Shown: positions 1-64,000 of the stretch, one piece after another
Layout of the letters: each line of letters starts with the position of its first letter
Position numbering within the stretch: the stretch's first letter is position 1
Assembly (NCBI GenBank): GCA_964361595.1
Contig: CAYIAX010000001.1
Span: forward strand, 98,128-162,127
Direction of reading: 5' to 3'
Length of the DNA stretch: 64,000 nt
From: an uncultured Candidatus Saccharibacteria bacterium
GTDB taxonomy: Bacteria; Patescibacteriota; Minisyncoccia; UBA6257; 2-01-FULL-56-20
Notes under the pieces: model-generated
Database searches by the model: none
The model's input: the letters and a program-made list of their open reading frames with translations, nothing else
What the model was told of the DNA's origin: nothing
Program-made: the position numbers and the translations under genes

Positions 1-169
1 GTTTCATAAATTTTTTCGTGCGCCGGCATGTAAAAGTCATCGGGCGTGAGCATGTCCGCGACTTTGATCACGGCGTTCTTGTCTAAAAGCAAACTGCCTA
101 AAACCGACTGCTCGGCTTCGAGATTCTGCGGCGGCAGTTTAATTCCAGTTTTTTTCTCTGTGATAAGTT

Positions 170-1618
170 TTATTTCCATTGGCGTGGTCTGGCGATCGGC
201 CCGCGCGGGGTATCTTCAACTATATATCCTAAGTCATTAAGTTCTTCCCTCAAACGGTCGGATTGCGTAAATTGTTTACTAGTTCTGTACGTCTCCCGTT
301 CCTCAATGAGTTTCATAATTTTAGGAGAGATTTTAGGCGGGCGCATGGCACGAGTCAAACCCAGGGCCAGGACGGTATCGAATTGCTTGAGGATTTCAAG
401 CTTATCCTCGGGACTCACGTCGCGGGCGGCGAGGAGTTCCCAAGCCAGGGAAAGCGCCTGCGGGGCATTTAGATCATTGTTTAGGGCCGCCGTAAACCGC
501 TCTTCCCAAAGCGGGGGATGCTCTTCCGGGTAAATGTCCTTTTGGATCAAGAGGCCCTTTTCCAAATAGAAAATTTCAAAAGCCAGATTGCGGATTTCGG
601 AGATCATTGCTTGCCAGCCGCTTTGCGCAGCCTCGAGACTTTCCCAGCTGAAGTTGAGGGGCGAACGGTAATGCGTGCTTAAGACCAAATAACGGTAGGC
701 AAGGGGATTGGCGCCGTGTTTTTGGAGGTCGGCGAGCGTGAAAAAATTCTTTTCGGATTTGGCCATCTTGGCGCGGTCGACAAGCAAGAATTCGCCGTGC
801 AGCCAATATTTTGCTAGCGGTTTGCCGAAAGCGGCTTCGGATTGGGCAATTTCGTTCTCGTGGTGCGTGCCGATATGATCTACCCCGCCCGTATGGAGAT
901 CGAACGGCTGGCCGAGAAATTTGCTTGAAATTGCCGAGCACTCGATGTGCCAGCCGGGAAAGCCCGTGCCCCACGGCGACGGCCAATGGAGAATATGGTC
1001 CTTGAAGCGTCCCACGGTTTTAAACCAAAGCGCAAAATCGGCCGGATGACGCTTCTCGTGGTCGGCCACGACTTCGGCGCGGGCGCCGCGCAATTTTTGC
1101 GAAAGTTTCTGGCCGGATAAACGGCCGTACTTTTTGAATTTGGTTACGTCGAAATATACCGCGAGCGGAGTTTCGTAAGCGTAACTCTTTTTTAAAAGTA
1201 GTTTAACGATCTCGATCTGCGCTGGGATGAATTTTGTGGCAGGCGCCAGCGTGGGCGGGACCTCAATGTTCAGTTTTTTGATGTCATCGAGAAATGCTTT
1301 CGTGTAAAACCGAGCAAGTTCGCGCACGGATTTTTTCTCGCGGCGGGCCTCCTTTTCGATCTTATCCTCGCCGGCATCAGTATCGCCGGTAAGGTGCCCC
1401 ACGTCCGTGATGTTCATCACGCGCTTTACCTTATAGCCGTTCCAGACGAGCGTGCGTTCCAAAACATCTTCGAAGATATATGTGCGCAGATTGCCGATAT
1501 GCGCGTAGTTATAAACCGTAGGGCCGCAAGTGTAGAGTCTGACCCGTCCGCGCTTCAAGGGCCTAAAGGTTTCGAGTTTGCGGGAAAGCGTGTTCCAGAG
1601 CCTAAGTTTGAGCGCCAT
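170..1618 (-). CDS. cysS: Cysteine--tRNA ligase
   Basis: 482 aa. Class I aminoacyl-tRNA synthetase with a HIGH motif ([13 protein letters not shown]) and a KMSKS-like motif (KMAKS). Zn-binding Cys and His residues and the C-terminal anticodon-binding region are present. Stop is TAA at 170-172. Confidence 0.9.
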
Positions 1619-1736
1619 TGCCCCATTGTAACACGGTGGTTTTTAATTGACAATATATATTTTTATTGCGAAAGATTATTCGGCGTTAACAATCACATAA
1701 GATTCTAAGCGTCAAAACAATTTGATTTTGGCAATC

Positions 1737-1766
1737 TTGACACGAGACTGCTAATCGCTCTAAAAT
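1737..1766 (+). promoter_or_regulatory. Sigma70-like promoter of hrcA. TTGACA is followed by an 18-nt spacer and TAAAAT. The ATG lies about 9 nt after the -10 box, so the transcript is probably leaderless.
   Basis: TTGACA at 1737-1742 and TAAAAT at 1761-1766. The hrcA ATG is at 1775. Confidence 0.5.
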
Positions 1767-1774
1767 AACCTGGC

Positions 1775-2479
1775 ATGTTATCGGAACGAACAAACAAAAT
1801 TTTGGCAGCTTCCGTGCGTGAGTTCATTCGCGGCGGCGAGCCGATAAGTTCAAGCTTGCTTTTCAAGTGTTATGATTTCGGCATTCGGCCGGCGATGATC
1901 CGATTTGAGTTAAACGAACTTACGGAAGCCGGTTACCTTGAACAGCCCTACCATTCGTCCGGACGGACTCCCACGGATCGCGGCTATGAATTTTTTGCCC
2001 AGCAAGTTTTACAGGAGGTCCCGTCCCCGGATGCTTTCGATCATTCTTTGTTCCGCTGGTTCGAGCGCCAGGCTTGGCCGGAGCTTTTAACCCAGCTTTC
2101 GGATACGCTGGGGCTTCTGGGCGTGGCCACGGATTTTCGCCACGGCGAAGTTTATAAAGACGGTCTCGATGAATTGGTTTCACACATGCAGTGGTCGCGG
2201 CCGGACATCGAGTCCGTCATCCATGATTTTGAGGAATTGGACGAGCGACTCACGCATGCGCGCTCGGTCCTGGACGATGAAGATTTTCTGAAAGTCTTCG
2301 TTGGCCGCAAAAGCCCCGTCACAAAGAGCGAATGCCTGTCGGTTATGGCCGGAGATTATGACTGCAACGGTACGCGCATGCTCTTGTTTGCCATCGGGCC
2401 CAAACGCATGGATTACGAAAAGACGGCGGCGATTTTCAAAGGCCTCAAGCAAAATCAAAAATTAAAAAGCAAAGATTAA
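1775..2479 (+). CDS. hrcA: Heat-inducible transcription repressor HrcA (short form, 234 aa)
   Basis: N-terminal winged-helix region matches the HrcA pattern (R..IL..V..FI..G.P.SS..L......AT.R.E...L...GYL..PHSSGR.PT..GY..F). The gene sits directly upstream of grpE-dnaK-dnaJ. It is shorter than the canonical ~340 aa. Confidence 0.75.
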   Translation: MLSERTNKILAASVREFIRGGEPISSSLLFKCYDFGIRPAMIRFELNELTEAGYLEQPYHSSGRTPTDRGYEFFAQQVLQEVPSPDAFDHSLFRWFERQAWPELLTQLSDTLGLLGVATDFRHGEVYKDGLDELVSHMQWSRPDIESVIHDFEELDERLTHARSVLDDEDFLKVFVGRKSPVTKSECLSVMAGDYDCNGTRMLLFAIGPKRMDYEKTAAIFKGLKQNQKLKSKD

Positions 2480-2521
2480 AGATTCAGATCGCAATTAAGA
2501 TTTTTAAATTTTGATCTAATT

Positions 2522-3055
2522 ATGAACATGGACGAAGAAAACAAAAATAACGGAGCGGCGGAGCCAGTGGTGGTTCCGGAAAACGATCTCGCGGCCAAAC
2601 TTAAAGATTGCGAAGTTAAGCGGGATGAGTATTTGGCCGGCTGGCAGAGAGCGAAAGCTGATTTCATTAATTACAAAAAGGAAGAGATACAGCGGCTCGA
2701 AGAAATGGCGCGTTACGGCAACGAAGAGCTGATTTACGAGGTGATTATGGTTTTAGATAGTTTTGATCTGGGTCTGCGAGCGCTCGAAAAAGCCGGACCA
2801 ATAGAGAAGGGAATTTATATGATTCGCACGCAGCTTGAGGATGTTCTGAAGCGCAGAGGCGTAACCAAGATTCCCATCTCGCCGGGCAGCCCGTTCGATC
2901 CGGCGTTTGCCGAAGCCGTGGCGGAGGCCGATCCGCCCGGCCCCGATTATCCGCCCGGCAGCGTGATTGAGGAAATCGAGAGCGGGTACAAACTTCACGG
3001 TAAAATCTTGAGACCGGCGCGCGTCAAAATAGCAAAAGGGAAAATAGATTCATGA
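2522..3055 (+). CDS. grpE: Nucleotide exchange factor GrpE
   Basis: 177 aa. Has the GrpE coiled-coil and beta-domain signature (dRk.......a..Dfln.R.......e.a.........ll.v.Dnl.lal). It is placed between hrcA and dnaK. Confidence 0.85.
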   Translation: MNMDEENKNNGAAEPVVVPENDLAAKLKDCEVKRDEYLAGWQRAKADFINYKKEEIQRLEEMARYGNEELIYEVIMVLDSFDLGLRALEKAGPIEKGIYMIRTQLEDVLKRRGVTKIPISPGSPFDPAFAEAVAEADPPGPDYPPGSVIEEIESGYKLHGKILRPARVKIAKGKIDS

Positions 3056-3214
3056 TTCACGACGCAAGATTCACGAGTAATTTCTAAAGTCGATAAAAAA
3101 ACAAAAAGTAATCCACAAAGTATCAATGCTGATATGCGAATAATACTAATTATACGGATGAAGAATTAGTATCATTAGTGAAATTAGTATATTCGTATCG
3201 ATACAATACATATT

Positions 3215-5071
3215 ATGGCAAAAATAATCGGAATCGATTTGGGCACAACTAATTCGGCCGTCGCGGTCATGGAGGGCGGCGAGCCGCGGATTTTGGAGAA
3301 TACCGAAGGCAACCGCACGACGTCGTCAATTGTGGCGCTCTCGAAGACCAATGAACGGCTGGTTGGTTTATTGGCCAAACGCCAATCGATCACGAATCCC
3401 AAAAACACGATTTTCTCGGTAAAGCGCCTCATTGGCCGCAAGTGGAGCGATCCCGAGGTCCAGCGCGACAAAGCCTGGCTGCCTTACGAGATCGTGCAGA
3501 GCCCCACGGGTGGCGTGAATGTGAAAATGGGGGATAAGGAATATTCGCCGGAGGAAATTTCTTCTTTCATTTTGGCCAAGCTCAAATCCGATGCGGAGGC
3601 GAAGCTCGGCGAAAAAGTGGAAGAAGCCGTAATCACCGTGCCGGCTTATTTCGACGATGCTCAACGGCAGGCGACGAAAAACGCGGGCGAGATCGCGGGA
3701 CTCAAGGTCAGTCGCTTGGTCAACGAACCGACCGCGGCGGCTTTGGCTTACGGCCTGAACAAAATGAAGAACGAAAAGATCGTCGTCTACGATTTTGGCG
3801 GCGGCACATTCGACATTTCCGTGCTGGAAGTGGGCGACAACACAGTTGAGGTTCGCGCGACGGGCGGAGACACGCACTTGGGCGGAGATGATTTCGACAA
3901 GCACGTAATCGAATATCTGGTGACGGAGTATAAAAAGCAGGAAGGCATTGATGTTTCAAAGGATCCGCTCGCGCTCCAGCGCTTGAAGGAGGCGGCCGAG
4001 CGCGCAAAGCACGAACTTTCTTCCGCGGTCGAAACCGAAATCAATCTGCCGTACGTGAGCTCCGATGCTGCCGGTCCCAAGCACTTCTTAATGAAACTTA
4101 CGCGGGCGAAACTCGAGAGTTTGGTCAAAGATATGATCGATCATTCGATCGAGCTCACGCGCGAAACCGTAACCGCCGCGCCGCCCAAAGGGGCAGGCTT
4201 TAAGCTCGCGGAAATAAACGAAGTGATTCTGGTCGGCGGTCAGACACGCATGCCGGCGATCCAGGAAGCGGTCAAGAACTTATTCGGCAAAGAAGCGCAC
4301 AAGGGCATCAATCCGGATGAGGTTGTGGCCGTGGGCGCCGCGGTGCAGGCGGGGATTCTGCAGGGCGACGTGAAGGACATCCTGCTTTTGGATGTTACGC
4401 CGCTTACGCTCTCAATCGAAACTTTAGGGTCGGTGGCGACGCCGATGATCCCCAAAAATACGACAGTGCCGACATCGAAGACGCAGGTTTTCTCCACGGC
4501 GGCCGACAATCAAACTTCGGTCGAAGTGCACGTGCTCCAGGGCGAAAGGCCGATGGCCTCGGATAATCGCACGCTGGCCAGGTTTATTTTGGATGGTATT
4601 CCGCCCTCGCCGCGCGGCTTGCCGCAAGTTGAAGTTACGTTCGACATTGACGCGAACGGCATCTTGAACGTATCGGCGAAGGACAAGGCGACCAGCAAAT
4701 CACAATCGGTGAAGATCGAGGCGACCACGAGCCTGGCCAAAGACGAAATCGAACGCCTGAAGAGGGAAGCGGTCGAGCATGCGAGCGAAGACGCGAAAAA
4801 GCGCGAACTTGCGGAGGCGAAAAACCAGGCCGAGAGCATGATTTATTTAGCCGAAAAGTCCATGGCTGACGCCGGCGATAAATTGACGGACGAAGTAAAG
4901 CAGCCGATCCAGGAAAAAATCGAGAACTTGAAGAAGATCCGCGAGAGCGAAGACGTGGAGGCTTTGAAATCTGCCCTAGCCGAGCTTTCGGCGGAAATTC
5001 AAAAAATCGGGCAAGCATTCTATAATAAAGGACAAGATGGCACTGCCTCTGGGGAACCAAAATCTAGTTGA
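3215..5071 (+). CDS. dnaK: Molecular chaperone DnaK (Hsp70)
   Basis: 618 aa. Hsp70 signatures [18 protein letters not shown] and [11 protein letters not shown] are present, followed by a substrate-binding domain and a C-terminal lid. Confidence 0.97.
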
Positions 5072-6032
5072 GAATCTTGTTACGCCGCGAATCATAAGGC
5101 CCAAGGGTTATTTTAAAGCCTTGGCGCTTGATGTTGCTGCGGTTTTGGCGGCTTTCTTTATGAGTTACGCCTTCAAGCTTTATTTAGCAGAACAAGCATC
5201 TTTGACGTTGGTTATAAGCATTTTGGGTTTATGGGCATTGATTTCGATCTTGCGTACTTTGACGACAAGAACCCTGGGGCGGCGCGCGCTCGTGGCGCTG
5301 CTCCAAACGGCGGCCCTGCTTGTGATCTTTTTAGGAATACCGCTTCAATTCCTGCTCTTGATCGCCGCCGGTGTTTTCATTTTCCTCTTTTGGGGCGAAG
5401 CCAGCGCTTTCACGGAGCTTACGCAAAGCCTGGAGGTAAGATTTTTTCGCACGACCCGCGCGCATGTGAACAGGCTCGTCACCGCCGCGATTATTTTTAC
5501 GCTTTTTATTTATATCGCCACGAACAGCCAAAATCTGTTCGTTTCTGAAAAGAGCTTCACGAAGGTTTACGGCCTTACCGCAGAGGCCGTAAAAAACAGC
5601 TATCCGGATTTGCGGCTTGACTCTACTTTCCGCACGTTTGCCGAAAGCGTTGCAAGGCGGGAGCTTGCAAAACGTCCTGAATATGCTGAGCTAAATACCC
5701 CTATGAAGGAAGCGGCCCTGGCCAAAGCAACGGATGAATCTATGGCGCAGATCCGCGAGACACTCAAGCTTTCCGCAGGAGGGGATGAACAAATGAGTTC
5801 GGTATTCTACAACTTTTTCCGCAGCACGATGGAAGGCTGGCAGAAAACTTTCGGGAAGGCATTTGTCGCGATTTGGGTTATAATCCTTTTCCTGATCCTC
5901 AAGGGTTTTGGCACGCTTTTTTACCTGGGGGTTGGCCTCATCGGTTACTTGCTTTATCAGGGCTTGATCGTTTTAAATGTCATCCATATTATCGGAGAAA
6001 GCCGATCGCGCGAGGTCATAGAATTTACATAA
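5037..6032 (+). CDS. Hypothetical polytopic membrane protein inserted between dnaK and dnaJ
   Basis: 331 aa with several hydrophobic segments. It overlaps the dnaK 3' end by 35 nt, so the true start may be the internal Met near 5160. No recognisable domain. Confidence 0.45.
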
Positions 6033-6135
6033 TTTCGAAGCACGAAACTCGAAATCCTAAACAAATTCAAATGAGGATAACTAGAAAAGACCAAAAATGT
6101 TTCGGATTTCGATATTCGAATTTCGGATTTTAACC

Positions 6136-7212
6136 ATGAAGGACTACTACAAAATTCTCGGCGTGACGAAGGCCGCGAGCGAGGACGAAATAAAAAAAGC
6201 TTATCGGAAACTGGCCCACCAGCATCATCCGGATAAATCTGGCGGCAACGAACAGAAATTCAAGGAGATTAACGAGGCCTACCAAGTGCTCTCCGATAAA
6301 ACGAAGCGGGCGAATTATGACCGTTTCGGCACAGCCGAGCCCGGGTTCGGCGGTTTTAGTGGGGGACAAGATCCCTTCGCCGGCTTCGGTTTTGATTGGG
6401 CGGCCAGCCAGCCAGACCTGGGCGACCTGGGCGAAATATTCGAAACATTTTTTGGCAGTGGCTTCGGTCGGCGGCGCCCGACCTATCAGCAGGGTTCGGA
6501 CCTGGAAACCATTCAGGACATCACGCTTGAGGAGGCTTTTCACGGTACGACGAAATCGCTCTTAGTCGAGACCCATCTTGCCTGCGAGGCGTGCAAAGGC
6601 CAGGGTGGCGATCCGGCGGCGGGATTCAAGAAGTGCACAACCTGCAACGGCCAAGGCGAAGTGAGGGAAAACCGGCAGACATTTTTCGGTAGCTTTTCGC
6701 AAGTGAAGGCCTGCGGCATGTGCCACGGCGCGGGCCAGGTGCCGAACAAGACCTGCCCGAAGTGCAAAGGCCAAGGCCGCGTGGCCGGCGAGCGCCGCGT
6801 TGAAGTGCGGATTTTGCCCGGCATCCAGAACGAGCAAATTATCAAGATCAAAGGCGCCGGCGAAGCCGGCGAGCGGGGAACGGGCGCGGGCGATCTCTAT
6901 TTGCGCGTGCATATCAAATCCCATCCGGTTTTCGAACGGCGCGGAGACGATTTGGTAATCAAGAAAGATTTGGATGTTGTAGACTTGCTTTTAGGCAAGA
7001 AAGTGGAGGTGCCGACCGTAAGCGGCGGGCGGATCAAAGTGGAAATTCCAGCGCATTTCAATTTGAAGGAGAATTTGCGCATTCCGGGCGAAGGCATGCC
7101 GCATTTCGGCGCTTTCGGCCGCGGCGATTTGCTTGTGGACTTTACGGTTAAAGCTCCGAAAAAACTCGATCCGAAAATCAAAAAAATTCTGGAAGCGGCG
7201 GAGGAGAACTAG
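6136..7212 (+). CDS. dnaJ: Chaperone DnaJ
   Basis: J-domain (DYYKILGV...HPDK), a G/F-rich linker, four CxxCxGxG zinc-finger repeats, and the C-terminal domain. An alternative upstream in-frame ATG at 6097 lies inside the repeated leader element. Confidence 0.92.
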
Positions 7213-7465
7213 GATTTATTATTTGGTCTTACTCGTACGCCTGCCCGCTTCTGGAGGGAACAGGCTAATAATAGGAATTTTGATTTTTTGGCAAAAATCT
7301 CGTAGAGTACATCACGTTCCCGCCCATAGCTCAATCTGCCGAAAGGCAGATAAACTGGTAGACTTGCCCGCCATAGCTTTAGCGAAAGTAAGGCAACCCT
7401 GCCTGTCGGCAGACAGGTCGCCTTACAAGTAAACTTGCTGTCTAGGACGTTCGTCGAAAATAAAT

Positions 7466-7538
7466 GCCTCCTTAGCTCAGTTGGTAGAGCAGCTCCCTTT
7501 TAAGGAGATGGTCGCAGGTTCGAATCCTGCAGGAGGCA
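7466..7538 (+). tRNA. tRNA-Lys (anticodon UUU)
   Basis: Cloverleaf: acceptor stem GCCTCCT/AGGAGGC, D-arm AGCTCAGTTGGTAGAGC, anticodon loop CTTTTAA (anticodon TTT), T-arm GCAGG-TTCGAAT-CCTGC. CCA is not encoded. Confidence 0.85.
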
Positions 7539-7588
7539 CTAAGGCATTTATTCTTAATTCGCTGCTGGCGATATATAATTTCAAAAGA

Positions 7589-8242
7589 ATGAGCTTCGAA
7601 AGGCGATCTGGCGAAAAACTTGAATTCAAATCTTTGCCCGAAGGTGCGGCTCATTTGCGCCAGGCAGTTTTGGCCTGGGAAAACGAGCATCCGGAAACAA
7701 GGACGATTATTTTAGTGGCTGGTCCTTCTGCGGCGGGCAAAGAAACTTTTGTAGGACAGCTTCAGTTAGATGCCGCAGTTCTTAATTTAGATCGTTATTA
7801 CTTAGGCCGCGAACTAATGCAGGAACGGTACGGGAAAGTAAATTTCAGTATTCCTAAAGCGCTGGATCAAGAGCGCATAGAGCGCGATGTAGAAGCAATT
7901 TCCGCCGCTAAACCTGGCGAAGCTGTTAGCGTCCCTGTTTATGATATGAAAGACAGCAGGCGAGTTGGTGAAGAAAAATTCATTATTAAACCCCGTTTAA
8001 TCATGGAAGGGGTTTATGCATTTGTATTAGCGCCATTCGATACTTCTTTTCGAGTCTATGTGGACGCCGAAGATTCAGTGCGTCTCAATCGCAAACTCGC
8101 TCGCGATTCTAAGAAACGAGGTCTTAGCGAAGAAGAGATCCGTGAAAGATTTTTTAATACTGCTAAACCAGCTGTGGAAAAATTTTGTGAACCGCAAAAA
8201 GAGAACGCGACAATTATTGTCCACAATAACGAAAAAGCTTGA
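7589..8242 (+). CDS. udk: Uridine kinase-like P-loop kinase
   Basis: Walker A GPSAAGKET, DRYY, P.YD, MEGVYAF and the RVYVDAEDSVRLNRKLARD motif match the Udk family. The ORF-track start at 7481 lies inside the tRNA, so the Met at 7589 is used. Confidence 0.7.
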   Translation: MSFERRSGEKLEFKSLPEGAAHLRQAVLAWENEHPETRTIILVAGPSAAGKETFVGQLQLDAAVLNLDRYYLGRELMQERYGKVNFSIPKALDQERIERDVEAISAAKPGEAVSVPVYDMKDSRRVGEEKFIIKPRLIMEGVYAFVLAPFDTSFRVYVDAEDSVRLNRKLARDSKKRGLSEEEIRERFFNTAKPAVEKFCEPQKENATIIVHNNEKA

Positions 8243-8363
8243 GATTTTATTACATTCTACAAATGACAGTTATATCTGCATGAAATTAGTGGCCATTTCA
8301 CAGCACTATGATTAGTCATAGTGCCCGAAATTTATGATTAGTAACTTTGAATTTGTTTCGCAA

Positions 8364-9056
8364 TTACTTCGATTCCACGAACGCGTAATTCTGCCAAAAA
8401 CTTTTATAATACTCCAGCTCTTCGCCGCTATGCATTGCGGGATTGGGGAGTGGAGGAGTTAGAACGCCAGGATGAGCTGATTGGATTTGCGGATTTTCTT
8501 TTCCGTCCGGCCAAACCAAGGCGACAATTAAATCATCGCTCGTGGGAATTTCCTGTGACTTTATAAAATTCCTCTGCATTGCATCTGCTCCGGCCGCTCC
8601 GCGCTCTTTATGGTAAACCGCCGGACGCAGTTCATCCGTAATGCGAAGGAGATTACCGAATCCGAGCGGTGCGTTTGGATTTAAACCGTACTCTGCCTTC
8701 AATTCTGGTGTCAATGTAATTTTAAAAATTGTTCTGCGAGGGCCGCGGCGATACCAGGTAAGTCCTTGCTCTCTGCGTTTTGCTTCGGCTAATGCGATCG
8801 CGCGGATCTTTTGCGGGTCATCAATGTGCTGGTCGGGATGGAATTTGGCCCCGTGAGTTTTAAGCAAGCCGTCTAAATAAGTCTCGTCAATAACTTGCTC
8901 GCCCTGCGGCGAGCGGATTTTTTGGCCAAGAAATTTTGCTTTTACCTCCGGCGTAACTTCGTTCAAGTGGCGAAGCAGGTGCAGCTCGTTTTGGAACGGC
9001 AACACTAAATCTTTGATTTTGCCCGGAGCCGGTTCCGGCGAGCCGTAAAACCGCAC
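8364..9056 (-). CDS. Hypothetical protein (possible degenerate J-like HPD motif)
   Basis: 230 aa with no clear domain. The segment KTHGAKFHPDQ...IRAIALAEAKRR weakly resembles J-domain helices II and III. Confidence 0.4.
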   Translation of the reverse strand: MRFYGSPEPAPGKIKDLVLPFQNELHLLRHLNEVTPEVKAKFLGQKIRSPQGEQVIDETYLDGLLKTHGAKFHPDQHIDDPQKIRAIALAEAKRREQGLTWYRRGPRRTIFKITLTPELKAEYGLNPNAPLGFGNLLRITDELRPAVYHKERGAAGADAMQRNFIKSQEIPTSDDLIVALVWPDGKENPQIQSAHPGVLTPPLPNPAMHSGEELEYYKSFWQNYAFVESK

Positions 9057-9153
9057 GCCTTCGATTTCGACAAAGCTTGCGGGGGATTGTTCTACGGGAA
9101 ATTGTTCAGCTATTGTTTAAGTCTACAGCGGTTCGGCAAATTATGCAAAAAAA

Positions 9154-9183
9154 TTGACAGAATATTATTTATTTGCATAATAT
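9154..9183 (+). promoter_or_regulatory. Sigma70-like promoter followed by a canonical Shine-Dalgarno. TTGACA is followed by an 18-nt spacer, TAATAT, then AGGAGG 5 nt before the ATG at 9202.
   Basis: TTGACA at 9154-9159, TAATAT at 9178-9183, AGGAGG at 9191-9196. Confidence 0.5.
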
Positions 9184-9201
9184 AGCCAGCAGGAGGTGCT
9201 C

Positions 9202-9729
9202 ATGCGAGCACAGTTGATGGTGAGCAAAAGCGGGGTGCTTTTGCGGCTCTCGAATCCGGCGGAAGAATTTCCGTCGGAAATTTCCGTGCGAGATGTTTTA
9301 TTCGTGCGGAAAGAGGAGCTGCACGTGATGCTTGTCTCGTCTGGGTTAATGCGAACCCTCGTGGCGCAAGCAGGCGAGCAGGTGATCGAAAAATTGCAGT
9401 CGGTAAGCCAGGATATACGCTTCTGCGTTTATGTTCAACACCGGCTGTATCATGCCTCCAAATCCTCGATTGAGGGCTACAAGGATTCGCTCGTCGCTCC
9501 CCGTAACGTGCCTGATGCGGGCATTTTCTTTCTGAAGGCGAAAAACATTTTGGGCTTGCAGGATACGTTTCCAACCCCGCCGTTTCACGTTACGATCTAC
9601 ACCGCGGACAATTCGCAGAGTCGCGGGGGCGTGGGCCTGTGGTCGAAGGAGGACTTCGAGCGGTATGCAACGGCAGTCCCGCTCCATGCCTTTCCGCCCG
9701 CCGTCCGCGACGCGCTCGCGTCGCTCTAA
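9202..9729 (+). CDS. Hypothetical protein
   Basis: 176 aa. It has a strong promoter and a Shine-Dalgarno sequence. The antisense ORF at 9200-9574 is Arg-rich and looks like a shadow ORF. No recognisable domain. Confidence 0.5.
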   Translation: MRAQLMVSKSGVLLRLSNPAEEFPSEISVRDVLFVRKEELHVMLVSSGLMRTLVAQAGEQVIEKLQSVSQDIRFCVYVQHRLYHASKSSIEGYKDSLVAPRNVPDAGIFFLKAKNILGLQDTFPTPPFHVTIYTADNSQSRGGVGLWSKEDFERYATAVPLHAFPPAVRDALASL

Positions 9730-9784
9730 TTAGTTTCGCGGCCTCGGAATTCTATTCCGGGGCTTTTTCGTGTAAGGTGAATGC

Positions 9785-11197
9785 ATGATAACTCCCGAGG
9801 AGCGCGACCGGGAACGAGCTCTTTTTGATGCCGAGCGCAAACGCGTGCCGGAACTTTTTGAACGGGCGCCGATGACGGATAGCCCCGAATTTTTGCGCTG
9901 GATCGGTATTGAAGAATCTGACGTAAAATTGCCTTTGGGCTACTTAAAATACATGCCGCAAGATTTCATTGTGGAAGAAATCTTGCCTAGCGAAGAAACT
10001 ATCACCGCGGAACCAGGTTCGGCCGAGCCGAATTTAACTGCCGAAGGGCTTACATACTATGCCGACCTGGTGAAATTAGGCGTAGATACGCTCGCGGCCA
10101 AACATGAACTCGCGCACGTTCTGGGCATTGATGAAAAGGGCGTGAGTTATGCGGGGATCAAGGATCGTTTGGCTTTGACCGCCCAGCGGTTGAGCATTCG
10201 CGGGCTCGAGGATCCGCAGAAGTTCGCCGCCGTAAACGCCGAGAATTTTTTCTTGAAGAATATTGTCCGCGGCAAAGGCGCGATCGCAAACGGCGACTTG
10301 AAGGGTAACCGCTTCATTATTACTGTCCGCACCGATCATGTGTTGAGCGCAGAGGAAAAAGAGCGCATCAAAACCAAGGCGGAAGAATTGAAAACAGACG
10401 GCTTTTGGAATTTTTTCCACTTCCAGCGTTTCGGCACGCCGCGGCTTTTAAGCCACTGGCTGGGGCTTTTGCTTTTAAAAGGCGAGTATGAAGAGACGGT
10501 AAAAACTTTTATCACTTATCCCACCGCGCGTGAGCTGCCGTATTTCAAGAAAATCCGCGAGGAGCTTTTGCCGCTCTGGGGCAATTGGTCGGCGCTCAAG
10601 GAGAAGCTTGATCAGTTTCCGTATCATTTTCAGCACGAGCGCGCCTTTGTCGATCATCTATTAAAATCTCCTGGCGATTTCTTGGGCGCACTTAAAGAAT
10701 TGCCGGACCAGATCCGGCTATGGATGTATGCCTATGATTGTTTTCTTTTTAATCGCAAACTGTCGAGTTTGATCAAGGAAGGCGAAGTGCCGATGCGCTT
10801 GCCGCTTGTAACATCCTTTAATCCCAAAGATTGGGAACCGTATCTTTCTTATTTGGAAGCCGACAAGGTGAAATTGCCAAGCGGTTCCTATCGAGATTTT
10901 CCGTTTATTCGCGTGGAGTCGCGCGCCTGGCCCACCCTGCAAAAAGTGGAAATTCACAGCGTGGAATTTGCGGAATCAGCCGTAGTTTTCGCTTTTTCGC
11001 TGCCCAAGGGATCATATGCTACGGCGTTTCTCGCGAACTTTTTCACGCTTGTTTCCGGTTTGCCCGCGCCCGCGGGCATTTGGACAGGAAGCCTGGATGC
11101 AAAAGAAGTGGCCGGCTTGGGCACGCTAGAGCACGTGCTTTCGCGCTTCAAAACCGTGCTGGAACGCCGCGAGAGCGATCTGGCCGCAGCGGAATAA
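9785..11197 (+). CDS. truD: tRNA pseudouridine(13) synthase TruD
   Basis: 470 aa. TruD motifs YMPQDFIVEEI (F.V.E) and GIKDRLALTAQ (catalytic Asp in G.KD..A.T.Q) are present. Confidence 0.8.
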   Translation: MITPEERDRERALFDAERKRVPELFERAPMTDSPEFLRWIGIEESDVKLPLGYLKYMPQDFIVEEILPSEETITAEPGSAEPNLTAEGLTYYADLVKLGVDTLAAKHELAHVLGIDEKGVSYAGIKDRLALTAQRLSIRGLEDPQKFAAVNAENFFLKNIVRGKGAIANGDLKGNRFIITVRTDHVLSAEEKERIKTKAEELKTDGFWNFFHFQRFGTPRLLSHWLGLLLLKGEYEETVKTFITYPTARELPYFKKIREELLPLWGNWSALKEKLDQFPYHFQHERAFVDHLLKSPGDFLGALKELPDQIRLWMYAYDCFLFNRKLSSLIKEGEVPMRLPLVTSFNPKDWEPYLSYLEADKVKLPSGSYRDFPFIRVESRAWPTLQKVEIHSVEFAESAVVFAFSLPKGSYATAFLANFFTLVSGLPAPAGIWTGSLDAKEVAGLGTLEHVLSRFKTVLERRESDLAAAE

Positions 11198-11357
11198 TTT
11201 TAAAATTCTTCGCATCAAACTTGTGAACCGCTATGCTATAGCATAGCGGTCAAAAAACGGCGAATTTTCGGGAATAATTTTAAGAACAAAAAAACCCGCC
11301 ACATGTGTGACGAGTCCGCGCACCTCCTTTCCGGGTGAACGTTGTTAATGATTGCAG

Positions 11358-12134
11358 CTAAACCTGGTGAGGTTCAGCCGCCCAATCTCCGTGAGCGAAG
11401 CGAAGGTCGTAGTGCGGCACAGCGTCGGGTTGACGCTCGCCGCAGTTAACGGTATGGGAACAGATCCCGTTCGCGCCAACGGGGTTGGCGAAAACGTCCA
11501 CGTTGCCGAACGTGGTCGGCAGATGCCGAATCAGCCATGGCAGGCTCGAGGCGTCCACGGGCTTGCGCTCGAGACCTTTCGAGAACTCCATGACAAGTCG
11601 CATTGGCGGCTTCCAGGACCGGTCCAGGATGTGGAGCCCGGTCAGCTGGAACCCTGCTTCCGCGAGGTCGACGATGAGGAGCATGATGCTCGCCATCGTG
11701 AGCCCCTTTTTTTCCTCGTCGGTGAGCGGCGTAACGAAAACCGGGGTTCCCGAGTCGACTGATTCCGGCAGGTTCGTGCGGTCGCCGCGGCGCTCACGCA
11801 CCGCCAACGGATTGCGGCCGAGCGACTTGGCCTGCGCCTCGTGCTCGGCGCGCAGTTCCTCCGCACGTTCTTCCGTGCGGTAGGAGACGTGAATCCCGCT
11901 CCGCAACCAGTCCCGCTCTTCCCGACGTGGGATGTTGATTTTCATCAACACCACGTTGGGACGAGGCGCAGGGGCCCACAGGTGTTTATTGACGTGCACC
12001 TGACAGGGCTCGAGGTTCCGACAACGCGCCATGGCCCCTTCCTTCGCTCCCGCCGGAGCCCCTACGCCTGCTGTGCAGGCGTACAGAAACTCCACTACCT
12101 GTTGTTCCATACTTGGCCGCCTCCTGACGGCCAT
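11358..12134 (-). CDS. Hypothetical protein in a GC-rich (~62%) island
   Basis: 258 aa, with GC well above the window average and no assignable domain. Antisense ORFs in the same stretch are treated as shadow ORFs. Confidence 0.4.
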   Translation of the reverse strand: MAVRRRPSMEQQVVEFLYACTAGVGAPAGAKEGAMARCRNLEPCQVHVNKHLWAPAPRPNVVLMKINIPRREERDWLRSGIHVSYRTEERAEELRAEHEAQAKSLGRNPLAVRERRGDRTNLPESVDSGTPVFVTPLTDEEKKGLTMASIMLLIVDLAEAGFQLTGLHILDRSWKPPMRLVMEFSKGLERKPVDASSLPWLIRHLPTTFGNVDVFANPVGANGICSHTVNCGERQPDAVPHYDLRFAHGDWAAEPHQV

Positions 12135-12274
12135 TTTAAAAAGCTGCTTACATTATACCAAATCCACATAATATGTCAAACGAAATTGCACGGCTCGAGA
12201 ATTTGACTTTTTTTAAAAAATCTGGTAGATTGGGCGAAGCTCAAATCGTCCTGGGTTGAAGTTTTTTTGACGAG

Positions 12275-13003
12275 GTGAAAAAAATGAAAAACAGTTTGCA
12301 GCTCACCGCGCTCCTGTGCGTGGTACTGCTTTTGGCCCCGATGTTTCCGTTGCCGGCCGTGGCCGCCGACGTCCCCGCTTGTCGTGTCGGTTCTAATCCG
12401 GTCGCTCCCGAGAAAGACGTCGACTGGGGTTCCGAGTGCATTGTCATGCTCAAGGAACCACGCGCGATCCAAACATATCAGCGCGGGGGGAAACCGGGCA
12501 GGACGTGTACCTTGGGGCTCGCCGATATTCTCGTGGTGGACAAAACCACGGGGAAGTTGAAGCGGGTTTTGGGTTGCAACAACCCACCCACGCCCGAGTA
12601 CGCGGCGTGGATTCCGGAGGGGAAAAAGATTTGCCAAAATCAGCCCTCGCCGGTGCCGCCGGGCACGCCAGCCGCACACATGCCCAAGATTCCGACCGCG
12701 TATTCTATCACGCACCTCGGGGAGGTGCGCGTGATTAACGAGGTCGACTTCAAAAATTCGCTCCAGGTCGAACTCGGCCCGACCACACTCCGCGCGATCG
12801 ACTCGTTGGCCGAGACATACAGGAAGGGTCATGAGAAGCGCGGCCTCTCGACCGGCGCGAAAGCGGGGATTGGCGCCGGCCTCGCAGCTCTTGTCGGTGG
12901 CATCGTGTATGCTGCTACCCGAGGCAAGGGGAGCAACACGACCAACATCTACAATCAGAACCCGCCCGGAGGCACACCGCCTCGTCCGCCGGGCAACAAC
13001 TGA
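12275..13003 (+). CDS. Hypothetical secreted protein with a C-terminal hydrophobic anchor (GC-rich island)
   Basis: N-terminal signal peptide (MKKMKNSLQLTALLCVVLLLAPMFPLPAVAA), several Cys, a C-terminal GIGAGLAALVGGIVYAA segment, and a Pro-rich tail. Confidence 0.5.
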   Translation: MKKMKNSLQLTALLCVVLLLAPMFPLPAVAADVPACRVGSNPVAPEKDVDWGSECIVMLKEPRAIQTYQRGGKPGRTCTLGLADILVVDKTTGKLKRVLGCNNPPTPEYAAWIPEGKKICQNQPSPVPPGTPAAHMPKIPTAYSITHLGEVRVINEVDFKNSLQVELGPTTLRAIDSLAETYRKGHEKRGLSTGAKAGIGAGLAALVGGIVYAATRGKGSNTTNIYNQNPPGGTPPRPPGNN

Positions 13004-13023
13004 TTAGCGGCGGAAAGAGTTTA

Positions 13024-13070
13024 GTCCGCGCGGCGTCACACAATGTGCACGCCGCTTTTTATTTTCATTT
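13024..13070 (+). terminator. Rho-independent terminator of 12275-13003, with the hairpin GCGGCGT...ACGCCGC followed by TTTTTATTTT
   Basis: A 7-bp GC stem followed by a T-run. Confidence 0.55.
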
Positions 13071-13195
13071 ACCAGAATATCTCGCCGCTTTGCGGCGAGT
13101 CATAAATAGCAGAGTGAAAATAACCCTGAGCCGAGTCGAAGGGTTACTATGCGTAGATACCGTAGCGCTTGCGGTGCTATAATTTATTTTCGCGA
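13046..13195 (+). ncRNA. Copy 1 of a two-copy structured element (candidate ncRNA or cis-RNA). Its paralog is at 45712-45885.
   Basis: About 80% identical to 45712-45885. The shared stems are ttattttca/gtgaaaataa and aaccct/agggtt, the latter with a variable loop. There is a terminal GC hairpin around cgcttgcgg. Confidence 0.4.
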
Positions 13196-13411
13196 AGCAA
13201 AAATATCTCGCTTGTCCGCCGTAACTTTAGTGAAGGCGGGAGCATTGTCGAGGGATTTCCTTGGAAGCGAAAATATTCAACGTCCGATGTCCCCGATATG
13301 TAATTTTTTGACATCGGATGCCCATGCGCTCGGAAGAATTTTGATTTTAGCGGACTTGACATTGTGCAATTCCGGTTTGGCCGACTTGACAAGGGTGGGG
13401 AAAGCCTACTA

Positions 13412-13440
13412 TTGACATGTTGCGGACAGTATGATAAGAT
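13412..13440 (+). promoter_or_regulatory. Sigma70-like promoter of the giant surface protein. TTGACA is followed by a 17-nt spacer and TAAGAT. Two further TTGACA boxes lie just upstream.
   Basis: TTGACA at 13412-13417 and TAAGAT at 13435-13440. Confidence 0.45.
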
Positions 13441-13447
13441 AATCGCC

Positions 13448-16400
13448 ATGCAAAATACTAATCGAAAGTTTGGAGTTTTATTTCTAACAGTCGCGACTTT
13501 GAGCCAGTTTGTTTTTCCCGGGCAGATTTTTGCCGACTGGACATCATTGAACACTGACCCCTTAGATTATCAGGCGCTACAGGCGTCGAATTCTGCGACT
13601 GACCCGGGCTGCAGCACATGCTGGTCAACAAGCGTGGCCGGCGCCGCGCCTGGCGAGCAGGTAAGTTTCCTTTTCTATTATCACAACTCGGGCGAGGTAA
13701 CCGCGGAGAATTTGCGCGTTACCATCGATTTTTGGGGCGACAGCCAGAACCTCACCGGTTCGGGCTTAATCTCCGCCGATAACGCTTCACCGGCTTTCGG
13801 CAGCGCGGTCATCCATGCCGTTCCAGGAGTGGAAAATCTCGGCCTTACTTTTGCCTACGGCAAATGGTATCCGAACCGCGACCAAGGCCCGGTGCCGGTC
13901 TCGAACAGCGGCACGGACACGAATGTTGCGGTAAATATCGGCAATATCGAACCCGGATGGAATACAGCCGGTTTCGTGGTTTTGGTTTTTAATGTTACCG
14001 GCAACGCAACCGGTGGCGGAGGCGGCGGAGGCGGAACTCCGGAAGGACAAATCTATGCGAGTCCGAATCCCTGCACCGCGACTGCGGGCCAGCAACTTTG
14101 CACAACTTATCTTACTTGGTCCACGACTAATGCCGCGAACGCCGAAGTTTGGGTTTCCGAAAACGGCGGCCCGGAAGTTTTGAACGCCAGGCTACCGTCG
14201 TGTTCGGACACACAGTGCGCGGCAAGCTGGATTCAGGCCGGGCACACTTACGAGTTTACTTTGTATGACAATGTAAATGGAGTGAAAAATCAGTTGAGTT
14301 CCATTAGCGTCCAAGGCATCAGCGAAGTAAGGCAGCTCACGCTCGGTTACTCAATTCTTAAGTCAACTTATAACGTTGGCGAATATCCAACGTTTGTTTT
14401 AACCGGTTTACCCGCGAGCCAAACGGTTACCGTGGCTTTCTATTCTACGGGGCCGAACGGCAGGGGCTGCAGCGGCGTTGGCCCCGCCTGCGTAAAGAGC
14501 ATCAATGTGGATGCAAGCGGCAGAGGCATGATCAATGGCGGTCTCTTTGTAACGGAAGACGCGGGTTCTTGGAATTCTTATTACACCTTTGAGGGACAGC
14601 AAGCGAACACGATTTTCTACGCAGTCACGTCGCCGGTTGTACCGGCGGCGACGCTTGCGATCAATCCCACGACAAACTCCGTGGCAGTTGGCAGCGTTGC
14701 CGCTTTTACGGCAATTTATGATCCCGATGGCGCTGGATCACAAACTCCGCAAAATGTTACGGCCGCGGCCGCTTGGTCTTCGGCTAATCCTGCGGTTGCA
14801 ACTTCCTTAGGCACCGGGCAATTCCGCGGCGTCTCGGCTGGCACGACACAAGTGACTGCTGTTTATGCCGGAATTACGGCGACGGCTTCGCTTACGGTTA
14901 CCGGAGTTGGCTGTACGAATCCGCAACCCACGCTCAATATCACGCCTCCCAGCGCGTCGGTTAGCGTAAACAATACGACTGGCTTTATGGCGATCTACGA
15001 TTCGGACGGCCCGGCCTGTTCGCAGCCCACGCAAGACGTGACAGCGAGCGCGGCTTGGACATCGGCGAATCCTTCGATTGCGTCCGCTTTGGGCAATGGC
15101 CAGTTCCGCGGCGTCGCAGGGGGCTCGACCCAAATCACCGCGAGCTACGGCGGTTTGGTTGCTACCGCGACCTTAAACGTAACTGTAATTCAAAATCCGA
15201 CGCTCACGATTATTCCTGATTCGGCGACTGTTGAAGCTAACGGCACGATGCAATTTGTCGCCCTCTTCGATCCGGACGGCTCCGGCTCGCAAGGCGCGCA
15301 GGATGTCTCGGCCTCTGCCGCTTGGTCTTCGTCCAATTCGGCAATCGCCGCCTCTTTGGGCAGTGGACGTTTCCGCGGCGCTGCCGCGGGCGGCGTAACC
15401 GTGACTGCGACTTACAGCGGGGCTACGGATACAGCCCAGCTTACTGTAACCGCTCCTCCTTGCACTGGCGCTTCGACCCTTGCGATCAATCCCGCAAATG
15501 CTTCTTTAAATGTTGGCCAGACTACGAGCTTCACGGCAGTTTACGATCCGGACGGTGCGGCTTGCCCGCAACCGGCCCAGGACGTTACGGGGAGCGCGAC
15601 TTTCACTTCTTCGAACCAATCCGTGCTGCAGCAAGTTGGTAGCGGACAATTCCGCGCGATTGCGGCCGGAACTGCCATTGTTACCGTTGTTTACCAGGGA
15701 GTTGCGGCCACGGCGGTCGTAACCGTAACCGGCGTGCAGAACCCGACTTTGACGATTGTACCTTCTACGCAAAGCGTGCCGGTTAATCAGACGACTAACT
15801 TTGTCGCCCTCTTCGACCCCGATGGAACTGGTTCGCAGGGCGTGCAGGACGTAACCGCTTCGGCTGTTTGGACTTCGTCCAATTCTTCAGTCGCAGCTTC
15901 TTTGGGCGCTGGCCGCTTCCGTGGCGTTACCGGTGGAAGTGTAACGATCACTGCGACTTTTGACGGCGCGACCGGTACGGCAAATTTGACCGTAACCGGA
16001 ACGCAGAATGCGACGCTCACAATTCTTCCGCAGACTTTGACGATTAATGTTAACCAGATTGGTACTTTCGTTGCGCTCTTTGATCCGGACGGATCCGGCG
16101 CGCAAGGCACGCAGGATGTTACCGCTTCGGCGGCCTGGACATCTTCGAATCCTTCGGTTGCGGTTGCTTTGAGCAACGGCCAGTTCCGCGGCGTTACGAA
16201 CGGCACTGTAACCGTAACCGCTACCTATAGCGGCACAACCGCTACGGCTACATTGATTATTTCGGGCACCGGCTGTGCAAGCGGAACGGGCACGCCCAGT
16301 TTAACGATTATTCCGGCTTCAAATTCAATTAACGCAAACCAAACCATCAGCTTCATCGCGCTCTATGATTCGGACGGCGCAAGCTGCCCCCAGGGCACGC

Positions 16401-18109
16401 AGGATGTAACCTCGCAAGCCGGCTGGAGTTCGAGTAACCAGAGCATCGCGGTGCAGGTTGGCGCGGGACAATTCCGCGGCCTGCAGCCTGGCACGGTAAC
16501 GATCACCGCTTTCTACGGCGGCGCAACCGCCACGGCCAGCTTGACCATTACGGGCACCGGCAACGCTCCCTTCGCGCAAACTTTAGCGGCCACGAATATC
16601 ACGCAGAACTCGGCTGCCTTGAACGGAACGGTGAATCCGAACGGAGCCTCGACTAATTACTACTTCGAATACGGCACGACTGCTTCCTTGGGCCAAGTTA
16701 CGGCTACGGCTACCCTGGGCGGCGGCTCGGTTGCACAAAACATTTTGGCTTTCGTTTCAGGCCTGGCGCCGAACGCGACTTATTTCTTCCGGATCGTAGC
16801 GACGAACAGCTTCGGCACATCGCAGGGCACGATCCTGACTTTCTCGACCGGCACGACCGGCGGCGTTACGGTGCCCACCGTAGTCACGCTTTCGGCCACG
16901 GTTACTTCGCAAACTTCGGCAACCTTGAACGGCCAAGTGAACCCGAATGGTTCGAATGCGCAAGCTTGGTTCGAATACGGCGTGAGCCCCTCGCTCCTTA
17001 ACTTCTCGACGAACGTTACAAACGTAGGCAGCGGCAGTTCCTTCACTAACTTCTCGCAATTCGTTTCGAATCTCCAGCCCGGTACGATTTACTACTACCG
17101 CGCGGTGGCTTCGAATGCTTTTGGCACAAGCCAGGGCCAGGTGCTTACCTTCGTAACCTCGGGTACGGGCGGCGGCACGGCGCCGACGGTGGTAACGCGC
17201 GTTGCGCAATTCGTTTCCAGGAACTCCGCGCTCTTGAACGGCGATGTGAATCCGAATGGCGGACTCACGACCGCCTGGTTCGAGTACGGCGCGACCGTTT
17301 CCTTGGGCTTGCGCACGGTGCCCTTGCCGATGGGTTCGGGTAATGGCGTCCAGCCGCTTTCGGCGGCCGTGACCGGCCTTTTGCCTAATACAACTTATTA
17401 CTTCCGCGCGGTTGCCCAGAATCAATTCGGCACTTCGCAAGGAGCGATTCTTACCTTCCGCACTCTCAATGGAACGACTGGCGGCGGAGGCGGCACGGTG
17501 ATCGTGCGGCCAGTGGCGACCACGACCGGAACGGCTTTAACCTGTATCACTTTGGTCCCGACCTTGAATGTTTCTGAACTTATCCCCGGACGTGAGTTCA
17601 CTTACACCGCGACTTACCGGAACGGCTGTGCCTTTGACCTCATGAATGCGGTCTTAAAGGTGGTCATGCCTGTCGAAACGGATTTCCTTTCGACGAGCTT
17701 CCCCAATTACACGCAAGATGGCCCGACTTTGACATTTACGCTCGGTCGGATTGCCCAAAACGTGGAAGTGGCGGTTAACATCCGCGGCCGCGTCAAGGAT
17801 TTCGCCAAGGAAGGGGATAATCTAATCTTCTCGGCGATTCTTACCTTCAACGACAACCGCAATGCTTTCCAGTCTATCATCGCTTACCTTACTGGTATCG
17901 TGAATGAACCGGGCACGGAAGTGGCGGGAGTGCAGGCGGAAGCCACAAGCACCTTGAGCGCAACGGTGAGCGACGCCTTCAAAGATATTTTGGGCAGCTG
18001 GATCTTCTGGCTTTTCCTCATCCTCCTTATTCTCTTCCTGATCTTCTGGTTCTTATTCCGCCGGCGTGAAGAGGAAGCGAGCGTCCGGAATATCCGCGTG
18101 GAATCCTAG
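13448..18109 (+). CDS. Giant cell-surface protein with a signal peptide, nine tandem Big_2 (bacterial Ig-like) domains, four FN3-like repeats, a DUF11-like domain and a C-terminal TM anchor
   Basis: About 1,550 aa. Repeat units of the form ...AAW(S/T)SSN..(A/V)A..LG.G(Q/R)FRG...G...(V/I)TA.Y.G..(A/G)TA.L(T/N)VTG. The FN3-like units read NYYFEYG...YFFR.VA.N.FGTSQG. The tail is FWLFLILLILFLIFWFLFRRREE. The Met at 13448 is chosen because the signal peptide follows it. Confidence 0.85.
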   Translation: MQNTNRKFGVLFLTVATLSQFVFPGQIFADWTSLNTDPLDYQALQASNSATDPGCSTCWSTSVAGAAPGEQVSFLFYYHNSGEVTAENLRVTIDFWGDSQNLTGSGLISADNASPAFGSAVIHAVPGVENLGLTFAYGKWYPNRDQGPVPVSNSGTDTNVAVNIGNIEPGWNTAGFVVLVFNVTGNATGGGGGGGGTPEGQIYASPNPCTATAGQQLCTTYLTWSTTNAANAEVWVSENGGPEVLNARLPSCSDTQCAASWIQAGHTYEFTLYDNVNGVKNQLSSISVQGISEVRQLTLGYSILKSTYNVGEYPTFVLTGLPASQTVTVAFYSTGPNGRGCSGVGPACVKSINVDASGRGMINGGLFVTEDAGSWNSYYTFEGQQANTIFYAVTSPVVPAATLAINPTTNSVAVGSVAAFTAIYDPDGAGSQTPQNVTAAAAWSSANPAVATSLGTGQFRGVSAGTTQVTAVYAGITATASLTVTGVGCTNPQPTLNITPPSASVSVNNTTGFMAIYDSDGPACSQPTQDVTASAAWTSANPSIASALGNGQFRGVAGGSTQITASYGGLVATATLNVTVIQNPTLTIIPDSATVEANGTMQFVALFDPDGSGSQGAQDVSASAAWSSSNSAIAASLGSGRFRGAAAGGVTVTATYSGATDTAQLTVTAPPCTGASTLAINPANASLNVGQTTSFTAVYDPDGAACPQPAQDVTGSATFTSSNQSVLQQVGSGQFRAIAAGTAIVTVVYQGVAATAVVTVTGVQNPTLTIVPSTQSVPVNQTTNFVALFDPDGTGSQGVQDVTASAVWTSSNSSVAASLGAGRFRGVTGGSVTITATFDGATGTANLTVTGTQNATLTILPQTLTINVNQIGTFVALFDPDGSGAQGTQDVTASAAWTSSNPSVAVALSNGQFRGVTNGTVTVTATYSGTTATATLIISGTGCASGTGTPSLTIIPASNSINANQTISFIALYDSDGASCPQGTQDVTSQAGWSSSNQSIAVQVGAGQFRGLQPGTVTITAFYGGATATASLTITGTGNAPFAQTLAATNITQNSAALNGTVNPNGASTNYYFEYGTTASLGQVTATATLGGGSVAQNILAFVSGLAPNATYFFRIVATNSFGTSQGTILTFSTGTTGGVTVPTVVTLSATVTSQTSATLNGQVNPNGSNAQAWFEYGVSPSLLNFSTNVTNVGSGSSFTNFSQFVSNLQPGTIYYYRAVASNAFGTSQGQVLTFVTSGTGGGTAPTVVTRVAQFVSRNSALLNGDVNPNGGLTTAWFEYGATVSLGLRTVPLPMGSGNGVQPLSAAVTGLLPNTTYYFRAVAQNQFGTSQGAILTFRTLNGTTGGGGGTVIVRPVATTTGTALTCITLVPTLNVSELIPGREFTYTATYRNGCAFDLMNAVLKVVMPVETDFLSTSFPNYTQDGPTLTFTLGRIAQNVEVAVNIRGRVKDFAKEGDNLIFSAILTFNDNRNAFQSIIAYLTGIVNEPGTEVAGVQAEATSTLSATVSDAFKDILGSWIFWLFLILLILFLIFWFLFRRREEEASVRNIRVES
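14650..16565 (+). repeat. Tandem ~210-nt coding repeats (nine copies) that encode the Big_2 domains
   Basis: Near-identical blocks recur, for example ttccgcggcg...accgtaaccgg and gatccggacgg. Confidence 0.8.
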
Positions 18110-18171
18110 TCAAAGCGCGGACAATCGCAGACTAGACACGGGGACAGTCGCGGAAAGTAAACAACACCAAA

Positions 18172-18198
18172 AAGCCCCTTAAAATGGGGCTTTTTTTG
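18172..18198 (+). terminator. Rho-independent terminator. The stem GCCCC/GGGGC has a 7-nt loop and is followed by T7.
   Basis: aaagcccctTAAAATggggcttttttt. Confidence 0.8.
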
Positions 18199-18243
18199 GC
18201 GATTCTGCATTGCCCACACTTAGCGGGAAATGGGTACAGAGAT

Positions 18244-18272
18244 TTGCTTATCCTGTTGGATTATGGTATAAT
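18244..18272 (+). promoter_or_regulatory. Promoter with an extended -10 element. TTGCTT is followed by a 17-nt spacer and TGgTATAAT.
   Basis: TTGCTT at 18244-18249, TG at 18264-18265, TATAAT at 18267-18272. The ATG is at 18294. Confidence 0.55.
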
Positions 18273-18293
18273 ATAAATTGTTATACTTAGAAC

Positions 18294-19217
18294 ATGCGCA
18301 GTTTCTTCAAGCGCTATTTCATTCCGCATCCGGGGAACGATCACAAGCCGCATTTTTTGCGGCCGCGGAACGTGGCCTGGCTTGCGGGCGGCGTTTTGGT
18401 TCTGGAGCTTTTATTCCTATTGAACTGGTACGTCGTGGTTCCGCGCACGGATTTTTTTGCCGCGATTTTGCCCGGCGTACTTGTGGATTTCGCGAATCAA
18501 GAACGGATCGAGGCCAAGCTCAATTCTTTAGCGCCGAACTCGTTGCTCGAGCGGGCCGCAAAGGCGAAGGCCGAGGACATGGCCGCGAAGGGCTATTTCG
18601 CGCACACAAGCCCCGAGGGGCGTACGCCATGGGCTTGGATCAGTGAAGCCGGTTATGAGTTCGTGTATGCCGGAGAGAATCTGGCGGTGAACTTCACGGA
18701 TTCCAAGGACGTGAACGATGCCTGGATGAATTCGCTCGGCCACCGCGCGAATATCTTGAGCGGCAAGTTTACCGAGATCGGCATTGCTACGGCGCAGGGA
18801 ATTTACAAGGGCAGGGAAGCAGTTTTTGTGGTCCAGATGTTCGGCCGCCCGCTGCCGCAGACGGTTGCGTCAAAACCGGCGCCGCCGGCTCCGCGAGTGG
18901 ATACGAAGCCCGCGCCGCAGCCGACCTTCGCGGCCGTTGAGGGCGCGGAAACAATCGAGGAACCCAGCGCGCCGCAAACCGTTGCCCAGCAATCCAGTTT
19001 GGTCGAGAAGACCGTAAGCGCGCCGCGCTCAATTTTGCAGTATATCTACTTCGCGCTCGCGCTGGTTGTCCTCCTCGCCTTGGTGCTTAAGGTTGTGATT
19101 CAAATACGGATCCAGCATCCGGCTTTGATCTTAAGCGGAGTTTTTCTCTTTGTGCTCGTCGGCCAGGTTATTTTAACCAACGAAGGTTTAGTGAAAAGCC
19201 TCTCGGTAATTTTCTAA
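18294..19217 (+). CDS. CAP/SCP/PR-1 domain protein with an N-terminal TM, a Pro/Ala-rich linker and a C-terminal TM
   Basis: CAP signature (YFAHTSPEG...GENLA...W.NS.GHRANIL...EIGIA). A paralog lies at 59297-60145. Confidence 0.75.
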   Translation: MRSFFKRYFIPHPGNDHKPHFLRPRNVAWLAGGVLVLELLFLLNWYVVVPRTDFFAAILPGVLVDFANQERIEAKLNSLAPNSLLERAAKAKAEDMAAKGYFAHTSPEGRTPWAWISEAGYEFVYAGENLAVNFTDSKDVNDAWMNSLGHRANILSGKFTEIGIATAQGIYKGREAVFVVQMFGRPLPQTVASKPAPPAPRVDTKPAPQPTFAAVEGAETIEEPSAPQTVAQQSSLVEKTVSAPRSILQYIYFALALVVLLALVLKVVIQIRIQHPALILSGVFLFVLVGQVILTNEGLVKSLSVIF

Positions 19218-19258
19218 AAACGTAAAAAAGCCTGGAAAAGCCTGGGAAGAAATTTACT

Positions 19259-19288
19259 AAAATTATACTACAATTGTAGTATAATTTT
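19259..19288. terminator. Perfect 30-bp palindrome AAAATTATACTACAATTGTAGTATAATTTT. It probably acts as a bidirectional terminator between convergent genes.
   Basis: An A-run on the 5' side, a T-run on the 3' side, and a perfect hairpin. The core CTACAATTGTAGTATAA recurs at 34040-34056. Confidence 0.55.
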
Positions 19289-19343
19289 AGTAACTCGAGA
19301 TTTAGCTGAACTGAAAATAAAAGACGCGATGTAGAACACCGCG

Positions 19344-20000
19344 TCACTTCTCCTCTACGATGAACGTAACCGCGTAGCGGATCTGGATTTGGAATCCGCG
19401 CTGCGGGGGTTCCGGCGGAGGCGGTTGCGGCAAGCGCTGCAGCCAGAGTTCAAGGTCTCCCCACCGGCTCTTCAGCGTGCCGGTCAAGAATGGCCGGTGC
19501 TGCCAGGCTTGGTCCTTGCCCGGATCGTAGGCGCCGTAGCCGCCGCCGAGCTTGAACCGCTTGAAGTCGTATTCCAACTTCGCGCGCTCGACGACTTGCT
19601 GGAAGTTTCCAGCGCGGTTCACCGGCAGGTAGGGAAAGTACACCGCCTCGCCGCCGAGCCGAGGCGTAAGCGTATACTTTACCTTCGTCCACGGTTGGAC
19701 ATACCTGGCGCTTTTCGCGTCCGGTCCCATCGCTTGGACGAAGTACTCCTCGTGCACGATCTTCACGTGCTTGGAATTGAAGAGCACTCCGCCCCCGCCG
19801 ATCGAGAGTTCTTGATAGCGATTATTGAACTTGATGTAGACAATATCCGGCGCCGTCCACCTGCCGCAATTCTGGTTGAACTCCAGCATCCGGTAAGTGG
19901 TTTTGTTGCGGACGCCCCACCGGAGCGTGAGGTCGTTCAGTGTTTGCCCCACAGCGATTGTGGGGAAAAGGAGTAGTACTGCAAAAATTGCTCTCACCAC
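19344..20000 (-). CDS. Hypothetical secreted protein (GC-rich patch)
   Basis: Signal peptide MVRAIFAVLLLFPTIAVGQ, and a PPPPEPP tract near the C-terminus. The antisense ORF at 19389-19976 is rejected as a shadow ORF. Confidence 0.45.
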   Translation of the reverse strand: MVRAIFAVLLLFPTIAVGQTLNDLTLRWGVRNKTTYRMLEFNQNCGRWTAPDIVYIKFNNRYQELSIGGGGVLFNSKHVKIVHEEYFVQAMGPDAKSARYVQPWTKVKYTLTPRLGGEAVYFPYLPVNRAGNFQQVVERAKLEYDFKRFKLGGGYGAYDPGKDQAWQHRPFLTGTLKSRWGDLELWLQRLPQPPPPEPPQRGFQIQIRYAVTFIVEEK

Positions 20001-20149
20001 ACACCTCGCAAAGCTGGCTAAACTATAAAACTAAATGTTTACAAAGTCAAACGAAAAATCTAGAATCTTGCTACCAAATACGAAATCCGGATACGAATAT
20101 ACTAATTCGTATATTTGTAATAAATTTGTATTTCGTAGCCCTGTTAGCT

Positions 20150-20440
20150 TTATTTGAGCTTGTTTAAAAACACTAAGCCTTTTTCTTGTGCGCGATTATG
20201 CGTGATTTTGTGGTGCCAAAGATTACCCACGCCGTAGCCAGCCATGATTGCTGCAACTACGCTGGAGGTAAAAACAATACCAATAAGCAGGAAAAGCGCG
20301 CCGAAAAAACTATGGTGCACATGATAACCCTTAACAACTAAGCGGATATTCGCGCCGCGATTTTTTAAGAAAGCTTCCGCCCAATGATGGGCGAAGTAAG
20401 AAACCGTGGCGGAACTCAAAATTGCCGTTGCGTATAGCAT
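20150..20440 (-). CDS. Small hypothetical membrane protein
   Basis: 96 aa, two hydrophobic helices, His-rich. Confidence 0.35.
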   Translation of the reverse strand: MLYATAILSSATVSYFAHHWAEAFLKNRGANIRLVVKGYHVHHSFFGALFLLIGIVFTSSVVAAIMAGYGVGNLWHHKITHNRAQEKGLVFLNKLK

Positions 20441-20512
20441 ATTTCCAGTTTAGCCTAAGTTTGCTTTTTTTTCAATTTTTTTGCAGCCGCCCTTGCGGTT
20501 TCCTTTTAGAAT

Positions 20513-21505
20513 TTAAAGCTGCCGTTGCTTTTGAAAATGCAGAATGGTATACAGTATCAGATAAATGAAAAATATATTTAGGATGAGCGCGACTACATAA
20601 ACCAAAGAGATGGTTCGCAGCGTCGAATTTCTGGCCGCAAATGCTGTCTCTGTGGATTGGGTTACGATCACGCCCCAGCCGTATTTGCGGACAGGTTCAT
20701 ACGCAGCCAAACGTTCTTCCTTCTCGATCGGATTGTATTGGATTTGCGTTCCGCTTTCGCCGCGCAAGACTTGCTCTATGATCGGCACTTTGGAGAAATT
20801 CTCGATCTCGCCTTGGGGATCGAGTTTCGGGTGGGCAACCAGATTGCCGTGCTGATCAACTACATAAACCAATCCTCCTTGGCCGACGTCGATGTCCTTC
20901 AACCAGTCCAAAAAGCGATCAGGACGGAGTTGGAGAACGAGAATGCCTTTAAGCAGGCTTTCGGAATCCGTGATTGGGATTGCGACTGCAACTACGTTGA
21001 TTTGAGGTTCAGCGGTGCGCCGGTAGATTTCTGAAACATAAGGCTTGCCGGTCGCGGTGATGCCTTTATACCAATCTCGGAAAGCAAAATTTTTGCCTAC
21101 GGCGCCTGTGAGTTCCGGAAAATCCGCCGTTTCCGTGCCTTGGGCATCAGCCAAAAATATTCTGTCCAAAAATGGTTCCTCGGTGAGCGTTTTAAAGATG
21201 CTCAAAAGATCGATCGCTTTATCCCAGTTGCCGGCCAAGATCGCTTCGCGGACGCGCGGATGATCGGCAAAAGACTCGCCTAGGTGGATAAGGCTTTCTA
21301 ATTTTTCTTCAAGCGCGAGCGCGGTCGGGAAGGCGATCGCCTCGCGGCGGCTCAAAGCCCGCTCCGTTAGTTCGGTTTTGACTTGTCCATAGCCGTAAGC
21401 GGCAGTAACAATAAGAGGGGAGAGAAAAAGGACAAAAAAGAATATGTAATACAGCCGCCGGTGCGGATGCGTGGGAGCCAAAACACGTGCGATCCAGGTG
21501 ATCAC
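20513..21505 (-). CDS. Cache (dCache-like) extracytoplasmic sensor-domain protein flanked by two TM helices, with no output domain
   Basis: N-terminal TM, a ~270-aa periplasmic region with a Cache-like pattern (GKPYVSEIY...VVAVAIPI; GGLVYVVDQHGNLVAHP), then a C-terminal TM. Confidence 0.6.
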   Translation of the reverse strand: MITWIARVLAPTHPHRRLYYIFFFVLFLSPLIVTAAYGYGQVKTELTERALSRREAIAFPTALALEEKLESLIHLGESFADHPRVREAILAGNWDKAIDLLSIFKTLTEEPFLDRIFLADAQGTETADFPELTGAVGKNFAFRDWYKGITATGKPYVSEIYRRTAEPQINVVAVAIPITDSESLLKGILVLQLRPDRFLDWLKDIDVGQGGLVYVVDQHGNLVAHPKLDPQGEIENFSKVPIIEQVLRGESGTQIQYNPIEKEERLAAYEPVRKYGWGVIVTQSTETAFAARNSTLRTISLVYVVALILNIFFIYLILYTILHFQKQRQL

Positions 21506-21523
21506 GCCTCAATTATACACTAT

Positions 21524-21868
21524 CTATTTATTTAGATACGGGTTCGTGTGCTTGGATTTCGTATCCTTGACGGGAAAGCGCTTCTCGTTCCGCTCGATCA
21601 CCTTGGCAATGGCTTCATCAAGGTTCACGTTGTGCTCGCTCGCCAAGAGCGCAAGGAACCAATAAATGTCGCCCAAATTATCTTCGAATTCCCCGAAATT
21701 ATCCGCGATAACTTTTTTCAATATTTCCGGATCCTGTTCCCACTTTACGATGTTCCTTAGCTCGCCGATCTCTTCGACGATTCCCAGCAGCAGATCTTTG
21801 GGATTATGAAATTGCCCCCAGTCACGCTCTTCGGCAAACTTTTTTATCCGTTCCTGGAACTGGTTCAT
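21524..21868 (-). CDS. MazG-like nucleotide pyrophosphohydrolase
   Basis: 114 aa with the MazG/NTP-PPase motif (EE.GEL...W..D...........E.GD....L..L). Confidence 0.75.
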   Translation of the reverse strand: MNQFQERIKKFAEERDWGQFHNPKDLLLGIVEEIGELRNIVKWEQDPEILKKVIADNFGEFEDNLGDIYWFLALLASEHNVNLDEAIAKVIERNEKRFPVKDTKSKHTNPYLNK

Positions 21869-21980
21869 AGGGAAAGTATAGCAAAAAGCACTTAAACCGA
21901 GCCTAAAAAGCCCCCAGATAAAGTTAAGCTACATATGTAGCTTAACTTTATCTGGATATGAAGGAAGTTGGTTTTTACTA

Positions 21981-22544
21981 TTATTTTCTACTTACCCCCC
22001 TGTTTTTCAGAAGTTCCGCAAATTCTTTTTGCAGGTGCTCGAGCTTGGGATTTATAACCACCTGGCAGTACGGCGCGGTGGAATTCCGTTCATAGTAATT
22101 CCGGTGGTATGCTTCGGCCGGATAAAATTCTTTGAGCGGTTCCACCTCGGTTATCACCGGCGCGCCCAGTTTGTTCGAACTATTCAATTTTGCGATCAAA
22201 TCCTCCGCGGCTTTTTTCTGTTCTTCATTTGCATAAAAAATTGCGGAGCGGTACTGCGTGCCCACGCCGTTGCCCTAGCGGTTCTTCGTCGTGGGATTAT
22301 GCGTGCCGAAAAAAACCGTGAGCAAATCATTATAGCTGATTTCTGCGGGATCAAATTCGATTTTTACCGCTTCGGCGTGGCCGGTACTACCTCCGCAAAC
22401 CTGTTCGTAGGTCGGGTTGGGGACAGCACCTCCTGTGTAGCCAGGCATAACGGAAATTATCCCGCGCAATTCTTTAAAAACCGCTTCCGTGCACCAGAAG
22501 CAGCCCCCGCCGAAAACTGCCGTTTGTGTTTTTTGCTTATCCAT
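21981..22544 (-). pseudogene. msrA: Peptide methionine sulfoxide reductase MsrA interrupted by a single in-frame TAG at 22275-22277, at the position of a conserved Gln codon
   Basis: The upstream half carries the GCFWC active site and ends ...HNPTTKNR*. The downstream half, GNGVGTQYRSAIFY..., continues in the same frame. Canonical MsrA reads ...NRQGND.GTQYRS. Confidence 0.75.
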
Positions 22545-22690
22545 GAGTATAAATTATAGCCAGCTAAGGTTTCTCGCGCCGGTTCCAAAGCTTGTAAAAA
22601 ATTATTTTTATTCTGAACTTCGCCATCTGCCATAGGATGCGCAGGAGGAATTTATAAATTTTTAGCCGGTCGCGGAGTTTCATGGCGTCT

Positions 22691-22766
22691 CTACGAAATT
22701 ACGAATTTTTTGTGAATATACGAATTTATATATTTTAGTATATTTGTACCCTTTCGTATTTCGTAG
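22691..22766. repeat. AT-rich inverted-repeat element (CTACGAAATTACGAA ... TTCGTATTTCGTAG). Related copies are at 20077-20138 and 35453-35487.
   Basis: 14-15-bp terminal inverted repeats flank ~45 nt of AT-rich sequence. The TTCGTATTTCGTAG terminus is shared by all three copies. Confidence 0.5.
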
Positions 22767-22769
22767 CGA

Positions 22770-24623
22770 TTACAAGAACTCTTCCCTGTAGCACTCCGCG
22801 CAATACACTATCTCCGGGCGTTCGGGCGGGAAAGTTGTTTCAAATTCATTGGGACAAGCCGCATCGCCGTGAAAATGCTTTGAGGCATTTTCATAGGTCT
22901 TGGCGCCATCCTGCGTGCTCGCTGTTTTGCCTTTGCATAAACAATGGCGTTTCCAGATCTGCAGGCCATTGCGCATCGCCCGCCGTTCGAGATGCCTGCA
23001 GCTAGGACAAAGGCGGGGGAGCGCGATATTCATCTGTTTATAAAACGCTAGTTCTTCCGGTGAAATCCGAAAAGCGGTCGAACAGCCGTGGTTGCACCGC
23101 GGCCGCCTTGGTCCTTCGGCGACGGCGGCTCCGCCCTCCTCCTTCGCCGAAGCTTCAACGGTCGAAGCATGCGCGCACCCGATGATCTCTTTAGTGATCG
23201 ACTCCTGAACATCTCGGATATGGTCCGGCAAATCTTCCGGCAGAAGTGTGGTTTTATAATCCCGCGCCGGGGGTTCCTGCCAGCGCAAGCCCTCGGCTTC
23301 AACTTCTTTTCTTGTCTTCGGATACCAGTCAAAGGCAAAAGATTCGTTATAGGCATAAGCGGAAAGTTCGGCGGGAAAGAATTCGCCGTAGCGGTAAACT
23401 CTGCCCTTGGCGTCGCGGTAGGGCATCTCATTCATCTGGGCTTTGATCTTTTTGACCAGCGCAAAATATTCTTCCTTGCTGTACTGCTTGTTAAGGATGC
23501 AATATTGCTTGTTTCTAAGATTAATGCAACCAAAAGCATTAGAACTATTTTCCGACCAATCGCAATACTGTATATTGTTTGAATTGCCACTGCCCGCGGA
23601 AAAAAGACATTTTTGGGATCGCATGGTGTTAGCTGATTCGTAGAGCAATTCCGACAAATCTCCACCTGCTGTGACATCATAACTGTCTTTGAGGTTGAAC
23701 CCTCCGAAAAATAGGTATTTACAGTTCTCTACTCCATTCAAGGCGGAAAAACATACTTGGCAATTTTTGCTGTCGCGGATAATGTCGCCCGAGACGTTTA
23801 CGCTGTTTAAAACGTGCGCATATCGATGCGGAACGGAAGCGTAGAGGTTTTTGAACTTGTCTTTTGCTTCTTCTAGTCGTTTATAGCTGCCTAAATCCCA
23901 ATATTTCATTGCTTCTACATATTCATCTTTCGCAACTCGTTTGTTCCAAATCCAGTATTTTTGCTTGCGGAGACTCGTGCAACCAAAACAATTTGAGCAT
24001 CCTACGCAATCATAAATGAATGACGAGTCTAAGCATTCGGTTGAAAAGTAGCTAAAACTTACGCGATATAGTCGGCTGGAATGCAGAGCTTCATACGCGT
24101 GATCAGAATTGTCGGTTATGTAGGCATCAAAGGAGTTTTTAGATAAGAGGAGGCCATATGAATTTTCTGAATTTTCGGAGAAAAAACACTTGAAGACGAA
24201 ATAGCAGTTTTTGGAGTGATGCGTCGAATTTGAATAGTCGCAATTAATGTTATTGCTACCAATTAAGGCTGGCCTGGGGACGACTTCCATAAGTTTCCTG
24301 TATTGGGCAAAGAACGGCTGATTAAAATCATAATCTCGTCCGTAGGTCATCGGATCCCACCTATCGGATTGCCAGCAGGGGCGGCAATATACGGTAAACG
24401 GACTTCCGGGAGCCTGGACGGTTATAATGGATTTCTTACAGAGATCGCAAGTGCCTTTATAGAGCGTGCGATCCTCGCGCCAGCTCGACCGGCGCCTGTT
24501 CCGGCAGGCGGGGCACCATGTCGGCGGCGGCACGTCGATTTTCTTATAAAAATCAAAGTCGTCCGGTTCTATAACAAAACTTTGTTTACAGCTCTGGCAA
24601 ATTTTTGTTTCTGCGGTACTCAT
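22770..24623 (-). CDS. Cys-rich (~5% Cys) hypothetical protein with matching N- and C-terminal zinc-ribbon-like modules and an internally duplicated core
   Basis: N-terminus CQSCKQSFVIEPDDFDFYKKIDVPPPTWCPACR and C-terminus CNHGCSTAFRISPEELAFYKQMNIALPRLCPSCR. The middle contains repeated C..C/NS-rich segments. Confidence 0.6.
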   Translation of the reverse strand: MSTAETKICQSCKQSFVIEPDDFDFYKKIDVPPPTWCPACRNRRRSSWREDRTLYKGTCDLCKKSIITVQAPGSPFTVYCRPCWQSDRWDPMTYGRDYDFNQPFFAQYRKLMEVVPRPALIGSNNINCDYSNSTHHSKNCYFVFKCFFSENSENSYGLLLSKNSFDAYITDNSDHAYEALHSSRLYRVSFSYFSTECLDSSFIYDCVGCSNCFGCTSLRKQKYWIWNKRVAKDEYVEAMKYWDLGSYKRLEEAKDKFKNLYASVPHRYAHVLNSVNVSGDIIRDSKNCQVCFSALNGVENCKYLFFGGFNLKDSYDVTAGGDLSELLYESANTMRSQKCLFSAGSGNSNNIQYCDWSENSSNAFGCINLRNKQYCILNKQYSKEEYFALVKKIKAQMNEMPYRDAKGRVYRYGEFFPAELSAYAYNESFAFDWYPKTRKEVEAEGLRWQEPPARDYKTTLLPEDLPDHIRDVQESITKEIIGCAHASTVEASAKEEGGAAVAEGPRRPRCNHGCSTAFRISPEELAFYKQMNIALPRLCPSCRHLERRAMRNGLQIWKRHCLCKGKTASTQDGAKTYENASKHFHGDAACPNEFETTFPPERPEIVYCAECYREEFL

Positions 24624-24910
24624 ATTAAATAAGCCTAGCGCAGTTTATGGGGAAAGAAAAAGCCCCGATTCGGAAGAACAAGGGCAGATGCTACCAGTTT
24701 GGCAAATTGTAGAATTCGGGAGTAGATCAAACAAAAGCCAGTACTTCTATATTTGTATTTGTTATTCGCCCATTCGTACGAATAAGACCGGGTAACTACT
24801 TTCTCATTACCTTTCGACTCAGCTCAAGATTTTTTCCATACGATTTTCCGTATGATTCAACGGATACGGCAATCAGCTGGGAAAAATGTTATAATGTAAG
24901 TTCTTTTGCA

Positions 24911-26653
24911 ATGTCCCTACTTTTAGATTACGTAAAGCGCTATAAAAAGATTCTGTTCGGGGCCCTGGCGCTCACGGTAATTAACCAGGTTTTTTCGCTG
25001 CTTGACCCGCAGATTTTCCGGCTGATTATTGATAACTACGCGACTAGAGCGCTGGAACTCACACGGAGCGAATTTTTGCGCGGGGTGATCCTACTGCTAT
25101 TCGGCGCTATCGGCGTGGCCTTCATTTCGCGCGTCGCCAAAAATTTCCAGGATTATTACGTAAATGTCATCGGGCTTAAGGTGAGCACCGAGCTTTACGG
25201 GGACGGCGTGAAGCACTCGTTTTCTTTGCCTTATGCCGTCTTTGAAGACCAGCGCTCGGGCGAACTTTTGGAAAAACTGCAGAAGGCGCGCACCGATGCG
25301 GCGGCCTTGATTCAAAGCGCAATCAATATCTTGTTCTTTTCGCTTGTGGGCATCGTGTTCGTGCTTGCCTACGCCTTCACTGTGCACTGGACGATCGGCA
25401 TTACCTATTTCCTCATGATCCCGACTTTAGGTTTCATTACCTTCCTAATTTCCCAGCGGCTCAAAAAAGTGCAGCAGCAGATTTTTGCGGAGACCGCCGA
25501 GCTTTCCGGTTCAACCACGGAAACTCTGCGTAACGTTGAGCTTGTAAAAAGCGTCGGCCTCGAGAACCAGGAGACGAAGAGACTGAACGATTTGAATGAA
25601 AGGATCCTTGGACTCCAACTCAAGAAGACCAAGCTGAACCGCAAATTGAGCTTTATCCAGGGCACGCTCATCAACGCGCTCCGTTCGCTCATTCTGCTCC
25701 TCATGCTTTGGCTTATCTGGAGCAAGATCATCACGCTCGGCGAATTTTTCAGCATACTTTTTTATTCGTTTTTCATCTTCAACCCGCTCGCGGAATTGGG
25801 CACCGTCGCCAACCAATACCAGGAAACGCGCGCCTCAAACGATGCTTTCCGCCAAATCTTAGCAATGAAGCCGGAAGCGAAGCCGAAAGATGCAATTGCG
25901 CTGGGGCCGCTCGAGTCAATCAAGTTTGAAAAAGTGAAATTTGCTTACGAGAAAAACCCCGTGCTTCAGAACATATCCTTAGAGGTCAAAAGCGGCGAGA
26001 CCGTTGCCTTTGTGGGCCCCTCCGGATCGGGGAAAACTACGCTTATTAAATTAATTGTCGGTTTATACAGACCCACCGCAGGCGCGTTGCGTTTAAACGA
26101 TAGCGACGGGAGTAAAGTGGATTACGAAAATTTGCGGCGGCGGATCGGTTATGTCGCGCAAGAGACGCAGCTTTTTGCCGGGACGGTGCGGGAAAATTTG
26201 CTCTTTATTCGTCCGTCCGCCACTAATGCAGAATGCATGGAAGCGCTTAGGCAAGCGGAAGCATTGGGCATAACCGAAAGAGGCGGCAAAGGGCTAGACA
26301 CGAAAATCGGCGAAGGCGGGATCAAGATTTCGGGCGGCGAGCGCCAGCGGCTCGCGATTGCGCGGGCGCTCTTGCGCAATCCCGAACTTATAATTTTCGA
26401 TGAAGCGACATCAAGCCTCGATTCAATCACGGAAAAGGCGATTACAAGCACGATTCAGAAAATCGAAAAAGCCAGGCCAAATTTAATGACCGTGCTCATC
26501 GCGCACCGGCTTTCCACGATTGCGCACGCAAAACGGATTTATGTGCTTGAAAAAGGAAAGATAGTCGAAGAGGGGAATCACGCCAAACTTTTGAGCAAAA
26601 AGGGGCTCTATGCCGCCTTGTGGCGGGAGCAGGTAGGGGAAAGATCAAATTAG
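24911..26653 (+). CDS. ABC exporter with fused permease and ATPase (MsbA/lipid A-exporter-like)
   Basis: Six-TM N-terminal domain. Walker A GPSGSGKTT, ABC signature LSGGERQRLAIARAL, and Walker B IIFDEATSSLD. Confidence 0.9.
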   Translation: MSLLLDYVKRYKKILFGALALTVINQVFSLLDPQIFRLIIDNYATRALELTRSEFLRGVILLLFGAIGVAFISRVAKNFQDYYVNVIGLKVSTELYGDGVKHSFSLPYAVFEDQRSGELLEKLQKARTDAAALIQSAINILFFSLVGIVFVLAYAFTVHWTIGITYFLMIPTLGFITFLISQRLKKVQQQIFAETAELSGSTTETLRNVELVKSVGLENQETKRLNDLNERILGLQLKKTKLNRKLSFIQGTLINALRSLILLLMLWLIWSKIITLGEFFSILFYSFFIFNPLAELGTVANQYQETRASNDAFRQILAMKPEAKPKDAIALGPLESIKFEKVKFAYEKNPVLQNISLEVKSGETVAFVGPSGSGKTTLIKLIVGLYRPTAGALRLNDSDGSKVDYENLRRRIGYVAQETQLFAGTVRENLLFIRPSATNAECMEALRQAEALGITERGGKGLDTKIGEGGIKISGGERQRLAIARALLRNPELIIFDEATSSLDSITEKAITSTIQKIEKARPNLMTVLIAHRLSTIAHAKRIYVLEKGKIVEEGNHAKLLSKKGLYAALWREQVGERSN

Positions 26654-26731
26654 CCGGTCAATTACGGAGTATAACGGCGATAGGCAATCAATCATGAAAC
26701 TAAAAAGGGCGGCGGCGAATACCTCACCCAA

Positions 26732-26977
26732 TCAAATACTTCGTCGCGGTTTTCTCGTTGAGAGAAACCACGGGTTAATAATGTAGATAGCGGCCGCCAC
26801 AACGGCTACTATCAAAAAGCACTCCGCCCACCATCCGGAAACTTCTACCATCGCGGTGGTAATCCAGACGGTGCCACTTACGGTGGCTATAAGAAGCCAG
26901 AGTTGTTGCCGCATTTTTAACGCCTCCTCTGTTGCGATTATGCACAATCCGGGAAAAGATGTCAAAGTTTTCTGCAA
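26732..26977 (-). CDS. Small hypothetical membrane protein
   Basis: 81 aa, two hydrophobic helices. Confidence 0.3.
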   Translation of the reverse strand: MQKTLTSFPGLCIIATEEALKMRQQLWLLIATVSGTVWITTAMVEVSGWWAECFLIVAVVAAAIYIINPWFLSTRKPRRSI

Positions 26978-27035
26978 CCTTACTCTGGCATAAATTTTTG
27001 TAAAGCTCGTCCCGTTAGTCTAGAATGACCATATT

Positions 27036-27548
27036 GTGGGAGAGCAAATCAGCCTTGCCAAAGCCAAGCCAAACAAGCTTTTTTATGTGGTCGCGACCGC
27101 AGTAGTTTACCGCGAAGCGGACGGGCGCTGCTTGATCTTACGCCGCAGCGAGCGCGAAACCGTGCATCCCGGCAAATGGTCCGTACCGGGAGGAAAACTC
27201 GAATGGGGCGACTTGGAACTTCGACGCTCGCACGCGGCGAATGATCATCTGGAGTGGGACCCCGGCGTGCTAAAACGGCTCGTGAAGCGCGAGGTTAAGG
27301 AAGAAGCCGGTTTAGAAATAAATGATGAAATCCGGCATATCGACGACCTGGTTTTTATCCGTCCGGACGGTATTCCGGTCATGCTCATGAAATTTGCCGT
27401 GCGCTACAAAAGCGGGGAAGTTAAACTCGAACAAAATGCTTTTACCGATTCCGCCTGGATAAATGAAACTGAACTCGAAAACTACAGCTGCATTGGCGGC
27501 GTGCCGGAGGAAATTAGGGCGGCGATCCGCATTTTCAGCAATGCCTGA
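27036..27548 (+). CDS. NUDIX hydrolase
   Basis: Nudix box GGKLEWGDLELRRSHAANDHLEWDPGVLKRLVKREVKEEAGLE (GX5EX7REUXEEXGU). Confidence 0.8.
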   Translation: MGEQISLAKAKPNKLFYVVATAVVYREADGRCLILRRSERETVHPGKWSVPGGKLEWGDLELRRSHAANDHLEWDPGVLKRLVKREVKEEAGLEINDEIRHIDDLVFIRPDGIPVMLMKFAVRYKSGEVKLEQNAFTDSAWINETELENYSCIGGVPEEIRAAIRIFSNA

Positions 27549-27669
27549 CAATCAAAATTTATACGAAGTGGGGATTACAGCTATTGTCGTTAACAAAGAC
27601 GGCAAGTATTTGATTACGCGGCGCTCGCCGGCCAAAAAAAGATTTCCCGGCAAGTGGACACGCAACTAA
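27541..27669 (+). pseudogene. Truncated NUDIX remnant (42 codons) overlapping the stop of the upstream NUDIX gene
   Basis: MPDNQNLYEVGITAIVVNKDGKYLITRRSPAKKRFPGKWTRN* is a typical Nudix N-terminus that ends before the Nudix box. Confidence 0.5.
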
Positions 27670-27673
27670 AATT

Positions 27674-30001
27674 ATGACTGCTTTCCCCTCGGTTCTAGTT
27701 ATTTTCGGCGCCACTGGTGATTTAGCGAGGCGCAAGCTCATCCCTGCGCTTTATCATTTGCACAGGAAAAAGCTTTTACCGCCGCTTTTCCAGATCGTGG
27801 CTTTCTCGCGCCGAGAACTTACAACCGAAGCGTTCCAGGAAATTGCGCGCGAAGCGGTCAAAAAAATTCCCGAAAGCACTCCCGCGGAGACAGAATCATT
27901 TTTGCGGCTCTTCGTTTACATCCAAGGATTTTTCGACCGGAAAACCGGCTATAAGCACTTGGCCGAATTCCTGGGATTTAAGGATAACGAGTGGCAAAAA
28001 TGCTCGAATAAGCTTTTTTATCTCGCGGTCCCTCCGACCTATTACAAAAAAGTTTTTGCCCAGCTTGCGGCCTCGCGGCTCACTGAACCTTGTCCGCCGG
28101 AAGAAGGCTGGACGCGCGTCGCGGTGGAAAAGCCCTTTGGCAAAGATTTGAAGACCGCCGAAGACCTGGACAAGATGCTGGGGCGGCTCTTTAAGGAAGA
28201 CCAGATCTACCGAATCGATCATTATTTAGGCAAAGAGACGATCCAAAACATCCTCGCATTCCGATTTTCCAACTCATTTCTCGATCCTGCTTGGAACAAT
28301 AAATCCGTTCAAGGCATCCAGGTGAGATTTTTGGAAAAATTGGGGCTTGAGGGCCGCGGGGAATTCTATGACGGCGTGGGCGCTTTGCGTGACGTCGGTC
28401 AAAACCACCTTCTGCAGATGCTAGCCTTAATTACCATGCGCAATCCGGGCGTGTTTGATGCGAATGCGGTGCGTCATGCCCGCGCAGAAATATTAAAAGC
28501 TTTGCGTCCGCTCACGAAGCGAAACGTGAACGCGCAGATCTTGAAGGGGCAGTATCAAGGATTCCGGGCAGAAAAGAATATCTCGACGAATTCGCGGACC
28601 GAAACTTATTTCCGGATCAAAACTTTCATTGATCTACCCGAATGGTCTGGCGTGCCGATCCTGCTTGAAGGCGGGAAAGCGCAGGATGTGAATGCCGTGG
28701 ACATCAGCGTTGTTTTCAGGCATAAAATGCCCTGTCTCTGTGTAGGCAAAAAACATTCGCAGAATATTTTGCGTTATGAAGTCCAGCCGCAGGAGCGCAT
28801 TTCGACCTCATTTTGGGTCAAGCAGCCTGGAACCGAAATGCAGATCGAGGAAAAGGATTTCGCTTTTGATTACAAACAAGCTTTTGCCGGGGCGAATATT
28901 TTTGATGCTTATGAGCGTTTACTCATCGATGCGTTTGCGGGCAATCAGACTCTTTTTGTCAGCACGGAAGAAATTATGGCAAGCTGGAAGTTCGTCGATT
29001 CCGTGGAAACCGCTTGGAAGAATTCGGAACTCTTGGCCTACAAAACAGGTTCAGCCGAAGCGCGCAAGGCCGTTTTCCCGGAGGCTGAAATCGGCAAGAC
29101 GATCGGCATGGTCGGTTTGGGTAAAATGGGCAAAAATCTCGCTTTGCATTTGCGTGAGCAGGGCTGGCAGGTCACGGGTTATGATCCGGCGGCTAAATTA
29201 CCGGAGATAAAAATGGCCAAAAATTTGAGCGAACTTACGCGTTCGTTGCCGCAACCCCGCGTGATTTGGCTGATGTTGCCGGCTGGCGCTGGTACGGAAG
29301 CAGGTAAGTTTAAAGAGACTCCGACTGACGCGGTTTTAAAAGAACTCATTCAGTTTTTGGCAAAAGGCGATATCGTGATCGACGGCGGCAATTCTTTTTA
29401 TGAAACTACCGTGCGCCGGGCGGCATTATTCAAAAAACACGGGATTAATTTCTTGGATGTCGGAGTTTCGGGCGGTCCGCAGGGCGCGCGCGCAGGCGCA
29501 TCCTTGATGATCGGAGGCGATGCAAAAGCGTTTACTGCAGTCGAAGAGCTCTTTCGCGATCTGGCCGTCCCGGGCGGATATGTTCACTTAGGGAAGTCAG
29601 GAGCGGGCCATTTTACGAAAATGGTGCATAATGGAATTGAGTACGGAATGATGCAGGCGATTGCCGAAGGCTTCGCCATTATGAAGCAATCGCCCTTTGA
29701 GCTTGATCTGCGCAAAGTGGCGGATATTTATAACCACGGCAGCGTGATCGAATCCCGATTGATCGGCTGGCTCGAAAAAGCCTTACGCGAGCACGGAGAG
29801 AATCTAGAAAAGGTTTCCGGCACCGTGGGGCACTTGGGCGAAGGCGAATGGACCGTGAAAACCGCCAAGAAACTCAAGGTTCCTGTATCGGCTATTGAGA
29901 CCGCTTTCAAGTTCCGTATGCAATCCAAGCGTAACCCGAGTTATATCGGCAAAATTCTTTCGGCCTTGCGGAACCAGTTCGGCGGACACAGCGTTAATTA
30001 A
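27674..30001 (+). CDS. zwf-gnd: Fused glucose-6-phosphate 1-dehydrogenase (Zwf, ~470 aa) and short-form 6-phosphogluconate dehydrogenase (Gnd-like, ~300 aa)
   Basis: N-terminus has VIFGATGDLARRKL, RIDHYLGKE and the Zwf C-terminal YKTGSA(E)... pattern. The C-terminus has IGMVGLGKMGKNLA (Rossmann fold), GGNSFY and VHNGIEYGMMQAIAEGF (6PGDH). A single continuous ORF of 775 aa. Confidence 0.85.
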   Translation: MTAFPSVLVIFGATGDLARRKLIPALYHLHRKKLLPPLFQIVAFSRRELTTEAFQEIAREAVKKIPESTPAETESFLRLFVYIQGFFDRKTGYKHLAEFLGFKDNEWQKCSNKLFYLAVPPTYYKKVFAQLAASRLTEPCPPEEGWTRVAVEKPFGKDLKTAEDLDKMLGRLFKEDQIYRIDHYLGKETIQNILAFRFSNSFLDPAWNNKSVQGIQVRFLEKLGLEGRGEFYDGVGALRDVGQNHLLQMLALITMRNPGVFDANAVRHARAEILKALRPLTKRNVNAQILKGQYQGFRAEKNISTNSRTETYFRIKTFIDLPEWSGVPILLEGGKAQDVNAVDISVVFRHKMPCLCVGKKHSQNILRYEVQPQERISTSFWVKQPGTEMQIEEKDFAFDYKQAFAGANIFDAYERLLIDAFAGNQTLFVSTEEIMASWKFVDSVETAWKNSELLAYKTGSAEARKAVFPEAEIGKTIGMVGLGKMGKNLALHLREQGWQVTGYDPAAKLPEIKMAKNLSELTRSLPQPRVIWLMLPAGAGTEAGKFKETPTDAVLKELIQFLAKGDIVIDGGNSFYETTVRRAALFKKHGINFLDVGVSGGPQGARAGASLMIGGDAKAFTAVEELFRDLAVPGGYVHLGKSGAGHFTKMVHNGIEYGMMQAIAEGFAIMKQSPFELDLRKVADIYNHGSVIESRLIGWLEKALREHGENLEKVSGTVGHLGEGEWTVKTAKKLKVPVSAIETAFKFRMQSKRNPSYIGKILSALRNQFGGHSVN

Positions 30002-30154
30002 TCTAAAAACCGAAGCACGAAGCACGAAGCACGAAATTCGAAACAAATTTAAAATGAAAAAAGCAAATAAAAAAATTAAAAAAATTCCGGATTTCCTAGC
30101 CTCGACTTGCCGTCGAGGCGAGACGGGCGATATTCGGATTTCGAATTTCTGCTT

Positions 30155-31123
30155 ATGATGCGCGACGCGATCAAAAATTTTAATAAGCAGTTTGCGTTCG
30201 AGCCGGTGATTGAATTTCCAAATAAGTTCAGCGTGGCCGAAGGTTTCGTAGTCGTCGGCATGGGCGGTTCGCATTTGGCCGCCGACCTTTTGAAAATTTG
30301 GCAACCCGATCTTGATCTTTATATACATTCCGATTACGGTCTGCCGCCGCTCCCTGCACAAAGGCTGCGGCACAGCTTAATTATTTTAAGTTCATATTCG
30401 GGGAATACAGAAGAGGTGCTCGACGCTTACGAACAAGGTTTGCAGGCCAAGCTTAATCTGCTTGTGATCGCCGCGGGCGGCAAGTTGATCACAAAAGCTA
30501 AGGCCGACGGCGTGTCGCACATCCTTTTGCCCGCGACCGGTATTCAGCCGCGTTCGGCTTTGGGCTACAGCCTTCGCGCCTTTCTCCTTGCTTTAGGCGA
30601 AGAAGGCGCGCTAAAAGAAACTCGCGAGCTCGAAAAAACCTTAAAGCCGGAAGCATTTGAATCTGCCGGCAAGGAATTAGCCGTGCGGCTCAAAGGGTTT
30701 GTGCCGGTAATTTATGCTTCGAGTAAAAACGGGCCGCTTGCTTACAACTGGAAAATCAAATTCAACGAAACCGGTAAAATTCCTGCCTTCTTTAACCTCG
30801 TACCCGAACTCAATCACAACGAAATGACGGGATTTGACGTCAAGGACAGTACGCGCGAGCTTTCGCGTCAGTTCAAGTTTTTATTACTCAAGGACGTAGA
30901 AGATGAGGAGAAAAACCAAAAGCGAATGGAGATTTTGGAGAGTTTATACCGCGCCCGCGGCCTTTCCGTGGAAGCGATCCAGATGAAAGGTAGAAATATT
31001 TTTGAAAAAATGTTCAATTCACTTCTCTTGGCGGATTGGACGGCATTGCACATCGCAGAACAGTACGGCTTAGAGGCAGAACAGGTGCCGATGGTGGAAG
31101 AGTTTAAAAAACTAATCGCTTAA
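30155..31123 (+). CDS. Bifunctional phosphoglucose/phosphomannose isomerase (SIS domain, archaeal-type PGI/PMI)
   Basis: SIS motifs VVGMGGSHLAADLL and ILSSYSGNTEE. The start is set at the ATGATG that overlaps the stop of an upstream 34-codon ORF. Confidence 0.7.
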   Translation: MMRDAIKNFNKQFAFEPVIEFPNKFSVAEGFVVVGMGGSHLAADLLKIWQPDLDLYIHSDYGLPPLPAQRLRHSLIILSSYSGNTEEVLDAYEQGLQAKLNLLVIAAGGKLITKAKADGVSHILLPATGIQPRSALGYSLRAFLLALGEEGALKETRELEKTLKPEAFESAGKELAVRLKGFVPVIYASSKNGPLAYNWKIKFNETGKIPAFFNLVPELNHNEMTGFDVKDSTRELSRQFKFLLLKDVEDEEKNQKRMEILESLYRARGLSVEAIQMKGRNIFEKMFNSLLLADWTALHIAEQYGLEAEQVPMVEEFKKLIA

Positions 31124-31143
31124 GGCAGATTTAAAAGCCTCCG

Positions 31144-31596
31144 CTAACTTACGCGGAGGCCATAAATCTGGATTTTTTTGACTCGCCTGCGGGCGGCGGC
31201 CGCTAGGGCCTGCCGGCGCACTACCGAATCGCACTTTAGATTTCCGCAAAGCAAGCGTTCGTGGCAAAGGATCGTCTGCGCGATCAAAACCGCCTGGCGG
31301 TAGAGTTTCGCTTCGGGATAAATGGCGACCGGCGAGGTAACTCCATACTCCGGATTCACCATTCTGATTAATTCCACCCTAAACGGCTTGATGAGTATTC
31401 GGAACGCTGCCTTGCGATGGCAACTACGATGGCTACAATTCTTCTTACTTTTACTTGAATCGTAGTTGTACGTTACCCGTAAGCGCTGGTTGAGCCAGCT
31501 GAACTCCACAAATCGCTTAATTTGAAACAAGCTTCCTCCTGCTGATTTGATTTTGCGGCTCGGCGGGCAGCCAGTCAATGTGGAAAAGTTTTCCAA
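31144..31596 (-). CDS. Hypothetical protein (possibly a distant four-helix-bundle, 23S rRNA IVS-like protein)
   Basis: 150 aa. EYGVTS...YRQAVLIAQTI weakly resembles the PF05635 family. Low confidence. Confidence 0.3.
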   Translation of the reverse strand: MENFSTLTGCPPSRKIKSAGGSLFQIKRFVEFSWLNQRLRVTYNYDSSKSKKNCSHRSCHRKAAFRILIKPFRVELIRMVNPEYGVTSPVAIYPEAKLYRQAVLIAQTILCHERLLCGNLKCDSVVRRQALAAAARRRVKKIQIYGLRVS

Positions 31597-31617
31597 CTGG
31601 CGGAGTATAATTAGAAT

Positions 31618-32232
31618 ATGCCTGAATTTTTCGACGTTTCACTGGCGCTTTCGCCCCGCACAGTTGTCTATCCTGGCAATCCCAAAGTGCGGTTCAAGCC
31701 ACTTAAGAGCAAGACCTCTTACCTAACGGAGATTACGCTCGGATCGCACACCGGCACGCATGTGGACGCGCCGCGGCACGTTTTTAAAAACGGAACGGGT
31801 ATTACCGGATTAAACCTCGGCAAATTTTTTGGACCGTGCCGCGTGCTCGATTTAACCAAATCTAAACAAAGCATTTTAAAAACTGATCTCGAAAAACTCC
31901 AGATCAAACCTGGCGAACGGATACTCGCTAAAACCAGAAATTCTCTGCGCGGTTTCAAAAAATTTTACAGCGATTATATTTATTTGGACGGCGAGGCGGC
32001 AAAGTGGCTCGCAAGCCAGCGGATCGCCTTGTTCGGCATTGATTATTTATCCGTAAAACAGCGAGGGAGTGAAGATGTGCGTCCGCATACAGAACTTTTA
32101 CGAAAGGGGATTCCCATCGTGGAAGGCTTGGACTTGAGTAAAATCAAAGCTGGCAAATACACTTTCGTGGGCTTGCCGCTCAAGTTTGTTGGCCTCGACG
32201 GCGCACCGATCCGCGCTGCGCTTATTGGTTAA
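31618..32232 (+). CDS. Cyclase-family protein (kynurenine formamidase/arylformamidase-like)
   Basis: HTGTHVDAPRH motif. Confidence 0.75.
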   Translation: MPEFFDVSLALSPRTVVYPGNPKVRFKPLKSKTSYLTEITLGSHTGTHVDAPRHVFKNGTGITGLNLGKFFGPCRVLDLTKSKQSILKTDLEKLQIKPGERILAKTRNSLRGFKKFYSDYIYLDGEAAKWLASQRIALFGIDYLSVKQRGSEDVRPHTELLRKGIPIVEGLDLSKIKAGKYTFVGLPLKFVGLDGAPIRAALIG

Positions 32233-32270
32233 GAGTTAGCATCAAAAAAACGTTTGTTATACTAAATCCC

Positions 32271-32591
32271 ATGACTATTGACGAATTTCGCGCAGTCGAT
32301 TTGCGCGTGGCCACAATCCTTGAAGCCAGCCGCGTGGAGGGTTCGGATAAACTTGTGGCCTTGAAAATCACGGTCGGCGAGACGGAGCGCGAGCTTCTGG
32401 CCGGCATCGGCAAGGCCTATGAGCCGGGCGAGTTAATCGGCAAGCAAATCGTCGTCGTTTACAACCTTGACCCTAGAATAATGATGGGCCGGGAAAGCCA
32501 AGGGATGCTTCTGGCCGCTTCCGGGCCCGACGGCAAGCCAGTTCTACTTGTGCCCGAAAAAGAAGTCGAACCAGGAACACGCATAAATTAA
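32271..32591 (+). CDS. tRNA-binding protein of the CsaA/Trbp111 family (Myf domain)
   Basis: 106 aa. VDLRVATILEASRVEGSDKL...ESQGMLLAA is the OB-fold tRNA-binding domain. Confidence 0.75.
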   Translation: MTIDEFRAVDLRVATILEASRVEGSDKLVALKITVGETERELLAGIGKAYEPGELIGKQIVVVYNLDPRIMMGRESQGMLLAASGPDGKPVLLVPEKEVEPGTRIN

Positions 32592-32629
32592 ATTCGAAGC
32601 ACGAAGCACGAAATCCGAAACAAATTCGA

Positions 32630-32983
32630 ATGACAGAAGTTCATAAAAAATACGACCTGGAAAAACGAACTTTTGAGTTCGCAAAAAGAGTTAGGGATTT
32701 TGTAAGTAAACTTCCGAGGACCGTATCTGCTATCGAGGACTGTAAGCAGCTTGTGCGTTCATCTGGTTCTGTCGGTGCAAATTATATTGAGGCCAATGAA
32801 TCTTTGAGTAAAAAAGATTTTTTACTCCGAATTAAAATTTGCCGAAAAGAAGCCAAGGAAAGTAAATATTGGCTTGAACTTCTTAATGTCGACAAGAATT
32901 TACTAGCTGAACACAGCTATTTAATAAAAGAAGCAACTGAACTAATGATGATTTTCAGTGCTATTATGAGGAAGTCGCAATAA
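32630..32983 (+). CDS. Four-helix-bundle protein (23S rRNA intervening-sequence protein family)
   Basis: 117 aa. ...FEFAKRVRDFVSKLP...VRSSGSVGANYIEANES.SKKDFLLRIKICRKEAKESKYWLELL matches TIGR02436/PF05635. Confidence 0.75.
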   Translation: MTEVHKKYDLEKRTFEFAKRVRDFVSKLPRTVSAIEDCKQLVRSSGSVGANYIEANESLSKKDFLLRIKICRKEAKESKYWLELLNVDKNLLAEHSYLIKEATELMMIFSAIMRKSQ

Positions 32984-33024
32984 GTTTCGGATTTCGATAT
33001 TCGAATTTCGAATTTAAGAAAACT

Positions 33025-33552
33025 ATGGATATCTTCGCGCACGGACTCTGGACAAATGCAATTTTTGAGTCGGTTGCCCGGGTAAAGCAAAAAACTCGAT
33101 CCCGGCGTGAAATTTGGCTGGCAATTTTATTTGGCGTTGCGCCTGATATTTTTGCTTTTGGCAGTTTATTAATAACCAATATTGTTACAGGATTTGGAAA
33201 CTATATGTTAATTCCCAGCTATGTTTACGGTCTTTACAACTTCTCTCATAGTTTGCTGATTTTTATATCGGTTTTCATAATTGTTGGGGCTATACGCGGA
33301 CGTCCGTATTGGCTGCTTTCCGCTTGGGGATTACATATTTTAATAGATTTGTATAGTCATTCGAGATCTTTTTTTGCCACTCCATTCTTATTTCCCTTAT
33401 CGTCTTTTACGGTAAGCGGCATAAGCTGGGATACGCCGATATTTTTCGCACTGAACTACATCGCTTTAGCGGTTGTTTACTTGTGGCTATATGCTTGGCG
33501 GAAATCAAAAGTTGCTCAAAATGAAAATCACCACTATACTGGACATCAATGA
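33025..33552 (+). CDS. Hypothetical integral membrane protein
   Basis: 175 aa, 5-6 hydrophobic helices. Confidence 0.45.
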   Translation: MDIFAHGLWTNAIFESVARVKQKTRSRREIWLAILFGVAPDIFAFGSLLITNIVTGFGNYMLIPSYVYGLYNFSHSLLIFISVFIIVGAIRGRPYWLLSAWGLHILIDLYSHSRSFFATPFLFPLSSFTVSGISWDTPIFFALNYIALAVVYLWLYAWRKSKVAQNENHHYTGHQ

Positions 33553-34019
33553 AGGTAATTAAAATCGCGGTCTTCATAATCATTGCCAGTTTACTTTTAG
33601 GCGGAGGTTTATTCTTGAACTCCGGCTTGGAACAAAGGGCGATCAGCAAAGGTGAAGAAGAACAAAAACAAATGGCAGAAACAGAGGCAGCCTTAATGGC
33701 AAAACTCATTCGCGAGGACGTGCAAGTCGGCACTGGCGCCGAAGCGAAAAAAGGCGACACCTTAGTCGTAAATTATGTCGGCACGCTCATGGATGGAACT
33801 AAATTCGACAGTTCCTACGATCGCCGTGAGCCTTTTGAATTTGTGGTTGGCGAGGGCGGCGTGATCCAGGGTTGGGATCTGGGGCTTTTAGGGATGAAAG
33901 TTGGCGGCAAGCGCAACCTTACAATTCCTCCTGAATTTGGTTATGGCGGCCGCGCCGTCGGGCCAATTCCCGAAAACTCGACACTTAAATTTGCGATTGA
34001 ACTTTTAGAAATTAAGTAA
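33549..34019 (+). CDS. FKBP-type peptidyl-prolyl cis-trans isomerase (secreted or anchored)
   Basis: FKBP domain (GD.L.V.Y.G.L.DGT.FDSS......F.F..G.G.VI.GWD.G..GMKVGG.R.L.IPP..GYG) after an N-terminal TM or signal segment. Confidence 0.85.
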   Translation: MKVIKIAVFIIIASLLLGGGLFLNSGLEQRAISKGEEEQKQMAETEAALMAKLIREDVQVGTGAEAKKGDTLVVNYVGTLMDGTKFDSSYDRREPFEFVVGEGGVIQGWDLGLLGMKVGGKRNLTIPPEFGYGGRAVGPIPENSTLKFAIELLEIK

Positions 34020-34132
34020 AAAACTTCTCACTCCCATCATGCTACAATTGTAGTATAACGGGAGTGAAGTGAGAGCGAGATGAAAGCTTATGGGAAATCG
34101 AGTAATAAATCGGCCGGCTTAGCTGCGATTGC

Positions 34133-35440
34133 ATGTTTGAGATTTTGAAGCAAGATCGAAATTCGCGCGCTCGCTTGGGGTTGTTAAAAACCGAGCATGG
34201 GGTTGTTGAAACTCCAGCTTATGTGATCGTGGGGACGCATGGGGCGGTCCGCTGTTTGGAGCCGGAAGATTTGCCGGCGACAAAAACCCAGCTTATCATC
34301 GCGAACACCTACCATCTTTGGCGCTTGCTGGGCGAGGAAGCTTTGAACGAATTTACCGGTCTGCATGATTTTATGCAGTGGCAAGGGCCGTTAATGACCG
34401 ATTCGGGGGGATTTCAGGTTTTCAGCTTGGGATTTTTGCGCGAAGCCGGCATGCGAAGAGGAAATCAAAAACCAATCCGCCAGCTGGCCCCGGACGTCAC
34501 GTCGGGGCTGAAGGACAAAAATCAAGATGAACAGGCTGGTTCTGATCGGCTCATTCGCGCGAATGAGAGAATGGAAGAAAATAATAGTGAGAATAGTCAA
34601 TTTTCAGACAATGGGGCTAATCTGGTGCGCATTACGGAAGCAGGCGTTTATTTTTTGCCCGACGGAGAAGGAGAAAAAGCGCAGTATTTGGATGCTGAAC
34701 TTTCGATAAAAATCCAGGCGCAGCTCGGCGCTGACATCATCGTCGCCTTTGATGAGCCGACTTCGCCAGCGGCGGATTACGTATACACCGCCTCGGCTCT
34801 GGGGCGCACGCATGCCTGGGCCCTCCGCTCACTCGCTGCGAAAACAAGCGCGCAGCTCATCTGGGGCGTGGTGCAAGGAGGTGCTTTCGCGGATCTGCGC
34901 AAGCAGAGTGCGGAAACAATAGGCAAAATGCCCTTTGACGGTTTTGCAATTGGCAGCACTTACGGAGATGCGTACGGCGGCACCAAAGCGCAAACGCTCG
35001 CAATGCTCCGTGCCTCTATGCCTTATCTCCTGGCGGGTAAACCACGGCACCTTTTCGGCGTGGGGAGAATCGAGGATATTCTGGCGGGAGTGGAAGAAGG
35101 CATTGATACTTTCGATTGCGTAATTCCGACGCGCGAGGCGCGGCACGGCGGGATTTGGACTGAAGCAGGCCGTTTAGATATTCTAAAGGGAAAATTTTTA
35201 CAGGATTCAGGCCCGCTCGCGCCTGATTGCGGCTGCTTTGCTTGCGCGGAGCAGGGCATAACACGGCAGGATCTCCACAGTATGTTTAAGCTTAAAAATC
35301 CAGAAGCTGGCCGCCTGGCCACGATCCACAATGTTTATTTTTTCAACGATTTCATGGAAAAACTGCGTTTAGCGATTAAGTTAGGCCAGTTTAAAGAATT
35401 TAAACAGGAAGCTGAAAAAAAACTGGTTAAATCCGTTTAA
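34133..35440 (+). CDS. tgt: Queuine tRNA-ribosyltransferase (Tgt) with a ~70-aa insertion
   Basis: LLKTEHGVVETPAYV and LMTDSGGFQVFSL (catalytic Asp). Zn-binding residues fall in CGCFACAEQG...H. An inserted segment after the catalytic motif is rich in N, E and S. Confidence 0.9.
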   Translation: MFEILKQDRNSRARLGLLKTEHGVVETPAYVIVGTHGAVRCLEPEDLPATKTQLIIANTYHLWRLLGEEALNEFTGLHDFMQWQGPLMTDSGGFQVFSLGFLREAGMRRGNQKPIRQLAPDVTSGLKDKNQDEQAGSDRLIRANERMEENNSENSQFSDNGANLVRITEAGVYFLPDGEGEKAQYLDAELSIKIQAQLGADIIVAFDEPTSPAADYVYTASALGRTHAWALRSLAAKTSAQLIWGVVQGGAFADLRKQSAETIGKMPFDGFAIGSTYGDAYGGTKAQTLAMLRASMPYLLAGKPRHLFGVGRIEDILAGVEEGIDTFDCVIPTREARHGGIWTEAGRLDILKGKFLQDSGPLAPDCGCFACAEQGITRQDLHSMFKLKNPEAGRLATIHNVYFFNDFMEKLRLAIKLGQFKEFKQEAEKKLVKSV

Positions 35441-35722
35441 TGTCGACTATGTAAATTCGTATATTCGTAATAATTCGTATTTCGTAGATTAAAGAAAACC
35501 CGCCCGAGGAAAAGAGGGGCGGGATGATGCGTCCAGACTATCCAAGTCTGGAGCGGGCGCGGAACATCCGCATGCAAATCCGGAAGGGTAAGATGTACTT
35601 ATAGAGTGCGTGGAGCCGCAGGGTGACCACGGCGCCGCGCGGGTAGACCTTTCGCTCGTTTTTCGTAGCAGTCTCCTTCCAGGAGTTTCTATAAATAGCG
35701 TATCACGTTGTAGAATAACGTC

Positions 35723-36421
35723 ATGTGGATAAAAAAGCGCAAAGTCGCGGTCTTCGATATTGACGGGACGATTTTCCGGTCCAGTCTTGTGGTTGAGCTG
35801 ATTGAAAATTTGATCCGCGACGGCGTCTTTCCGGAAAAGGTGAAAAACATTTATAAGCAGGAGCTCTTGAACTGGCTCGACCGCAAAGGCGCATATGAAG
35901 ATTATATAAACGCGCTCGTTGTCGCTTTCAATAAAAACTTGCTCGGCAGACATAAAGACGAAATTCAACCGACCATCAAAAAGGTGGTGGAACTTTATGA
36001 AAACCGCGTTTATCGCTTCACGCGGGATTTGGTCAGAAAATTAAAAAGGCAGGGATACTTCATGCTTGCAATCTCGCATTCGCCGAAATACATCGTAGAG
36101 GGTTTTGCCAAGCGGATGGGCTTCGACAAGGTTTATGGCACGATGCTCGAGCTTGATGCTGAGGGCAGATTTACCGGCAAGTTGATGCATGAAGACCTGA
36201 TCTTTGATAAGGCAAAAATTCTCATGCGGGCGGCGGAGAAAGAGAATTTGACGCTTGTAAATTCAATCGGAGTGGGGGATACGGGGTCGGACGTGAAATT
36301 TCTTGAACTCGTAACAAAGCCGATCTGCTTTAATCCCAATTCCACGCTTTATAAAGTTGCTGTAGAGCGCGGCTGGCGGATCGTGGTTGAACGCAAGGAT
36401 GTGATTTATGAGGTCCAGTAA
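35723..36421 (+). CDS. HAD-superfamily hydrolase (subfamily IB-like)
   Basis: Motif I VAVFDIDGTIF, motif II S.SP, and a DTGSD-type motif IV (GVGDTGSD). Confidence 0.75.
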   Translation: MWIKKRKVAVFDIDGTIFRSSLVVELIENLIRDGVFPEKVKNIYKQELLNWLDRKGAYEDYINALVVAFNKNLLGRHKDEIQPTIKKVVELYENRVYRFTRDLVRKLKRQGYFMLAISHSPKYIVEGFAKRMGFDKVYGTMLELDAEGRFTGKLMHEDLIFDKAKILMRAAEKENLTLVNSIGVGDTGSDVKFLELVTKPICFNPNSTLYKVAVERGWRIVVERKDVIYEVQ

Positions 36422-36529
36422 ACAATGACCATGACTATTACAATGACGATGGCAGATAATACAATGATATAACAATAACTATGACGATGACGACAAGAGC
36501 TGGGACAAGAAAAATAAATATCAATAAAC

Positions 36530-37126
36530 ATGAAAAGAATTTTTGTCGGAATTAAAACTCCAGAATTACTACAGCAGAAAATTTTGGCATGGAAGACAGA
36601 TTTTTTAGACGGCCGTCCATCCTTCGCTAAAGCTACGGATGGCAAAGTGCGCTGGCTTAAAGGCAAGAATTTGCATATTACGCTAGTACCCCCTTGGTAC
36701 GAGGAAGCGGAGAAAATAGCTAGTCGCGAATTGCAAATCGAAAAAGCGGTTGCCGATTTCAAACCGTTCGAGCTGAATTTCAAAAAATTGATGTTCGGGC
36801 CGGATCCTAAAAACCCTCGCTTGATTTTGGCGGAAGGGCCGGATGGCGATTCGCCTCGCTCTAGCGAAGGCGGAGCGGGCACGTTGAAAGCGACAAGAGA
36901 CAAGATTTTAAATGAAATAGGAAAAGAACCAGAGAAACGACCTTTGAAATTGCATTTAACTGTGGCGCGTTTCCGGCCGGAAGAATTTTCCGGTTTTCCG
37001 ATCAAAAAACTCGAAGAGGAAATTGATTGGAAGCTTGCGGTCAATTCCGTAATTCTTTACGAATCCCAGCTTGCCCACGGCGGCGCGGAGTACGAGATTT
37101 TAAAAGAATTTAAGCTGCTCTTATAG
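36530..37126 (+). CDS. thpR: RNA 2',3'-cyclic phosphodiesterase (2'-5' RNA ligase ThpR/LigT, 2H phosphoesterase)
   Basis: Two H-x-T/S-x motifs: HITLVPP and HLTVARF. Confidence 0.75.
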   Translation: MKRIFVGIKTPELLQQKILAWKTDFLDGRPSFAKATDGKVRWLKGKNLHITLVPPWYEEAEKIASRELQIEKAVADFKPFELNFKKLMFGPDPKNPRLILAEGPDGDSPRSSEGGAGTLKATRDKILNEIGKEPEKRPLKLHLTVARFRPEEFSGFPIKKLEEEIDWKLAVNSVILYESQLAHGGAEYEILKEFKLLL

Positions 37127-37160
37127 GCGTAAAGTTAATTATTTTTGTAAAAGGAACTTC

Positions 37161-37200
37161 AAAATCATCCTTAAATCCTTAAGGATTTAAGGATGATTTT
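37161..37200. terminator. Perfect 40-bp palindrome AAAATCATCCTTAAATCCTTAAGGATTTAAGGATGATTTT. It is a bidirectional intrinsic terminator between thpR (+) and the cyclase (-).
   Basis: A-run, hairpin, T-run. It lies between convergent genes. Confidence 0.65.
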
Positions 37201-37457
37201 GGTGCGAGTGGCCCCGGAACGCGAGCAAGTTCGTAACGCGGATGAATAAATTTATTTTTTATGCACATATTTCAGGTGCTGTGCTATAGCACAGCACCAT
37301 GATTCATCATAGCACCGGCAAAGTGAGGTTCGCGGTGTTTGTTCGATTAAAAATCTCGAAAAAAACCTGTTGGCCGTTTTCATTTTCACCATATAACCGA
37401 ACGAGTTTACTATCCTAAATGACGATCGTAATTAGGGATAGTAAATCAGGTTATTTT

Positions 37458-39203
37458 TTAGGTTACGTTTACCGTATAAATCGTAATCGGTTCTTTTCTG
37501 CCCTTGACGGGCACAGTGCCCAGCGGTATGAATTCGTATTTGCCCTCTAATTTATTTTTGGTTGTTTCGCCGATAATGATGTTTGTCTTATATTCCTTAT
37601 TCAAACCTTCAAGGCGGGAGGCGACGTTCACGGTATCTCCGATCACCGTGTAATCAAACCTGGTCTCCGCGCCGACGTTCCCCACAATCGCCGGACCGGT
37701 ATAAAGTCCGATCCCAATATTGATTTCCGGTTTGCCCTGACTCCTAAGCTCTTCGTTCAGAGTTTTTAATTTCTTGAGCATGCCGAACGAGGCCGCAAGC
37801 GCGTGATCCGCTCCTTCCGGATCGTCAATCGGCGCTCCCCAAAAAGCCATGATCGCGTCGCCGATGAATTTATCCACAACGCCGCCATGAATCAAAACTT
37901 CTTCGGTCATCAAGGTAAAGTAGCGGTTCAAGATTTTTACCAGCTCATGCGGGGTCGTGGCTTCGGAAAGAGTGGTAAAGCCGCGGATGTCAGAGAAAAA
38001 TACGGTTATTTCTTTTTCGACGCCGCCCAACTGCACGAGCGCGGGATTTTTAAGAATTTCTTCGAGCACATCCTTCGAGACATATTTAGAAAATAATTGG
38101 CGCAGGCGGAGCTTTTCCCGGCCTTCGGAGAAGTAGCGGTAAATGATAAGCACGATAGTCGTGAGTCCCCAGGCGAACGTGAGATGGATAAAGTTCACCG
38201 CGACGCCGCGTTCAAAGAGAATTACGGCAACAACGGTTTGCGCGAGTCCGAGGATCAGATTATAGAGAATAGGGCGTAAAGAGTATTTGGACAGCCGAAA
38301 GATGAGCGCGGAGGCGAGCGCGGCGGCCAAGATCCACAAATACATCAAGCTCGAGGCGAGCGGGCGCAAGCGGTAATTCATGAGGAACATATTCGCGATG
38401 TTGGCTTGGATTTCCACGCCGGGCATCTGCGTGCCGCGCGATAAAGGCGTGGGTTTTTCATCATGCAAATCGGCGGCCGTGGAGCCGATAAAAATTATTT
38501 TGTTTTTCAAAAGCGAGCTCAAATCTTCGATCAAGACGCGCGAGAACGGTATTCGTTTGATCGCGCCAGCTTGCGCGGCAAAGACTATGCGTAGCGGCGC
38601 TTGAGGAATTTCCTGCTCAAAGCCGGCTCGGCGCACAGCTTCCAAGGCTAAAGCTAAGATGGTTGATGTGGCATTTTTCTCCGCGAGAATTACAGGCGGG
38701 AATTGCCGCACAACGCCGTCATGATCAAGGATCAGATTCACATGGCCGGTTGTGGTTTGCGGTGAATTAAATTCGGCAAGCGGTGTGAGCAAGCTGCCGG
38801 CGTAGGGGAGAGAAGAATCGAGAAGTAATGGCCTTGCGTGCGCGGGTAGAACGACCGGATAAGAAATTTTCTCTAAAGCCGAAGCCAAAGCATTGTCGTC
38901 CGCGGCGCCGAAGCGGGACTGTTCCGAAAAAATTACATCGATGCCTAATGCTTTCGGTTGATATGTTTCGAGCTTGATCAGGACATCGGCAAAAACTTTC
39001 CGCGGCCACGGCCACTGGCCAATTTTGTTGATCGAATCGGAATCAATGGCAAGAATAACAATATCTCCGTGCAGGGGCTTCGGCGAGAAAAGGAGATCTT
39101 CGAAAAAATTCTCCAGCCCCAGCCAAAGGCCGCCGGCAAACGAGACGGAGACAATTACCGCTGTAAGGATTGCCAGAACGAAAATGGCAAGAGAAGTTCT
39201 CAT
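37458..39203 (-). CDS. CHASE2 sensor-domain adenylate/guanylate cyclase
   Basis: N-terminal TM, an extracytoplasmic CHASE2 region, three TM helices, and a class III cyclase domain (VFFSDIRGFTTLSE...FIGDAIMAFWGAP...GDTVNVASRLE). Confidence 0.85.
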   Translation of the reverse strand: MRTSLAIFVLAILTAVIVSVSFAGGLWLGLENFFEDLLFSPKPLHGDIVILAIDSDSINKIGQWPWPRKVFADVLIKLETYQPKALGIDVIFSEQSRFGAADDNALASALEKISYPVVLPAHARPLLLDSSLPYAGSLLTPLAEFNSPQTTTGHVNLILDHDGVVRQFPPVILAEKNATSTILALALEAVRRAGFEQEIPQAPLRIVFAAQAGAIKRIPFSRVLIEDLSSLLKNKIIFIGSTAADLHDEKPTPLSRGTQMPGVEIQANIANMFLMNYRLRPLASSLMYLWILAAALASALIFRLSKYSLRPILYNLILGLAQTVVAVILFERGVAVNFIHLTFAWGLTTIVLIIYRYFSEGREKLRLRQLFSKYVSKDVLEEILKNPALVQLGGVEKEITVFFSDIRGFTTLSEATTPHELVKILNRYFTLMTEEVLIHGGVVDKFIGDAIMAFWGAPIDDPEGADHALAASFGMLKKLKTLNEELRSQGKPEINIGIGLYTGPAIVGNVGAETRFDYTVIGDTVNVASRLEGLNKEYKTNIIIGETTKNKLEGKYEFIPLGTVPVKGRKEPITIYTVNVT

Positions 39204-39284
39204 TGCGTACTTTTAAAAATTTGAAATTCGAATATCGAAATCCGAAACAATTTTCGAATTTCGTACTTCGTGCTTCGAATTTGT

Positions 39285-40565
39285 TTAGCCATCTTGCCCG
39301 GTCGGGGTCACAAGGTTGGCGTTAACCGAAAAAATCACGGTCTTATCGAAAAATTCTTTTCCCGTAGAGGGATCTTTCCAGGAGCCCACAATTGAACCGG
39401 AGGAAGTTCCGAACTCCGCCACGGAAGCATCCAGGCGGGCGCTAAACACCCCCGGCCTTGTAAACGAGCCGATTAATCCCACAACTTGCCAAAGAGTCCC
39501 CTCGGTAACGGTTTTTTTACTGCCGTCGCTCATCTTGACTACAGCTGTGAATGTGATCGTATCACCCTCCTTGACTCCAGTTAAGGGGTTCGCGGTCGAA
39601 ATTACAAGCGAGACCGCGGTCGGGCCAGAACCGCCGCCAGAGGTCGGGCTAATTACCTTTGTTGAGGTTGTGACTTTAACTTCGATGTTGGTGTTAACTT
39701 CAACTTGCGTACTTGTTACGGCATTTTCCGTACTTTTTTGCAGTTCCTGAAGTTTCAAAAACGGTTCATGAATTATTTTCTGCAGTTCCAAGCGCAGCTG
39801 CGGCCCGCTTAATCCTTGAGCTTCCAACTGCTTTATAAGTTCATCAAGTTTTTTGTCCTCGGCTTCGAAACGCACCACCCAGGATTCTTTAAGCAGGGAA
39901 GCAGGTGCGGCTTTTGCCGCGAAAGTAAGAGTGCCTGCGGAAACGGATGAAACATCAGCGTCTTTGAATTCCAGAACTAAACCGGGCGAAACTAACGCTT
40001 CCTTATCTTGAATTTTTTGGTCGCGCGGGTGGACGGAAACGGAATTTTGCGAGCCTAAGACAGTGGATTTTCCATTAACATAGGCGACGCCGAAGGCGGT
40101 GCCGCGCACCGTTGCCGCCACGTTCGAAGTTTTCACCTCCCATTCGGAGTCGGCGGTAACAAGCGTTAAAATCTTGGACCAGACGCGGCCGGCGCCCAAA
40201 GTAATCCGCACAATCAAACGCTCGTTTTTCCGGTCATAGGATGCTTCATCCACCGTAAGCACGGTGCCGGAATCAATTCTCGCAACGGAACCATCGGGGA
40301 AATAAAGATTTGCCAATCCCTTGGTATCGGTCGTGAGCGTAAGTTTGCCTTTGATTTCGTCCCCGGTCTTTAGCGTAGTTGTTGCACCGGAGGCATTAGT
40401 TGCAGTAACTTTATCTGCCAGCACCTCAATCCAGGGATTTGTTACGGCGCCTTCGCTTACGCCGCTTAACTGGGGGTTTTCACCTTCCTCGCCGCCCGCA
40501 AAATACAAGTAAGCTCCAATTAAGATAACTACGACCAGGAGAATAAGGCCGATGATTTTTTTCAT
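39285..40565 (-). CDS. FecR-domain membrane-anchored protein (paired with the CHASE2 cyclase)
   Basis: N-terminal TM, then a FecR-like region (...SVARIDSGTVLTV...VRITLGAGRVW...VKTSNVAATVRGTAFGV), then a Thr/Ser/Val-rich beta-rich tail. Confidence 0.65.
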   Translation of the reverse strand: MKKIIGLILLVVVILIGAYLYFAGGEEGENPQLSGVSEGAVTNPWIEVLADKVTATNASGATTTLKTGDEIKGKLTLTTDTKGLANLYFPDGSVARIDSGTVLTVDEASYDRKNERLIVRITLGAGRVWSKILTLVTADSEWEVKTSNVAATVRGTAFGVAYVNGKSTVLGSQNSVSVHPRDQKIQDKEALVSPGLVLEFKDADVSSVSAGTLTFAAKAAPASLLKESWVVRFEAEDKKLDELIKQLEAQGLSGPQLRLELQKIIHEPFLKLQELQKSTENAVTSTQVEVNTNIEVKVTTSTKVISPTSGGGSGPTAVSLVISTANPLTGVKEGDTITFTAVVKMSDGSKKTVTEGTLWQVVGLIGSFTRPGVFSARLDASVAEFGTSSGSIVGSWKDPSTGKEFFDKTVIFSVNANLVTPTGQDG

Positions 40566-40612
40566 GTTATGGTTATAATAAGCCCAAAGACCTTGGGATT
40601 TATTCTAGCACA

Positions 40613-41281
40613 ATGGAGAAGGTAATTCTCAAAACTGAAGACGGGCTCGATATCGTGGGGGACTATTACGAAGGACGCGGCAAGCGGGGAGTTTTACTTC
40701 TGCACATGATGCCCGCAAACCGCAGTTCCTGGTGGGATTTCGCTTTGCGCTTGGAGGATAAAGGCTTTCATGCCTTAGCAATCGATTTGCGCGGACACGG
40801 TGAATCTACTGGCGGACCGGATGGTTATAAAGACTTTAAAACCGAAGACCACGCTCTAGGCAAGCTTGATCTCGAAGCGGCAATTACTTTTTTAGAGGAG
40901 AAAGGAGTGGAGCGGGAAGAGTTGGGCTTAATGGGCGCTTCGATCGGCGCCAATCTTGCCCTGCGGCAGCTAAGCGAAAATAAAGATCTGCCGTGGGCGG
41001 TGCTCTTGTCGCCGGGTCTGGATTATCACGGTATAAAAACCGAACCTTATGTACGAAACTTGGATTCCGAGCAAGGTGTTTTTATCATCGCTTCCGATGT
41101 CGATGAGCTGAAGAGCGGCAACTGCGGCGCGATGGCGCGGGAATTGTACGCAGCTTTGCCGGAAGGCCTGCGCCGCAAGCTTTTAATCTACAAGAGCGCG
41201 GGCCACGGCACGGACATGTTCGCCCCGCAAAATACCGAGGAACCCAATTTGGCCGAAGAAATTTTAAAGTGGATCGACTGA
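40613..41281 (+). CDS. Alpha/beta hydrolase
   Basis: HGES and the nucleophile elbow GASIG. His is present near the C-terminus. Confidence 0.7.
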   Translation: MEKVILKTEDGLDIVGDYYEGRGKRGVLLLHMMPANRSSWWDFALRLEDKGFHALAIDLRGHGESTGGPDGYKDFKTEDHALGKLDLEAAITFLEEKGVEREELGLMGASIGANLALRQLSENKDLPWAVLLSPGLDYHGIKTEPYVRNLDSEQGVFIIASDVDELKSGNCGAMARELYAALPEGLRRKLLIYKSAGHGTDMFAPQNTEEPNLAEEILKWID

Positions 41282-41365
41282 AAATATTTGATGCCGAGAG
41301 CATTTCTTACTTTATTCTAATGTTCTTGAGAACATTAGAATAAGACCTACCATGATTTTTTATAA

Positions 41366-42022
41366 ATGAAATCTTCGTTGCCGTCCAAGCTTATCAGGGA
41401 GCGTAAACGCCGCGCCGCAATTATGAATCGCGAGCTCACGAAGCTTTTTCCGCAGGCCAAGATTGCATTAAATTTCAAAAATAACTGGGAACTTTTGGTG
41501 GCCGTGGAGCTTTCGGCTCAATGCACGGATAAAAAAGTGAACGAAGTTACGGCGCGATTGTTCAAAAAATACCGGACACTCGCTGATTATGTAAAAGCCC
41601 GTCCGGCCGAATTCGAGCGCGATATTCGCGAGACGGGATTTTTCCGCAGTAAAGCGAAAAATATTTTGCGCGCCGCAAAAATGGTGAAAACCGAATTCAA
41701 GGGCAGGCTGCCGAAAACGATGGAAGCGATGCTTGCAATCCCCGGCGTCGGCCGCAAATCCGCAAATGTGATTTTGGGCAATGCTTACGGAGTAGTGGAG
41801 GGGATTGCGGTTGACACGCACGTGCGGCGCTTGTCCCGCGTTTTTGGGCTCACTACCCACATAGACCCTGAAAAAATCGAGCGCGACCTTATGCTCATTA
41901 TTCCCAAATCCGAATGGTTCGATTTCACCTATCGTTTGATTGATTATGGCCGGAAATACTGCCCCGCGAGGCCGCATCGGCACGAGTTTTGCCCTTTGAC
42001 AAAATTTGTTAAACTAAAATAG
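41366..42022 (+). CDS. nth: Endonuclease III-like DNA glycosylase (HhH-GPD)
   Basis: Helix-hairpin-helix LPGVGRKSANVIL and a catalytic Asp in the GPD region. The C-terminal Cys cluster is reduced. The start may be the internal Met near 41423. Confidence 0.75.
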   Translation: MKSSLPSKLIRERKRRAAIMNRELTKLFPQAKIALNFKNNWELLVAVELSAQCTDKKVNEVTARLFKKYRTLADYVKARPAEFERDIRETGFFRSKAKNILRAAKMVKTEFKGRLPKTMEAMLAIPGVGRKSANVILGNAYGVVEGIAVDTHVRRLSRVFGLTTHIDPEKIERDLMLIIPKSEWFDFTYRLIDYGRKYCPARPHRHEFCPLTKFVKLK

Positions 42023-42043
42023 GAATTAAAGGTCGCAAATTTT

Positions 42044-42889
42044 ATGAGCAAAATGAAACAAATATTTGCTTTGGTTGCGGTTTTAGCCGTGCTTGTGCCT
42101 AGAGCGCCAGTTTCAGCCAGACCGCTCGTGACAGCCGATCTCGACACGCCAGGAACATCCCGTGACTTGCTTTTGCCGCCGGCGGCGGACAATTCACAGT
42201 TAATTTATCTCGGCCAAGCAGTTGATCCGGGCACGGGCGAATTGGTCGAAGGTTACGCCTTCGTGAAGCGGCCCAAGGCTGCGCCAGCTAAAGGCGGTAG
42301 CGGGAGCAAGGGTACGACCGTTTGCTATGGCTTTTTGGCCAGAGGGGCTAAATGGAAAACGATTGAGCCCTGGGTCACTAATCCAGCGAATGCCGCGGGT
42401 TTAGATGAAACTTTTGTATTCGCAAACCTAATGCAGAATATTAACAAGTGGGAAGATGGCGCGGATGGACTTGTAAACGGCAGCGGTCTTGATGTCCTTG
42501 GCGCAGGCAGTGCGACTACGGATCCGCTTCTTGGCGACACAGTTGCACCGGACGACAAAAACGAAGTTTACTTCGCTAACATCTCCGATCCGGGCGCGAT
42601 CGGCGTGACGATTGTTTGGGGCATTTTCAGCGGCCCAACCTTCAACCGCAAACTCGTGGAGTGGGATCAAATCTACGACGACCAGGATTTCGGCTGGTCG
42701 GCTTCGGGCGAAACGGGCAAAATGGATTTCGAAAACATCTCCACGCATGAATTGGGACATTCGGTCGGTTTGGCCGATCTCTACAATACATGCGTTGAAG
42801 AAACCATGTATGGCTATGCGGGAGCAGGGGAGACGAAGAAGCGTGATTTGAACGCGGGCGATCTTGCGGGAATGAATAGCTTGTACTAA
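42044..42889 (+). CDS. Secreted zinc metalloprotease (matrixin/M10-like, HExxHxxGxxH)
   Basis: Signal peptide. HELGHSVGLADLY with a Met-turn (ETMYGY). Confidence 0.75.
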   Translation: MSKMKQIFALVAVLAVLVPRAPVSARPLVTADLDTPGTSRDLLLPPAADNSQLIYLGQAVDPGTGELVEGYAFVKRPKAAPAKGGSGSKGTTVCYGFLARGAKWKTIEPWVTNPANAAGLDETFVFANLMQNINKWEDGADGLVNGSGLDVLGAGSATTDPLLGDTVAPDDKNEVYFANISDPGAIGVTIVWGIFSGPTFNRKLVEWDQIYDDQDFGWSASGETGKMDFENISTHELGHSVGLADLYNTCVEETMYGYAGAGETKKRDLNAGDLAGMNSLY

Positions 42890-42909
42890 CTTTTGGCTTC
42901 GCAGAAAAT

Positions 42910-42938
42910 TGCCCGCCGTGAGGCGGGTGATTTTTTTG
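42910..42938 (+). terminator. Rho-independent terminator. The stem CCCGCC/GGCGGG is followed by T7.
   Basis: gcccgccgtgaggcgggtgattttttt. Confidence 0.75.
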
Positions 42939-43470
42939 TTTGTACTTGTTTATAAAGTAATCCTTCGATTCGTGCGGGCAAGCAGGATGTTTTAGTCCTG
43001 ACGACGAAAACAAAAAACGCCCGCAGGTTGAACCCTTGGGCGTCGAACTAAACTAAACCCCTATGTCTCGATCGGGGAACGGTATCTGCCGGCGAGTCCG
43101 GAGCAGACGCGACACTCTTTGCCCCAGAGCTGGCGGTGGGCGTAGTGCTCGAACCCGACTGCGGCTGACTTTTCGCAAACCGGGTTTGCCCAACGCACGA
43201 ACCGTTCCCAAATCATTATCCATACCCCTGCAGATTTCAATTTCATCGGAGTGGCCTCCTGCTGCAAGGGATTAGTGTTGCTAGGTTTAGTGAAGCAGAC
43301 CTGAATGCAAAAAGTCAAGTAGAAATTGTCCAAACCTTATCCTCATGCTTTCCCCAACCCGTAACTAAATCAGCTTTCCGGCGTTTACTTTAGTGTCTGC
43401 CAAGCCCGGGCGGGGTCTCCGGAGCTGGGCATGTTAATCTAAAAATGTCGATTTTAAACAAAACAAAAAT

Positions 43471-44283
43471 ATGTCAGAAAAAGTAAAGAATTATCTGGGA
43501 GTGGCAATTATAATTGCCGTTCTCATTACGGCGTATGGAGTCGTCAAATATGTGAATGCATTTGCCAAATCGGCGGAGCCGTCGAGTTTCCGCAGTTTTA
43601 ACGTGTCCGGCGAAGGGAAAGTAGTGGCTGTCCCGGACATCGCCAGTTTTACGTTTTCCGTGGTCACGGAAGGCGGCAAGGATGTGGCAAAACTCCAGCA
43701 GGATAACGTGAGCAAGATGGACGCGATCATTGAATACGTTAAATCCAAAGGCGTGGACGCCAAGGATATTAAAACGCAGGGTTATTACGTAAACCCGCGT
43801 TATCAAAATTATTCGTGCGCTCCGGAGCCGCTCATATATTACGGCCAGGGACAAGCAGCCGCTCCGTCGCGGCCGTGCCCGCCGGCTGAAATAGTCGGCT
43901 ATACGGTTACGCAGGAAGTTTTGGTCAAAGTGCGCGATTTCGGCAAAGCCGGAGATATCTTGACCGGAGTTACCCAGAAAGGAGCCAATCAGGTGTCGGG
44001 TCTTAACTTTACGATTGATGATCGCACCAAAGTTGAGCAGGAAGCTCGCGAAGAGGCGATTGCCAAAGCCAAAAGCAAGGCAAATGATATTGCTAAAGCC
44101 GGCGGATTCCGCTTGGGCAGATTACTCGCGATTGAAGAAGGTTTTTATCCCACGCCGTACTATAGCAACTACAACACGCTTGAAGGCAAGGGCGGAGCCG
44201 ACATGGCGCCCATAGCTGCGCGAGTGGAACCCGGTTCGCAGGATGTAATTGTAACCGTGAATCTGCGGTACGAAATACAATAA
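43471..44283 (+). CDS. SIMPL-domain protein (DUF541, periplasmic/immunogenic protein family)
   Basis: N-terminal TM, then the SIMPL pattern (...SGEGKVVAVPDIA.F.F.V.TEGK.....Q.....M.AII.Y.KSKGV...DI.T..Y.V.P.Y). Confidence 0.7.
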   Translation: MSEKVKNYLGVAIIIAVLITAYGVVKYVNAFAKSAEPSSFRSFNVSGEGKVVAVPDIASFTFSVVTEGGKDVAKLQQDNVSKMDAIIEYVKSKGVDAKDIKTQGYYVNPRYQNYSCAPEPLIYYGQGQAAAPSRPCPPAEIVGYTVTQEVLVKVRDFGKAGDILTGVTQKGANQVSGLNFTIDDRTKVEQEAREEAIAKAKSKANDIAKAGGFRLGRLLAIEEGFYPTPYYSNYNTLEGKGGADMAPIAARVEPGSQDVIVTVNLRYEIQ

Positions 44284-44427
44284 GACGCAGATTAAGCGGA
44301 TTTCTACCCTCAACCTAACTCGGGGCGAGCGCAGATAAACTCGGATAATCAGACGCAGATATATGCGGATTCTAAATTAGATTCAGATCAGCGCGGACTT
44401 GAACGCGGATAAACGCAGAATGTTTGA

Positions 44428-44467
44428 CACACCACGATAATTAGCCATGGCTAATTATCGTGGTGTG
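44428..44467. promoter_or_regulatory. Perfect 40-bp palindrome ACACCACGATAATTAGCCATGGCTAATTATCGTGGTGT, 58 nt upstream of the dinB start. Candidate operator.
   Basis: The two 20-bp arms are exact reverse complements with no spacer. There is no T-run after it, so it is not a typical terminator. Confidence 0.45.
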
Positions 44468-44524
44468 AGGCCGCCACGCTGTGCCGTTCTTTCTTATATC
44501 CGCGTCGAGCTTTATTATTTGAAA

Positions 44525-45613
44525 ATGCGAATTATTGGACATCTCGACATGGACGCTTTTTTTGCTGCGGTTGAAGAGCGGGACAATCCGCGTTTCAAAG
44601 ACAAACCGCTCGTAGTGGGCGCCGATCCGCAGGATGGTAAGGGGCGCGGAGTAGTCTCCACCGCCAATTACAAAGCCAGGGAATATGGCATTCGCTCGGC
44701 CATGCCAATAACGCAGGCCTGGCGTTTGGCTAAAGAAGCCGAAGCAAAAGGGAAGCCACCGGCAATTTTTTTGGGCGTGAGCGGTGGGAAATATTCTGAA
44801 GTTTCAAGTCGCATCGTGAGCATTGTGCGTCGGCATGTTCCGGTGATTGAAGAGGCGAGCATTGATGAAATGTATTTGGATCTTAGTTTTACGAAAACAC
44901 ATGAAGCTGCTCGCAAGTTGGCGCTCAAAATTAAAGCGGAGATTTGGCGAGAAGAAAAACTCACGGCTTCTGTGGGCATCGGCCCTAATAAATTGGTTGC
45001 TAAAATCGCTTCTGACCGAGAAAAGCCGGATGGACTTACCGTAGTCGAGAAGAAAGATATTGAAGAGTTTTTAGAACTGCTGCCTCTGCGGGCCATTCCT
45101 AGTATTGGACCGAAGACGGAAATACAACTGCGCGCCCGCGGTTATCTGACCGTTAAGGATGCGAAAAAATTGAGCAAAGCACAACTTGTTCAAATGTTCC
45201 ATAGCTGGGGCGGCGATCTTTATGAGAAATTGCGCGGACAGAACGATAGTCCATTGGAAACAAATTGGATACCTAAATCTATCGGCGAGCAGGAAACATT
45301 TGCCGAGGACACTATTGATGCCGTCCAAATTTCGGCGAAAGTAAAAGAACTTGCGGAAGAAGTTTTTGAAAGATTCAGCGCCAGCCAATTCAAATCCTGG
45401 CGGACAGTGGTTTTGACTGTAAGATTTGCTGATTTTGAAACAAAAAGCCGGGCCAAAACCCTGGCTTTACCCGAGCGCACCGTGGCGGAGCTCGCGTTTG
45501 CAGCCGCCACAATACTGATGCCATTTTTGGATGCTCGCGAGAATCCGCGGCGCAAGAAGATCCGCCTCCTAGGCGTGCGGATCGAAAAATTGTCCAATGG
45601 CCGTATGCGTTGA
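44525..45613 (+). CDS. dinB: DNA polymerase IV (DinB, Y-family)
   Basis: MRIIGHLDMDAFFAAVEERDNP and SIDEMYLDL motifs. The Met at 44525 aligns with canonical DinB N-termini. The upstream ATG at 44447 lies inside the palindrome. Confidence 0.9.
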   Translation: MRIIGHLDMDAFFAAVEERDNPRFKDKPLVVGADPQDGKGRGVVSTANYKAREYGIRSAMPITQAWRLAKEAEAKGKPPAIFLGVSGGKYSEVSSRIVSIVRRHVPVIEEASIDEMYLDLSFTKTHEAARKLALKIKAEIWREEKLTASVGIGPNKLVAKIASDREKPDGLTVVEKKDIEEFLELLPLRAIPSIGPKTEIQLRARGYLTVKDAKKLSKAQLVQMFHSWGGDLYEKLRGQNDSPLETNWIPKSIGEQETFAEDTIDAVQISAKVKELAEEVFERFSASQFKSWRTVVLTVRFADFETKSRAKTLALPERTVAELAFAAATILMPFLDARENPRRKKIRLLGVRIEKLSNGRMR

Positions 45614-45711
45614 GTTTTATTTATGAATTTTTTGATAAGCTAGGTACGCCGTTTCCCGTGCTTAAAGATAGCGACCTTGACCTCAAGCGCAACGCTATCC
45701 CATCGACCTGC

Positions 45712-45885
45712 GCTTTTTTATTTTCACTTACCAGAATACCCCGCCGCTCTGCGGCGAAGATGAATAGTGGAGTGAAAATAACCCTGCCGCCCGGCTTAGC
45801 TGGGCGAGCCTCGCCACAGGCGGGAGTCGGGTCGAAGGGTTACCTGTATAGATGCCGCACCGCTTGCGGTGCGGTAATTCATCTG
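45712..45885 (+). ncRNA. Copy 2 of the two-copy structured element (see 13046-13195). It carries a ~40-nt insertion in one hairpin loop.
   Basis: Conserved blocks TTTTTATTTTCAyTTACCAGAATA, CGCCGCTyTGCGGCGA, GAGTGAAAATAACCCTG and GTCGAAGGGTTAC. The insertion sits inside the aaccct/agggtt hairpin loop. Confidence 0.4.
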
Positions 45886-45962
45886 CTTTTTGACTTTTGC
45901 TGTGCTCGAGGCTATTTTGAATACACCCCCTGCGGCAAACCGATGGGGACTTTGCGCGTTTT

Positions 45963-48089
45963 ATGCCAAATCATTTCCAGCTAAAATCGAATTTTAAACC
46001 GGCTGGCGATCAACCGCGAGCGATCGATGCGCTTGTTTCGGGTTTGGAAAAAAATTTGAAACATCAAACTTTGCTTGGCGTAACCGGTTCGGGCAAGACC
46101 TTTACGATCGCGAATGTAATCGCCAAGGTCAACAAACCCGCGCTCGTGATTGCGCATAATAAAACATTGGCGGCCCAGCTCACCAATGAGTTTAAGGAGT
46201 TTTTTCCGCATAATTCGGTCAACTATTTCGTTTCCTATTACGATTATTACCAACCGGAAGCATATTTACCGACCACCGACACTTATATCGGCAAAGAGGC
46301 TTTGATTAACGAGGAAATTGATAAACTGCGCCATGCGGCGACGACCGCGCTCTTAACGCGCCGGGACGTGATCGTGGTCGCTTCAGTCTCTTGCATTTAT
46401 GGTTTGGGCGCGCCGGAGATATATGCGCAAAATATTTTCCATTTCCAAACGGGGGATTTAGTGAAGCGCGAGGAACTTGCCCGCAAACTGATCGAACTTC
46501 AATTTAAGCGAACCAATGCGGATTTGAAGCGGGGGACCTATCGCTTGCGCGGCGACACCTGGGAAATTATGCCGCCCGACCGGGAGGTAATTTACACTTT
46601 TGACCTTAAGGGTGGAGTGATCGAAAAAATCTACGAAATTGATCCCGTGCAGGGCTTCCGGCCCGGCAAAACTCCGACTGTACAGGAAATCTTCATTGCG
46701 CCCGCCAAGCACTTCATCACGCTTGTACCCGAGCGCGAACGGGCCATTAAGGCAATCAAAGCCGAGCTCAAGGAGCGGCTTAAATACTTCGAGGAGCACA
46801 AGAAGTTTCTCGAAGCCGAACGGCTGGAACGGCGCACCAAATTCGACATCGCCATGATCCGCGCCGTTGGCTATTGCCACGGCATCGAAAACTATTCCCG
46901 GCACCTTTCCGGCCGCGGCCAGGGCGAACCGCCCGCCACGCTTTTGGATTATTTTTTTACCCGCCGACTTGGCCACCATAGCTTCAGCGCTGGTGGAAGC
47001 CTTGGCGAAGGCGGGCCTTCGCAGCGCGGAAGCGTGCAGACGAAACGCGATCGTCAGGAAGAGCTGGACTTCCTGACCATAATTGACGAATCGCACGTTA
47101 CTGTGCCGCAGATCTCCGGCATGTTCGCAGGCGATGCTTCGCGCAAGCGTACTTTGATTGAATACGGTTTCCGTTTGCCTTCCGCGGCCGACAACCGTCC
47201 GCTCACCTTCAGAGAATTCGAGGCGAGGGCAGGCCGGACAATTTATACTTCGGCGACGCCAGGGTCTTACGAAAAGAAGGTCAGCAAGCAAACCGTAGAA
47301 CAGATAATCCGCCCCACCGGTTTGGTGGATCCTAAAATCACCGTGCGGCCGGCGCGCGGACAGATTGACGACCTTTTGCCGCGCATTGAAGGACGGGTAA
47401 GGGAGAAAGAGCGGGTGCTTGTAACCACGCTTACAAAGCGCATGGCCGAGGATTTAAGCGCGTATCTCGAGGAGCTCAAGATAAAGGTCACATATCTCCA
47501 CAGCGACGTAAAAACTCTGGATCGGATCAGGATTTTGACTTTATTACGGAAAGGGTCCGCCAGCGGCGGATTCGACGTTTTGGTCGGCGTAAACCTGTTG
47601 CGCGAAGGCTTGGACCTGCCGGAAGTTTCATTAGTCGCGATTCTTGACGCCGATAAGGAGGGGTTCCTGCGGAGCGAAACGTCGCTGATCCAGACCATTG
47701 GCCGGGCGGCCAGGAACGTGGCCGGCGAAGTTTTGATTTACGCCGACCAAATCACAGGCTCGATTGAGCGGGCGCTTAAAGAAACCGAACGGCGCCGTAA
47801 GCTCCAGTTGGAATACAATAAAAAACACGGGATTACGCCCAAAACCATCGTCAAGGCTATTACTGATATTCTGCCGAATGTGGACGAGATCCTGAAACTG
47901 GAGCTAAAACCAGTGCCGATATCAAAAGCCGCCCTCGAGGAGATGATTGCGGCGAAGGACAGGGAGATGAAGGCGGCGGCGAAACGCCTGGATTTCGAAT
48001 TGGCAGCACTTTTACGGGACGAGCTAAAATTGCTTTATAAAAAACAAGCCCAAAAGACAAAACCCAAGGAGCATTCAACTAAAGACTAA
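45963..48089 (+). CDS. uvrB: Excinuclease ABC subunit B
   Basis: 708 aa. Walker A GVTGSGKTFT, helicase motifs, the beta-hairpin, and the C-terminal UvrC-binding coiled coil. Confidence 0.95.
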   Translation: MPNHFQLKSNFKPAGDQPRAIDALVSGLEKNLKHQTLLGVTGSGKTFTIANVIAKVNKPALVIAHNKTLAAQLTNEFKEFFPHNSVNYFVSYYDYYQPEAYLPTTDTYIGKEALINEEIDKLRHAATTALLTRRDVIVVASVSCIYGLGAPEIYAQNIFHFQTGDLVKREELARKLIELQFKRTNADLKRGTYRLRGDTWEIMPPDREVIYTFDLKGGVIEKIYEIDPVQGFRPGKTPTVQEIFIAPAKHFITLVPERERAIKAIKAELKERLKYFEEHKKFLEAERLERRTKFDIAMIRAVGYCHGIENYSRHLSGRGQGEPPATLLDYFFTRRLGHHSFSAGGSLGEGGPSQRGSVQTKRDRQEELDFLTIIDESHVTVPQISGMFAGDASRKRTLIEYGFRLPSAADNRPLTFREFEARAGRTIYTSATPGSYEKKVSKQTVEQIIRPTGLVDPKITVRPARGQIDDLLPRIEGRVREKERVLVTTLTKRMAEDLSAYLEELKIKVTYLHSDVKTLDRIRILTLLRKGSASGGFDVLVGVNLLREGLDLPEVSLVAILDADKEGFLRSETSLIQTIGRAARNVAGEVLIYADQITGSIERALKETERRRKLQLEYNKKHGITPKTIVKAITDILPNVDEILKLELKPVPISKAALEEMIAAKDREMKAAAKRLDFELAALLRDELKLLYKKQAQKTKPKEHSTKD

Positions 48090-48448
48090 ACACTTTATGC
48101 ACCTTTCGTGGTAATTTATCCACCGCTTCTTAACCTTTTTGCGTTGACTTTTTCCGAGGATGTTCAACAATGGAATTAGGTTGGCGCGGCGAATGGATTG
48201 GCACTTCCGATCAAATAATATAAATACCTTTTAGCAGTCCCATCGCGCGGGTTCGAGGACCCCCGGTAAGGCTCAATCGTGGTATCCTGCGGAATCCCAA
48301 CTCCATTACAAGCGCCGGACCTACTTATGGGAAGGTGAGGTTTCCGTAGGAATAGCTACGGTGCTTTGCCTTGTCTGGCTTGTTGCGTGTTATATCGTCA
48401 TAGTCATTCTTATCGTATCGTAATTGTCATTGTATAAGTCTGGGAGAA

Positions 48449-48478
48449 GGCGCCTGCGGGCGTTTTTTTTGGTTTTTT
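48449..48478 (+). terminator. Intrinsic terminator: a short GC hairpin followed by T8. It closes a ~350-nt ORF-free region downstream of uvrB.
   Basis: ggcgcctgcgggcgtttttttt. Confidence 0.45.
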
Positions 48479-48534
48479 GGCCTGTGGATAAACTGGCCTT
48501 GTCTACAGAATACATGGTCGGGTAGAATGTAAAC

Positions 48535-49185
48535 GTGGAAACACCAGTAACTGCAAGGCAAAAAGAGCTTTTGGGGCTTATTTATGACTATCTTAAGGAA
48601 ACTGGATATTCCCCGACGATAAGCGAAATGAGGGAAAGGCTTAAGGTTGCTTCCAATCAATCCATCCTTGATCTTCTTAAAAAACTGGAAAGTGGGCAGC
48701 TGATAAAAAAAACCGAATCTGCCGCGCGGAGTATTTCCATATTGCCTTTGGCATTCCAGCTTTTATCAAGGCCGCCCCTGGTTGAATTTATGGGCGCTAC
48801 GAGCGCCGGTTCTCCGATCGGAAGCATAGAAATAACGGGAGAATGGCAAGTCCTGCCTTCTTTCCAGGGCGAGAAAGTTTCGAAGCTCAAAAACGATGTT
48901 TTTCTTCTGAAAATCCACGGCGATTCGATGATTAACGCCGGAATTGATAATGAAGACATAGTTTTGGTCCAAAAACAGAAAGAGTTTATTTCCGGAGATA
49001 TTGTGCTCGCGCAAATAGGGGATGAGTCAACCATAAAAAGATTTATTTCCGACGACAAGCCCCCGTATGTTTATTTGAAGCCGGAAAATCCGAAATACCA
49101 AAATATTCCCTTTACTGAAGAGATGCGGCTGGAAGGAAAGGTCATCTCGATTTCCAAAAACGGCTACTGGCAGCCGCTAAAATAA
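48535..49185 (+). CDS. lexA: LexA repressor (S24 peptidase)
   Basis: N-terminal winged HTH (LTARQKELL...GYSPTISEM). Catalytic Ser in GDSM and catalytic Lys in STIKRF. Confidence 0.85.
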   Translation: METPVTARQKELLGLIYDYLKETGYSPTISEMRERLKVASNQSILDLLKKLESGQLIKKTESAARSISILPLAFQLLSRPPLVEFMGATSAGSPIGSIEITGEWQVLPSFQGEKVSKLKNDVFLLKIHGDSMINAGIDNEDIVLVQKQKEFISGDIVLAQIGDESTIKRFISDDKPPYVYLKPENPKYQNIPFTEEMRLEGKVISISKNGYWQPLK

Positions 49186-51167
49186 TGCCCACGGCGAAAA
49201 CGAACGAAAGCCGGAAAATAATAGATAAGATTTTTGGAAATCCCGATATAGCTTTCGGACTCAAAGAATTCGAGGGAATAGATTTTAACCAAATTCTCAA
49301 GATCACCGAGAATCAGCCGGGCCGTTTTTACATAAAAGATTTAAAATCCGGCAGCCAGAAATTTGTTTATGATGAAACGAAGAATACCGGCAAGCCGGAA
49401 GAAATTATCCGCCAGCTGTGGCTTTATAAACTAAACACGCATTATAAGTACCCGTTCGAAAGGATCGAAACCGAAAAGAGCATCCGGTTTGGCCGGGAAG
49501 TCCATGCAAAGGCGGCTGATGTTGTTATCTATAAAAAAGACAAAATAACCCCGTATATAATTTTAGAGGTTAAAAATCCCGACGAGAAAAAAAGTATTGA
49601 TCAGCTGAAAACTTACTTAAACTCCGAGGGGTCGGAAATCGGCGTTTGGTCTAACGGCAAGGACAAGGTCATTCTCTATCGCCCCTATCCTAAAGAATTT
49701 GAAGATTCTTTAAGCGATATTCCCCGCGCCGACCAAACCATAGACGACCTTTTTGAAATAAAAAGAAGCTGGGGAGATTTGAATCCGAAATTCGACTTTA
49801 TCGAGATTGTCCGGCACATGGAGGAGCTGGCCCTCGCCGGTTCAGGCGCGAATGTTTTTGAAGAAATATTTAAAATCGTTTACGCCAAACTTTATGACGA
49901 GAAGCTGGCGCGTGAGCGAAGGGAAAATGAAGAAGTGGTTTTCAGAAAATACCGCGATCCGCAGAAAACCTATGATGTTATCAATAACGAGCTTTTCAAA
50001 AACGCCATAAAAGAGTGGCCGGACACTTTCGAGCCGTCGGACAGAATCCGCCTTTCTCCGGATCGATTAAATATCTGCGTGGCCTTTCTTGAGAACATCC
50101 GGCTTTTTGAAATCGGCCAGGGGGAATACGAAATTATTGATAGCGCCTTTGAGTATCTCATAACCGAAGTTTCAAAAGGTAAAAAGGGGCAGTATTTTAC
50201 CCCTCGCCATGTAATTAAGATGTGCGTAAAGATGATGGAACCGAAAGAGGGGGAATATGTGCTCGATCCCGCTTGCGGCTCCGGCGGATTCCTTTTGCAT
50301 TCGATGTATCGCGTTTGGGAGGGCCTTAAGACCGAATCGGCCCAGAAAAATTATGCTTCCAAATATATTTTTGGATTTGATTTCGACGACAATATGCGGA
50401 GAATTTCGCAGGCGTTGATGCTTATAGCCGGTGACGGCAAGCATCACATTTTCAAAAGGGATTCGCTTGACGCGCGCGACTGGCAGGGCGGCGAAAGCGA
50501 AGATGCGCGGGTTGCTCTAAAGCCGCTTCTCGCGAGATTTGATAATCTCTCGGACGATAAGGCCAATCAAAATTCATACCGGCATTTGAATTTTGACATA
50601 ATACTCACCAATCCGCCGTTTGCCGGAGAAAATCCCGAGATCGGGCTTTTACGTCAGTATGAGTTGGCCAGAAAAGAAGGCGGCAAGCTGAAAAATAACG
50701 TCGAGCGGCACATTTTATTCATCGAGCGGGTTCTTGATGCCGTAAAGCCCGGCGGGCGGGTTGCAATCGTCCTGCCGCAAGGCGTTTTGAACAACACGAA
50801 TATGAAATATATCCGGGATTACCTTTTCGAGAAAGCCCGGGTTTTGGCGGTGGTCGGATTGCATGGAAACACATTTAAGCCCCACACGGGAACGAAAACA
50901 AGCGTTTTGTTTCTGCAGAAATGGCTTGCCCGCCGAAGTCTCGACGAAGGCGGGGGCGAAGATCAAAAGCCGCTCAAGGACTACCCGATTTTTATGGCGG
51001 TTTCCAAGAAAGGCGGCAAGGACAATTCGGGCGATTACATTTATAAAAAAGACGCGAACAGAAATTATTTCCATAACGACAAAGGCCGGAAAGTCCTTGA
51101 TCACGACTTGGACGAAATAGCAGATGAATTCAGGAAATTTTCCGGAAAAGAAAAACTCGAATTTTAG
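49185..51167 (+). CDS. hsdM: Type I restriction-modification M subunit (N6-adenine MTase) with an N-terminal HsdR_N-like PD-(D/E)xK domain
   Basis: The N-terminal ~190 aa has an ADVVIYKK...PYIILEVKNPDE nuclease-like core (HSDR_N_2-type). MTase motif I is LDPACGSGGFLL and motif IV is TNPPFAG. The ATG overlaps the lexA stop (TAATG). Confidence 0.85.
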   Translation: MPTAKTNESRKIIDKIFGNPDIAFGLKEFEGIDFNQILKITENQPGRFYIKDLKSGSQKFVYDETKNTGKPEEIIRQLWLYKLNTHYKYPFERIETEKSIRFGREVHAKAADVVIYKKDKITPYIILEVKNPDEKKSIDQLKTYLNSEGSEIGVWSNGKDKVILYRPYPKEFEDSLSDIPRADQTIDDLFEIKRSWGDLNPKFDFIEIVRHMEELALAGSGANVFEEIFKIVYAKLYDEKLARERRENEEVVFRKYRDPQKTYDVINNELFKNAIKEWPDTFEPSDRIRLSPDRLNICVAFLENIRLFEIGQGEYEIIDSAFEYLITEVSKGKKGQYFTPRHVIKMCVKMMEPKEGEYVLDPACGSGGFLLHSMYRVWEGLKTESAQKNYASKYIFGFDFDDNMRRISQALMLIAGDGKHHIFKRDSLDARDWQGGESEDARVALKPLLARFDNLSDDKANQNSYRHLNFDIILTNPPFAGENPEIGLLRQYELARKEGGKLKNNVERHILFIERVLDAVKPGGRVAIVLPQGVLNNTNMKYIRDYLFEKARVLAVVGLHGNTFKPHTGTKTSVLFLQKWLARRSLDEGGGEDQKPLKDYPIFMAVSKKGGKDNSGDYIYKKDANRNYFHNDKGRKVLDHDLDEIADEFRKFSGKEKLEF

Positions 51168-51669
51168 AAATAAGCCTAGAATTGATTTCGAGAAGTTCAA
51201 GAGGGCTAAATTAGACGCTGAAGAATTTTATAAATCTATCGGAGAAATTTATTGCCCTTATTTAAAAGAAAAAATTTCATTTAATGCTAAAGGATTAGAT
51301 CATATAAAATTTGGGGGCTGGAACAAAACAAGACCCCTAAGAGATCAATATATTAGATTGCGACTTCTGAAATTAGCCCCTCAAATAATAAGAGAGTCAC
51401 ATACTTTACAGGAATTTTTCGAAACAACGCGCCTTGAGCGGCGTAGAATAAACGCAAAATGGCAGATGAGCATAGAAAAAACTACTTATTATGGTTTCGT
51501 AGCAATAATCAGAGATTGCAGAATAAAAATAATTATTAAATCAATAGAAGGTGGAAGTAAATTTTTTTGGAGTATTATTCCTTTTTGGAAAAACAGAAGA
51601 TATAAAGTCGATGAAAATACTGTAAATAACAAAAAAATTCTCCATGAAGGAGATTTGGAATTGCAGTAA
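51124..51669 (+). CDS. Hypothetical protein A, embedded between hsdM and hsdS
   Basis: 181 aa, basic. The start overlaps the hsdM 3' end. No recognisable domain. AT-rich. Confidence 0.4.
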   Translation: MNSGNFPEKKNSNFRNKPRIDFEKFKRAKLDAEEFYKSIGEIYCPYLKEKISFNAKGLDHIKFGGWNKTRPLRDQYIRLRLLKLAPQIIRESHTLQEFFETTRLERRRINAKWQMSIEKTTYYGFVAIIRDCRIKIIIKSIEGGSKFFWSIIPFWKNRRYKVDENTVNNKKILHEGDLELQ

Positions 51670-51817
51670 TTCAAGCGGTGTTTGTCTGCGGTTTAAAGAT
51701 TGTAACTGCGGGAGAACCAAAGTCCTCACAAACACCATTGGTAGTATACACCAAAACGGTCAAAAAATCAACTGTGGATAAATTAAAGAAAATATAGTCG
51801 AAAAAACAACCAAAAAT

Positions 51818-52282
51818 ATGAAAATCGAACTTACAAAGGAACAATATAAAAAATTGCTCATTATGAGCGAAATAACAAACAGCATTTTCGGCCTTTTAGG
51901 CGATCATCTGCCAAATACGGATTATAAAAAACGCTCGAACGAAATGGAGCGATTTGGAAAATATCTTTTGGGGAAAGCCGGTGATTTCGGTTGCAAGGAA
52001 TTTACGGAAAAATTCGAAGGGAAGGATGTTTTTAATGAGAAAACACATCATCGGCTTATCATGCCGATATTGGAAGATTACGAAGAGTTTATAATTTTCG
52101 ATGGATTGGCTAATAAATTAGCCTGGCGCGATTTTCGCCGCGATCATTCGGAAGCGGAAATGCGGGAAATGGGAAAAAAGAACGGCGGCTATTTCGGAGT
52201 CGCGCTTTATAATTACGAGAAAAAATACTGGGATGAGTTTAAGAAGCATGATTACGAAAGATTGGAGATAAAAGAAAAATAA
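51818..52282 (+). CDS. Hypothetical protein B, embedded between hsdM and hsdS
   Basis: 154 aa, charged (K/E-rich), no recognisable domain. Confidence 0.45.
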   Translation: MKIELTKEQYKKLLIMSEITNSIFGLLGDHLPNTDYKKRSNEMERFGKYLLGKAGDFGCKEFTEKFEGKDVFNEKTHHRLIMPILEDYEEFIIFDGLANKLAWRDFRRDHSEAEMREMGKKNGGYFGVALYNYEKKYWDEFKKHDYERLEIKEK

Positions 52283-52290
52283 AATTAATT

Positions 52291-52641
52291 ATGTCAAATA
52301 ATATTTTTCCAGAATTGGACGGTTGGGACGATATTAACTCAAGCGGGGGGACTATTGGCACCGGAATAAATAAAGCGATTCATAGATTGGTTATTTCTAT
52401 TGCCAATTTAAGGTCTAGTGTTTCTTCGCAACTTACGTACGTTAAAGGGAAGATAGAAAGCTTGAATCAATCTTTCGAACAACTTAACGAAAATATTCAA
52501 AAAGCAGATCAATCATCTACGAAATTAGCAAGAGCGCTTAACAAATTAACTTTCTGGGCTGTAGTTATTGCGGCTCTTGGGCTCTTAAATTCGTTAGGTC
52601 AGTTTTTATACCAAAATAAATTATGGCCGTTTTCTCAATAA
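52291..52641 (+). CDS. Hypothetical small protein C with a coiled-coil segment and a C-terminal TM helix, embedded between hsdM and hsdS
   Basis: 116 aa. LTFWAVVIAALGLLNSLGQFLY is a TM helix. Its 3' end overlaps the hsdS start. Confidence 0.4.
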   Translation: MSNNIFPELDGWDDINSSGGTIGTGINKAIHRLVISIANLRSSVSSQLTYVKGKIESLNQSFEQLNENIQKADQSSTKLARALNKLTFWAVVIAALGLLNSLGQFLYQNKLWPFSQ

Positions 52642-53987
52642 TTAAAAAAAGCGAATTGGAAGGATCCTTGCGGCTGGACGCGGAATATTATAAGCCGGAG
52701 TACCTGGTTACATTGGAAAAGATAAAAAGCTTCACTTCCGGATTTAAAAAGTTGCCTTATTTCTTATCCAGAGTAGTTGTTACGGGAAGTACGCCAAAGA
52801 AAAGAAGTTGTAGAAACGATGGCACGGATATTAAATTTATTAAGACAGATACCTTGCGAGAAGGACAAATTATTTTTGAAGAAGCAGATTTTTTACCCCT
52901 ACAAGAAAGTCGAAAAAATAGCGAGCCAAAAAACGGAGATATTCTCGTAACTATAATTGGAGCAACTCACGATATAGTTGGGCGGGTTGCAAGGGTATTT
53001 TCCGATGATCCCAAAATAAATATTAACCAAAATATCGCTTTATTAAGGCCGAATCAATTAAGTTTTTCTAGTTATATTTCTGTTTTGCTTCAAACAAAAT
53101 ATGGGCGGGGTCAATTATGGCAACAAAGCAGACAAACGGAGCAAGTCAACTTGAATTGTCGTGAAATAGAAAATATTTTAGTGCCGCTACCTAAAGATAA
53201 TTTTATCGCAGATATAGATAATCTCGTTATAGAATCACATGATTTAATTAGGCAGTCTAAAAATTTATACTCCCAGGCCGAAAATTTGCTTTTGGAAGAA
53301 TTGGGACTGAAAGATTTTCAGGCCGAGAGTAAATTGTATTCAATAGTCAACCTTTCCGAACTGAAATCCGCCAACCGCATGGACGCGGAATATTTCCAAT
53401 CGCATTATGATGGCGTGCTAAATTTAAAAATCGATAAGAAAAGATTATCGGAAATTTCAGATAGAGTAACCGAAAAAATTAAGCTAAATCTAAATTTGGA
53501 ATACAAATATACAGAAATTGGCGACATAGATATTGGGAGCGGAGAAGCTTCGTTTAATTTAAAACAAGGGAAAGATCTGCCAGCTAACGCTAAAATCGGA
53601 ATTTCTGGCGGAGAATTGATAATCTCCAAGGTCAGGCCGACTAGGGGCGCAATCGCAATTGTTCCGGAGGATTGGAAAGATAACCATGTCGTAAGCGGAG
53701 CGTTTTCCGTAATAAAAGCAAGTTCTCCTTTGCGGGAATATATGCAAGTAGTTTTGCGGTCTATAGTTGGTAAGTTGCAAATGGAGAAACCGACAACCGG
53801 AAGTTCGTATCCGACAATTGATGATTCCGACGTGGAAAATCTTTTAATCCCGATTTTGCCTAAAGCGACCCAGCAAAAAATCGCCGACCTGGTTAGAAAA
53901 TCCCACGAAGCGCGGAAAAAATCAAAAGAACTGCTTGAAGAAGCAAAACGGAAAGTTGAGGAAATGATTGAGAATTCCAATAACTAA
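52623..53987 (+). CDS. hsdS: Type I restriction-modification specificity subunit (HsdS) with two target-recognition domains
   Basis: Two repeated conserved regions (LRLDAEYYKPEY and RMDAEYFQSHY) and conserved central and distal helices (LIPLPP...QQKIADLV). Confidence 0.8.
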   Translation: MAVFSIIKKSELEGSLRLDAEYYKPEYLVTLEKIKSFTSGFKKLPYFLSRVVVTGSTPKKRSCRNDGTDIKFIKTDTLREGQIIFEEADFLPLQESRKNSEPKNGDILVTIIGATHDIVGRVARVFSDDPKININQNIALLRPNQLSFSSYISVLLQTKYGRGQLWQQSRQTEQVNLNCREIENILVPLPKDNFIADIDNLVIESHDLIRQSKNLYSQAENLLLEELGLKDFQAESKLYSIVNLSELKSANRMDAEYFQSHYDGVLNLKIDKKRLSEISDRVTEKIKLNLNLEYKYTEIGDIDIGSGEASFNLKQGKDLPANAKIGISGGELIISKVRPTRGAIAIVPEDWKDNHVVSGAFSVIKASSPLREYMQVVLRSIVGKLQMEKPTTGSSYPTIDDSDVENLLIPILPKATQQKIADLVRKSHEARKKSKELLEEAKRKVEEMIENSNN

Positions 53988-54027
53988 ATCCGGTTTTGAC
54001 TCAAAATTTGCGCGCTGCTATTATTAG

Positions 54028-54055
54028 GCGGAATTTGTTTAAACCCCATATTCGC
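54028..54055. promoter_or_regulatory. Perfect 28-bp palindrome ATTCGCTCATTCGCGCGAATGAGCGAAT between hsdS and the downstream nuclease gene. An extended -10 element (TGTTAAAAT) follows.
   Basis: Exact inverted repeat. The promoter-like TGtTAAAAT is at ~54098-54107 and the ATG is at 54118. Confidence 0.4.
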
Positions 54056-54117
54056 TCATTCGCGCGAATGAGCGAATGAATGATTTTCATATCGAAAAAA
54101 TTTGTTAAAATGTTTAA

Positions 54118-54660
54118 ATGGTAAAACCAGCACAGAGAGAATCTTACGCGGAAAGCATGCTGAAGGGGCGCATGGCCGAGACGCTCGTCGAGGAGCTGCT
54201 GCGGGCCTCGGGGAATGAAGTCTACCGTTTCGGCTACGAAGCGGTTTTGCAAAATCTCACACAAATCCAGGATCGCTTTGACCGGCTGAACAAGGCAAGC
54301 GAGCGGATCCGGATTTTTCCCGATTTCATAGTTTTAGACCGCAAAGGCGGCCCGGCCTTTGTGGAAGTTAAATTTCGTTGGGATTCCCGGCTTGACCAGG
54401 AGGGGGATATAAAGCGTTTGGAGCGTTTGCATGCCGATTGGGATGCAAAGCTCGTTATCGTAAATTGTTTCCAAAAACCTTATTTCCGCATTGCCGATCC
54501 GCCCTACCGCGACGAGAAACGGGGATTGTTGCTGCGGCCGCTTTTAGCCGAGGCCAATTGGAAAATCAAGCGCGAGCTCTACGAGGACGCGGAGCGCTTG
54601 GTAGAAAAGTATTTGAGCCCGACACTAATATCCTTAAGGCATAAGGCGTTAAATTTATAA
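54118..54660 (+). CDS. Small PD-(D/E)xK nuclease-fold protein (Hjc/Mrr-like core)
   Basis: GRMAETLVEELLRASG...PDFIVLD...AFVEVKFR has the E...D...E.K arrangement of restriction-endonuclease-like folds. 180 aa, with no helicase/ATPase domain. Confidence 0.5.
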   Translation: MVKPAQRESYAESMLKGRMAETLVEELLRASGNEVYRFGYEAVLQNLTQIQDRFDRLNKASERIRIFPDFIVLDRKGGPAFVEVKFRWDSRLDQEGDIKRLERLHADWDAKLVIVNCFQKPYFRIADPPYRDEKRGLLLRPLLAEANWKIKRELYEDAERLVEKYLSPTLISLRHKALNL

Positions 54661-54682
54661 AAAATCAAGCCTAGTTTTTTAG

Positions 54683-54710
54683 TTGACAGATGGCGGAGTT
54701 GGTCTAAAAT
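54683..54710 (+). promoter_or_regulatory. Canonical sigma70-like promoter (TTGACA, a 16-nt spacer, TAAAAT) that opens an ORF-free ~200-nt region
   Basis: TTGACA at 54683-54688 and TAAAAT at 54705-54710. Confidence 0.5.
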
Positions 54711-54716
54711 ATTGAC

Positions 54717-54914
54717 GGGGAACATGACCGGCTACTAGCAGCCACACAGGCCAAATTAGAGAAGCAAACGCTTCTCTTTTAAGGAAGATAATGAACTTTG
54801 GTGCGCGCGCCATTGTCTAACTAGCAGAGAATTGTCCGGTAGCCTCTCTAGGCCTTCCTCCCTACATTATCCATCCAGGCTCGAGTGATTTTGCTCGAGC
54901 CGTTTTCTTTTTTC
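54717..54914 (+). ncRNA. Candidate ~200-nt ncRNA of unassigned family, bounded by a promoter and a strong intrinsic terminator
   Basis: No ORF of 60 aa or more. Internal hairpin GAGAAGC-AAAC-GCTTCTC. Closing helix GGCTAC...GTAGCC. Terminator GGCTCGAG-tgattttg-CTCGAGCC plus TTTTCTTTTTT at 54878-54914. Confidence 0.4.
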
Positions 54915-55016
54915 ACTGAATAGGCTATACTTACCTCGCGAGTGACCCACCCTGGTTCCCAACCGGTGGGAAATTAAGTTTTAAATTCGAAGCACTAAGC
55001 ACGAAATTCGAAATTT

Positions 55017-57734
55017 ATGCAGAACAAAATAGTTATCAAAGGGGCGAGGGAACACAACCTCAAGAACATCAACCTGGAGCTGCCGCGGGATAAAATGATT
55101 GTCTTTACCGGTCTTTCCGGTTCGGGCAAATCCAGCTTGGCGTTCGACACGATTTTTGCCGAAGGCCAGCGCCGCTACATCGAATCCTTATCCGCATACG
55201 CGCGGCAGTTTTTGGGCCGCTTGGACAAGCCGGATGTGGACGAAATCGAGGGGCTTTCGCCGGCAATTTCCATTGACCAAAAAAGCCATTCCTCGAATCC
55301 GCGCTCAACCGTGGCCACGATCACGGAAATTTACGATTACCTCCGTGTCCTTTTTGCCCGTTTGGGCAAACCCTACTGCCCCGAATGCGGCAAAGAAATC
55401 AAAAGCATGACCAACGAGGAAATCGTGGACGCGGTTATTGAAATCTCCAAGCAAAATGCTGCCGAGAAAAACCTAGTCATTCTCGCGCCCGCCGTGCGCG
55501 GTCGCAAAGGGGAGTATTACCAGATGCTTTACGACTTTTTAAACGCCGGCTTCAGGGAAGTGCGCGTGGATGGTAAGTTTTATCCCTTGCGCGAGCGGAT
55601 TGAACTTTCCCGTTACAAGCAGCACACGATTGAGCTTGTGATTGATCGCATCCCGCACGGGTTGGATTTTAGGCACAAAGATAACCGTCTGCGTTTGGCC
55701 GAAGCCATCGAAACTGCTTTGAAATACGGCAACGATGTGGTTACGATCCATATGATGGGTGATCATGCCGCCCCCAAGGGGGCGCCCGCTCCGACTCCCC
55801 GCTTCGCTCTCGCGAAGACGAGGCGAGGGAGACGAGGCGAGAGCCTCGCCCCGCAGCAAGCAGGGCGGGAAGTTTCTTTGTCGGCCAAATTCACTTGTCC
55901 GCAGGACGGATTTTCATTTCCTGAAATTGAGCCGCGGCTGTTCTCGTTCAATAGCCCTTATGGCGCATGTCCCGCCTGCCACGGTTTGGGCACAGAGGAA
56001 GTCTGGTCGGAAAAGATTTGTCCGGTTTGCCAAGGCAAGCGGTTGAAGCCGGAAGCCTTGAATGTTCTGATTGACGGAAAAAATATTGTAAGCGTAACGG
56101 CTTTTTCGATCGCCGCAGCCTTCGAATTTTTCGGCAAACTGCAGATAAAAAACGATATGCGCTTCCGCGAAGTGGCGGAAGTCCCGCTACGCGAAATCAA
56201 GAACCGGCTCAAATTCATGATTGACGTGGGCCTGGATTATTTAACGCTCGAAAGAAAAGCCGGAACGCTTTCCGGCGGTGAATCCCAGCGCATTCGCTTG
56301 GCTTCACAAATTGGCTCTCGTTTGGTCGGTACGCTCTATATTTTGGACGAGCCCACTATTGGCCTGCACCAGCGGGACAATGAAAAACTTATAAATACGC
56401 TGCATGAACTGCGTGATTTGGGCAACACGATTATTGTGGTTGAGCATGACGAAGAGACCATCCGTTCCTCGGATTACCTGGTGGATATCGGCCCTGGTGC
56501 AGGCGTACATGGCGGCAGGGTCATTGTGGCCGGGGAGATAAAGGAGTTATTAGCGACAAGCGACAAGCGACCCTCCTCCGCTAAAGCTTCCACCGGCGCC
56601 AAAGCTATGGCGGACAAGTCGGCGGGCAAGCAAGATAATGCAGCATTCAATGAATCACTGACGCTTGATTTTCTCAAGGGAAAGCGAGAAATTCCGGTCC
56701 CATCCGAACGCCGCAAAGTCGGCAAAAACCAGGCTTATTTGAAGATTAAAGGCGCGCGGGCCAACAATTTGAAAAACATTGATGTGGAAATTCCGTTGGG
56801 CAAACTGACCGCTGTTACCGGCGTGTCGGGTTCCGGCAAAAGCTCACTGGTTTACGATGTGCTTTATAAAACTCTGGCAAATAAATTTAACGGCGCCGCT
56901 TATAAAGCAGGCCAGCATGCCTCTATGCTCGGCACGGAATATATTAATCGCGTCATCAATATCGACCAATCTCCGATTGGCCGGACGCCGCGTTCGAACC
57001 CAGCTACCTATGTCGGCGCCTGGACGTTTATCCGCGAGTTATTCGCGGCCTCCGAAGATGCTCGCGTTCGCGGCTACAAGCCTGGCCGGTTCAGCTTTAA
57101 CGTGCCGGGCGGCCGCTGCGAGAATTGCGAAGGCCACGGCACAATCGCCATCGAAATGCATTTCCTGCCGACGGTTTATGTAACCTGCGAAATCTGCAAA
57201 GGCAAACGCTTTGATCGGGAAACGCTTGAAGTGGAATATAAAGAAAAAAATATTTATGAAATTTTGCGCATGACCGTGGAGGAAGCCGTAAAATTTTTTG
57301 ATGAAATTCCCTGGCTTTATGATCGCTTGAAAATTTTGGAGGAAGTCGGGTTGGGTTATGTGGAGCTGGGACAGTCGGCCACGACTTTGTCCGGCGGCGA
57401 GGCGCAGCGGATCAAGCTCTCCGCCGAGCTTGGCAAGCGCGATACCCGCCGCACGCTTTATCTTTTGGACGAACCGACTACGGGGCTGCATTTCGGCGAC
57501 GTGGAAAATCTGCTTAAGGTTTTGGATCGGCTGGTCGATCGCGGCAATACAATCGTTGTGATCGAGCATAATTTAGATGTCATCAAAAATGCGGATTGGG
57601 TAATCGATCTTGGCCCCGAAGGCGGGGATAAGGGCGGAAAAATTGTGGGAGCGGGAACACCGGAGGACATCGCCAAGCGCGCAGGCAGCTTTACGGGCGA
57701 ATATCTGAAGAAAGTGCTTCGCTCGCATAAATAA
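55017..57734 (+). CDS. uvrA: Excinuclease ABC subunit A
   Basis: 905 aa. Two ABC ATPase modules ([10 protein letters not shown]; [10 protein letters not shown]), signature LSGGE.QR repeated twice, zinc modules (CP.C...C..C), and two low-complexity insertions. Confidence 0.95.
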
Positions 57735-58100
57735 ATACCCACAGGTTTCAAAGTGTCTAGTATTTTAGTACTCCAAACTATTAATTGTTTTAAAAAATAC
57801 TTAATTTTTCAGTCAAAACTAGTCTCATGTATTTGCGAACGCATAAGTATGAGACGAGCACAAGATGATGACTTTTGGTTTAAATGATATATATAGAATG
57901 TTTAATTTGTTATCTTTAAATTGCGATCAGCCGATAAATTGCATAGCAGCCGAGGTTTTGCGTTGGGAATCTTTGGACGCCCAAGTGAGGGTTATGTTCC
58001 TCTAATCAGGAGTGATAATATGGTCAAAGATTTTCTAGGAAAGTTTTGTCTTTTCTGATAAGATTTTTGGCAATCTCCGCTTCGGGTTTAGAAAATATCT

Positions 58101-59300
58101 ATGAAAAACACCAGAGATTTATATAAAAAATTGCCAAATACGCCGGGTGTTTATTTGATGAAGAATGGGAAGGGAGAAATTCTCTATGTCGGCAAAGCCG
58201 GCAGTTTGCGCCGCCGCGTGAGCAGCTATTTTTTGCGGCCATATGATTATCGCATTGCCAGATTATTGAGCGAAGTAAAACGAATTGATACTGAAAAAAC
58301 CGATACTGCGATCGAAGCCTTGATCCGCGAAGCCCAGCTTATAAAAGAACACAAGCCTCCTTTCAATGTTCGCGAGAAGGACGACAAAAGTTTTCTCTGT
58401 TTGGAGATTACCCGCGAGGAATTTCCGCGTTTGATCTTGACGCGCGCTCGCGAGCCGGTGCAGGGAAAGAGATTTGGGCCCTTCACTTCTGCGGGGAGCA
58501 TCCGGGAAGTCCTGCGCGTGTTAAGGAAAATTTTCCCTTGGAGCACGCATGCGCCGGAGAAAATCAGGACCTACAACCGCCCCTGCTTTGATTATGAGAT
58601 TGGCTTATGCCCGGGGACATGCATTGGCGCCATCGATAAAAATACTTACGGCAAGATCATTTATCAGCTGGAATTATATTTTGCCGCTAAGAAAAAGATC
58701 GTAGTCAGGGAACTAGAAAACGATATGGAAAAAGCGAGCGCTGAATTGGAATTTGAAATTGCCGAAAAATTGCGCCGGCGGCTTTTCGCTTTAAAACATA
58801 TTCAAGACGTCGCCTTTTTGTCCGATTCAGAAATCGTTCTGCGCAACGAACCTCGAAAATTGCGCATTGAAGGCTATGATATCTCGAATATTTCCGGGAC
58901 TTCTGCTGTGGGCTCAATGGTGGTCTTTAGCGGCGAAAAACCTAATAAAAACGAATACCGCAAGTTCAAGATCCGAATGGTCCTGGGCGCGAATGATACG
59001 GGTATGCTGGGGGAGGTGATCACGCGCCGTTTTCGTAACAATTGGCCGATTCCGGACGTCATGATCGTGGATGGCGGCAAAGGACAAGTGCGCGCCGCCA
59101 AAGCCGTTTTGCGCGAGACGAATCACCGCATTCCCGTAGTCGGCATCGCCAAGGGCCCGGAGCGCAAAAGAAATGATGTCATCGGAACTTTGCCGCAGGG
59201 CGTTAGCTTCAAAACCGCCATCAGGGTCCGCGATGAGGCGCACAGGTTTGCGATCGCTTATCATAAAAAATTGCGGCGCAGAACATTTTTGCCTTCATGA
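58101..59300 (+). CDS. uvrC: Excinuclease ABC subunit C, short form (GIY-YIG, UvrBC and RNase H-like domains; no C-terminal (HhH)2)
   Basis: GIY-YIG motif (GVYLMKN...ILYVGKA), a UvrB-interaction helix (EFEIAEKLRRRLFAL), and the endonuclease domain (YDISNISGTSAVGSMVVF). 399 aa against a typical ~600. Confidence 0.8.
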   Translation: MKNTRDLYKKLPNTPGVYLMKNGKGEILYVGKAGSLRRRVSSYFLRPYDYRIARLLSEVKRIDTEKTDTAIEALIREAQLIKEHKPPFNVREKDDKSFLCLEITREEFPRLILTRAREPVQGKRFGPFTSAGSIREVLRVLRKIFPWSTHAPEKIRTYNRPCFDYEIGLCPGTCIGAIDKNTYGKIIYQLELYFAAKKKIVVRELENDMEKASAELEFEIAEKLRRRLFALKHIQDVAFLSDSEIVLRNEPRKLRIEGYDISNISGTSAVGSMVVFSGEKPNKNEYRKFKIRMVLGANDTGMLGEVITRRFRNNWPIPDVMIVDGGKGQVRAAKAVLRETNHRIPVVGIAKGPERKRNDVIGTLPQGVSFKTAIRVRDEAHRFAIAYHKKLRRRTFLPS

Positions 59301-60145
59301 AAAAAATTGCTTTTTATTCAACAGTTCTCACGGTTGCCTTGATTTTAGGATTTACCTATGGGCGCGAACCGATATTTCCGCGACTCCAATCTTTTTCGGA
59401 TAATTTGATCGAGCAGATCCAGAAAGAAATATCAGCGCCGTCGCCGCTAAGAAAATACAGCCAGTTAAAAAACGCGGTACTCACGACCTCGGGAATTTTT
59501 ACATGGACGAATAATGCGCGCAGCGCAAATAAATTACCAGCGCTCAAAGGAAATAATTTGCTCGATCAAGTTGCCGAAGCGCGCGCACGGGATATGTTCG
59601 CCAAGCAATATTTTGCCCACGTCTCGCCAACCGAAGAAAAGGCTTCGGTCTTAGCTGAAAAATTTGGTTATGATTTTGCGGCGATCGGGGAAAATCTCGC
59701 TCTGGGAGACTTCGAAAATGACGAAGCTTTGGTCAATGCGTGGTTGGAGAGTCCCGGCCATCGAGCCAATGTCTTAAGCATAACTTATCTCGAGATCGGC
59801 ATAGCGGCCGTGAAGGGGATTTATGAAGGCCGCGAAACGTGGATCGCCGTTCAAATTTTTGGCAAGCCGCTGTCGGTCTGCCCGCAACTCGATGCGGCGC
59901 TTCGGGCGAATATTGAGGCCGGACGAGTAGAGCTTAGGGTCTTAGAAAACCAGGCGATAGTTTTACGGACACAAATTGAAGCGATGGAATCTAAAAGCGA
60001 CGAAGAAAGAATGATTTATAATGCTAAAGTTGAACAATACAACGCCTTGGTGGCAAAAATAAATGCCAAGATTGGATTTTTGCGGAAACAAGTTGAGGCC
60101 TATAATGCGGCCGTTAGGGAACTGAACGCCTGTTTACAGATTTAA
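59297..60145 (+). CDS. CAP/SCP/PR-1 domain protein with a C-terminal coiled coil (paralog of 18294-19217)
   Basis: YFAHVSP...GENLA...W..SPGHRANVL...EIGIA, and an N-terminal TM. Confidence 0.7.
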   Translation: MKKIAFYSTVLTVALILGFTYGREPIFPRLQSFSDNLIEQIQKEISAPSPLRKYSQLKNAVLTTSGIFTWTNNARSANKLPALKGNNLLDQVAEARARDMFAKQYFAHVSPTEEKASVLAEKFGYDFAAIGENLALGDFENDEALVNAWLESPGHRANVLSITYLEIGIAAVKGIYEGRETWIAVQIFGKPLSVCPQLDAALRANIEAGRVELRVLENQAIVLRTQIEAMESKSDEERMIYNAKVEQYNALVAKINAKIGFLRKQVEAYNAAVRELNACLQI

Positions 60146-60193
60146 TTCGCCTTGTGGATTACTCGCGGGCTGGAGGATGGTAACATAATAGTA

Positions 60194-63100
60194 ATGGAAT
60201 CCTCCGGCCGGGGAGAAAAAACGAGGATTATTTTGGTGATGCTCCTTTTGAGTGTATTTGTTTGGCAGCAAAGTTATTTTGGCTTGTTTGCGCCGGTCGC
60301 CGAAGCGGCGGTGCCCAAGATAATTAACTATCAAGGGCGCCTTCAAGATGCGAGCGGGGATGTCTTGGGCGGGAGTGGGACAAATTATGATTTTAAATTT
60401 TCAATTTGGGATGCAGTTTCAGGCGGCGTACGCCAATGGCCGGCAAGCGCGCCGGCGTCAACAACGCATCGCGTAACGAGCGGCGTTTTTGATGCTCGGC
60501 TTGGCGATACTGACCAGGGATTTTTAGTTTTTAATATTGATTTCAACACATCGACGATACTTTATCTCCAAATCGAAGTTTGGAACGCAACTTCATCGGC
60601 ATTCGAAACACTCACGCCGCGGCAGGCGATCGTCGCGAGCGGGTTTGCGATTAATGCCGATACCGTTGACGGCGCGGATGCGGGCACAAGCGCGAACAAT
60701 GTTTTGAAGTTGGATCCGAGCGGCGGCATCAATTTGCCGAATGGCAGTTCGACCTTTGCCGGCAACTTAACCGTAAACGGAGTTTCCACATTCTCTGGCG
60801 TCAACTTTTCAAACGCGACTTCGACCGGCAATCTTTACGTAGCAGGTATCATTCGTGCCGGTTCGGGTGCGATCGCGATCACAAGTTCGACCGGCTATAT
60901 TGATGCGAGCGCAATTTTGCTTTCGCAAAATGGAAGTTCAACCGCAACTTCTTCGAATTCCGGATTGCAAGCAACGGACGAGCGTCTCTCGCTTTTGCGC
61001 GGCTGTGCAGCAGGACAACTGCTTAAATGGAACGGCACAACTTCGTTATGGGAATGCGGAAGCGATATTTCGGGCACGGGCGGCTCAATCACGATTGAGC
61101 GGAACGATGTCGTAGTTTCACAAACCTCCACAGCTGTTGATTTCTCCGCCGAATTTAATGTCACGGAATCACCCTCGAATGAAGCAAATGTAAGCATAAA
61201 TTATGCTTCTTCGGGCATTGTGAGGTCCGGCCAAAACGAGACAATTGCCGGCCAATGGACATTTGCGAGTTCCACTTCGATGCAGGGACTAACCTTCACA
61301 AATGCTACTGGCACCGGCAATCTCCAAATCGCTACCTTTACAGCAACGGGAGCAGCATCACTTCAGGGACTTACTTTCACAAACGCTACTGGCACCACGG
61401 TAAACACTTCCGGCAGTGGAACCTTCGGTTCAATTACGACAGCCGGGCAGTCGTCACTAGCTTCCGTTTCTTCCACGAATATTTTGGCGACGGGATATTT
61501 GAATGTCTCTGGCGTTTCTGCTCTCCAGGGATTAACTTTCACGAATGCAACCGGAACAGGAAATTTACAAGTGGCAACGCTTACTGCTACCGGCCAATCA
61601 TCACTCGCTTCCGTTTCTTCGACCAACCTAACCGCTTCCGGATACGCAACTTTGCCGACAGTGAATTTCACAAATGCTTCGGGAACGAATTTAACCGCGT
61701 CTGGATATTTGCAATCGGCGGCACTTACGATCTCCGGCCAATCAAATTTGCAATCTGTTTCTTCGACGAACATTTTAGCGACGGGCTATCTTAACGTCTC
61801 CGGAGTTTCTGCGCTACAAGGATTGACTTTCACTAACGCGACTGGAACTGGCAATTTGCAAATTGCAACTTTAACTGCGACAGGGGACACGTCGCTTGCG
61901 CGTGCGACATTTACAAACGCAACCGGCACGACCATTAATACTTCCGCCAACGGTACTTTCGGCTCGATCACAACCGGCGGACAGTCATTGCTTTCATCTG
62001 TTTCGTCCACCAATCTCGCAGCAACCGGGTATATAACAATCGGGTCAACATTAAATGTTTCCGGCCAAACTTCCGCGGCAAGCGTGTCTTCGACGAATCT
62101 AACTGCGAGCGGCTATCTGCAAGGCGCAACACTGGCAGTATCCGGCCAGTCCTCATTTGCATCAGTTTCTTCCACTAATACCGAAGCCTCGGGTTATCTT
62201 CGCGGGGGGAGCCTTACGGTAAGTGGGCAATCAAATTTGCAGTCAATTTCTTCAACTAACCTAGGGGCCACGGGTGGCATTTCTGCGGGAGGAGAAATAT
62301 CTTCGTCTTTAACCGGCGGCAGGGCATTGTCGCTAACGGGAACACCTGAAGAAAAGACCTCCTCATCTTTGGTTCAGCTCGGACCTACTGTAATTCGGGG
62401 CGGATCCGTCTCAGGAACCTACGTTGGTTCAAATCCTGCGACGTTTAACGGTGATTTCATTAATCTCCAAGTAAACTCCTCCACCCAGTTCAAGGTCTCC
62501 GCCACCGGCACTGCTACCTTTGCCGGCAATCTCTCGGCTGGAAATCTCTCGCTCACGAATGTCTCAACCACAAATATTTCCGCCTCCGGCTACGGTCTCT
62601 TCCCAACACTCTCCTTCACCAACGCCAGCGGCACCAACTTGACCGCTTCGGGCTATCTCCAAACCGCCACGCTTTCGGCTTCGGGCCAATCAAACCTCCA
62701 ATCCGTCTCCTCCACGAATCTCAATGCCACCGGCTATGTCATCATCGGTTCAACCCTGAACGTCTCCGGCCAAACTACCTTGGCCGCTGCTTCCTCCACC
62801 AATCTTGAAGCCTCCGGCTATGGCAGATTCCCAACGCTAATCTTTACGAACGCTTCAGGGACCAACCAAACCTTGACCGGTTACTTGATTGTGAGTGGTC
62901 AATCCAGCCTACAAAGCGCATCCGGAACAAATATTGGCGCTTCCGGCTATTTGTCTGTGGCCGGGCAAACCTCGTTAAGCAATGCTTCCTCGGCGAATTT
63001 GGAAGCCTCCGGTTACTTGCGAGCAGGCGGCCAATCAATATTGCAAAATGTTTCAGGGACCAACGTTACAGCTTCCGGTTATCTGCAGGGCGCTACCTTA

Positions 63101-64000
63101 TCTATAAGCGGGCAGAGTTCTTTGGCTTCGGTTTCATCAACCAATGCCGAAGCTTCGGGCTACGGCCGCTTCCCGACGCTCTTGTTTACAAACGCCAGTG
63201 GGACAAACATAACAGCCTCCGGCTATTTGCAGGGCGCTTCCTTGAGCATCTCCGGTCAATCTTCGCTTGCCAGTGTTTCCTCAACCAATCTTTACGCCAG
63301 CGGTTACCTTACGGTTGACGGCCAATCAACTTTAGCTTCAGTTTCTTCAACCAATATTTCCGCCAGTGGTTACGGTCTCTTCCCGACGCTTGCCTTTACA
63401 AATGCTTCCGGCACGAACTTAACCGCGAGCGGATATCTGCAGGGCGCGTCATTAAATATTTCCGGCGTTTCCGCGTTGCAGGGTCTCACGTTTACAAACG
63501 CGACTGGTACCGGTAATTTGCAAGTCGCAACTTTGCGCACAACCGGCGACGCTACATTTGATGGGCGAGTTGCCATCGGCACTTCCACCTTCACGGCCGC
63601 CATCAGTATCGCCACTTCGACAAATGCTTCCTTGGGCATCGCGGGAATTTTCCAGGACATCGTCATGAATCCCACTGCCGCCGGAGGTTTCCAGTTCGGC
63701 AACCGTTCCATCAACCGTGTTTCCTCAACGGCGACAACCACGGCGATCGGCACGTTTATCCGCATGATTGACAACACGAATATGTCGAGCACGGTCAAGG
63801 GTTTGGAAATCCAAGCCAACTCCGGTTCGAATAACCAGGGCGAAAATATCGGTCTCCATACCTTCGGCCGCACCTTCGGCGTGAAGGCGATTACGACCGG
63901 CGAGGCCGGCGGCATCATTGAACCGGCTGCGGTTTACGGCGAACTCCAAAATGGCACGCAAGGCAACGCTTTCCGCGCCCACTCTTCGACCTCGACGACG
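60194..64000 (+). CDS. Giant secreted repeat protein (beta-helix/fibre-like ~25-aa repeats), 5' partial relative to the window, continuing past 64000
   Basis: Signal peptide or TM IILVMLLLSVFVW. Dozens of units of the form SGQSSLASVSSTNL.ASGYL.GA.L and GLTFTNATGTGNLQ(I/V)ATLTATG. There is no stop codon before the window end, which is why the ORF track omits it. Confidence 0.7.
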   Translation, partial: MESSGRGEKTRIILVMLLLSVFVWQQSYFGLFAPVAEAAVPKIINYQGRLQDASGDVLGGSGTNYDFKFSIWDAVSGGVRQWPASAPASTTHRVTSGVFDARLGDTDQGFLVFNIDFNTSTILYLQIEVWNATSSAFETLTPRQAIVASGFAINADTVDGADAGTSANNVLKLDPSGGINLPNGSSTFAGNLTVNGVSTFSGVNFSNATSTGNLYVAGIIRAGSGAIAITSSTGYIDASAILLSQNGSSTATSSNSGLQATDERLSLLRGCAAGQLLKWNGTTSLWECGSDISGTGGSITIERNDVVVSQTSTAVDFSAEFNVTESPSNEANVSINYASSGIVRSGQNETIAGQWTFASSTSMQGLTFTNATGTGNLQIATFTATGAASLQGLTFTNATGTTVNTSGSGTFGSITTAGQSSLASVSSTNILATGYLNVSGVSALQGLTFTNATGTGNLQVATLTATGQSSLASVSSTNLTASGYATLPTVNFTNASGTNLTASGYLQSAALTISGQSNLQSVSSTNILATGYLNVSGVSALQGLTFTNATGTGNLQIATLTATGDTSLARATFTNATGTTINTSANGTFGSITTGGQSLLSSVSSTNLAATGYITIGSTLNVSGQTSAASVSSTNLTASGYLQGATLAVSGQSSFASVSSTNTEASGYLRGGSLTVSGQSNLQSISSTNLGATGGISAGGEISSSLTGGRALSLTGTPEEKTSSSLVQLGPTVIRGGSVSGTYVGSNPATFNGDFINLQVNSSTQFKVSATGTATFAGNLSAGNLSLTNVSTTNISASGYGLFPTLSFTNASGTNLTASGYLQTATLSASGQSNLQSVSSTNLNATGYVIIGSTLNVSGQTTLAAASSTNLEASGYGRFPTLIFTNASGTNQTLTGYLIVSGQSSLQSASGTNIGASGYLSVAGQTSLSNASSANLEASGYLRAGGQSILQNVSGTNVTASGYLQGATLSISGQSSLASVSSTNAEASGYGRFPTLLFTNASGTNITASGYLQGASLSISGQSSLASVSSTNLYASGYLTVDGQSTLASVSSTNISASGYGLFPTLAFTNASGTNLTASGYLQGASLNISGVSALQGLTFTNATGTGNLQVATLRTTGDATFDGRVAIGTSTFTAAISIATSTNASLGIAGIFQDIVMNPTAAGGFQFGNRSINRVSSTATTTAIGTFIRMIDNTNMSSTVKGLEIQANSGSNNQGENIGLHTFGRTFGVKAITTGEAGGIIEPAAVYGELQNGTQGNAFRAHSSTSTT
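61240..63500 (+). repeat. Degenerate tandem coding repeats (~75 nt units) within the giant beta-helix-like protein gene
   Basis: Recurrent blocks ccaggg(a)ttaactttcacaaatgc and tcttcgac(g/c)aat... at regular spacing. Confidence 0.7.

Follow-up and report, generated by a model that had tools for sequence, protein, structure and literature searches.

A structured intergenic repeat lying against terminator-like hairpins in a groundwater Patescibacteria genome

Introduction

An intergenic element of 140–200 nt recurs in the DNA of one groundwater population of Patescibacteria. With a probability that we put at roughly 55%, it is not a dedicated RNA gene but an interspersed repeat of the MITE/BOX/BIME kind, modular and lineage-specific. 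We are led to this reading by its sharp boundaries, by subfamilies in the range of 85–94% identity, by truncated copies and solo modules, by its apparent restriction to one genome, by the lack of a promoter of its own and of covariation, and by the companion repeat families. We conclude that it is a new repeat family of a known kind, with one unusual trait, seen in five copies: its strict abutment to terminator hairpins.

The small genomes of Patescibacteria (CPR) are, as a rule, said to contain few repeats and little mobile DNA. The density reported here is about one structured repeat per 20 kb, beside several other intergenic repeat families. Streamlined CPR genomes would thus still host proliferating non-coding elements.

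Two copies in the window

The window, that is, the whole stretch of DNA analysed (64,000 nt), belongs to a metagenome of Hainich groundwater, taken from the 0.1 µm fraction of well H43. A preliminary description, made from its letters alone, had singled out two look-alike intergenic segments as a candidate ncRNA family. Both are present where they had been placed, on the plus strand at about 13054–13192 (repeat proper 13056–13206) and about 45713–45887 (repeat proper 45714–45886), and we refer to them as copies 1 and 2. Their mean column identity is 82% over 177 columns (MAFFT). By blastn the first 73 nt are 86% identical (E = 3e-16) and another 60 nt are 80% identical. This similarity is far above chance. 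Every conserved block that had been listed was found in the sequence, as were the two pairings said to be retained: the inverted repeat TTATTTTCA(Y) with (R)TGAAAATAA, perfect over 9–11 bp in both copies, and the helix AACCCT/AGGGTT. The inverted repeat CTCGCCGC/GCGGCGAG is also found in copies 1 and 2. The guess that the DNA comes from a CPR genome agrees with the closest UvrB proteins, those of Liptonbacteria/Patescibacteria, at about 76% identity.

The flanking genes, too, had been named correctly. Copy 1 follows an unannotated plus-strand ORF (12275–13003), predicted by a gene caller too, and lies ahead of a giant Big_2/fn3 protein of 1581 aa; copy 2 lies between dinB and uvrB. Directly past uvrB there is a LexA-like gene. 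The anatomy of the two copies and of the hairpins before them is as follows.

13030–13055, plus strand: hairpin GCGGCG...CGCCGC upstream of copy 1, ending the co-oriented ORF 12275–13003; outside the repeat; −16.2 kcal/mol (RNAfold)
13056–13153, plus strand: core module A of copy 1, short form; 97.9 bits with the covariance model R2
13056–13066, plus strand: T-run TTTTTATTTTC of copy 1, part of module A
13061–13068 with 13114–13121, plus strand: helix P1 of copy 1, part of module A
13081–13088 with 13092–13099, plus strand: hairpin P2 of copy 1, part of module A
13122–13127 with 13140–13145, plus strand: hairpin P3 of copy 1, AACCCT/AGGGTT, part of module A
13154–13192, plus strand: module B of copy 1, a hairpin (13162–13180) and then AATTTATTTTCG; terminator-like in the scan
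13185–13206, plus strand: small A/T-rich hairpin P5 of copy 1, inverted repeats TATTTTCGC gaa GCAAAAATA
45685–45713, plus strand: weak hairpin AGCGCA...TGCGCT with a 17-nt loop, upstream of copy 2 and after dinB; outside the repeat; −7.3 kcal/mol
45714–45848, plus strand: core module A of copy 2, long form; 150 bits with model R2
45714–45725, plus strand: T-run of copy 2, part of module A
45720–45727 with 45772–45779, plus strand: P1 of copy 2, part of module A
45742–45747 with 45751–45756, plus strand: P2 of copy 2, part of module A
45780–45785 with 45836–45841, plus strand: P3 of copy 2, part of module A
45786–45823, plus strand: GC-rich insertion of 38 nt in copy 2, two small hairpins in the P3 loop
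45849–45886, plus strand: module B of copy 2, the perfect hairpin CCGCACCG cttg CGGTGCGG (45855–45874) and then TAATTCATCTGC

The element consists of a module A with three helices, an optional module B, made up of a 3' hairpin and its T-rich tail, and a small closing A/T hairpin. The hairpin P5 probably marks the true right end of copy 1, near 13206 and some 10 nt past the coordinates first given for it. Equivalents of P5 are found in two of the copies introduced below, as ATTTGTA/TACAAAT in copy 3 and as TTATTTTTGCC/GGCAAAAATAA in copy 4. One motif, TTATTTTC or its complement GAAAATAA, recurs four times in the element: forward at the left end, reversed in the 3' strand of P1, forward in the tail of module B and reversed in P5.

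Could the segments be coding? The small ORFs that overlap them (13149–13415 and 45610–45984) had been described as not conserved in frame, and rightly: the insertion in the loop of the AACCCT/AGGGTT hairpin of copy 2, which had been put at about 40 nt and is exactly 38 nt long, is not a multiple of 3. A coding sequence was rejected, because this indel shifts the frame, the short forms contain stop codons and neither ORF has a Pfam match.

Copies 1 and 2 are direct repeats, in the same orientation and 32.6 kb apart. That arrangement would suit relics of one event, either the attL and attR of an integrated island or an intergenic region copied by segmental duplication. Against this, the copies are merely 82% identical, three further copies lie outside the interval, and the interval itself holds housekeeping genes (a G6PD–6PGD fusion, PGI, an ABC transporter, FKBP and a HhH-GPD glycosylase), has no integrase and is not distinct in GC content. 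A single event of this sort is hardly credible; the att sites of a prophage or island were rejected in view of the gene content between the copies and of the copies elsewhere. An integron attC was also rejected, there being no R'/R'' core sites by eye and no cassette array.

Further copies and two subfamilies

How large is the family? Two diverged copies had been proposed; that number holds for the window, where a rescan with a covariance model built from copies 1 and 2, with filters off, returned only those two. The family as a whole has at least five dispersed cores. In DNA of the same Hainich population, about 113 kb, we count five cores and one solo 3' module (module B). A scan of a metagenome collection with a stricter two-block pattern (two more bases) gave four stretches, each of which belongs to the Hainich H43 sample; one is the copy 1 locus, and the others yield two new loci, copies 3 and 4. 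Extension of the window by 10 kb to the left and 6 kb to the right yielded copies 5 and 6.

Locus L041, 7737–7879, plus strand: copy 3, short form; 92% identical to copy 1
Locus L042, 8269–8076, minus strand: copy 4, long form; 90–95% identical to copy 2
Locus L043, 6657–6528, minus strand (the plus strand of the window): copy 5, long form; no module B
Locus L045, 9030–8992, minus strand: copy 6, module B alone

The five-copy covariance model R2, run on this same 113 kb, finds exactly five cores. They fall into two subfamilies split by the 38-nt insertion, which is the mark of the long form (copies 2, 4 and 5), with identities of 92% and about 94% within each; the copies are given at 85–94% identity, and truncated variants occur among them. 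Module B is intact in copies 1, 2 and 4, in differing fold registers, decayed in copy 3, absent from copy 5 and solo in copy 6. In copy 5 the insertion is shortened, one of its hairpins being symmetrically reduced. The insertion hairpin CCCAGCT(T/A)AGCTGGG is found by itself too: it forms the terminator that precedes copy 4, and it lies at L042 3264–3281. Other intergenic repeat families are present in the same genome and combine with the repeat described here.

Sample, coverage (cov_4-5) and tetranucleotide correlations of 0.97 and 0.91 link copies 3 and 4 to the genome of the window; the last of these is a test that does not discriminate, a relative (L034) scoring 0.95. Taken together, these ties are suggestive, not proof, that copies 3 and 4 belong to the genome of the window.

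Placement behind hairpins and ahead of promoters

The left edge of the homology is sharp in all five cores. In the four- and five-copy alignments it begins at TTTTT(T)ATTTTC, and the preceding sequence is unrelated. What lies immediately to the left is in each case a GC-rich hairpin that closes the upstream gene: the ORF 12275–13003, dinB, a 111-aa membrane protein, a 1139-aa PG_binding protein and a TSCPD protein. The hairpin ends one base before the T-run in copies 1, 3, 4 and 5, with energies of −13.5 to −16.2 kcal/mol (RNAfold), and is weak in copy 2. At copy 1 its final paired base (hairpin 13030–13055) immediately precedes the T-run, and the hairpin has no homology to those before the other copies. 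At copies 1 and 5 the upstream hairpin is bulged and escaped a simple terminator scanner, so that RNAfold was used there.

In copies 1, 3, 4 and 5 the upstream hairpin together with the T-run of the repeat has the predicted form of an intrinsic terminator. Module B likewise appears in copies 1 and 4 as a terminator-like hairpin with a U-tract; the tail of module B in copy 2, TAATTCATCTGC, is a poor U-tract, at which the terminator scan gives no call. Ordinary terminators of this genome have varied T-tracts, and the T-run of the repeat is one shared sequence.

How is the element oriented? In all five cores, and in the solo module B, its orientation is that of the upstream gene, a rule that, like that of placement, rests on five copies only. 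The contig of copy 3 has most of its genes on the opposite strand, and the copy itself is on the C-rich one, yet it is co-oriented with its own upstream gene; the other copies are on G-rich strands. The placement of copy 3 indicates that orientation tracks transcription and not the replication strand, which argues against a single-strand mechanism of the IS200/IS605 type.

On the right-hand side, past copies 1–4 (four of the five cores), the next gene has a sigma-70-like promoter match; the scan found no promoter-like site downstream of copy 5. In the window these matches are as follows.

13412–13440, plus strand: promoter-like TTGACA-17-TAAGAT for the giant surface protein, about 200 nt past copy 1, with the ATG at 13449; outside the repeat
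45890–45918, plus strand: promoter-like TTGACT-17-TATTTT for uvrB, just past copy 2; outside the repeat

The preliminary description had entertained a cis leader among its options. This is unlikely, because in four of five cases the element comes before the promoter-like site of the next gene; since the downstream genes are, moreover, functionally unrelated, a cis leader or riboswitch was rejected. Nor does the element look like an independent sRNA gene: the sequence upstream is unrelated among the copies, and only copies 1, 2 and 4 have an intact module B. A scan limited to the sigma-70 type found no conserved promoter ahead of the element and no such site in its core.

Might the element act as DNA, as a platform for a regulator or nucleoid protein or as an insulator, recognised through TTACCAGAATA and the similar hairpins P2 and P4? 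By our tally it always has a terminator on one side and the next promoter on the other (with no promoter-like site found at copy 5), and P2 (CGCCGCTCTGCGGCG) resembles P4 (CACCGCTTGCGGTG) as read from the sequence. Module B of copy 1 also fits a promoter-like TAGATA-18-TGcTATAAT, matching the consensus at 10 of 12 positions in the scan. On the other hand, copies 2, 4 and 6 have lost this −10 match and read GGTAAT or CGTAAT, and a promoter inside module B was rejected, the match being good in copy 1 only. Nor is TTACCAGAATA invariant, copy 5 having CTACCAGAATG; 140–200 nt is long for an operator; and the neighbours are functionally unrelated (dinB and uvrB, surface proteins, an O-antigen ligase-like protein, Nramp and a small membrane protein). 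We regard a DNA-level site as distinctly unlikely.

RNA structure and selection

Is the fold of the element under selection as RNA? The predicted folds contain the helices P1, P2 and P3, already recognised in the preliminary description, and a terminal hairpin P4, whose folding register differs between copy 1 and copy 2. The folding energy of copy 1 (short form) is unremarkable (z = −1.65), and that of copy 2 (long form) is strong (z = −4.8), probably owing to the GC-rich insertion hairpins.

A structured RNA family, be it a multi-copy sRNA or a 3'-UTR read-through module, would take P1–P3 as the functional fold and module B as the terminator. The same helices are possible in all five copies, and 95.5% of the cells of the five-copy alignment are in standard pairs; such a level of pairing is expected of recent copies of a palindrome-containing sequence. 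Indels are confined to loops, as with the 38-nt insertion, or are symmetric, as in the shortened hairpin of copy 5. The constant orientation along transcription, and the terminator-like module B with its U-tract in copies 1 and 4, would also suit an RNA.

The substitutions point both ways. The stem-preserving changes that had been claimed for copies 1 and 2 come down to a single C-to-U substitution in helix P1, which turns C-G into U-G, to the loop insertion and to a terminal hairpin in another register; no pair is changed on both sides between these copies. Among all five copies the sole both-sides change falls in an indel-affected column of the insertion hairpin. Three of the eight single stem changes (P1 in copies 1 and 4, P2 in copy 5) give a G-U wobble on the plus strand only, which weakly favours RNA constraint; three others (P2 in copies 3 and 5, P3 in copy 5) give a C-A mismatch on that strand and count against it. 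Covariation had been proposed as a check; among the copies at hand it shows no excess over shuffles: with 37 pairs in five close copies, and hence low power, 163 of 500 shuffles reach the observed score. Stems and loops vary equally, 15 of 72 paired columns (21%) and 12 of 52 unpaired columns (23%) being variable (Fisher p = 0.83). We conclude that the evidence is neither for nor against RNA constraint beyond inherited palindromes.

Further points against a structured RNA are the lack of an Rfam match, the lack of a conserved upstream promoter or of one predicted in the core, the loss, decay or isolation of module B at three of six loci, the modest z of the short form and the absence of the element from relatives and from every collection searched. 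We hold such an RNA family to be possible, and doubtful. Of the candidate ncRNA family there remain the non-coding character, the shared predicted stems and a family with more members than had been seen; Rfam, covariation, promoter and outside homologs do not speak for it. The evidence is nearer to the contrary case that had been named beside it, a simple duplicated terminator or a MITE with no conserved structure.

Absence elsewhere

The preliminary description had also proposed an Rfam scan. At gathering thresholds the whole window contains one tRNA only (7466–7538) and nothing at the element. At E ≤ 10 the two copies again match no family, giving noise only (mir-8364 at 15–16 bits, threshold 67); a match to sar (17.6 bits, threshold 43), noise as well, lies outside the element.

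The pattern TTACCAGAATA-N(20–50)-GTGAAAATAA has 31 matches in 185,579 species genomes, a collection apparently without the window's own genome. These matches lie in unrelated taxa, and all are judged to be chance because blastn showed similarity in the pattern words only; scans with such exact blocks would miss diverged homologs that lack them. The two-block pattern has no match in the viral contigs of IMG/VR, and blastn against phage and plasmid records found none. Model R2, run with filters off on 74 kb from three relatives, found no copy, where about three would be expected at equal density. At the UvrB homolog loci of these three relatives there is neither dinB–uvrB synteny nor the element. 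Literature searches on Patescibacteria brought up no relevant work on repeats or MITEs. Within the collections searched, then, the element appears to be restricted to one groundwater Patescibacteria population genome.

How the repeat may live behind terminators

If the element is an interspersed repeat, what could account for its position? The T-run of the repeat may serve as the U-tract that completes the upstream terminator, and module B, in the intact copies, would be a second, back-up terminator. An insertion that supplies both a U-tract and a second terminator-like hairpin would do no harm or be of slight use, whether as a tandem terminator or as 3'-end structure. Copies in other positions or orientations may be selected against, or the insertion machinery may read a hairpin followed by T's. 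RNA from the element, if there is any, would be the tail of read-through transcripts.

The repeat could spread by a transposase acting in trans or by recombination at T-tracts. In the window and the flanking loci (about 113 kb) Pfam shows no transposase, reverse transcriptase or integrase domain. The closest genomes are only about 76% identical in UvrB, which leaves no empty site for comparison.

A more far-reaching proposal is that of an active terminator-homing element or RNA module, which inserts at the 3' foot of a terminator hairpin along the direction of transcription, or else of a domesticated terminator-extension RNA with control over read-through or the stability of 3' ends. The target might be chosen by pairing of an internal GUGAAAAUAA with the T-tract UUAUUUUCAC, in the manner of EBS/IBS or of a guide and its target. 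We consider this unlikely.

What might follow from the interspersed repeat that we prefer? Its strict placement after hairpins and along transcription is the feature worth following. If that placement holds genome-wide, it would mean either insertion directed by hairpins or tolerance only of those insertions that rebuild a terminator. There is also a lesson for annotation: multi-copy intergenic segments of one genome that look paired should not be taken for ncRNA families unless there is covariation across species.

Comparison with known systems

Among known repeats, the BOX elements of Streptococcus pneumoniae are modular boxA–boxB–boxC repeats. Like them, the element described here is small, dispersed, intergenic, non-coding and modular, with strong predicted hairpins, no transposase of its own and a narrow host range. 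It differs in showing no sequence similarity to BOX, in the five or six copies found so far and in its fixed position and orientation at a terminator hairpin, which is not a defining trait of BOX.

REP units are 20–40 nt long and are associated with RAYT transposases; an effect on 3'-end stability and termination has been proposed for them. The REP, BIME and REPIN sequences of proteobacteria resemble our element in having palindromic units at the 3' ends of genes and in forming mosaics with other repeat motifs. Unlike REP and REPIN, the element is 140–200 nt long with three to five helices, and no Y1_Tnp domain is found in the 113 kb (Pfam). A separate family in this genome, a perfect palindrome of 22 bp, is a better fit to REP than is the repeat studied here.

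The likeness to MITEs (Correia/NEMIS, RUP and ERIC-like) extends to size, non-coding character, subfamilies of 85–94% identity, truncated copies and confinement to one lineage. As with MITEs, multiple small non-coding copies are dispersed with sharp homology edges. MITEs are defined by clear terminal inverted repeats and target-site duplications. Here neither of the two could be recognised with confidence, and no parent insertion sequence was found in about 113 kb. In copies 1, 3 and 4 the 3' arm of P5 and the left end TTTTTATTTTC are complements over 9–11 nt (89–100%), a match that is short, A/T-rich and of low complexity, in a motif that also occurs twice inside the element. As for a duplicated target, TTTATTTTC is present at both ends of copy 1, with 8 of 9 positions matching in copy 4. 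This sequence is apparently a part of the element and not a duplicated target, because every copy has kept it, the solo module B included; a target-site duplication of the T-tract was not upheld, the right-hand T-run being present in the solo module B too. With inverted termini and target duplication not established, the element cannot be filed as a MITE. An origin from IS200/IS605 (PATE) might be suggested by the likeness of P2 and P4, but copy 3 lies on the C-rich strand, and neither TnpA nor TnpB was found.

Class C group II introns insert after intrinsic terminators. They share with the element a position directly after a terminator stem-loop and an orientation along the terminated transcript; in loose analogy to EBS/IBS, the internal GUGAAAAUAA is complementary to the junction UUAUUUUCAC. 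The differences are many. At 140–200 nt the element is far too small, it starts with UUUUUAUUUUC and lacks the GUGYG 5' end, it has no reverse transcriptase, it matches no Rfam intron at E ≤ 10 (the domain V/VI model included), and its T-run is inside the repeat and not in the flank. An element homing to terminators, if true, would be one much smaller than these introns, and in a streamlined CPR genome.

Finally, the element resembles intrinsic terminators themselves. The upstream hairpin with the T-run is canonical in its predicted form, as is module B in copies 1 and 4; unlike an intrinsic terminator, the element places about 95–135 nt of conserved structured sequence between its two terminator-like parts.

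Terminator-type hairpins and the 22-bp palindrome

Where might the 38-nt insertion of the element's long-form copies have originated? It contains the hairpin CCCAGCT(T/A)AGCTGGG. Elsewhere this hairpin stands alone as a terminator stem, once upstream of copy 4 and once at another site, so the insertion may be a captured terminator-type hairpin. At another terminator, on the minus strand, a hairpin is followed by TCTTTTATTTTCAG, a T-tract near-identical to that at the left end of the element, and no element comes after it. The site may be target-like but unoccupied, or the resemblance may be coincidental.

Terminator-type hairpins (L042, a contig of the same groundwater sample)
Window 45791–45807: CCCAGCT(T/A)AGCTGGG within the 38-nt insertion
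L042 8272–8290: the same hairpin, stand-alone, upstream of copy 4
L042 3264–3281: the same hairpin, stand-alone
Window 19311–19345, minus strand: terminator of ORF 19344–20000 (minus strand)

A perfect 22-bp palindrome, GTGCTATGCTATAGCATAGCAC, which adjoins element copies 5 and 6, is found repeatedly in intergenic gaps, several of them separating convergent genes. The palindrome could serve as an operator or as a bidirectional terminator, or it could be a REP-like unit.

Sites of GTGCTATGCTATAGCATAGCAC (L043 and L045, DNA walked off the window ends)
Window: 11230–11247, 37276–37297
L043: 6378–6401, 7289–7310, 10677–10696, 11168–11189
L045: 9058–9079

Other intergenic repeats

Units of TTCGAAAT and CGAAGCACGAA make up low-complexity intergenic repeats at six window sites, in both orientations. 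A separate, dispersed A/T-rich intergenic family of about 75 nt has the core CGAATATACTAATTCGTATATTTGTAATAA, its copies being 75–91% identical. Finally, ATTATACTACAATTGTAGTATAAT (repeat family D13) contains at two intergenic sites the palindrome CTACAATTGTAG, which has the look of an operator overlapping a −10 box.

Intergenic repeat sites
TTCGAAAT/CGAAGCACGAA: window 6026–6131, 30006–30074, 32588–32650, 32972–33017, 39216–39288, 54981–55026
A/T-rich family: window 20064–20139, 22691–22767, 35444–35487; L043 about 3170–3244
CTACAATTGTAG within ATTATACTACAATTGTAGTATAAT: window 19262–19310, 34036–34084

Coding regions

A single 775-aa ORF (window 27674–30001) carries glucose-6-phosphate dehydrogenase and 6-phosphogluconate dehydrogenase domains; two pentose-phosphate enzymes appear to have been fused in it.

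Grouped at window 44447–49185 (L001 9000–13738) are dinB, uvrB and a LexA-like gene with LexA_DNA_bind and Peptidase_S24 domains, a possible SOS-type cluster in a member of the Patescibacteria. The group is followed by a type IIG-like methyltransferase/restriction gene, whose domains are N6_Mtase and Eco57I.

Two coding regions share a 72-nt inverted repeat of about 80% identity.

Arms of the inverted repeat
Window 46945–47015: arm 1, within uvrB
Window 56571–56642: arm 2, within ORF 55017–57734

Because UvrB is longer here, at 708 aa, than in most close relatives (655–680 aa), an in-frame insertion of a repeat is a possibility. Such an insertion would resemble those of the Rickettsia palindromic elements.

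Follow-up and report, generated by a model that had tools for sequence, protein, structure and literature searches.

A Patescibacteria-restricted protein family with paired zinc fingers at both termini and a predicted double beta-helix core

The 617-residue protein described here is encoded in a window of 64,000 nucleotides from an uncultured Candidatus Saccharibacteria bacterium (the whole stretch of DNA analysed) and, judging from comparisons of its sequence, is a real, strongly conserved and uncharacterised protein of the CPR/Patescibacteria. From the N- to the C-terminus it comprises a zf_Tbcl finger followed by a CxxC-x17-CxxC-type finger, a linker, two successive units of a beta-helix with a cap helix, an alpha/beta region, and a further pair of zf_Tbcl and CxxC-x17-CxxC-type fingers (Table 1). 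It is probably a multi-zinc, non-enzymatic protein, and our preferred, if tentative, reading is that it serves as a scaffold or adaptor working with orphan coupling ATPases. The most informative facts lying beyond the view of the initial annotation are the tandem arrays of paralogues found elsewhere and the link to VirD4-like ATPases.

Table 1. Coordinates of the open reading frame, the predicted regions of its product and the adjoining repeat element (positions in the window)
Feature	Residues	Positions	Strand	Characteristics
Complete ORF, 617 aa + stop	1-617	22770..24623	-	ATG start; member of a Patescibacteria-restricted family
N-terminal zf_Tbcl treble-clef finger	6-46	24486..24608	-	C9, C12, C37, C40; FxIxxxDxxFYxK motif; basic CPxCRxRRR helix
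Second N-terminal finger	55-91	24351..24461	-	Exact CxxC-x17-CxxC spacing: C59, C62, C80, C83
Conserved linker with helix	92-124	24252..24350	-	Motif SDxWDPxxYGxDYDFxxPFFxQ...VP, starting at residue 86
Beta-helix 1	125-245	23889..24251	-	About nine 12-residue turns; S-x-N-[CSA] register
CxxCxxCxxC turn	206-215	23979..24008	-	C206, C209, C212, C215
Beta-helix 2 + cap helix	269-399	23427..23819	-	Internal duplicate of beta-helix 1
Alpha/beta region	400-486	23166..23426	-	Conserved; MPYxDxxGRxYxYGEFFPxExSxxAYNE...W...LPDxIxDV...C483xH
Ala/Glu/Gly-rich insertion	487-509	23097..23165	-	Orthologue-variable, mostly alignment gaps
C-terminal zf_Tbcl finger	510-555	22959..23096	-	C510, C514, C539, C542
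C-terminal CxxC-x17-CxxC-type finger	556-617	22773..22958	-	C561, C590, C608, C611; 26-residue insertion splits first knuckle
AT-rich palindromic intergenic element		22682..22768	.	TACGAA(A/T)T units; directly 3' of the ORF, upstream of msrA

The open reading frame exists as first annotated, and its product is indeed Cys-rich, with 33 Cys (5.3%), nine CxxC motifs and one CxC. A family profile matched 4,647 clusters at 50% identity; all 80 that were inspected for taxonomy, and all named matches but one, belong to Patescibacteria. The members are about 550-620 residues long and every one of them is annotated as hypothetical. Its orthologues in Wolfe-, Lipton- and Nomurabacteria share 48-63% identity with it along the entire sequence, and the protein is better conserved than the adjoining ABC exporter. 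Absence from related genomes had been named as a ground for doubting the gene; the searches instead returned more than 6,300 matches. We predict that the protein, like its family, is cytoplasmic, since its first finger begins at residue 9 and its maximum hydropathy over 19 residues is only 0.82 (a value above 1.6 is reached by just one of 191 members); it has no signal peptide. With few exceptions, the residues invariant across the family are Cys, Gly, Pro, Asn or aromatic, and the non-enzymatic reading follows from their structural look together with the lack of a match to any catalytic family in Pfam, NCBIfam and PADLOC. A phage or mobile origin was rejected on finding one marginal match among 2.9 million viral contigs, as was a role as an anti-phage defence system, no PADLOC model being matched by the protein or by three paralogues. 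A literature search on both finger families, or on this architecture in CPR, found no mention of the family.

Each terminus appears to carry a cassette of two consecutive fingers, namely zf_Tbcl (PF13451) and then a CxxC-x17-CxxC finger (PF23477/TIGR04272) or a divergent relative of it, where the initial annotation had seen one zinc module per end. Its view that the two ends resemble each other is sound (residues 1-110 versus 496-617, BLASTP E 3e-12; 99.2% probability, E 1.3e-19 and 77 columns by hhalign profile-profile comparison), but "near-identical" overstates the case, for the cassettes are homologs with an identity of about 25-31%. Both first fingers display the CxxC...F.I...E..FY.K...P.P..CPxCR pattern of zf_Tbcl. 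The Pfam family is mostly made up of small stand-alone or terminal domains, whereas two copies here bracket a protein of about 600 residues, the C-terminal one falling below the cut-off; zf_Tbcl ("probable treble clef domain") is itself a domain without established function. Relative to the PF13451 gathering threshold of 24 bits, the N-terminal segment alone scores 25.3 bits, the full-length protein 18.3 and the C-terminal segment 15.6, and the model is matched by 16 of 29 orthologues (best E 5e-7) and 21 of 53 paralogues. The conservation of the terminal CxxC pairs, which the annotation had proposed checking, is clearest in the N-terminal zf_Tbcl finger, whose C9, C12, C37 and C40 are all-or-none: all four are kept in 162 of 166 paralogues and none in three. 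The C-terminal zf_Tbcl finger is homologous to it (hhalign 98.9%, E 3.2e-17), and its site, C510(x3)C514...C539xxC542, is kept in at least 107 of the 166, with Cys-less versions in some paralogues.

The second N-terminal finger, which has the exact spacing of the CxxC-x17-CxxC domain (TIGR04272/PF23477 zf_Tbcl_2) and ends in a VYCxxC motif, scores 16.1 bits with PF23477 and 14.6 bits with TIGR04272, and the C-terminal one 17.0 and 14.4 bits. Because these scores of just 14-17 bits lie below the curated cut-offs (27 bits for PF23477 and 36 bits for TIGR04272), we treat both as divergent relatives, not members, of these families; the sole segment of the protein to exceed a cut-off of any of the three models is the N-terminal zf_Tbcl finger scanned alone. 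Other members of the family, among 53 paralogues scanned, reach E 7e-7 on the CxxC-x17-CxxC models. C62, C80 and C83 are jointly lost in 74 of the 166 paralogues. The C-terminal second finger is related to the N-terminal one (hhalign 94.5%, E 7.7e-8), but its first knuckle is broken by a Cys/His insertion, and it shows the CxxC-x17-CxxC spacing only once these 26 residues are discounted; paralogues without them read C-x4-C...C-x2-C. The insertion residues C563, H583 and H585 co-occur across the 166 paralogues and constitute a candidate extra Cys/His metal site. The four fingers themselves would amount to four Cys4 sites, predicted to hold zinc. The initial statement that the architecture matches no common family is supported for the whole protein and its core, which is covered by no Pfam or NCBIfam family, with the correction that the terminal fingers are members or relatives of PF13451 and PF23477/TIGR04272.

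AlphaFold2 with 149 orthologues and paralogues, a structure prediction that had also been proposed with the annotation, gave a confident model (pLDDT 88, pTM 0.89) with a 12-residue strand periodicity. Beta-helix 1 ends in an FGCxxLRxxxYxIxN cap followed by a KEEY helix, and beta-helix 2 has model strands at residues 349-352, 361-364 and 373-376. The duplication of the core that had been noticed initially is borne out by BLASTP (residues 137-240 versus 285-391, identity 31%, E 2e-11) and by hhalign (99.9%, E 3.3e-36, 117 columns), and the NS-rich turns noticed with it are the Ser/Asn positions of the 12-residue repeat, by both the sequence register and the strand periodicity of the model. C206, C209, C212 and C215 are kept in 83-95% of the 166 paralogues, and every third position of residues 188-215 in the model is a strand or bridge residue; the turn that they form is a candidate intraluminal Cys4 site, which may bind a metal. 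The alpha/beta region is modelled at a pLDDT of 85-98, and no relatives of it were detected, a PDB sequence search giving no match. The insertion that follows, with pLDDT below 50 at residues 498-508, is probably disordered. The predicted fold is unusual in placing two capped 12-residue beta-helices between pairs of treble-clef fingers, with a turn of four inward-facing Cys in one of the helices.

Searches of Pfam, NCBIfam, PADLOC and PDB sequences with the full protein, its segments and the family profiles yielded weak finger matches only, and Foldseek with the model against the PDB nothing significant. The 12-residue beta-helical turn is also found in the Tenebrio molitor antifreeze protein (PDB 1EZG), which is a fold analogue and not a family relative: it is small and secreted, each of its turns holds a disulfide and it binds ice through a Thr-x-Thr face, whereas the protein studied here is multidomain and predicted to be cytoplasmic, with capped helices and its core Cys gathered in one turn. 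PF02420 (insect antifreeze repeat) was matched neither by this protein nor by 53 paralogues at E up to 0.1, and the 12-residue register of the protein has no Thr-Cys-Thr ladder; a weak precomputed PF02420 match is on record for one paralogue. Curli CsgA and other narrow beta-solenoids (PDB 8C50, 3ULT, bactofilin 6RIA) share a sequence identity of 3-7% with it; they polymerise or bind ice extracellularly, whereas the helices here bear cap helices that would speak against end-to-end stacking. The protein shows neither the 18-residue turns nor the Hexapep Pfam match of the hexapeptide left-handed beta-helix acyltransferases.

The window holds a single copy of the family, the solo representative of one orthologue group, which lies beside the ABC exporter and upstream of an msrA (methionine sulfoxide reductase) gene with an in-frame TAG. 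Adjacency to an ABC exporter recurs in 7 loci; however, as the exporters share only some 43% identity, confined to the ATPase domain, the exporter was not taken as a functional partner. The AT-rich inverted repeat reported at the 3' end of the gene is present (dG -29.7 kcal/mol, z -2.6); with further copies at 20070-20140 and 35450-35490, it is a dispersed intergenic repeat, outside the protein and not specific to the gene. As a motif, the 10-nt palindrome TTCGTACGAA shows no enrichment, and only the longer TACGAA-unit element recurs. The context of single orthologues appeared inconsistent initially.

Elsewhere the family forms co-directional arrays: 191 copies were collected from 88 loci, with 8 in one locus of 15 kb and 15 on a single contig within 29 kb. 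The median identity within arrays is 33-43%, and most copies are closer to a relative in another genome (39-87%); the array paralogues thus look ancient. A VirD4-like cluster is the commonest direct neighbour, in 17 of the 88 loci versus 6 for the next cluster, though these loci are phylogenetically related and the synteny may partly reflect common ancestry. Of 37 VirD4-like genes, 20 directly adjoin a family member, with which they invariably share the strand, and another 7 are one gene off; no VirD4-like ATPase lies within about 8 kb in 64 of the 88 loci, nor is there such a gene in the 64 kb of the window. Some VirD4-like ATPases of other genomes bear a genuine TIGR04272 finger (59.9-66.4 bits, cut-off 36). 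The ATPases flanking family members are mostly soluble, and PADLOC gave only weak HerA and mad8 matches for them. A search with the ATPase finger alone retrieved no more than 8 CxxC-x17-CxxC proteins, small and of archaeal or metagenomic origin, which offer no functional context. A survey of Patescibacteria counted 5,713 VirD4 homologues in 2,918 genomes, only 148 of them near virB4, and noted that exaptation to another function "cannot be ruled out" (PMC12102498).

These observations are consistent with a scaffold or adaptor that carries several zinc sites, has no enzymatic activity and operates together with orphan coupling ATPases, a possibility that we put forward tentatively. The two capped beta-helices would form a rigid body displaying the two finger cassettes as docking heads, and the protein would be an adaptor for, or a client of, the orphan VirD4/TraG-like (T4CP-like, FtsK/HerA-superfamily) ATPases that flank the family elsewhere. 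The finger type common to the protein and some of these ATPases may bind a common partner, be it nucleic acid or each other, and the ancient co-directional paralogues could supply differing specificities or subunits. In Nomurabacteria-type loci the family genes sit within the grpE-dnaK-dnaJ region (grpE in 6 loci, dnaK in 11 and dnaJ in 7), which speaks against such an ATPase adaptor and points to another set of partners.

It is also conceivable, if rather doubtful, that the protein is a housekeeping factor that binds nucleic acids independently of any ATPase, the basic CPxCRxxRR helices of the cassettes gripping two RNA or DNA sites at a distance fixed by the double beta-helix; such a factor might serve in ribosome or RNA metabolism, for instance, or in the handling of imported DNA. 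Throughout the family, arginines are conserved after the second CxxC of each zf_Tbcl finger (R41, R543 and R547), and it is in the finger segments that the protein is basic (pI 8.5 and 9.3); however, the protein as a whole is near neutral (pI 7.9), with beta-helix 2 and the alpha/beta region being acidic. The housekeeping-level conservation of the orthologues would fit such a factor, as would the location of the family downstream of the S13-S11-S4-rpoA-L17-L13-S9 operon in several loci and near ComEC in 6, and the CxxC-x17-CxxC domain is found on DEAD-box helicases. Yet no nucleic-acid-binding family was matched, the Cys of the C-terminal zf_Tbcl finger are lost in some paralogues, and up to 15 paralogues per genome would be odd for a housekeeping RNA factor.

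The interleaving of the family with grpE, dnaK and dnaJ raises the unlikely alternative of a zinc-thiolate redox sensor, holdase or metal buffer for proteostasis, in which Zn-Cys4 centres, as in DnaJ and Hsp33, would release zinc on oxidation and unfolded clients would be bound together with DnaK/DnaJ/GrpE. The 33 Cys with up to six candidate metal sites, the msrA downstream in the window, the genes for superoxide dismutase and peptide deformylase close by in one locus, and CutA1 adjoining the family in 5 loci would all suit this role. However, the chaperone link is limited to the synteny block of one lineage, the window's msrA has its in-frame TAG, and nothing in the protein resembles Hsp33 or the CxxCxGxG motif of DnaJ; a role as metal buffer would moreover account neither for paralogues that are ancient and distinct nor for rigid beta-helices with caps.

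Type IV secretion offers another comparison, in that some substrates, such as the XVIPCD effectors of Xanthomonas, are recognised by VirD4 through a conserved terminal domain. Like these, the family consists of paralogues with conserved terminal modules, without a Sec signal and beside coupling-protein homologues. The arrays could encode zinc-finger-tagged cargo that is recognised by its terminal cassettes and exported to the host, be it via the type IV apparatus of Patescibacteria or by another route, the family being the missing partner of the orphan VirD4-like ATPases; in a variant, ATPase and beta-helix protein would form a machine for the import or handling of host DNA. We consider this decidedly unlikely. 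The proteins are unrelated in sequence to the XVIPCD-type substrates, their orthologues are conserved at a housekeeping level instead of diversifying, and the adjacent ATPases are mostly soluble and usually away from virB4 (PMC12102498).

It is very improbable that the protein is an enzyme, whether a peptide maturase of the iron-sulfur or radical-SAM/SPASM type or some other redox enzyme with a cluster at the CxxCxxCxxC site. The conserved motif at residues 206-215 is superficially like those of ferredoxins, and Cys-richness is the sole likeness to the radical-SAM/SPASM maturases, a match to which would have contradicted the initial annotation; no radical-SAM, SPASM or ferredoxin match was obtained with Pfam and NCBIfam for the protein and 53 paralogues, there is no CxxxCxxC motif or fold match, no conserved precursor-peptide gene was seen beside the arrays, and the invariant residues look structural. 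A chance ORF or annotation artefact, for which the missing functional annotation is the only argument, is refuted by the full-length conservation and by the 4,647 clusters that match the family profile, with the confident structure prediction also telling against it.

CPR/Patescibacteria have tiny genomes, and for the majority of the genes specific to their lineages no function is known. Some of these genomes nevertheless devote up to about 26 kb to 15 paralogues of one family, which are kept distinct and conserved as strongly as housekeeping genes. Apart from its fingers, the family is covered by neither a Pfam nor an NCBIfam model, and no relative has a solved structure. Its same-strand adjacency provides a testable partner for the VirD4-like ATPases, which are reported to be abundant in CPR, seldom found by type IV secretion genes and possibly exapted. 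If the arrays did encode exported cargo, they would be the first family of candidate effectors for the episymbiotic lifestyle of CPR.

The gene under study, which starts with ATG, encodes a 617-aa protein with 33 cysteines (5.3%), nine CxxC motifs and one CxC. The initial annotation had described near-identical zinc modules at the two termini, flanking a duplicated core. Comparison of residues 1-110 with 496-617 (BLASTP E 3e-12), and of N- and C-terminal profiles cut, like the others compared with hhalign, from a family alignment of 149 sequences (99.2% probability, E 1.3e-19, 77 columns, 31% identity), recovered the likeness at a degree that makes the modules homologous rather than near-identical. 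The likeness extends over two consecutive zinc modules per terminus: the first finger of one terminus matches that of the other (98.9%, E 3e-17), the second fingers likewise pair up (94.5%, E 8e-8), and profile comparison found no relation between the first-finger and second-finger types. The core duplication was recovered both by sequence (residues 137-240 against 285-391: 31% identity, E 2e-11) and by profile (99.9%, E 3.3e-36, 117 columns). Since both repeats are significant, the earlier description holds with that one change of wording.

The gene is real and strongly constrained, and its family is essentially confined to the CPR and predicted to be cytoplasmic. Conservation in related genomes, on which the initial annotation had made its reading depend, is extensive: the first search gave more than 6,300 significant matches, the best 120 of which are all full-length, 48-63% identical, annotated as hypothetical and derived from Wolfebacteria, Liptonbacteria, Nomurabacteria and Paceibacterota. 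Against 1.84 billion cluster representatives, the family profile matched 4,647 clusters at E <=1e-3, of which 1,908 reached E <=1e-30; the best 150 of the 4,647 are mostly 540-620 aa long, with a few shorter fragments, and one cluster member is labelled Oligoflexia. With each GTDB species represented by a single genome, no fewer than 558 loci carry a relative, and the best 80 of these are all patescibacterial (80/80). The family is missing from viral contigs, apart from a single marginal partial match, and no signal peptide or transmembrane segment was found in it.

As the initial annotation had supposed, no common family fits the full-length protein: it reached zf_Tbcl (PF13451) only below threshold in Pfam (18.3 bits, cut-off 24) and had no meaningful match in NCBIfam or among PDB sequences. 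A relation to radical-SAM/SPASM proteins was rejected, no such family being matched by the protein in Pfam or NCBIfam. Residues 1-57 alone reached 25.3 bits on zf_Tbcl, with weak Pfam scores for residues 505-561 on the same model (15.6 bits) and for residues 51-99 and 554-617 on zf_Tbcl_2 (PF23477; 16.1 and 17.0 bits). Among 29 orthologues, 16 match zf_Tbcl (best E 5e-7) and 13 zf_Tbcl_2; of 53 paralogues, 21 and 16 do so, respectively, with no further recurring families. PF23477 is the counterpart of NCBIfam TIGR04272, the "CxxC-x17-CxxC domain", whose exact spacing is seen in the N-terminal second finger (C59-x2-C62-x17-C80-x2-C83), which scores 14.6 bits (cut-off 36). Judged by sequence, the four fingers are members or divergent relatives of PF13451 and TIGR04272/PF23477.

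AlphaFold2 gave a pLDDT of 71 with 29 orthologues, and of 88.0 (pTM 0.89) with 149 orthologues and paralogues; in the latter model only residues 498-508 fall below 50. Strands recur every 12 residues in both core halves (e.g., 349-352, 361-364 and 373-376). The sequence itself follows a 12-residue register (position 1 Ser, position 3 Asn, position 4 Cys, Ser or Ala), and each half is closed by FGCxxLRNKxYCIxNxxYxKEEY leading into a helix. The architecture is a finger cassette (a zf_Tbcl finger and a CxxC-x17-CxxC finger), two capped 12-residue beta-helices, an alpha/beta region and a second finger cassette. The beta-helices recall the insect antifreeze fold with its 12-residue turns, without belonging to that family. 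No Pfam or NCBIfam model accounts for the core. Neither Foldseek against the PDB (E <=0.001) nor the family profile against all PDB sequences gave a match. The linker (92-124) and alpha/beta region (400-486) are strongly conserved and confidently modelled, and no relatives of them were found.

Candidate metal sites were sought by comparing cysteine retention and loss across 166 full-length members. All four of C9, C12, C37 and C40 are kept by 162/166 members and none of them by 3/166; C62, C80 and C83 occur together in 87, are jointly missing in 74 and show mixed patterns in five. Such all-or-none loss is the behaviour expected of ligands sharing one metal site. C561, C590, C608 and C611 form a universal C-terminal quartet; in the query's subfamily the first knuckle of this finger is interrupted by a 26-residue insertion bearing the co-occurring C563, H583 and H585, and paralogues free of it read C-x4-C...C-x2-C. 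The turn C206-x2-C209-x2-C212-x2-C215, each cysteine of which is kept in 83-95% of members, makes a fifth candidate; as the model places strand or bridge residues at each third position across 188-215, the four cysteines of this single 12-residue turn could point into the lumen. In some paralogues (L039:674-2323, L068:986-2788 and L077:4572-6233) the first C-terminal finger is Cys-less and retains the FxIxxxExxFYKK...LP motif, suggesting that this motif is selected beyond zinc binding alone.

The family forms arrays of ancient paralogues. Across 88 loci, 191 family genes were found, windows of ~16 kb holding one copy in 34 loci, two in 29, three in 13, four in seven, five in two, six in one and eight in two; the contig of single-cell genome AH-259-L05 has 15 (7 + 8) within its first 29 kb. 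Array genes share direction, with frequent stop/start overlaps. Median identity within an array is 33-43%, and for most copies the nearer relative lies in a different genome (39-87%), indicating that the paralogues are ancient and maintained rather than recent expansions.

Clustering of neighbouring ORFs linked the family genomically to VirD4/TraG/TrwB-like P-loop ATPases (TrwB_AAD_bind, T4SS-DNA_transf, DUF87 and TraG-D_C matches), the dominant neighbour cluster, with 37 genes in 24 of the 88 loci. Twenty directly adjoin a family gene, in every case sharing its strand, and seven lie one gene off; by loci, the direct neighbours rank as VirD4-like ATPase (17), ABC exporters (6), CutA1 (5) and GrpE (4). 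These coupling-type ATPases (T4CP) are membrane-anchored, soluble of ~485-512 aa, or soluble of ~610-730 aa, the last carrying a genuine TIGR04272 finger (59.9-66.4 bits) as well as a long tail. The usual orders are T4CP-FAM-FAM-T4CP, FAM being a family gene, or T4CP(membrane)-small membrane protein-T4CP(soluble)-FAM array. Upstream of arrays in L020, L052, L053, L056 and L078 recurs a module encoding a Sigma70_r4 + HARE-HTH protein (~342 aa), a VirD4-like protein with a membrane anchor (~440-475 aa), a small membrane protein of ~170-195 aa and a second VirD4-like protein, a soluble ATPase of ~485 aa; a VirD4-like gene is often followed by a CutA1-like one. A survey of 2,918 Patescibacteria genomes counted 5,713 VirD4 homologues, only 148 of them near virB4, and its authors could not rule out exaptation to another function (PMC12102498); it does not mention the present family.

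In Nomurabacteria-type genomes, grpE, dnaK and dnaJ lie scattered among family and ATPase genes, downstream of a ribosomal-protein operon. In six such loci (L004, L006, L013, L036, L044 and L071) the grpE-dnaK-dnaJ region is split by family genes, an ABC exporter, an opposite-strand PaaX_M-domain gene and VirD4-like ATPases, in the order GrpE - FAM(n) - ABC - PaaX_M - DnaK - T4CP - FAM - T4CP - DnaJ.

The window itself has a single family copy, with no paralogue in its 64 kb and no VirD4-like gene found; the neighbours are a divergent ABC exporter, msrA, a MazG-like protein and a dCache sensor. Adjacency to ABC exporters, related only distantly, is repeated in seven loci. The inverted repeat noted earlier at the 3' end of the ORF does fold as a hairpin, and belongs to a palindromic element dispersed between genes and made of TACGAA(A/T)T units (consensus CTACGAAATACGAAAT..TTACGAATATAC.AATTTGTATATTCGTAATAATTCGTATTTCGTAG). 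The element, probably an intergenic repeat of terminator-like or regulatory type in this genome and unrelated to protein function, could be a terminator, operator or REP-like repeat. A perfect TTCGTACGAA palindrome lies at 24773-24782, in the divergent region separating the 617-aa gene from the exporter. The two parts of msrA either side of its TAG each match the PMSR domain, the TAG standing where MsrA usually has the Gln of an NRQGND motif; the gene may be a pseudogene, contain a sequencing error or be read through at this codon. GC content dips to 0.38-0.43 at 50001-54000, against ~0.50 in the rest of the window.

Features of the window, with positions and strand
Feature	Position	Strand	Remarks
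Palindromic element, full copy	20070-20140		
msrA (peptide methionine sulfoxide reductase)	21981-22544	-	single in-frame TAG at 22275-22277
Palindromic element, full copy (AT-rich inverted repeat)	22682-22768		3' of the 617-aa ORF; long imperfect hairpin, dG -29.7 kcal/mol, z -2.6
617-aa family gene	22770-24623	-	
Glucose-6-phosphate dehydrogenase + 6-phosphogluconate dehydrogenase	27674-30001	+	775-aa single-ORF fusion; G6PD_N, G6PD_C, NAD_binding_2, 6PGD
Palindromic element, half copy	35450-35490		

Because the family-wide invariant residues are nearly all Cys, Gly, Pro, Asn or aromatic, together with the Arg after the CPxC knuckles, we infer from sequence that the protein is non-enzymatic. 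We tentatively propose that its rigid body would hold out two docking heads and that the protein would serve the coupling-type ATPases as adaptor or client, via a shared finger or a common ligand. A nucleic-acid-binding factor acting without the ATPases appears somewhat unlikely. A zinc-thiolate redox, holdase or metal-buffer role tied to the chaperone genes, which are neighbours in the Nomurabacteria-type loci, is distinctly improbable; an iron-sulfur or radical enzyme, set against such invariant residues, hardly merits consideration. There is a slim chance that family proteins are cargo of the orphan coupling proteins, which would make them candidate CPR effectors. The modules of the family are of known types; the way they are combined, and how the genes are arranged in genomes, are undescribed.

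What the first reader, a model, noticed from the sequence alone, without database searches (positions are those of the whole stretch)
27674..30001. Single-ORF fusion of G6P dehydrogenase and 6-phosphogluconate dehydrogenase, next to a SIS-type PGI/PMI
A 775-aa ORF joins a complete Zwf (GATGDLA, DHYLGKE) to a complete short-form 6PGDH (IGMVGLGKMG, VHNGIEYGMMQ). The two halves are joined by a short linker (...SAEARKAVFPEAEIGK|TIGMVGLG...) with no stop or frameshift. The two NADPH-producing dehydrogenases of the oxidative pentose-phosphate branch are thus physically fused. No lactonase is visible nearby. A fusion implies substrate channelling, or reliance on spontaneous lactone hydrolysis, in a minimal metabolism. 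A truncated NUDIX remnant lies immediately upstream.
Basis: partly seen in the sequence, partly recalled or inferred. Interest (0 to 1): 0.5.

Follow-up and report, generated by a model that had tools for sequence, protein, structure and literature searches.

The report
Fused G6PD–6PGDH enzyme, candidate new lactonase
One gene in this groundwater ultra-small (CPR) bacterium really does fuse the first and third enzymes of the oxidative pentose-phosphate pathway, many relatives share the fusion, and a small metal hydrolase two genes downstream is a good untested candidate for the 'missing' middle enzyme.

Summary
The 775-aa ORF at 27674-30001 (+) is real. Its N-half passes the curated Zwf model and its C-half passes the curated short-chain 6PGDH models. 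All catalytic motifs are intact. It is not an assembly artefact. An independent ENA contig carries the identical ORF. At least 120 protein clusters (mostly Patescibacteria/CPR) have the same full-length architecture, and about 12 such clusters remain at 50% identity. NJ trees suggest one origin from an adjacent zwf->gnd pair, with a variable 10-30-aa linker. First, the 6PGDH half has Asp504-Pro-Ala where NADP-specific enzymes have Asn-Arg-Thr, so it probably makes NADH, not NADPH. Second, 'no lactonase' holds only for canonical families. A PF04199 'cyclase/arylformamidase' metal hydrolase (31618-32232) follows zwf::gnd and pgi. Homologues of it sit in operons with zwf, gnd, pgi, tkt or rpiB in many arrangements, including zwf-X-gnd-rpiB. 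In 172 loci it was never found together with Pgl. I propose it as a non-orthologous 6-phosphogluconolactonase (probability about 0.45). I found no paper describing the bacterial fusion. The only reported G6PD-6PGD fusion is in a diatom.

The parts
27674..30001 (+). zwf::gnd fusion ORF, 775 aa (glucose-6-phosphate dehydrogenase fused to short-chain 6-phosphogluconate dehydrogenase)
   Evidence: Identical ORF in an independent ENA contig. At least 120 full-length homologous clusters.
27674..29068 (+). Zwf half (aa 1-465): GATGDLA fingerprint, Arg46 (2'-phosphate-binding position), EKPFG, RIDHYLGKE, catalytic His245 in GQNHLLQ
   Evidence: TIGR00871 483.6 bits against 400.6. Motifs invariant or nearly so in 120 fused homologues. 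Best PDB match 9emm G6PD, E = 4e-96.
29069..29098 (+). Junction/linker (about aa 466-475, ...FPEAEIGKT...), among the shortest in the family
   Evidence: The aa 440-480 segment is 41 residues here, against a family median of 45 and a maximum of 64, and its sequence is not conserved. AF2 pLDDT across the junction is 84-91.
29099..30001 (+). Short-chain 6PGDH half (aa 476-775): GxGxxG, Asp504-Pro-Ala (NAD-type turn), catalytic Lys649/His652/Asn653/Glu656, C-terminal RNQFGGH (RX2FGXH) tail
   Evidence: TIGR00872 335 bits against 297.2 and NF007161 340.5 against 271. Best PDB matches are short-chain NAD+-dependent 6PGDHs 8ihe, 6xeq, 6vpb and 4e21. Residue conservation.
30107..31123 (+). SIS-type bifunctional phosphoglucose/phosphomannose isomerase (alternative start 30155 in the ENA gene call)
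   Evidence: PF10432 131 bits. Best NCBIfam hit NF006423 at 212 bits, below its 254 cut-off. The same gene follows the fusion in L172 and follows gnd or zwf in L026, L040 and L168.
31618..32232 (+). PF04199 'putative cyclase/arylformamidase' metal-dependent hydrolase, 204 aa. Proposed non-orthologous 6-phosphogluconolactonase.
   Evidence: PF04199 85 bits. Metal ligands H44, H48, D50, H54, H157 and E169 are at least 97% conserved in 120 homologues. Operonic with zwf, gnd, pgi, tkt or rpiB in L021, L022, L033, L039, L070, L008, L023, L165-168, L170 and L172. Never found together with Pgl.
27036..27548 (+). Intact NUDIX hydrolase gene, 170 aa
   Evidence: PF00293, E = 1e-11.
27541..27669 (+). 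Truncated NUDIX remnant (42 codons, N-terminal part only, ends 4 nt before the zwf::gnd ATG)
   Evidence: 38% identity over 37 aa to the N-terminus of the neighbouring NUDIX. NUDIX-family IPP-isomerase hit, E = 1.9e-5. Sequence.

Best explanation
The ORF encodes a genuine bifunctional enzyme. Its N-terminal Zwf half oxidises glucose-6-phosphate to 6-phosphoglucono-delta-lactone, most likely with NADP+. Its C-terminal short-chain 6PGDH half oxidatively decarboxylates 6-phosphogluconate to ribulose-5-phosphate, most likely with NAD+. The two halves catalyse steps 1 and 3 of the oxidative pentose-phosphate branch. The fusion therefore fixes 1:1 stoichiometry and co-localisation rather than channelling an intermediate directly. 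It arose inside the CPR/Patescibacteria from an adjacent zwf->gnd gene pair by loss of the stop codon or frame offset. It is now a conserved lineage-specific family with a variable 10-30-residue tether. The 6PGDH is on the C-terminal side, which leaves free the RX2FGXH tail that short-chain 6PGDHs exchange between subunits. In this genome the fusion belongs to a same-strand module, zwf::gnd - pgi - PF04199 hydrolase. That module would convert fructose-6-P to ribulose-5-P plus CO2 plus NAD(P)H. The intervening lactone hydrolysis is most plausibly done by the PF04199 metal hydrolase. Shown here: the architecture, motif integrity, recurrence and gene linkage. Inferred: cofactor preferences, oligomeric state, lactonase activity and the physiological role, which may be reducing power for thiol-based oxidative-stress defence, as suggested by neighbours in relatives.
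For: Domain and equivalog scores are. Catalytic residues of both halves are invariant in 120 fused homologues. The exact ORF occurs in a second assembly. At least 120 clusters at 90% identity cover 97-100% of the query. About 12 full-length clusters at 50% identity exist among 1.84 billion representatives. Fifteen single-ORF fusions were found among 80 species-representative loci, alongside split zwf->gnd neighbours separated by one in-frame stop (L005) or a frame offset (L017, L018, L022). In NJ trees the fused genes form essentially one clade nested among split CPR pairs. The AF2 model has mean pLDDT 87.4 and pTM 0.75. For the cofactor, Asp504-Pro-Ala contrasts with the NR[TS] motif found in 28 of 120 fused homologues, following the rule in PMC8900737. 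The closest solved structures are NAD+-dependent short-chain 6PGDHs. The RX2FGXH tail is invariant and its role is described in PMC12871650. For the module, L172 has glutaredoxin - zwf::gnd - pgi - PF04199 with overlapping genes. L167 has zwf-PF04199-gnd-rpiB and L168 has zwf-PF04199-pgi. L008 has zwf::gnd-tkt-PF04199, and the Brevibacillus and Clostridia loci also carry the gene in the operon. Thioredoxin, AhpC, TrxR and SOD genes are neighbours in L084, L167 and L168.
Against: No activity has been measured for any member. Cofactor prediction from one turn motif is imperfect, since dual-specificity 6PGDHs exist (PMC8900737). The NJ trees have no support values, so 'single origin' is tentative. 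In the window, 494 bp containing promoter-like sites separate pgi from the PF04199 gene, so co-transcription here is not established. The Pgl/PF04199 mutual exclusion in the forward sample is only suggestive (hypergeometric P = 0.08). One sampled PF04199 homologue (L169) is not next to PPP genes. A canonical lactonase could lie elsewhere in the genome, because only 64 kb of a 222-kb contig was visible.
Confidence: 0.85

Rival explanations
1. Assembly or sequencing artefact: two adjacent genes (zwf, gnd) were joined by a missed stop or frameshift at the junction.
For: Close relatives do have split adjacent zwf->gnd genes (L017, L018, L165). The ENA contig has only about 5x coverage.
Against: The identical ORF occurs in two assemblies. 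At least 120 independent clusters from many studies have the same single-ORF architecture, with an alignable junction. The junction DNA has no long homopolymer. The nearest homologues, at 58-59% identity, are all fused.
Confidence: 0.03
2. The C-terminal half is not a 6PGDH but another beta-hydroxyacid dehydrogenase (3-hydroxyisobutyrate or tartronate-semialdehyde reductase-like).
For: It shares the NAD_binding_2 fold. There are weak hits to HIBADH and 2-hydroxy-3-oxopropionate reductase models and to PDB HIBADHs at E about 1e-12.
Against: TIGR01692 scores 64 bits against a cut-off of 291.6, while the 6PGDH models pass their cut-offs. The 6PGD C-terminal domain, the KMVHNGIEYG catalytic motif and the RX2FGXH tail are all invariant in the family. 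PDB 6PGDH hits reach E = 1e-55.
Confidence: 0.03
3. One reading: the organism has no lactonase at all. The fused enzyme relies on spontaneous hydrolysis of the lactone released by the first half, and proximity of the second active site compensates. The PF04199 neighbour is an unrelated amidase.
For: No PF01182 or PF10282 gene in 64 kb. Fifteen of 20 fused loci have neither Pgl nor PF04199 within 2.5 kb. The delta-lactone does hydrolyse spontaneously (PMC3148214 introduction). The known PF04199 activities are amide or lactam hydrolysis and phosphotriesterase (PMC12135135).
Against: In E. coli delta-pgl, intracellular spontaneous hydrolysis does not sustain oxPPP flux (bioRxiv 10.1101/2023.11.29.569206). 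A fused homologue with Pgl immediately downstream exists (L084), so the fusion does not replace a lactonase. PF04199 is linked to PPP genes in at least 7 different gene orders across CPR, Brevibacillus and a Clostridia MAG. No kynurenine-pathway gene was seen in the window.
Confidence: 0.3
4. The PF04199 protein acts in the pentose-phosphate module but not as the delta-lactonase. It might instead repair the dead-end gamma-lactone or hydrolyse another sugar-phosphate derivative.
For: The same context evidence applies. In L026 and L168 the slot after gnd or zwf can also hold pgi, so position alone is not function-specific. L166 has gnd-PF04199 without zwf within 10 kb.
Against: The pathway-order arrangement zwf-PF04199-gnd-rpiB with overlapping genes (L167) and the absence of co-occurrence with Pgl fit the canonical lactonase step best.
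Confidence: 0.15

Closest known systems
G6PD-6PGD fusion of the diatom Phaeodactylum tricornutum (XP_002183714.1; PMC3148214)
   Same: Same two activities joined in one reading frame, skipping the lactonase step. It is the only G6PD-6PGD fusion I found described.
   Different: It is eukaryotic, reported as restricted to one species and its close relatives, and its gene model was disputed. No other such fusion was found in nr in 2011. The window's protein belongs to a bacterial family that nests among split bacterial zwf->gnd pairs, so it is an independent event. It uses a short-chain (about 300-aa, tetramer-type) 6PGDH. I did not compare the sequences directly.
G6PD::6PGL bifunctional enzymes (Plasmodium GluPho, Giardia/Trichomonas G6PD::6PGL, vertebrate H6PD)
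   Same: Fusions of oxidative-PPP enzymes built on a G6PD. In databases they are also often annotated only as 'G6PD'.
   Different: Those join consecutive steps 1 and 2 through a PF01182 lactonase domain. Here no lactonase domain is present and steps 1 and 3 are joined.
Short-chain tetrameric NAD+-preferring 6PGDHs (M. tuberculosis Gnd2 8ihe; Gluconobacter oxydans; Gluconacetobacter diazotrophicus 6xeq; TIGR00872 gnd_rel)
   Same: About 300 aa with no duplicated helical domain. GxGxxG, Asp at the end of beta2, the Lys/His/Asn/Glu catalytic set and the C-terminal RX2FGXH motif are all shared.
   Different: Those are free-standing proteins. Here the N-terminus is tethered to a 465-aa Zwf, which must be accommodated in the oligomer.
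Split adjacent zwf->gnd operons of CPR, Bacillales (Brevibacillus, Fictibacillus) and Actinomycetota
   Same: Same gene order and orthologous halves (35-55% identity). Some differ from a fusion by a single in-frame stop (L005).
   Different: They encode two polypeptides.
Kynurenine formamidase / isatin hydrolase family (PF04199; PDB 4cz1, 4co9, 1r61), for the neighbouring gene at 31618-32232
   Same: Same fold family and the same metal-ligand set (HxxxHxDxxxH, plus a later His and Glu).
   Different: The genomic context is pentose-phosphate genes, not tryptophan catabolism. The proposed substrate is a phosphorylated sugar lactone. I found no report of lactonase activity for this family.

Membership tests
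Glucose-6-phosphate dehydrogenase (Zwf; TIGR00871, PF00479 + PF02781) | Score above the curated equivalog cut-off over the full model | tested here: met
   483.6 bits against 400.6, model positions 3-470 of 486. PF00479 202.6 bits and PF02781 274.4 bits.
Glucose-6-phosphate dehydrogenase (Zwf) | Dinucleotide fingerprint GxxGDLx, EKPxG, RIDHYLGKE substrate motif and catalytic His in GQNHLLQ | tested here: met
   Found at aa 12-18, 152-156, 180-188 and 242-248. They are 98-100% conserved in 120 fused homologues.
Glucose-6-phosphate dehydrogenase (Zwf) | Arg after beta2 that binds the 2'-phosphate of NADP+ (human Arg72 / L. mesenteroides Arg46; positions recalled from my own knowledge) | tested here: met
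   AFSRR with Arg46. This position is Arg in 113 of 120 homologues and aligns with vgfaRR of PDB 9emm. The residue's role is taken from my own knowledge, not tested.
Glucose-6-phosphate dehydrogenase (Zwf) | G6P-dependent NAD(P)+ reduction | not testable with these tools
   Needs an enzyme assay.
Short-chain 6-phosphogluconate dehydrogenase (TIGR00872 gnd_rel / NF007161) | Score above curated cut-offs over the full model; about 300 aa without the duplicated helical domain | tested here: met
   335.0 bits against 297.2 (model positions 3-295 of 299) and 340.5 against 271 (positions 2-298 of 302). Long-form models fail: TIGR00873 scores 200 against 426.7.
Short-chain 6-phosphogluconate dehydrogenase | Catalytic Lys/His/Asn/Glu in KMVHNGIEYG and the C-terminal RX2FGXH substrate-binding motif (PMC12871650) | tested here: met
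   K649, H652, N653, E656, R766, F769, G770 and H772 are invariant in 120 of 120 homologues.
NADP+-specific 6PGDH | Asn-Arg-Thr/Ser at the beta2-alpha2 turn (PMC8900737) | tested here: not met
   The window has Asp504-Pro505-Ala506. Among fused homologues 88 of 120 have Asp and 28 of 120 have NR[TS].
Short-chain 6-phosphogluconate dehydrogenase | Homotetramer with exchange of the C-terminal helix and tail | not testable with these tools
   Only a monomer model was made.
3-hydroxyisobutyrate dehydrogenase / beta-hydroxyacid dehydrogenases | Score above the TIGR01692 (or related) cut-off | tested here: not met
   64 bits against 291.6. Tartronate-semialdehyde reductase scores 63 against 340.75.
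G6PD::6PGL fusions (GluPho / H6PD type) | A PF01182 lactonase domain in the same polypeptide | tested here: not met
   No PF01182 hit in the 775-aa protein.
Bacterial Zwf::Gnd fusion family (defined here) | Single ORF with Zwf N-terminal and short-chain 6PGDH C-terminal, recurring in independent genomes | tested here: met
Bifunctional PGI/PMI (SIS type), gene 30107-31123 | PF10432 C-terminal SIS domain and NCBIfam equivalog score | tested here: inconclusive
   PF10432 at 131 bits passes. NCBIfam models are the best hits but fall below their cut-offs (212 against 254; 199 against 213.9).
Pgl/DevB or YbhE 6-phosphogluconolactonase anywhere in the window | A PF01182 or PF10282 domain | tested here: not met
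   No such hit in 47 ORFs. No tblastn or HMM hit with CPR Pgl probes.
PF04199 cyclase / kynurenine formamidase family, gene 31618-32232 | Pfam gathering score and the metal-ligand motif | tested here: met
   85.3 bits against 23.1. H44, H48, D50, H54, H157 and E169 are conserved. PDB 1r61 E = 1e-33 and KynB 4cz1 E = 4e-26.
Kynurenine formamidase (functional assignment) | Association with tryptophan or kynurenine catabolism genes | tested here: not met
   No such genes among the window ORFs or in the 8 sampled contexts. The neighbours are zwf, gnd, pgi, tkt, tal and rpiB.

The most novel reading that the evidence does not exclude
The conserved CPR-type PF04199 'cyclase/arylformamidase' protein (window 31618-32232) is a previously unrecognised, non-orthologous 6-phosphogluconolactonase. 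It is a metal-dependent analogue of Pgl/DevB and YbhE. Together with the Zwf::Gnd fusion and PGI it forms a compact three-gene oxidative pentose-phosphate module. This would fill the 'missing lactonase' in many Patescibacteria and some Firmicutes (Brevibacillus). In addition, the fused enzyme would yield one NADPH and one NADH per glucose-6-phosphate.
Probability: 0.45. Interest if true: 0.68.

Novelty: new variant of a known kind. Interest (0 to 1): 0.5.

Why it matters
CPR/Patescibacteria are judged metabolically from gene inventories. The oxidative pentose-phosphate branch is scored as patchy in them (PMC7304191), and the fused gene is annotated only as 'glucose-6-phosphate dehydrogenase'. 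The 6PGDH step is therefore easily missed in pathway reconstructions. Recognising the fusion corrects those reconstructions.

The predicted NAD+ preference of the second half changes the redox bookkeeping to NADPH plus NADH. The recurrent neighbours (glutaredoxin, thioredoxin reductase, AhpC, SOD) point to a role in oxidative-stress defence in organisms thought to be mainly fermentative.

If the PF04199 protein is a lactonase, it would be a new enzyme family for a textbook reaction. It would also explain why many genomes with zwf and gnd appear to lack pgl. A cultivable Brevibacillus carries the same operon, so the idea can be tested directly.

Tried and rejected
- **Literature searches for a bacterial or CPR Zwf-Gnd fusion**. 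None was found. The only fusion reported is the diatom one, and Jaffe et al. 2020 do not mention a fusion.
- **Metagenome-contig scan with the fused alignment**. The tool chose generic patterns (EYGMMQ[AS], DHYL[GA]K[ED][TM]), so it returned mostly ordinary Zwf loci and added few fused ones.
- **L037.** The first open-frame screen flagged it as fused. The phmmer map showed adjacent gnd->zwf genes with a long upstream open stretch, so it is not a fusion.
- **Many tblastn 'full-length' matches** (Chloroflexota, Acidobacteriota, Mycobacterium and others). These are two adjacent genes, not fusions.
- **Recent horizontal transfer of the fused gene into this genome.** There is no compositional signal: gene GC is 0.505 and flanks are 0.494.
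- **The alpha/beta hydrolase at 40613-41281** has a weak dienelactone-hydrolase hit. I considered it as a lactonase candidate and set it aside, because it showed no recurrent linkage to zwf/gnd.
- **Unbiased clustering of neighbours** showed that the context of the fusion is otherwise poorly conserved.
- **Pgl versus PF04199 exclusivity** is only suggestive (P = 0.08) and is not claimed as significant.
- **Two family-scan calls failed** on wrong coordinates. One translation of the msrA region was in the wrong frame.
- **No fold search was run.** Sequence-level matches to solved structures were unambiguous.
Full report
**1. Observation**

The window holds a single ATG-initiated ORF at 27674..30001 (+) of 775 aa.
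- Pfam places G6PD_N (aa 9-192), G6PD_C (194-466), NAD_binding_2 (476-631) and the 6PGD C-terminal domain (645-754) on it.
- The N-half exceeds NCBI's curated equivalog cut-off for Zwf (TIGR00871, 483.6 against 400.6 bits).
- The C-half exceeds the cut-offs of both short-chain 6PGDH models (TIGR00872, 335.0 against 297.2; NF007161, 340.5 against 271).
- The 3-hydroxyisobutyrate dehydrogenase model reaches only 64 bits against a cut-off of 291.6.
- The junction (...GSAEARKAVFPEAEIGKTIGMVGLG...) is in frame, and its DNA has no homopolymer longer than 4 nt.
- The downstream gene (30107-31123) is a SIS-type PGI/PMI.
- The 42-codon ORF at 27541-27669 is the N-terminal stump of a second NUDIX gene. 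It is 38% identical over 37 aa to the start of the intact NUDIX gene just upstream.

All factual parts of the finding are therefore confirmed.

**2. Not an artefact**

The exact protein is recorded on a 222-kb NCBI contig and also on an independently named 13.9-kb ENA contig from a groundwater sample.

More importantly, at least 120 clusters (at most 90% identical to each other) cover 97-100% of the query at 50-59% identity. They are 764-842 aa long and carry all four domains. Sources that name them call them Parcubacteria, Wildermuthbacteria, Andersenbacteria, Minisyncoccia or Patescibacteria, and always just 'glucose-6-phosphate dehydrogenase'.

An exhaustive HMMER pass over 1.84 billion representatives at 50% identity finds about 12 full-length fused clusters plus fragments. 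By comparison, 4,048 Zwf/Gnd representatives reach E <= 1e-30. The fusion is therefore real and recurrent, but it is a restricted lineage.

**3. Origin**

Among 80 species-representative loci, 15 have the single-ORF fusion. Many others that tblastn reported as 'full-length' are in fact two adjacent genes:
- zwf->gnd in other CPR, in Brevibacillus and Fictibacillus, and in Mycobacterium and other Actinomycetota;
- gnd->zwf in Chloroflexota, Acidobacteriota, Ignavibacteria and others.

In NJ trees of each half and of the concatenate, CPR sequences form one group. It has a basal grade of split zwf->gnd pairs and one large, almost entirely fused clade. These trees have no support values, so the result is indicative only.

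The few split members inside the fused clade differ by a single in-frame stop (L005) or a frame offset at the junction (L017, L018, L022). Three fused loci with 64-68% GC, labelled Actinomycetes, Coriobacteriia and Slackia, nest inside the CPR clade. Their gene GC equals that of their flanks, which suggests an old transfer rather than contamination.

The linker is variable in sequence and length: the aa 440-480 segment spans 41-64 residues, and the window's is the shortest.

**4. Mechanism of the fused protein**

Every catalytic or substrate-binding motif I checked is invariant or nearly so across 120 fused homologues.
- For Zwf these are GxxGDL, EKPFG, RIDHYLGKE and His245.
- For 6PGDH these are GxGxxG, GVSGG, Lys649/His652/Asn653/Glu656 and the C-terminal R766-x2-F-G-x-H772.

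An AlphaFold2 model built on 44 homologues is confident for both halves (mean pLDDT 87.4, pTM 0.75). Only an internal loop at 539-544 scores below 50.

The published work on short-chain 6PGDHs shows that they are tetramers. Their C-terminal helix and RX2FGXH tail reach into a neighbouring subunit's active site (PMC12871650; PMC8900737). Placing 6PGDH at the C-terminal end of the fusion keeps that tail free, which gives a rationale for the observed domain order. This is an inference.

*Cofactors.* The Zwf half keeps the Arg after beta2 (Arg46; Arg in 113 of 120), consistent with NADP+ use. The role of that residue is from my own knowledge.

The 6PGDH half has Asp504-Pro-Ala at the beta2-alpha2 turn. 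NADP-specific 6PGDHs have Asn-Arg-Thr there, and Asp hinders the 2'-phosphate (PMC8900737). Within the fused family 88 of 120 have Asp and 28 of 120 have NR[T/S], so cofactor preference appears to have switched within the family. The closest solved structures are NAD+-dependent short-chain enzymes (8ihe Gnd2, 6xeq, 6vpb, 4e21).

I therefore predict NADPH from the first half and NADH from the second, not two NADPH.

*Channelling.* The two halves catalyse steps 1 and 3. The lactone must be hydrolysed before the second half can act, so the fusion cannot channel directly. What it guarantees is stoichiometry and proximity.

**5. The lactonase question**

No PF01182 (Pgl/DevB) or PF10282 (YbhE) protein is encoded among 47 ORFs covering the whole 64-kb window. 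CPR Pgl probes find nothing either. However, the fusion as such does not replace a lactonase. In L084 a fused homologue is followed 14 bp later by a PF01182 gene and then by a thioredoxin-reductase-like gene. Several split CPR loci also have pgl directly after gnd.

*Forward sample.* An unbiased clustering of neighbours showed that the most recurrent neighbour of zwf/gnd in CPR-type loci is a PF04199 'putative cyclase' protein. The window has one at 31618-32232, after pgi. With an HMM, it lies 15-158 bp downstream on the same strand in L021, L022, L033 (fused), L039 and L070. L070 is a Clostridia MAG with the order gnd-zwf-X, the slot where pgl usually sits.

- Five are embedded in pentose-phosphate gene strings: zwf-gnd-X (L165, otherwise syntenic with the window), gnd-X (L166), zwf-X-gnd-rpiB with overlapping genes (L167), zwf-X-pgi (L168), and tkt-tal-pgi-X (L170).
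- One (L171) is cut by the contig end.
- One (L169) has only a ROK kinase nearby.

*Further loci.*
- L172 reproduces the window's string as a tight operon: ArsR-type regulator, glutaredoxin, zwf::gnd, pgi, X, with the pgi stop overlapping the X start.
- L008 has zwf::gnd-tkt-X.
- Brevibacillus sp. SIMBA_040 has zwf-gnd-gfo-X.

*Counts.* Over 172 distinct loci, Pgl lies within 2.5 kb of zwf/gnd in 39, PF04199 in 14, and both in none. In the forward sample alone (164 loci: 39, 9 and 0) the chance of no overlap is 0.08, so exclusivity is suggestive and not proven.

*The protein itself.* It keeps all six metal ligands of the kynurenine-formamidase/isatin-hydrolase family (H44, H48, D50, H54, H157, E169), plus several conserved basic residues. 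It is 56-68% identical across more than 120 CPR clusters. Its closest solved relatives are uncharacterised 'metal-dependent hydrolases' (1r61, 8hmo) and KynB.

Known activities of the family are formamidase, lactam (isatin) hydrolase and phosphotriesterase (PMC12135135). I found no report linking it to 6-phosphogluconolactonase. In E. coli delta-pgl, intracellular spontaneous hydrolysis does not carry oxPPP flux (bioRxiv 10.1101/2023.11.29.569206), which argues that an enzyme is needed.

I therefore propose this PF04199 subfamily as a non-orthologous lactonase, with a probability of about 0.45. The alternatives are a different role in the same module, or no lactonase at all.

**6. Caveats for this window**
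- 494 bp separate pgi from the PF04199 gene. This gap contains sigma-70-like matches and a doubtful minus-strand ORF, so co-transcription is not shown here.
- Only 64 kb of the genome is visible, so a canonical pgl could lie elsewhere.

**7. Comparison and novelty**

The only G6PD-6PGD fusion I found in the literature is in the diatom Phaeodactylum. It was reported in 2011 as unique in nr (PMC3148214). The well-known fusions (Plasmodium GluPho, Giardia/Trichomonas, H6PD) join G6PD to the lactonase instead.

The bacterial family described here is an independent event. It uses a short-chain 6PGDH, is widespread in Patescibacteria, and is present but under-annotated in public databases. The enzymology of each half is ordinary.

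I rate it a new variant of a known kind. The fusion itself is of moderate interest. The candidate lactonase raises the interest because it is directly testable.

Noticed in passing
window 31618-32232 (+); also L167 10001-10618, L172 3916-4527, L023 13414-14046: A PF04199 'cyclase/arylformamidase' metal hydrolase is 56-68% identical across more than 120 CPR clusters and is repeatedly operonic with zwf, gnd, pgi, tkt and rpiB. It is a candidate non-orthologous 6-phosphogluconolactonase.
   Followed up: yes
window about 21981-22544 (-): The ENA gene calls split a methionine-sulfoxide reductase (PF01625 PMSR) into two adjacent ORFs of 94 and 89 aa (L001 2107-2391 and 2401-2670). This may be a frameshifted or interrupted msrA. 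My one translation attempt was in the wrong frame.
   Followed up: partly
window 22770-24623 (-): A 617-aa cysteine-rich protein has many CxxC pairs and only a weak treble-clef zinc-finger hit (PF13451). It is conserved next to the locus in a relative (L082 1446-3278, 610 aa). No family assignment.
   Followed up: no
window 48535-60145: A DNA-damage cluster on one strand: dinB-like IMS polymerase (44447-45613), uvrB (45963-48089), lexA (48535-49185), uvrA (55017-57734), uvrC (58101-59300). It is interrupted by a low-GC island (GC 0.38-0.43 at 48-54 kb) that carries a type I restriction-modification system (hsdM-like 49185-51167, hsdS 52623-53987). The island looks like an insertion between lexA and uvrA.
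   Followed up: no
window 13364-18109 (+): A 1,581-aa protein with Big_2, fibronectin-III and purple-acid-phosphatase-N-like domains lies in a stretch of raised GC (0.57). It is probably a surface or adhesion protein. Two CAP/SCP-domain proteins lie nearby (18294-19217, 59297-60145).
   Followed up: no
window 37458-40565 (-): A CHASE2-sensor adenylate/guanylate cyclase (37458-39203) lies next to a FecR-domain protein (39285-40565). This is cyclic-nucleotide signalling in a small-genome bacterium.
   Followed up: no
L012, L014, L015 (fused gene at about 9.9-12.3 kb in each): Fused zwf::gnd genes occur in 64-68% GC contigs labelled Actinomycetes, Coriobacteriia and Slackia. Their gene GC equals that of the flanks, and they nest inside the CPR fused clade in NJ trees. 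This suggests an old CPR-to-Actinomycetota (or reverse) transfer.
   Followed up: partly
L084 7170-14718; L167 945-8226 and 15099-15584; L168 4715-7872 and 13369-14349; L172 346-582: In relatives, zwf/gnd genes are flanked by glutaredoxin, thioredoxin, AhpC, DsbD, thioredoxin-reductase-like and superoxide dismutase genes. This hints that the oxidative PPP in these CPR supplies reductant for oxidative-stress defence.
   Followed up: partly
L170 5025-5810: A 261-aa protein consists only of the G6PD C-terminal domain (PF02781, 264 bits, no N-terminal NAD-binding domain). It heads a tkt-tal-pgi-PF04199 string on a 1.4-Mb contig. It may be a truncated zwf or a mis-called start.
   Followed up: no
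window 7466-7539 (+): The only tRNA in the window (tRNA-Lys, anticodon UUU) overlaps the mechanically listed start of the uridine-kinase/PRK-family ORF (7481-8242). The true start of that gene is therefore probably further downstream.
   Followed up: no
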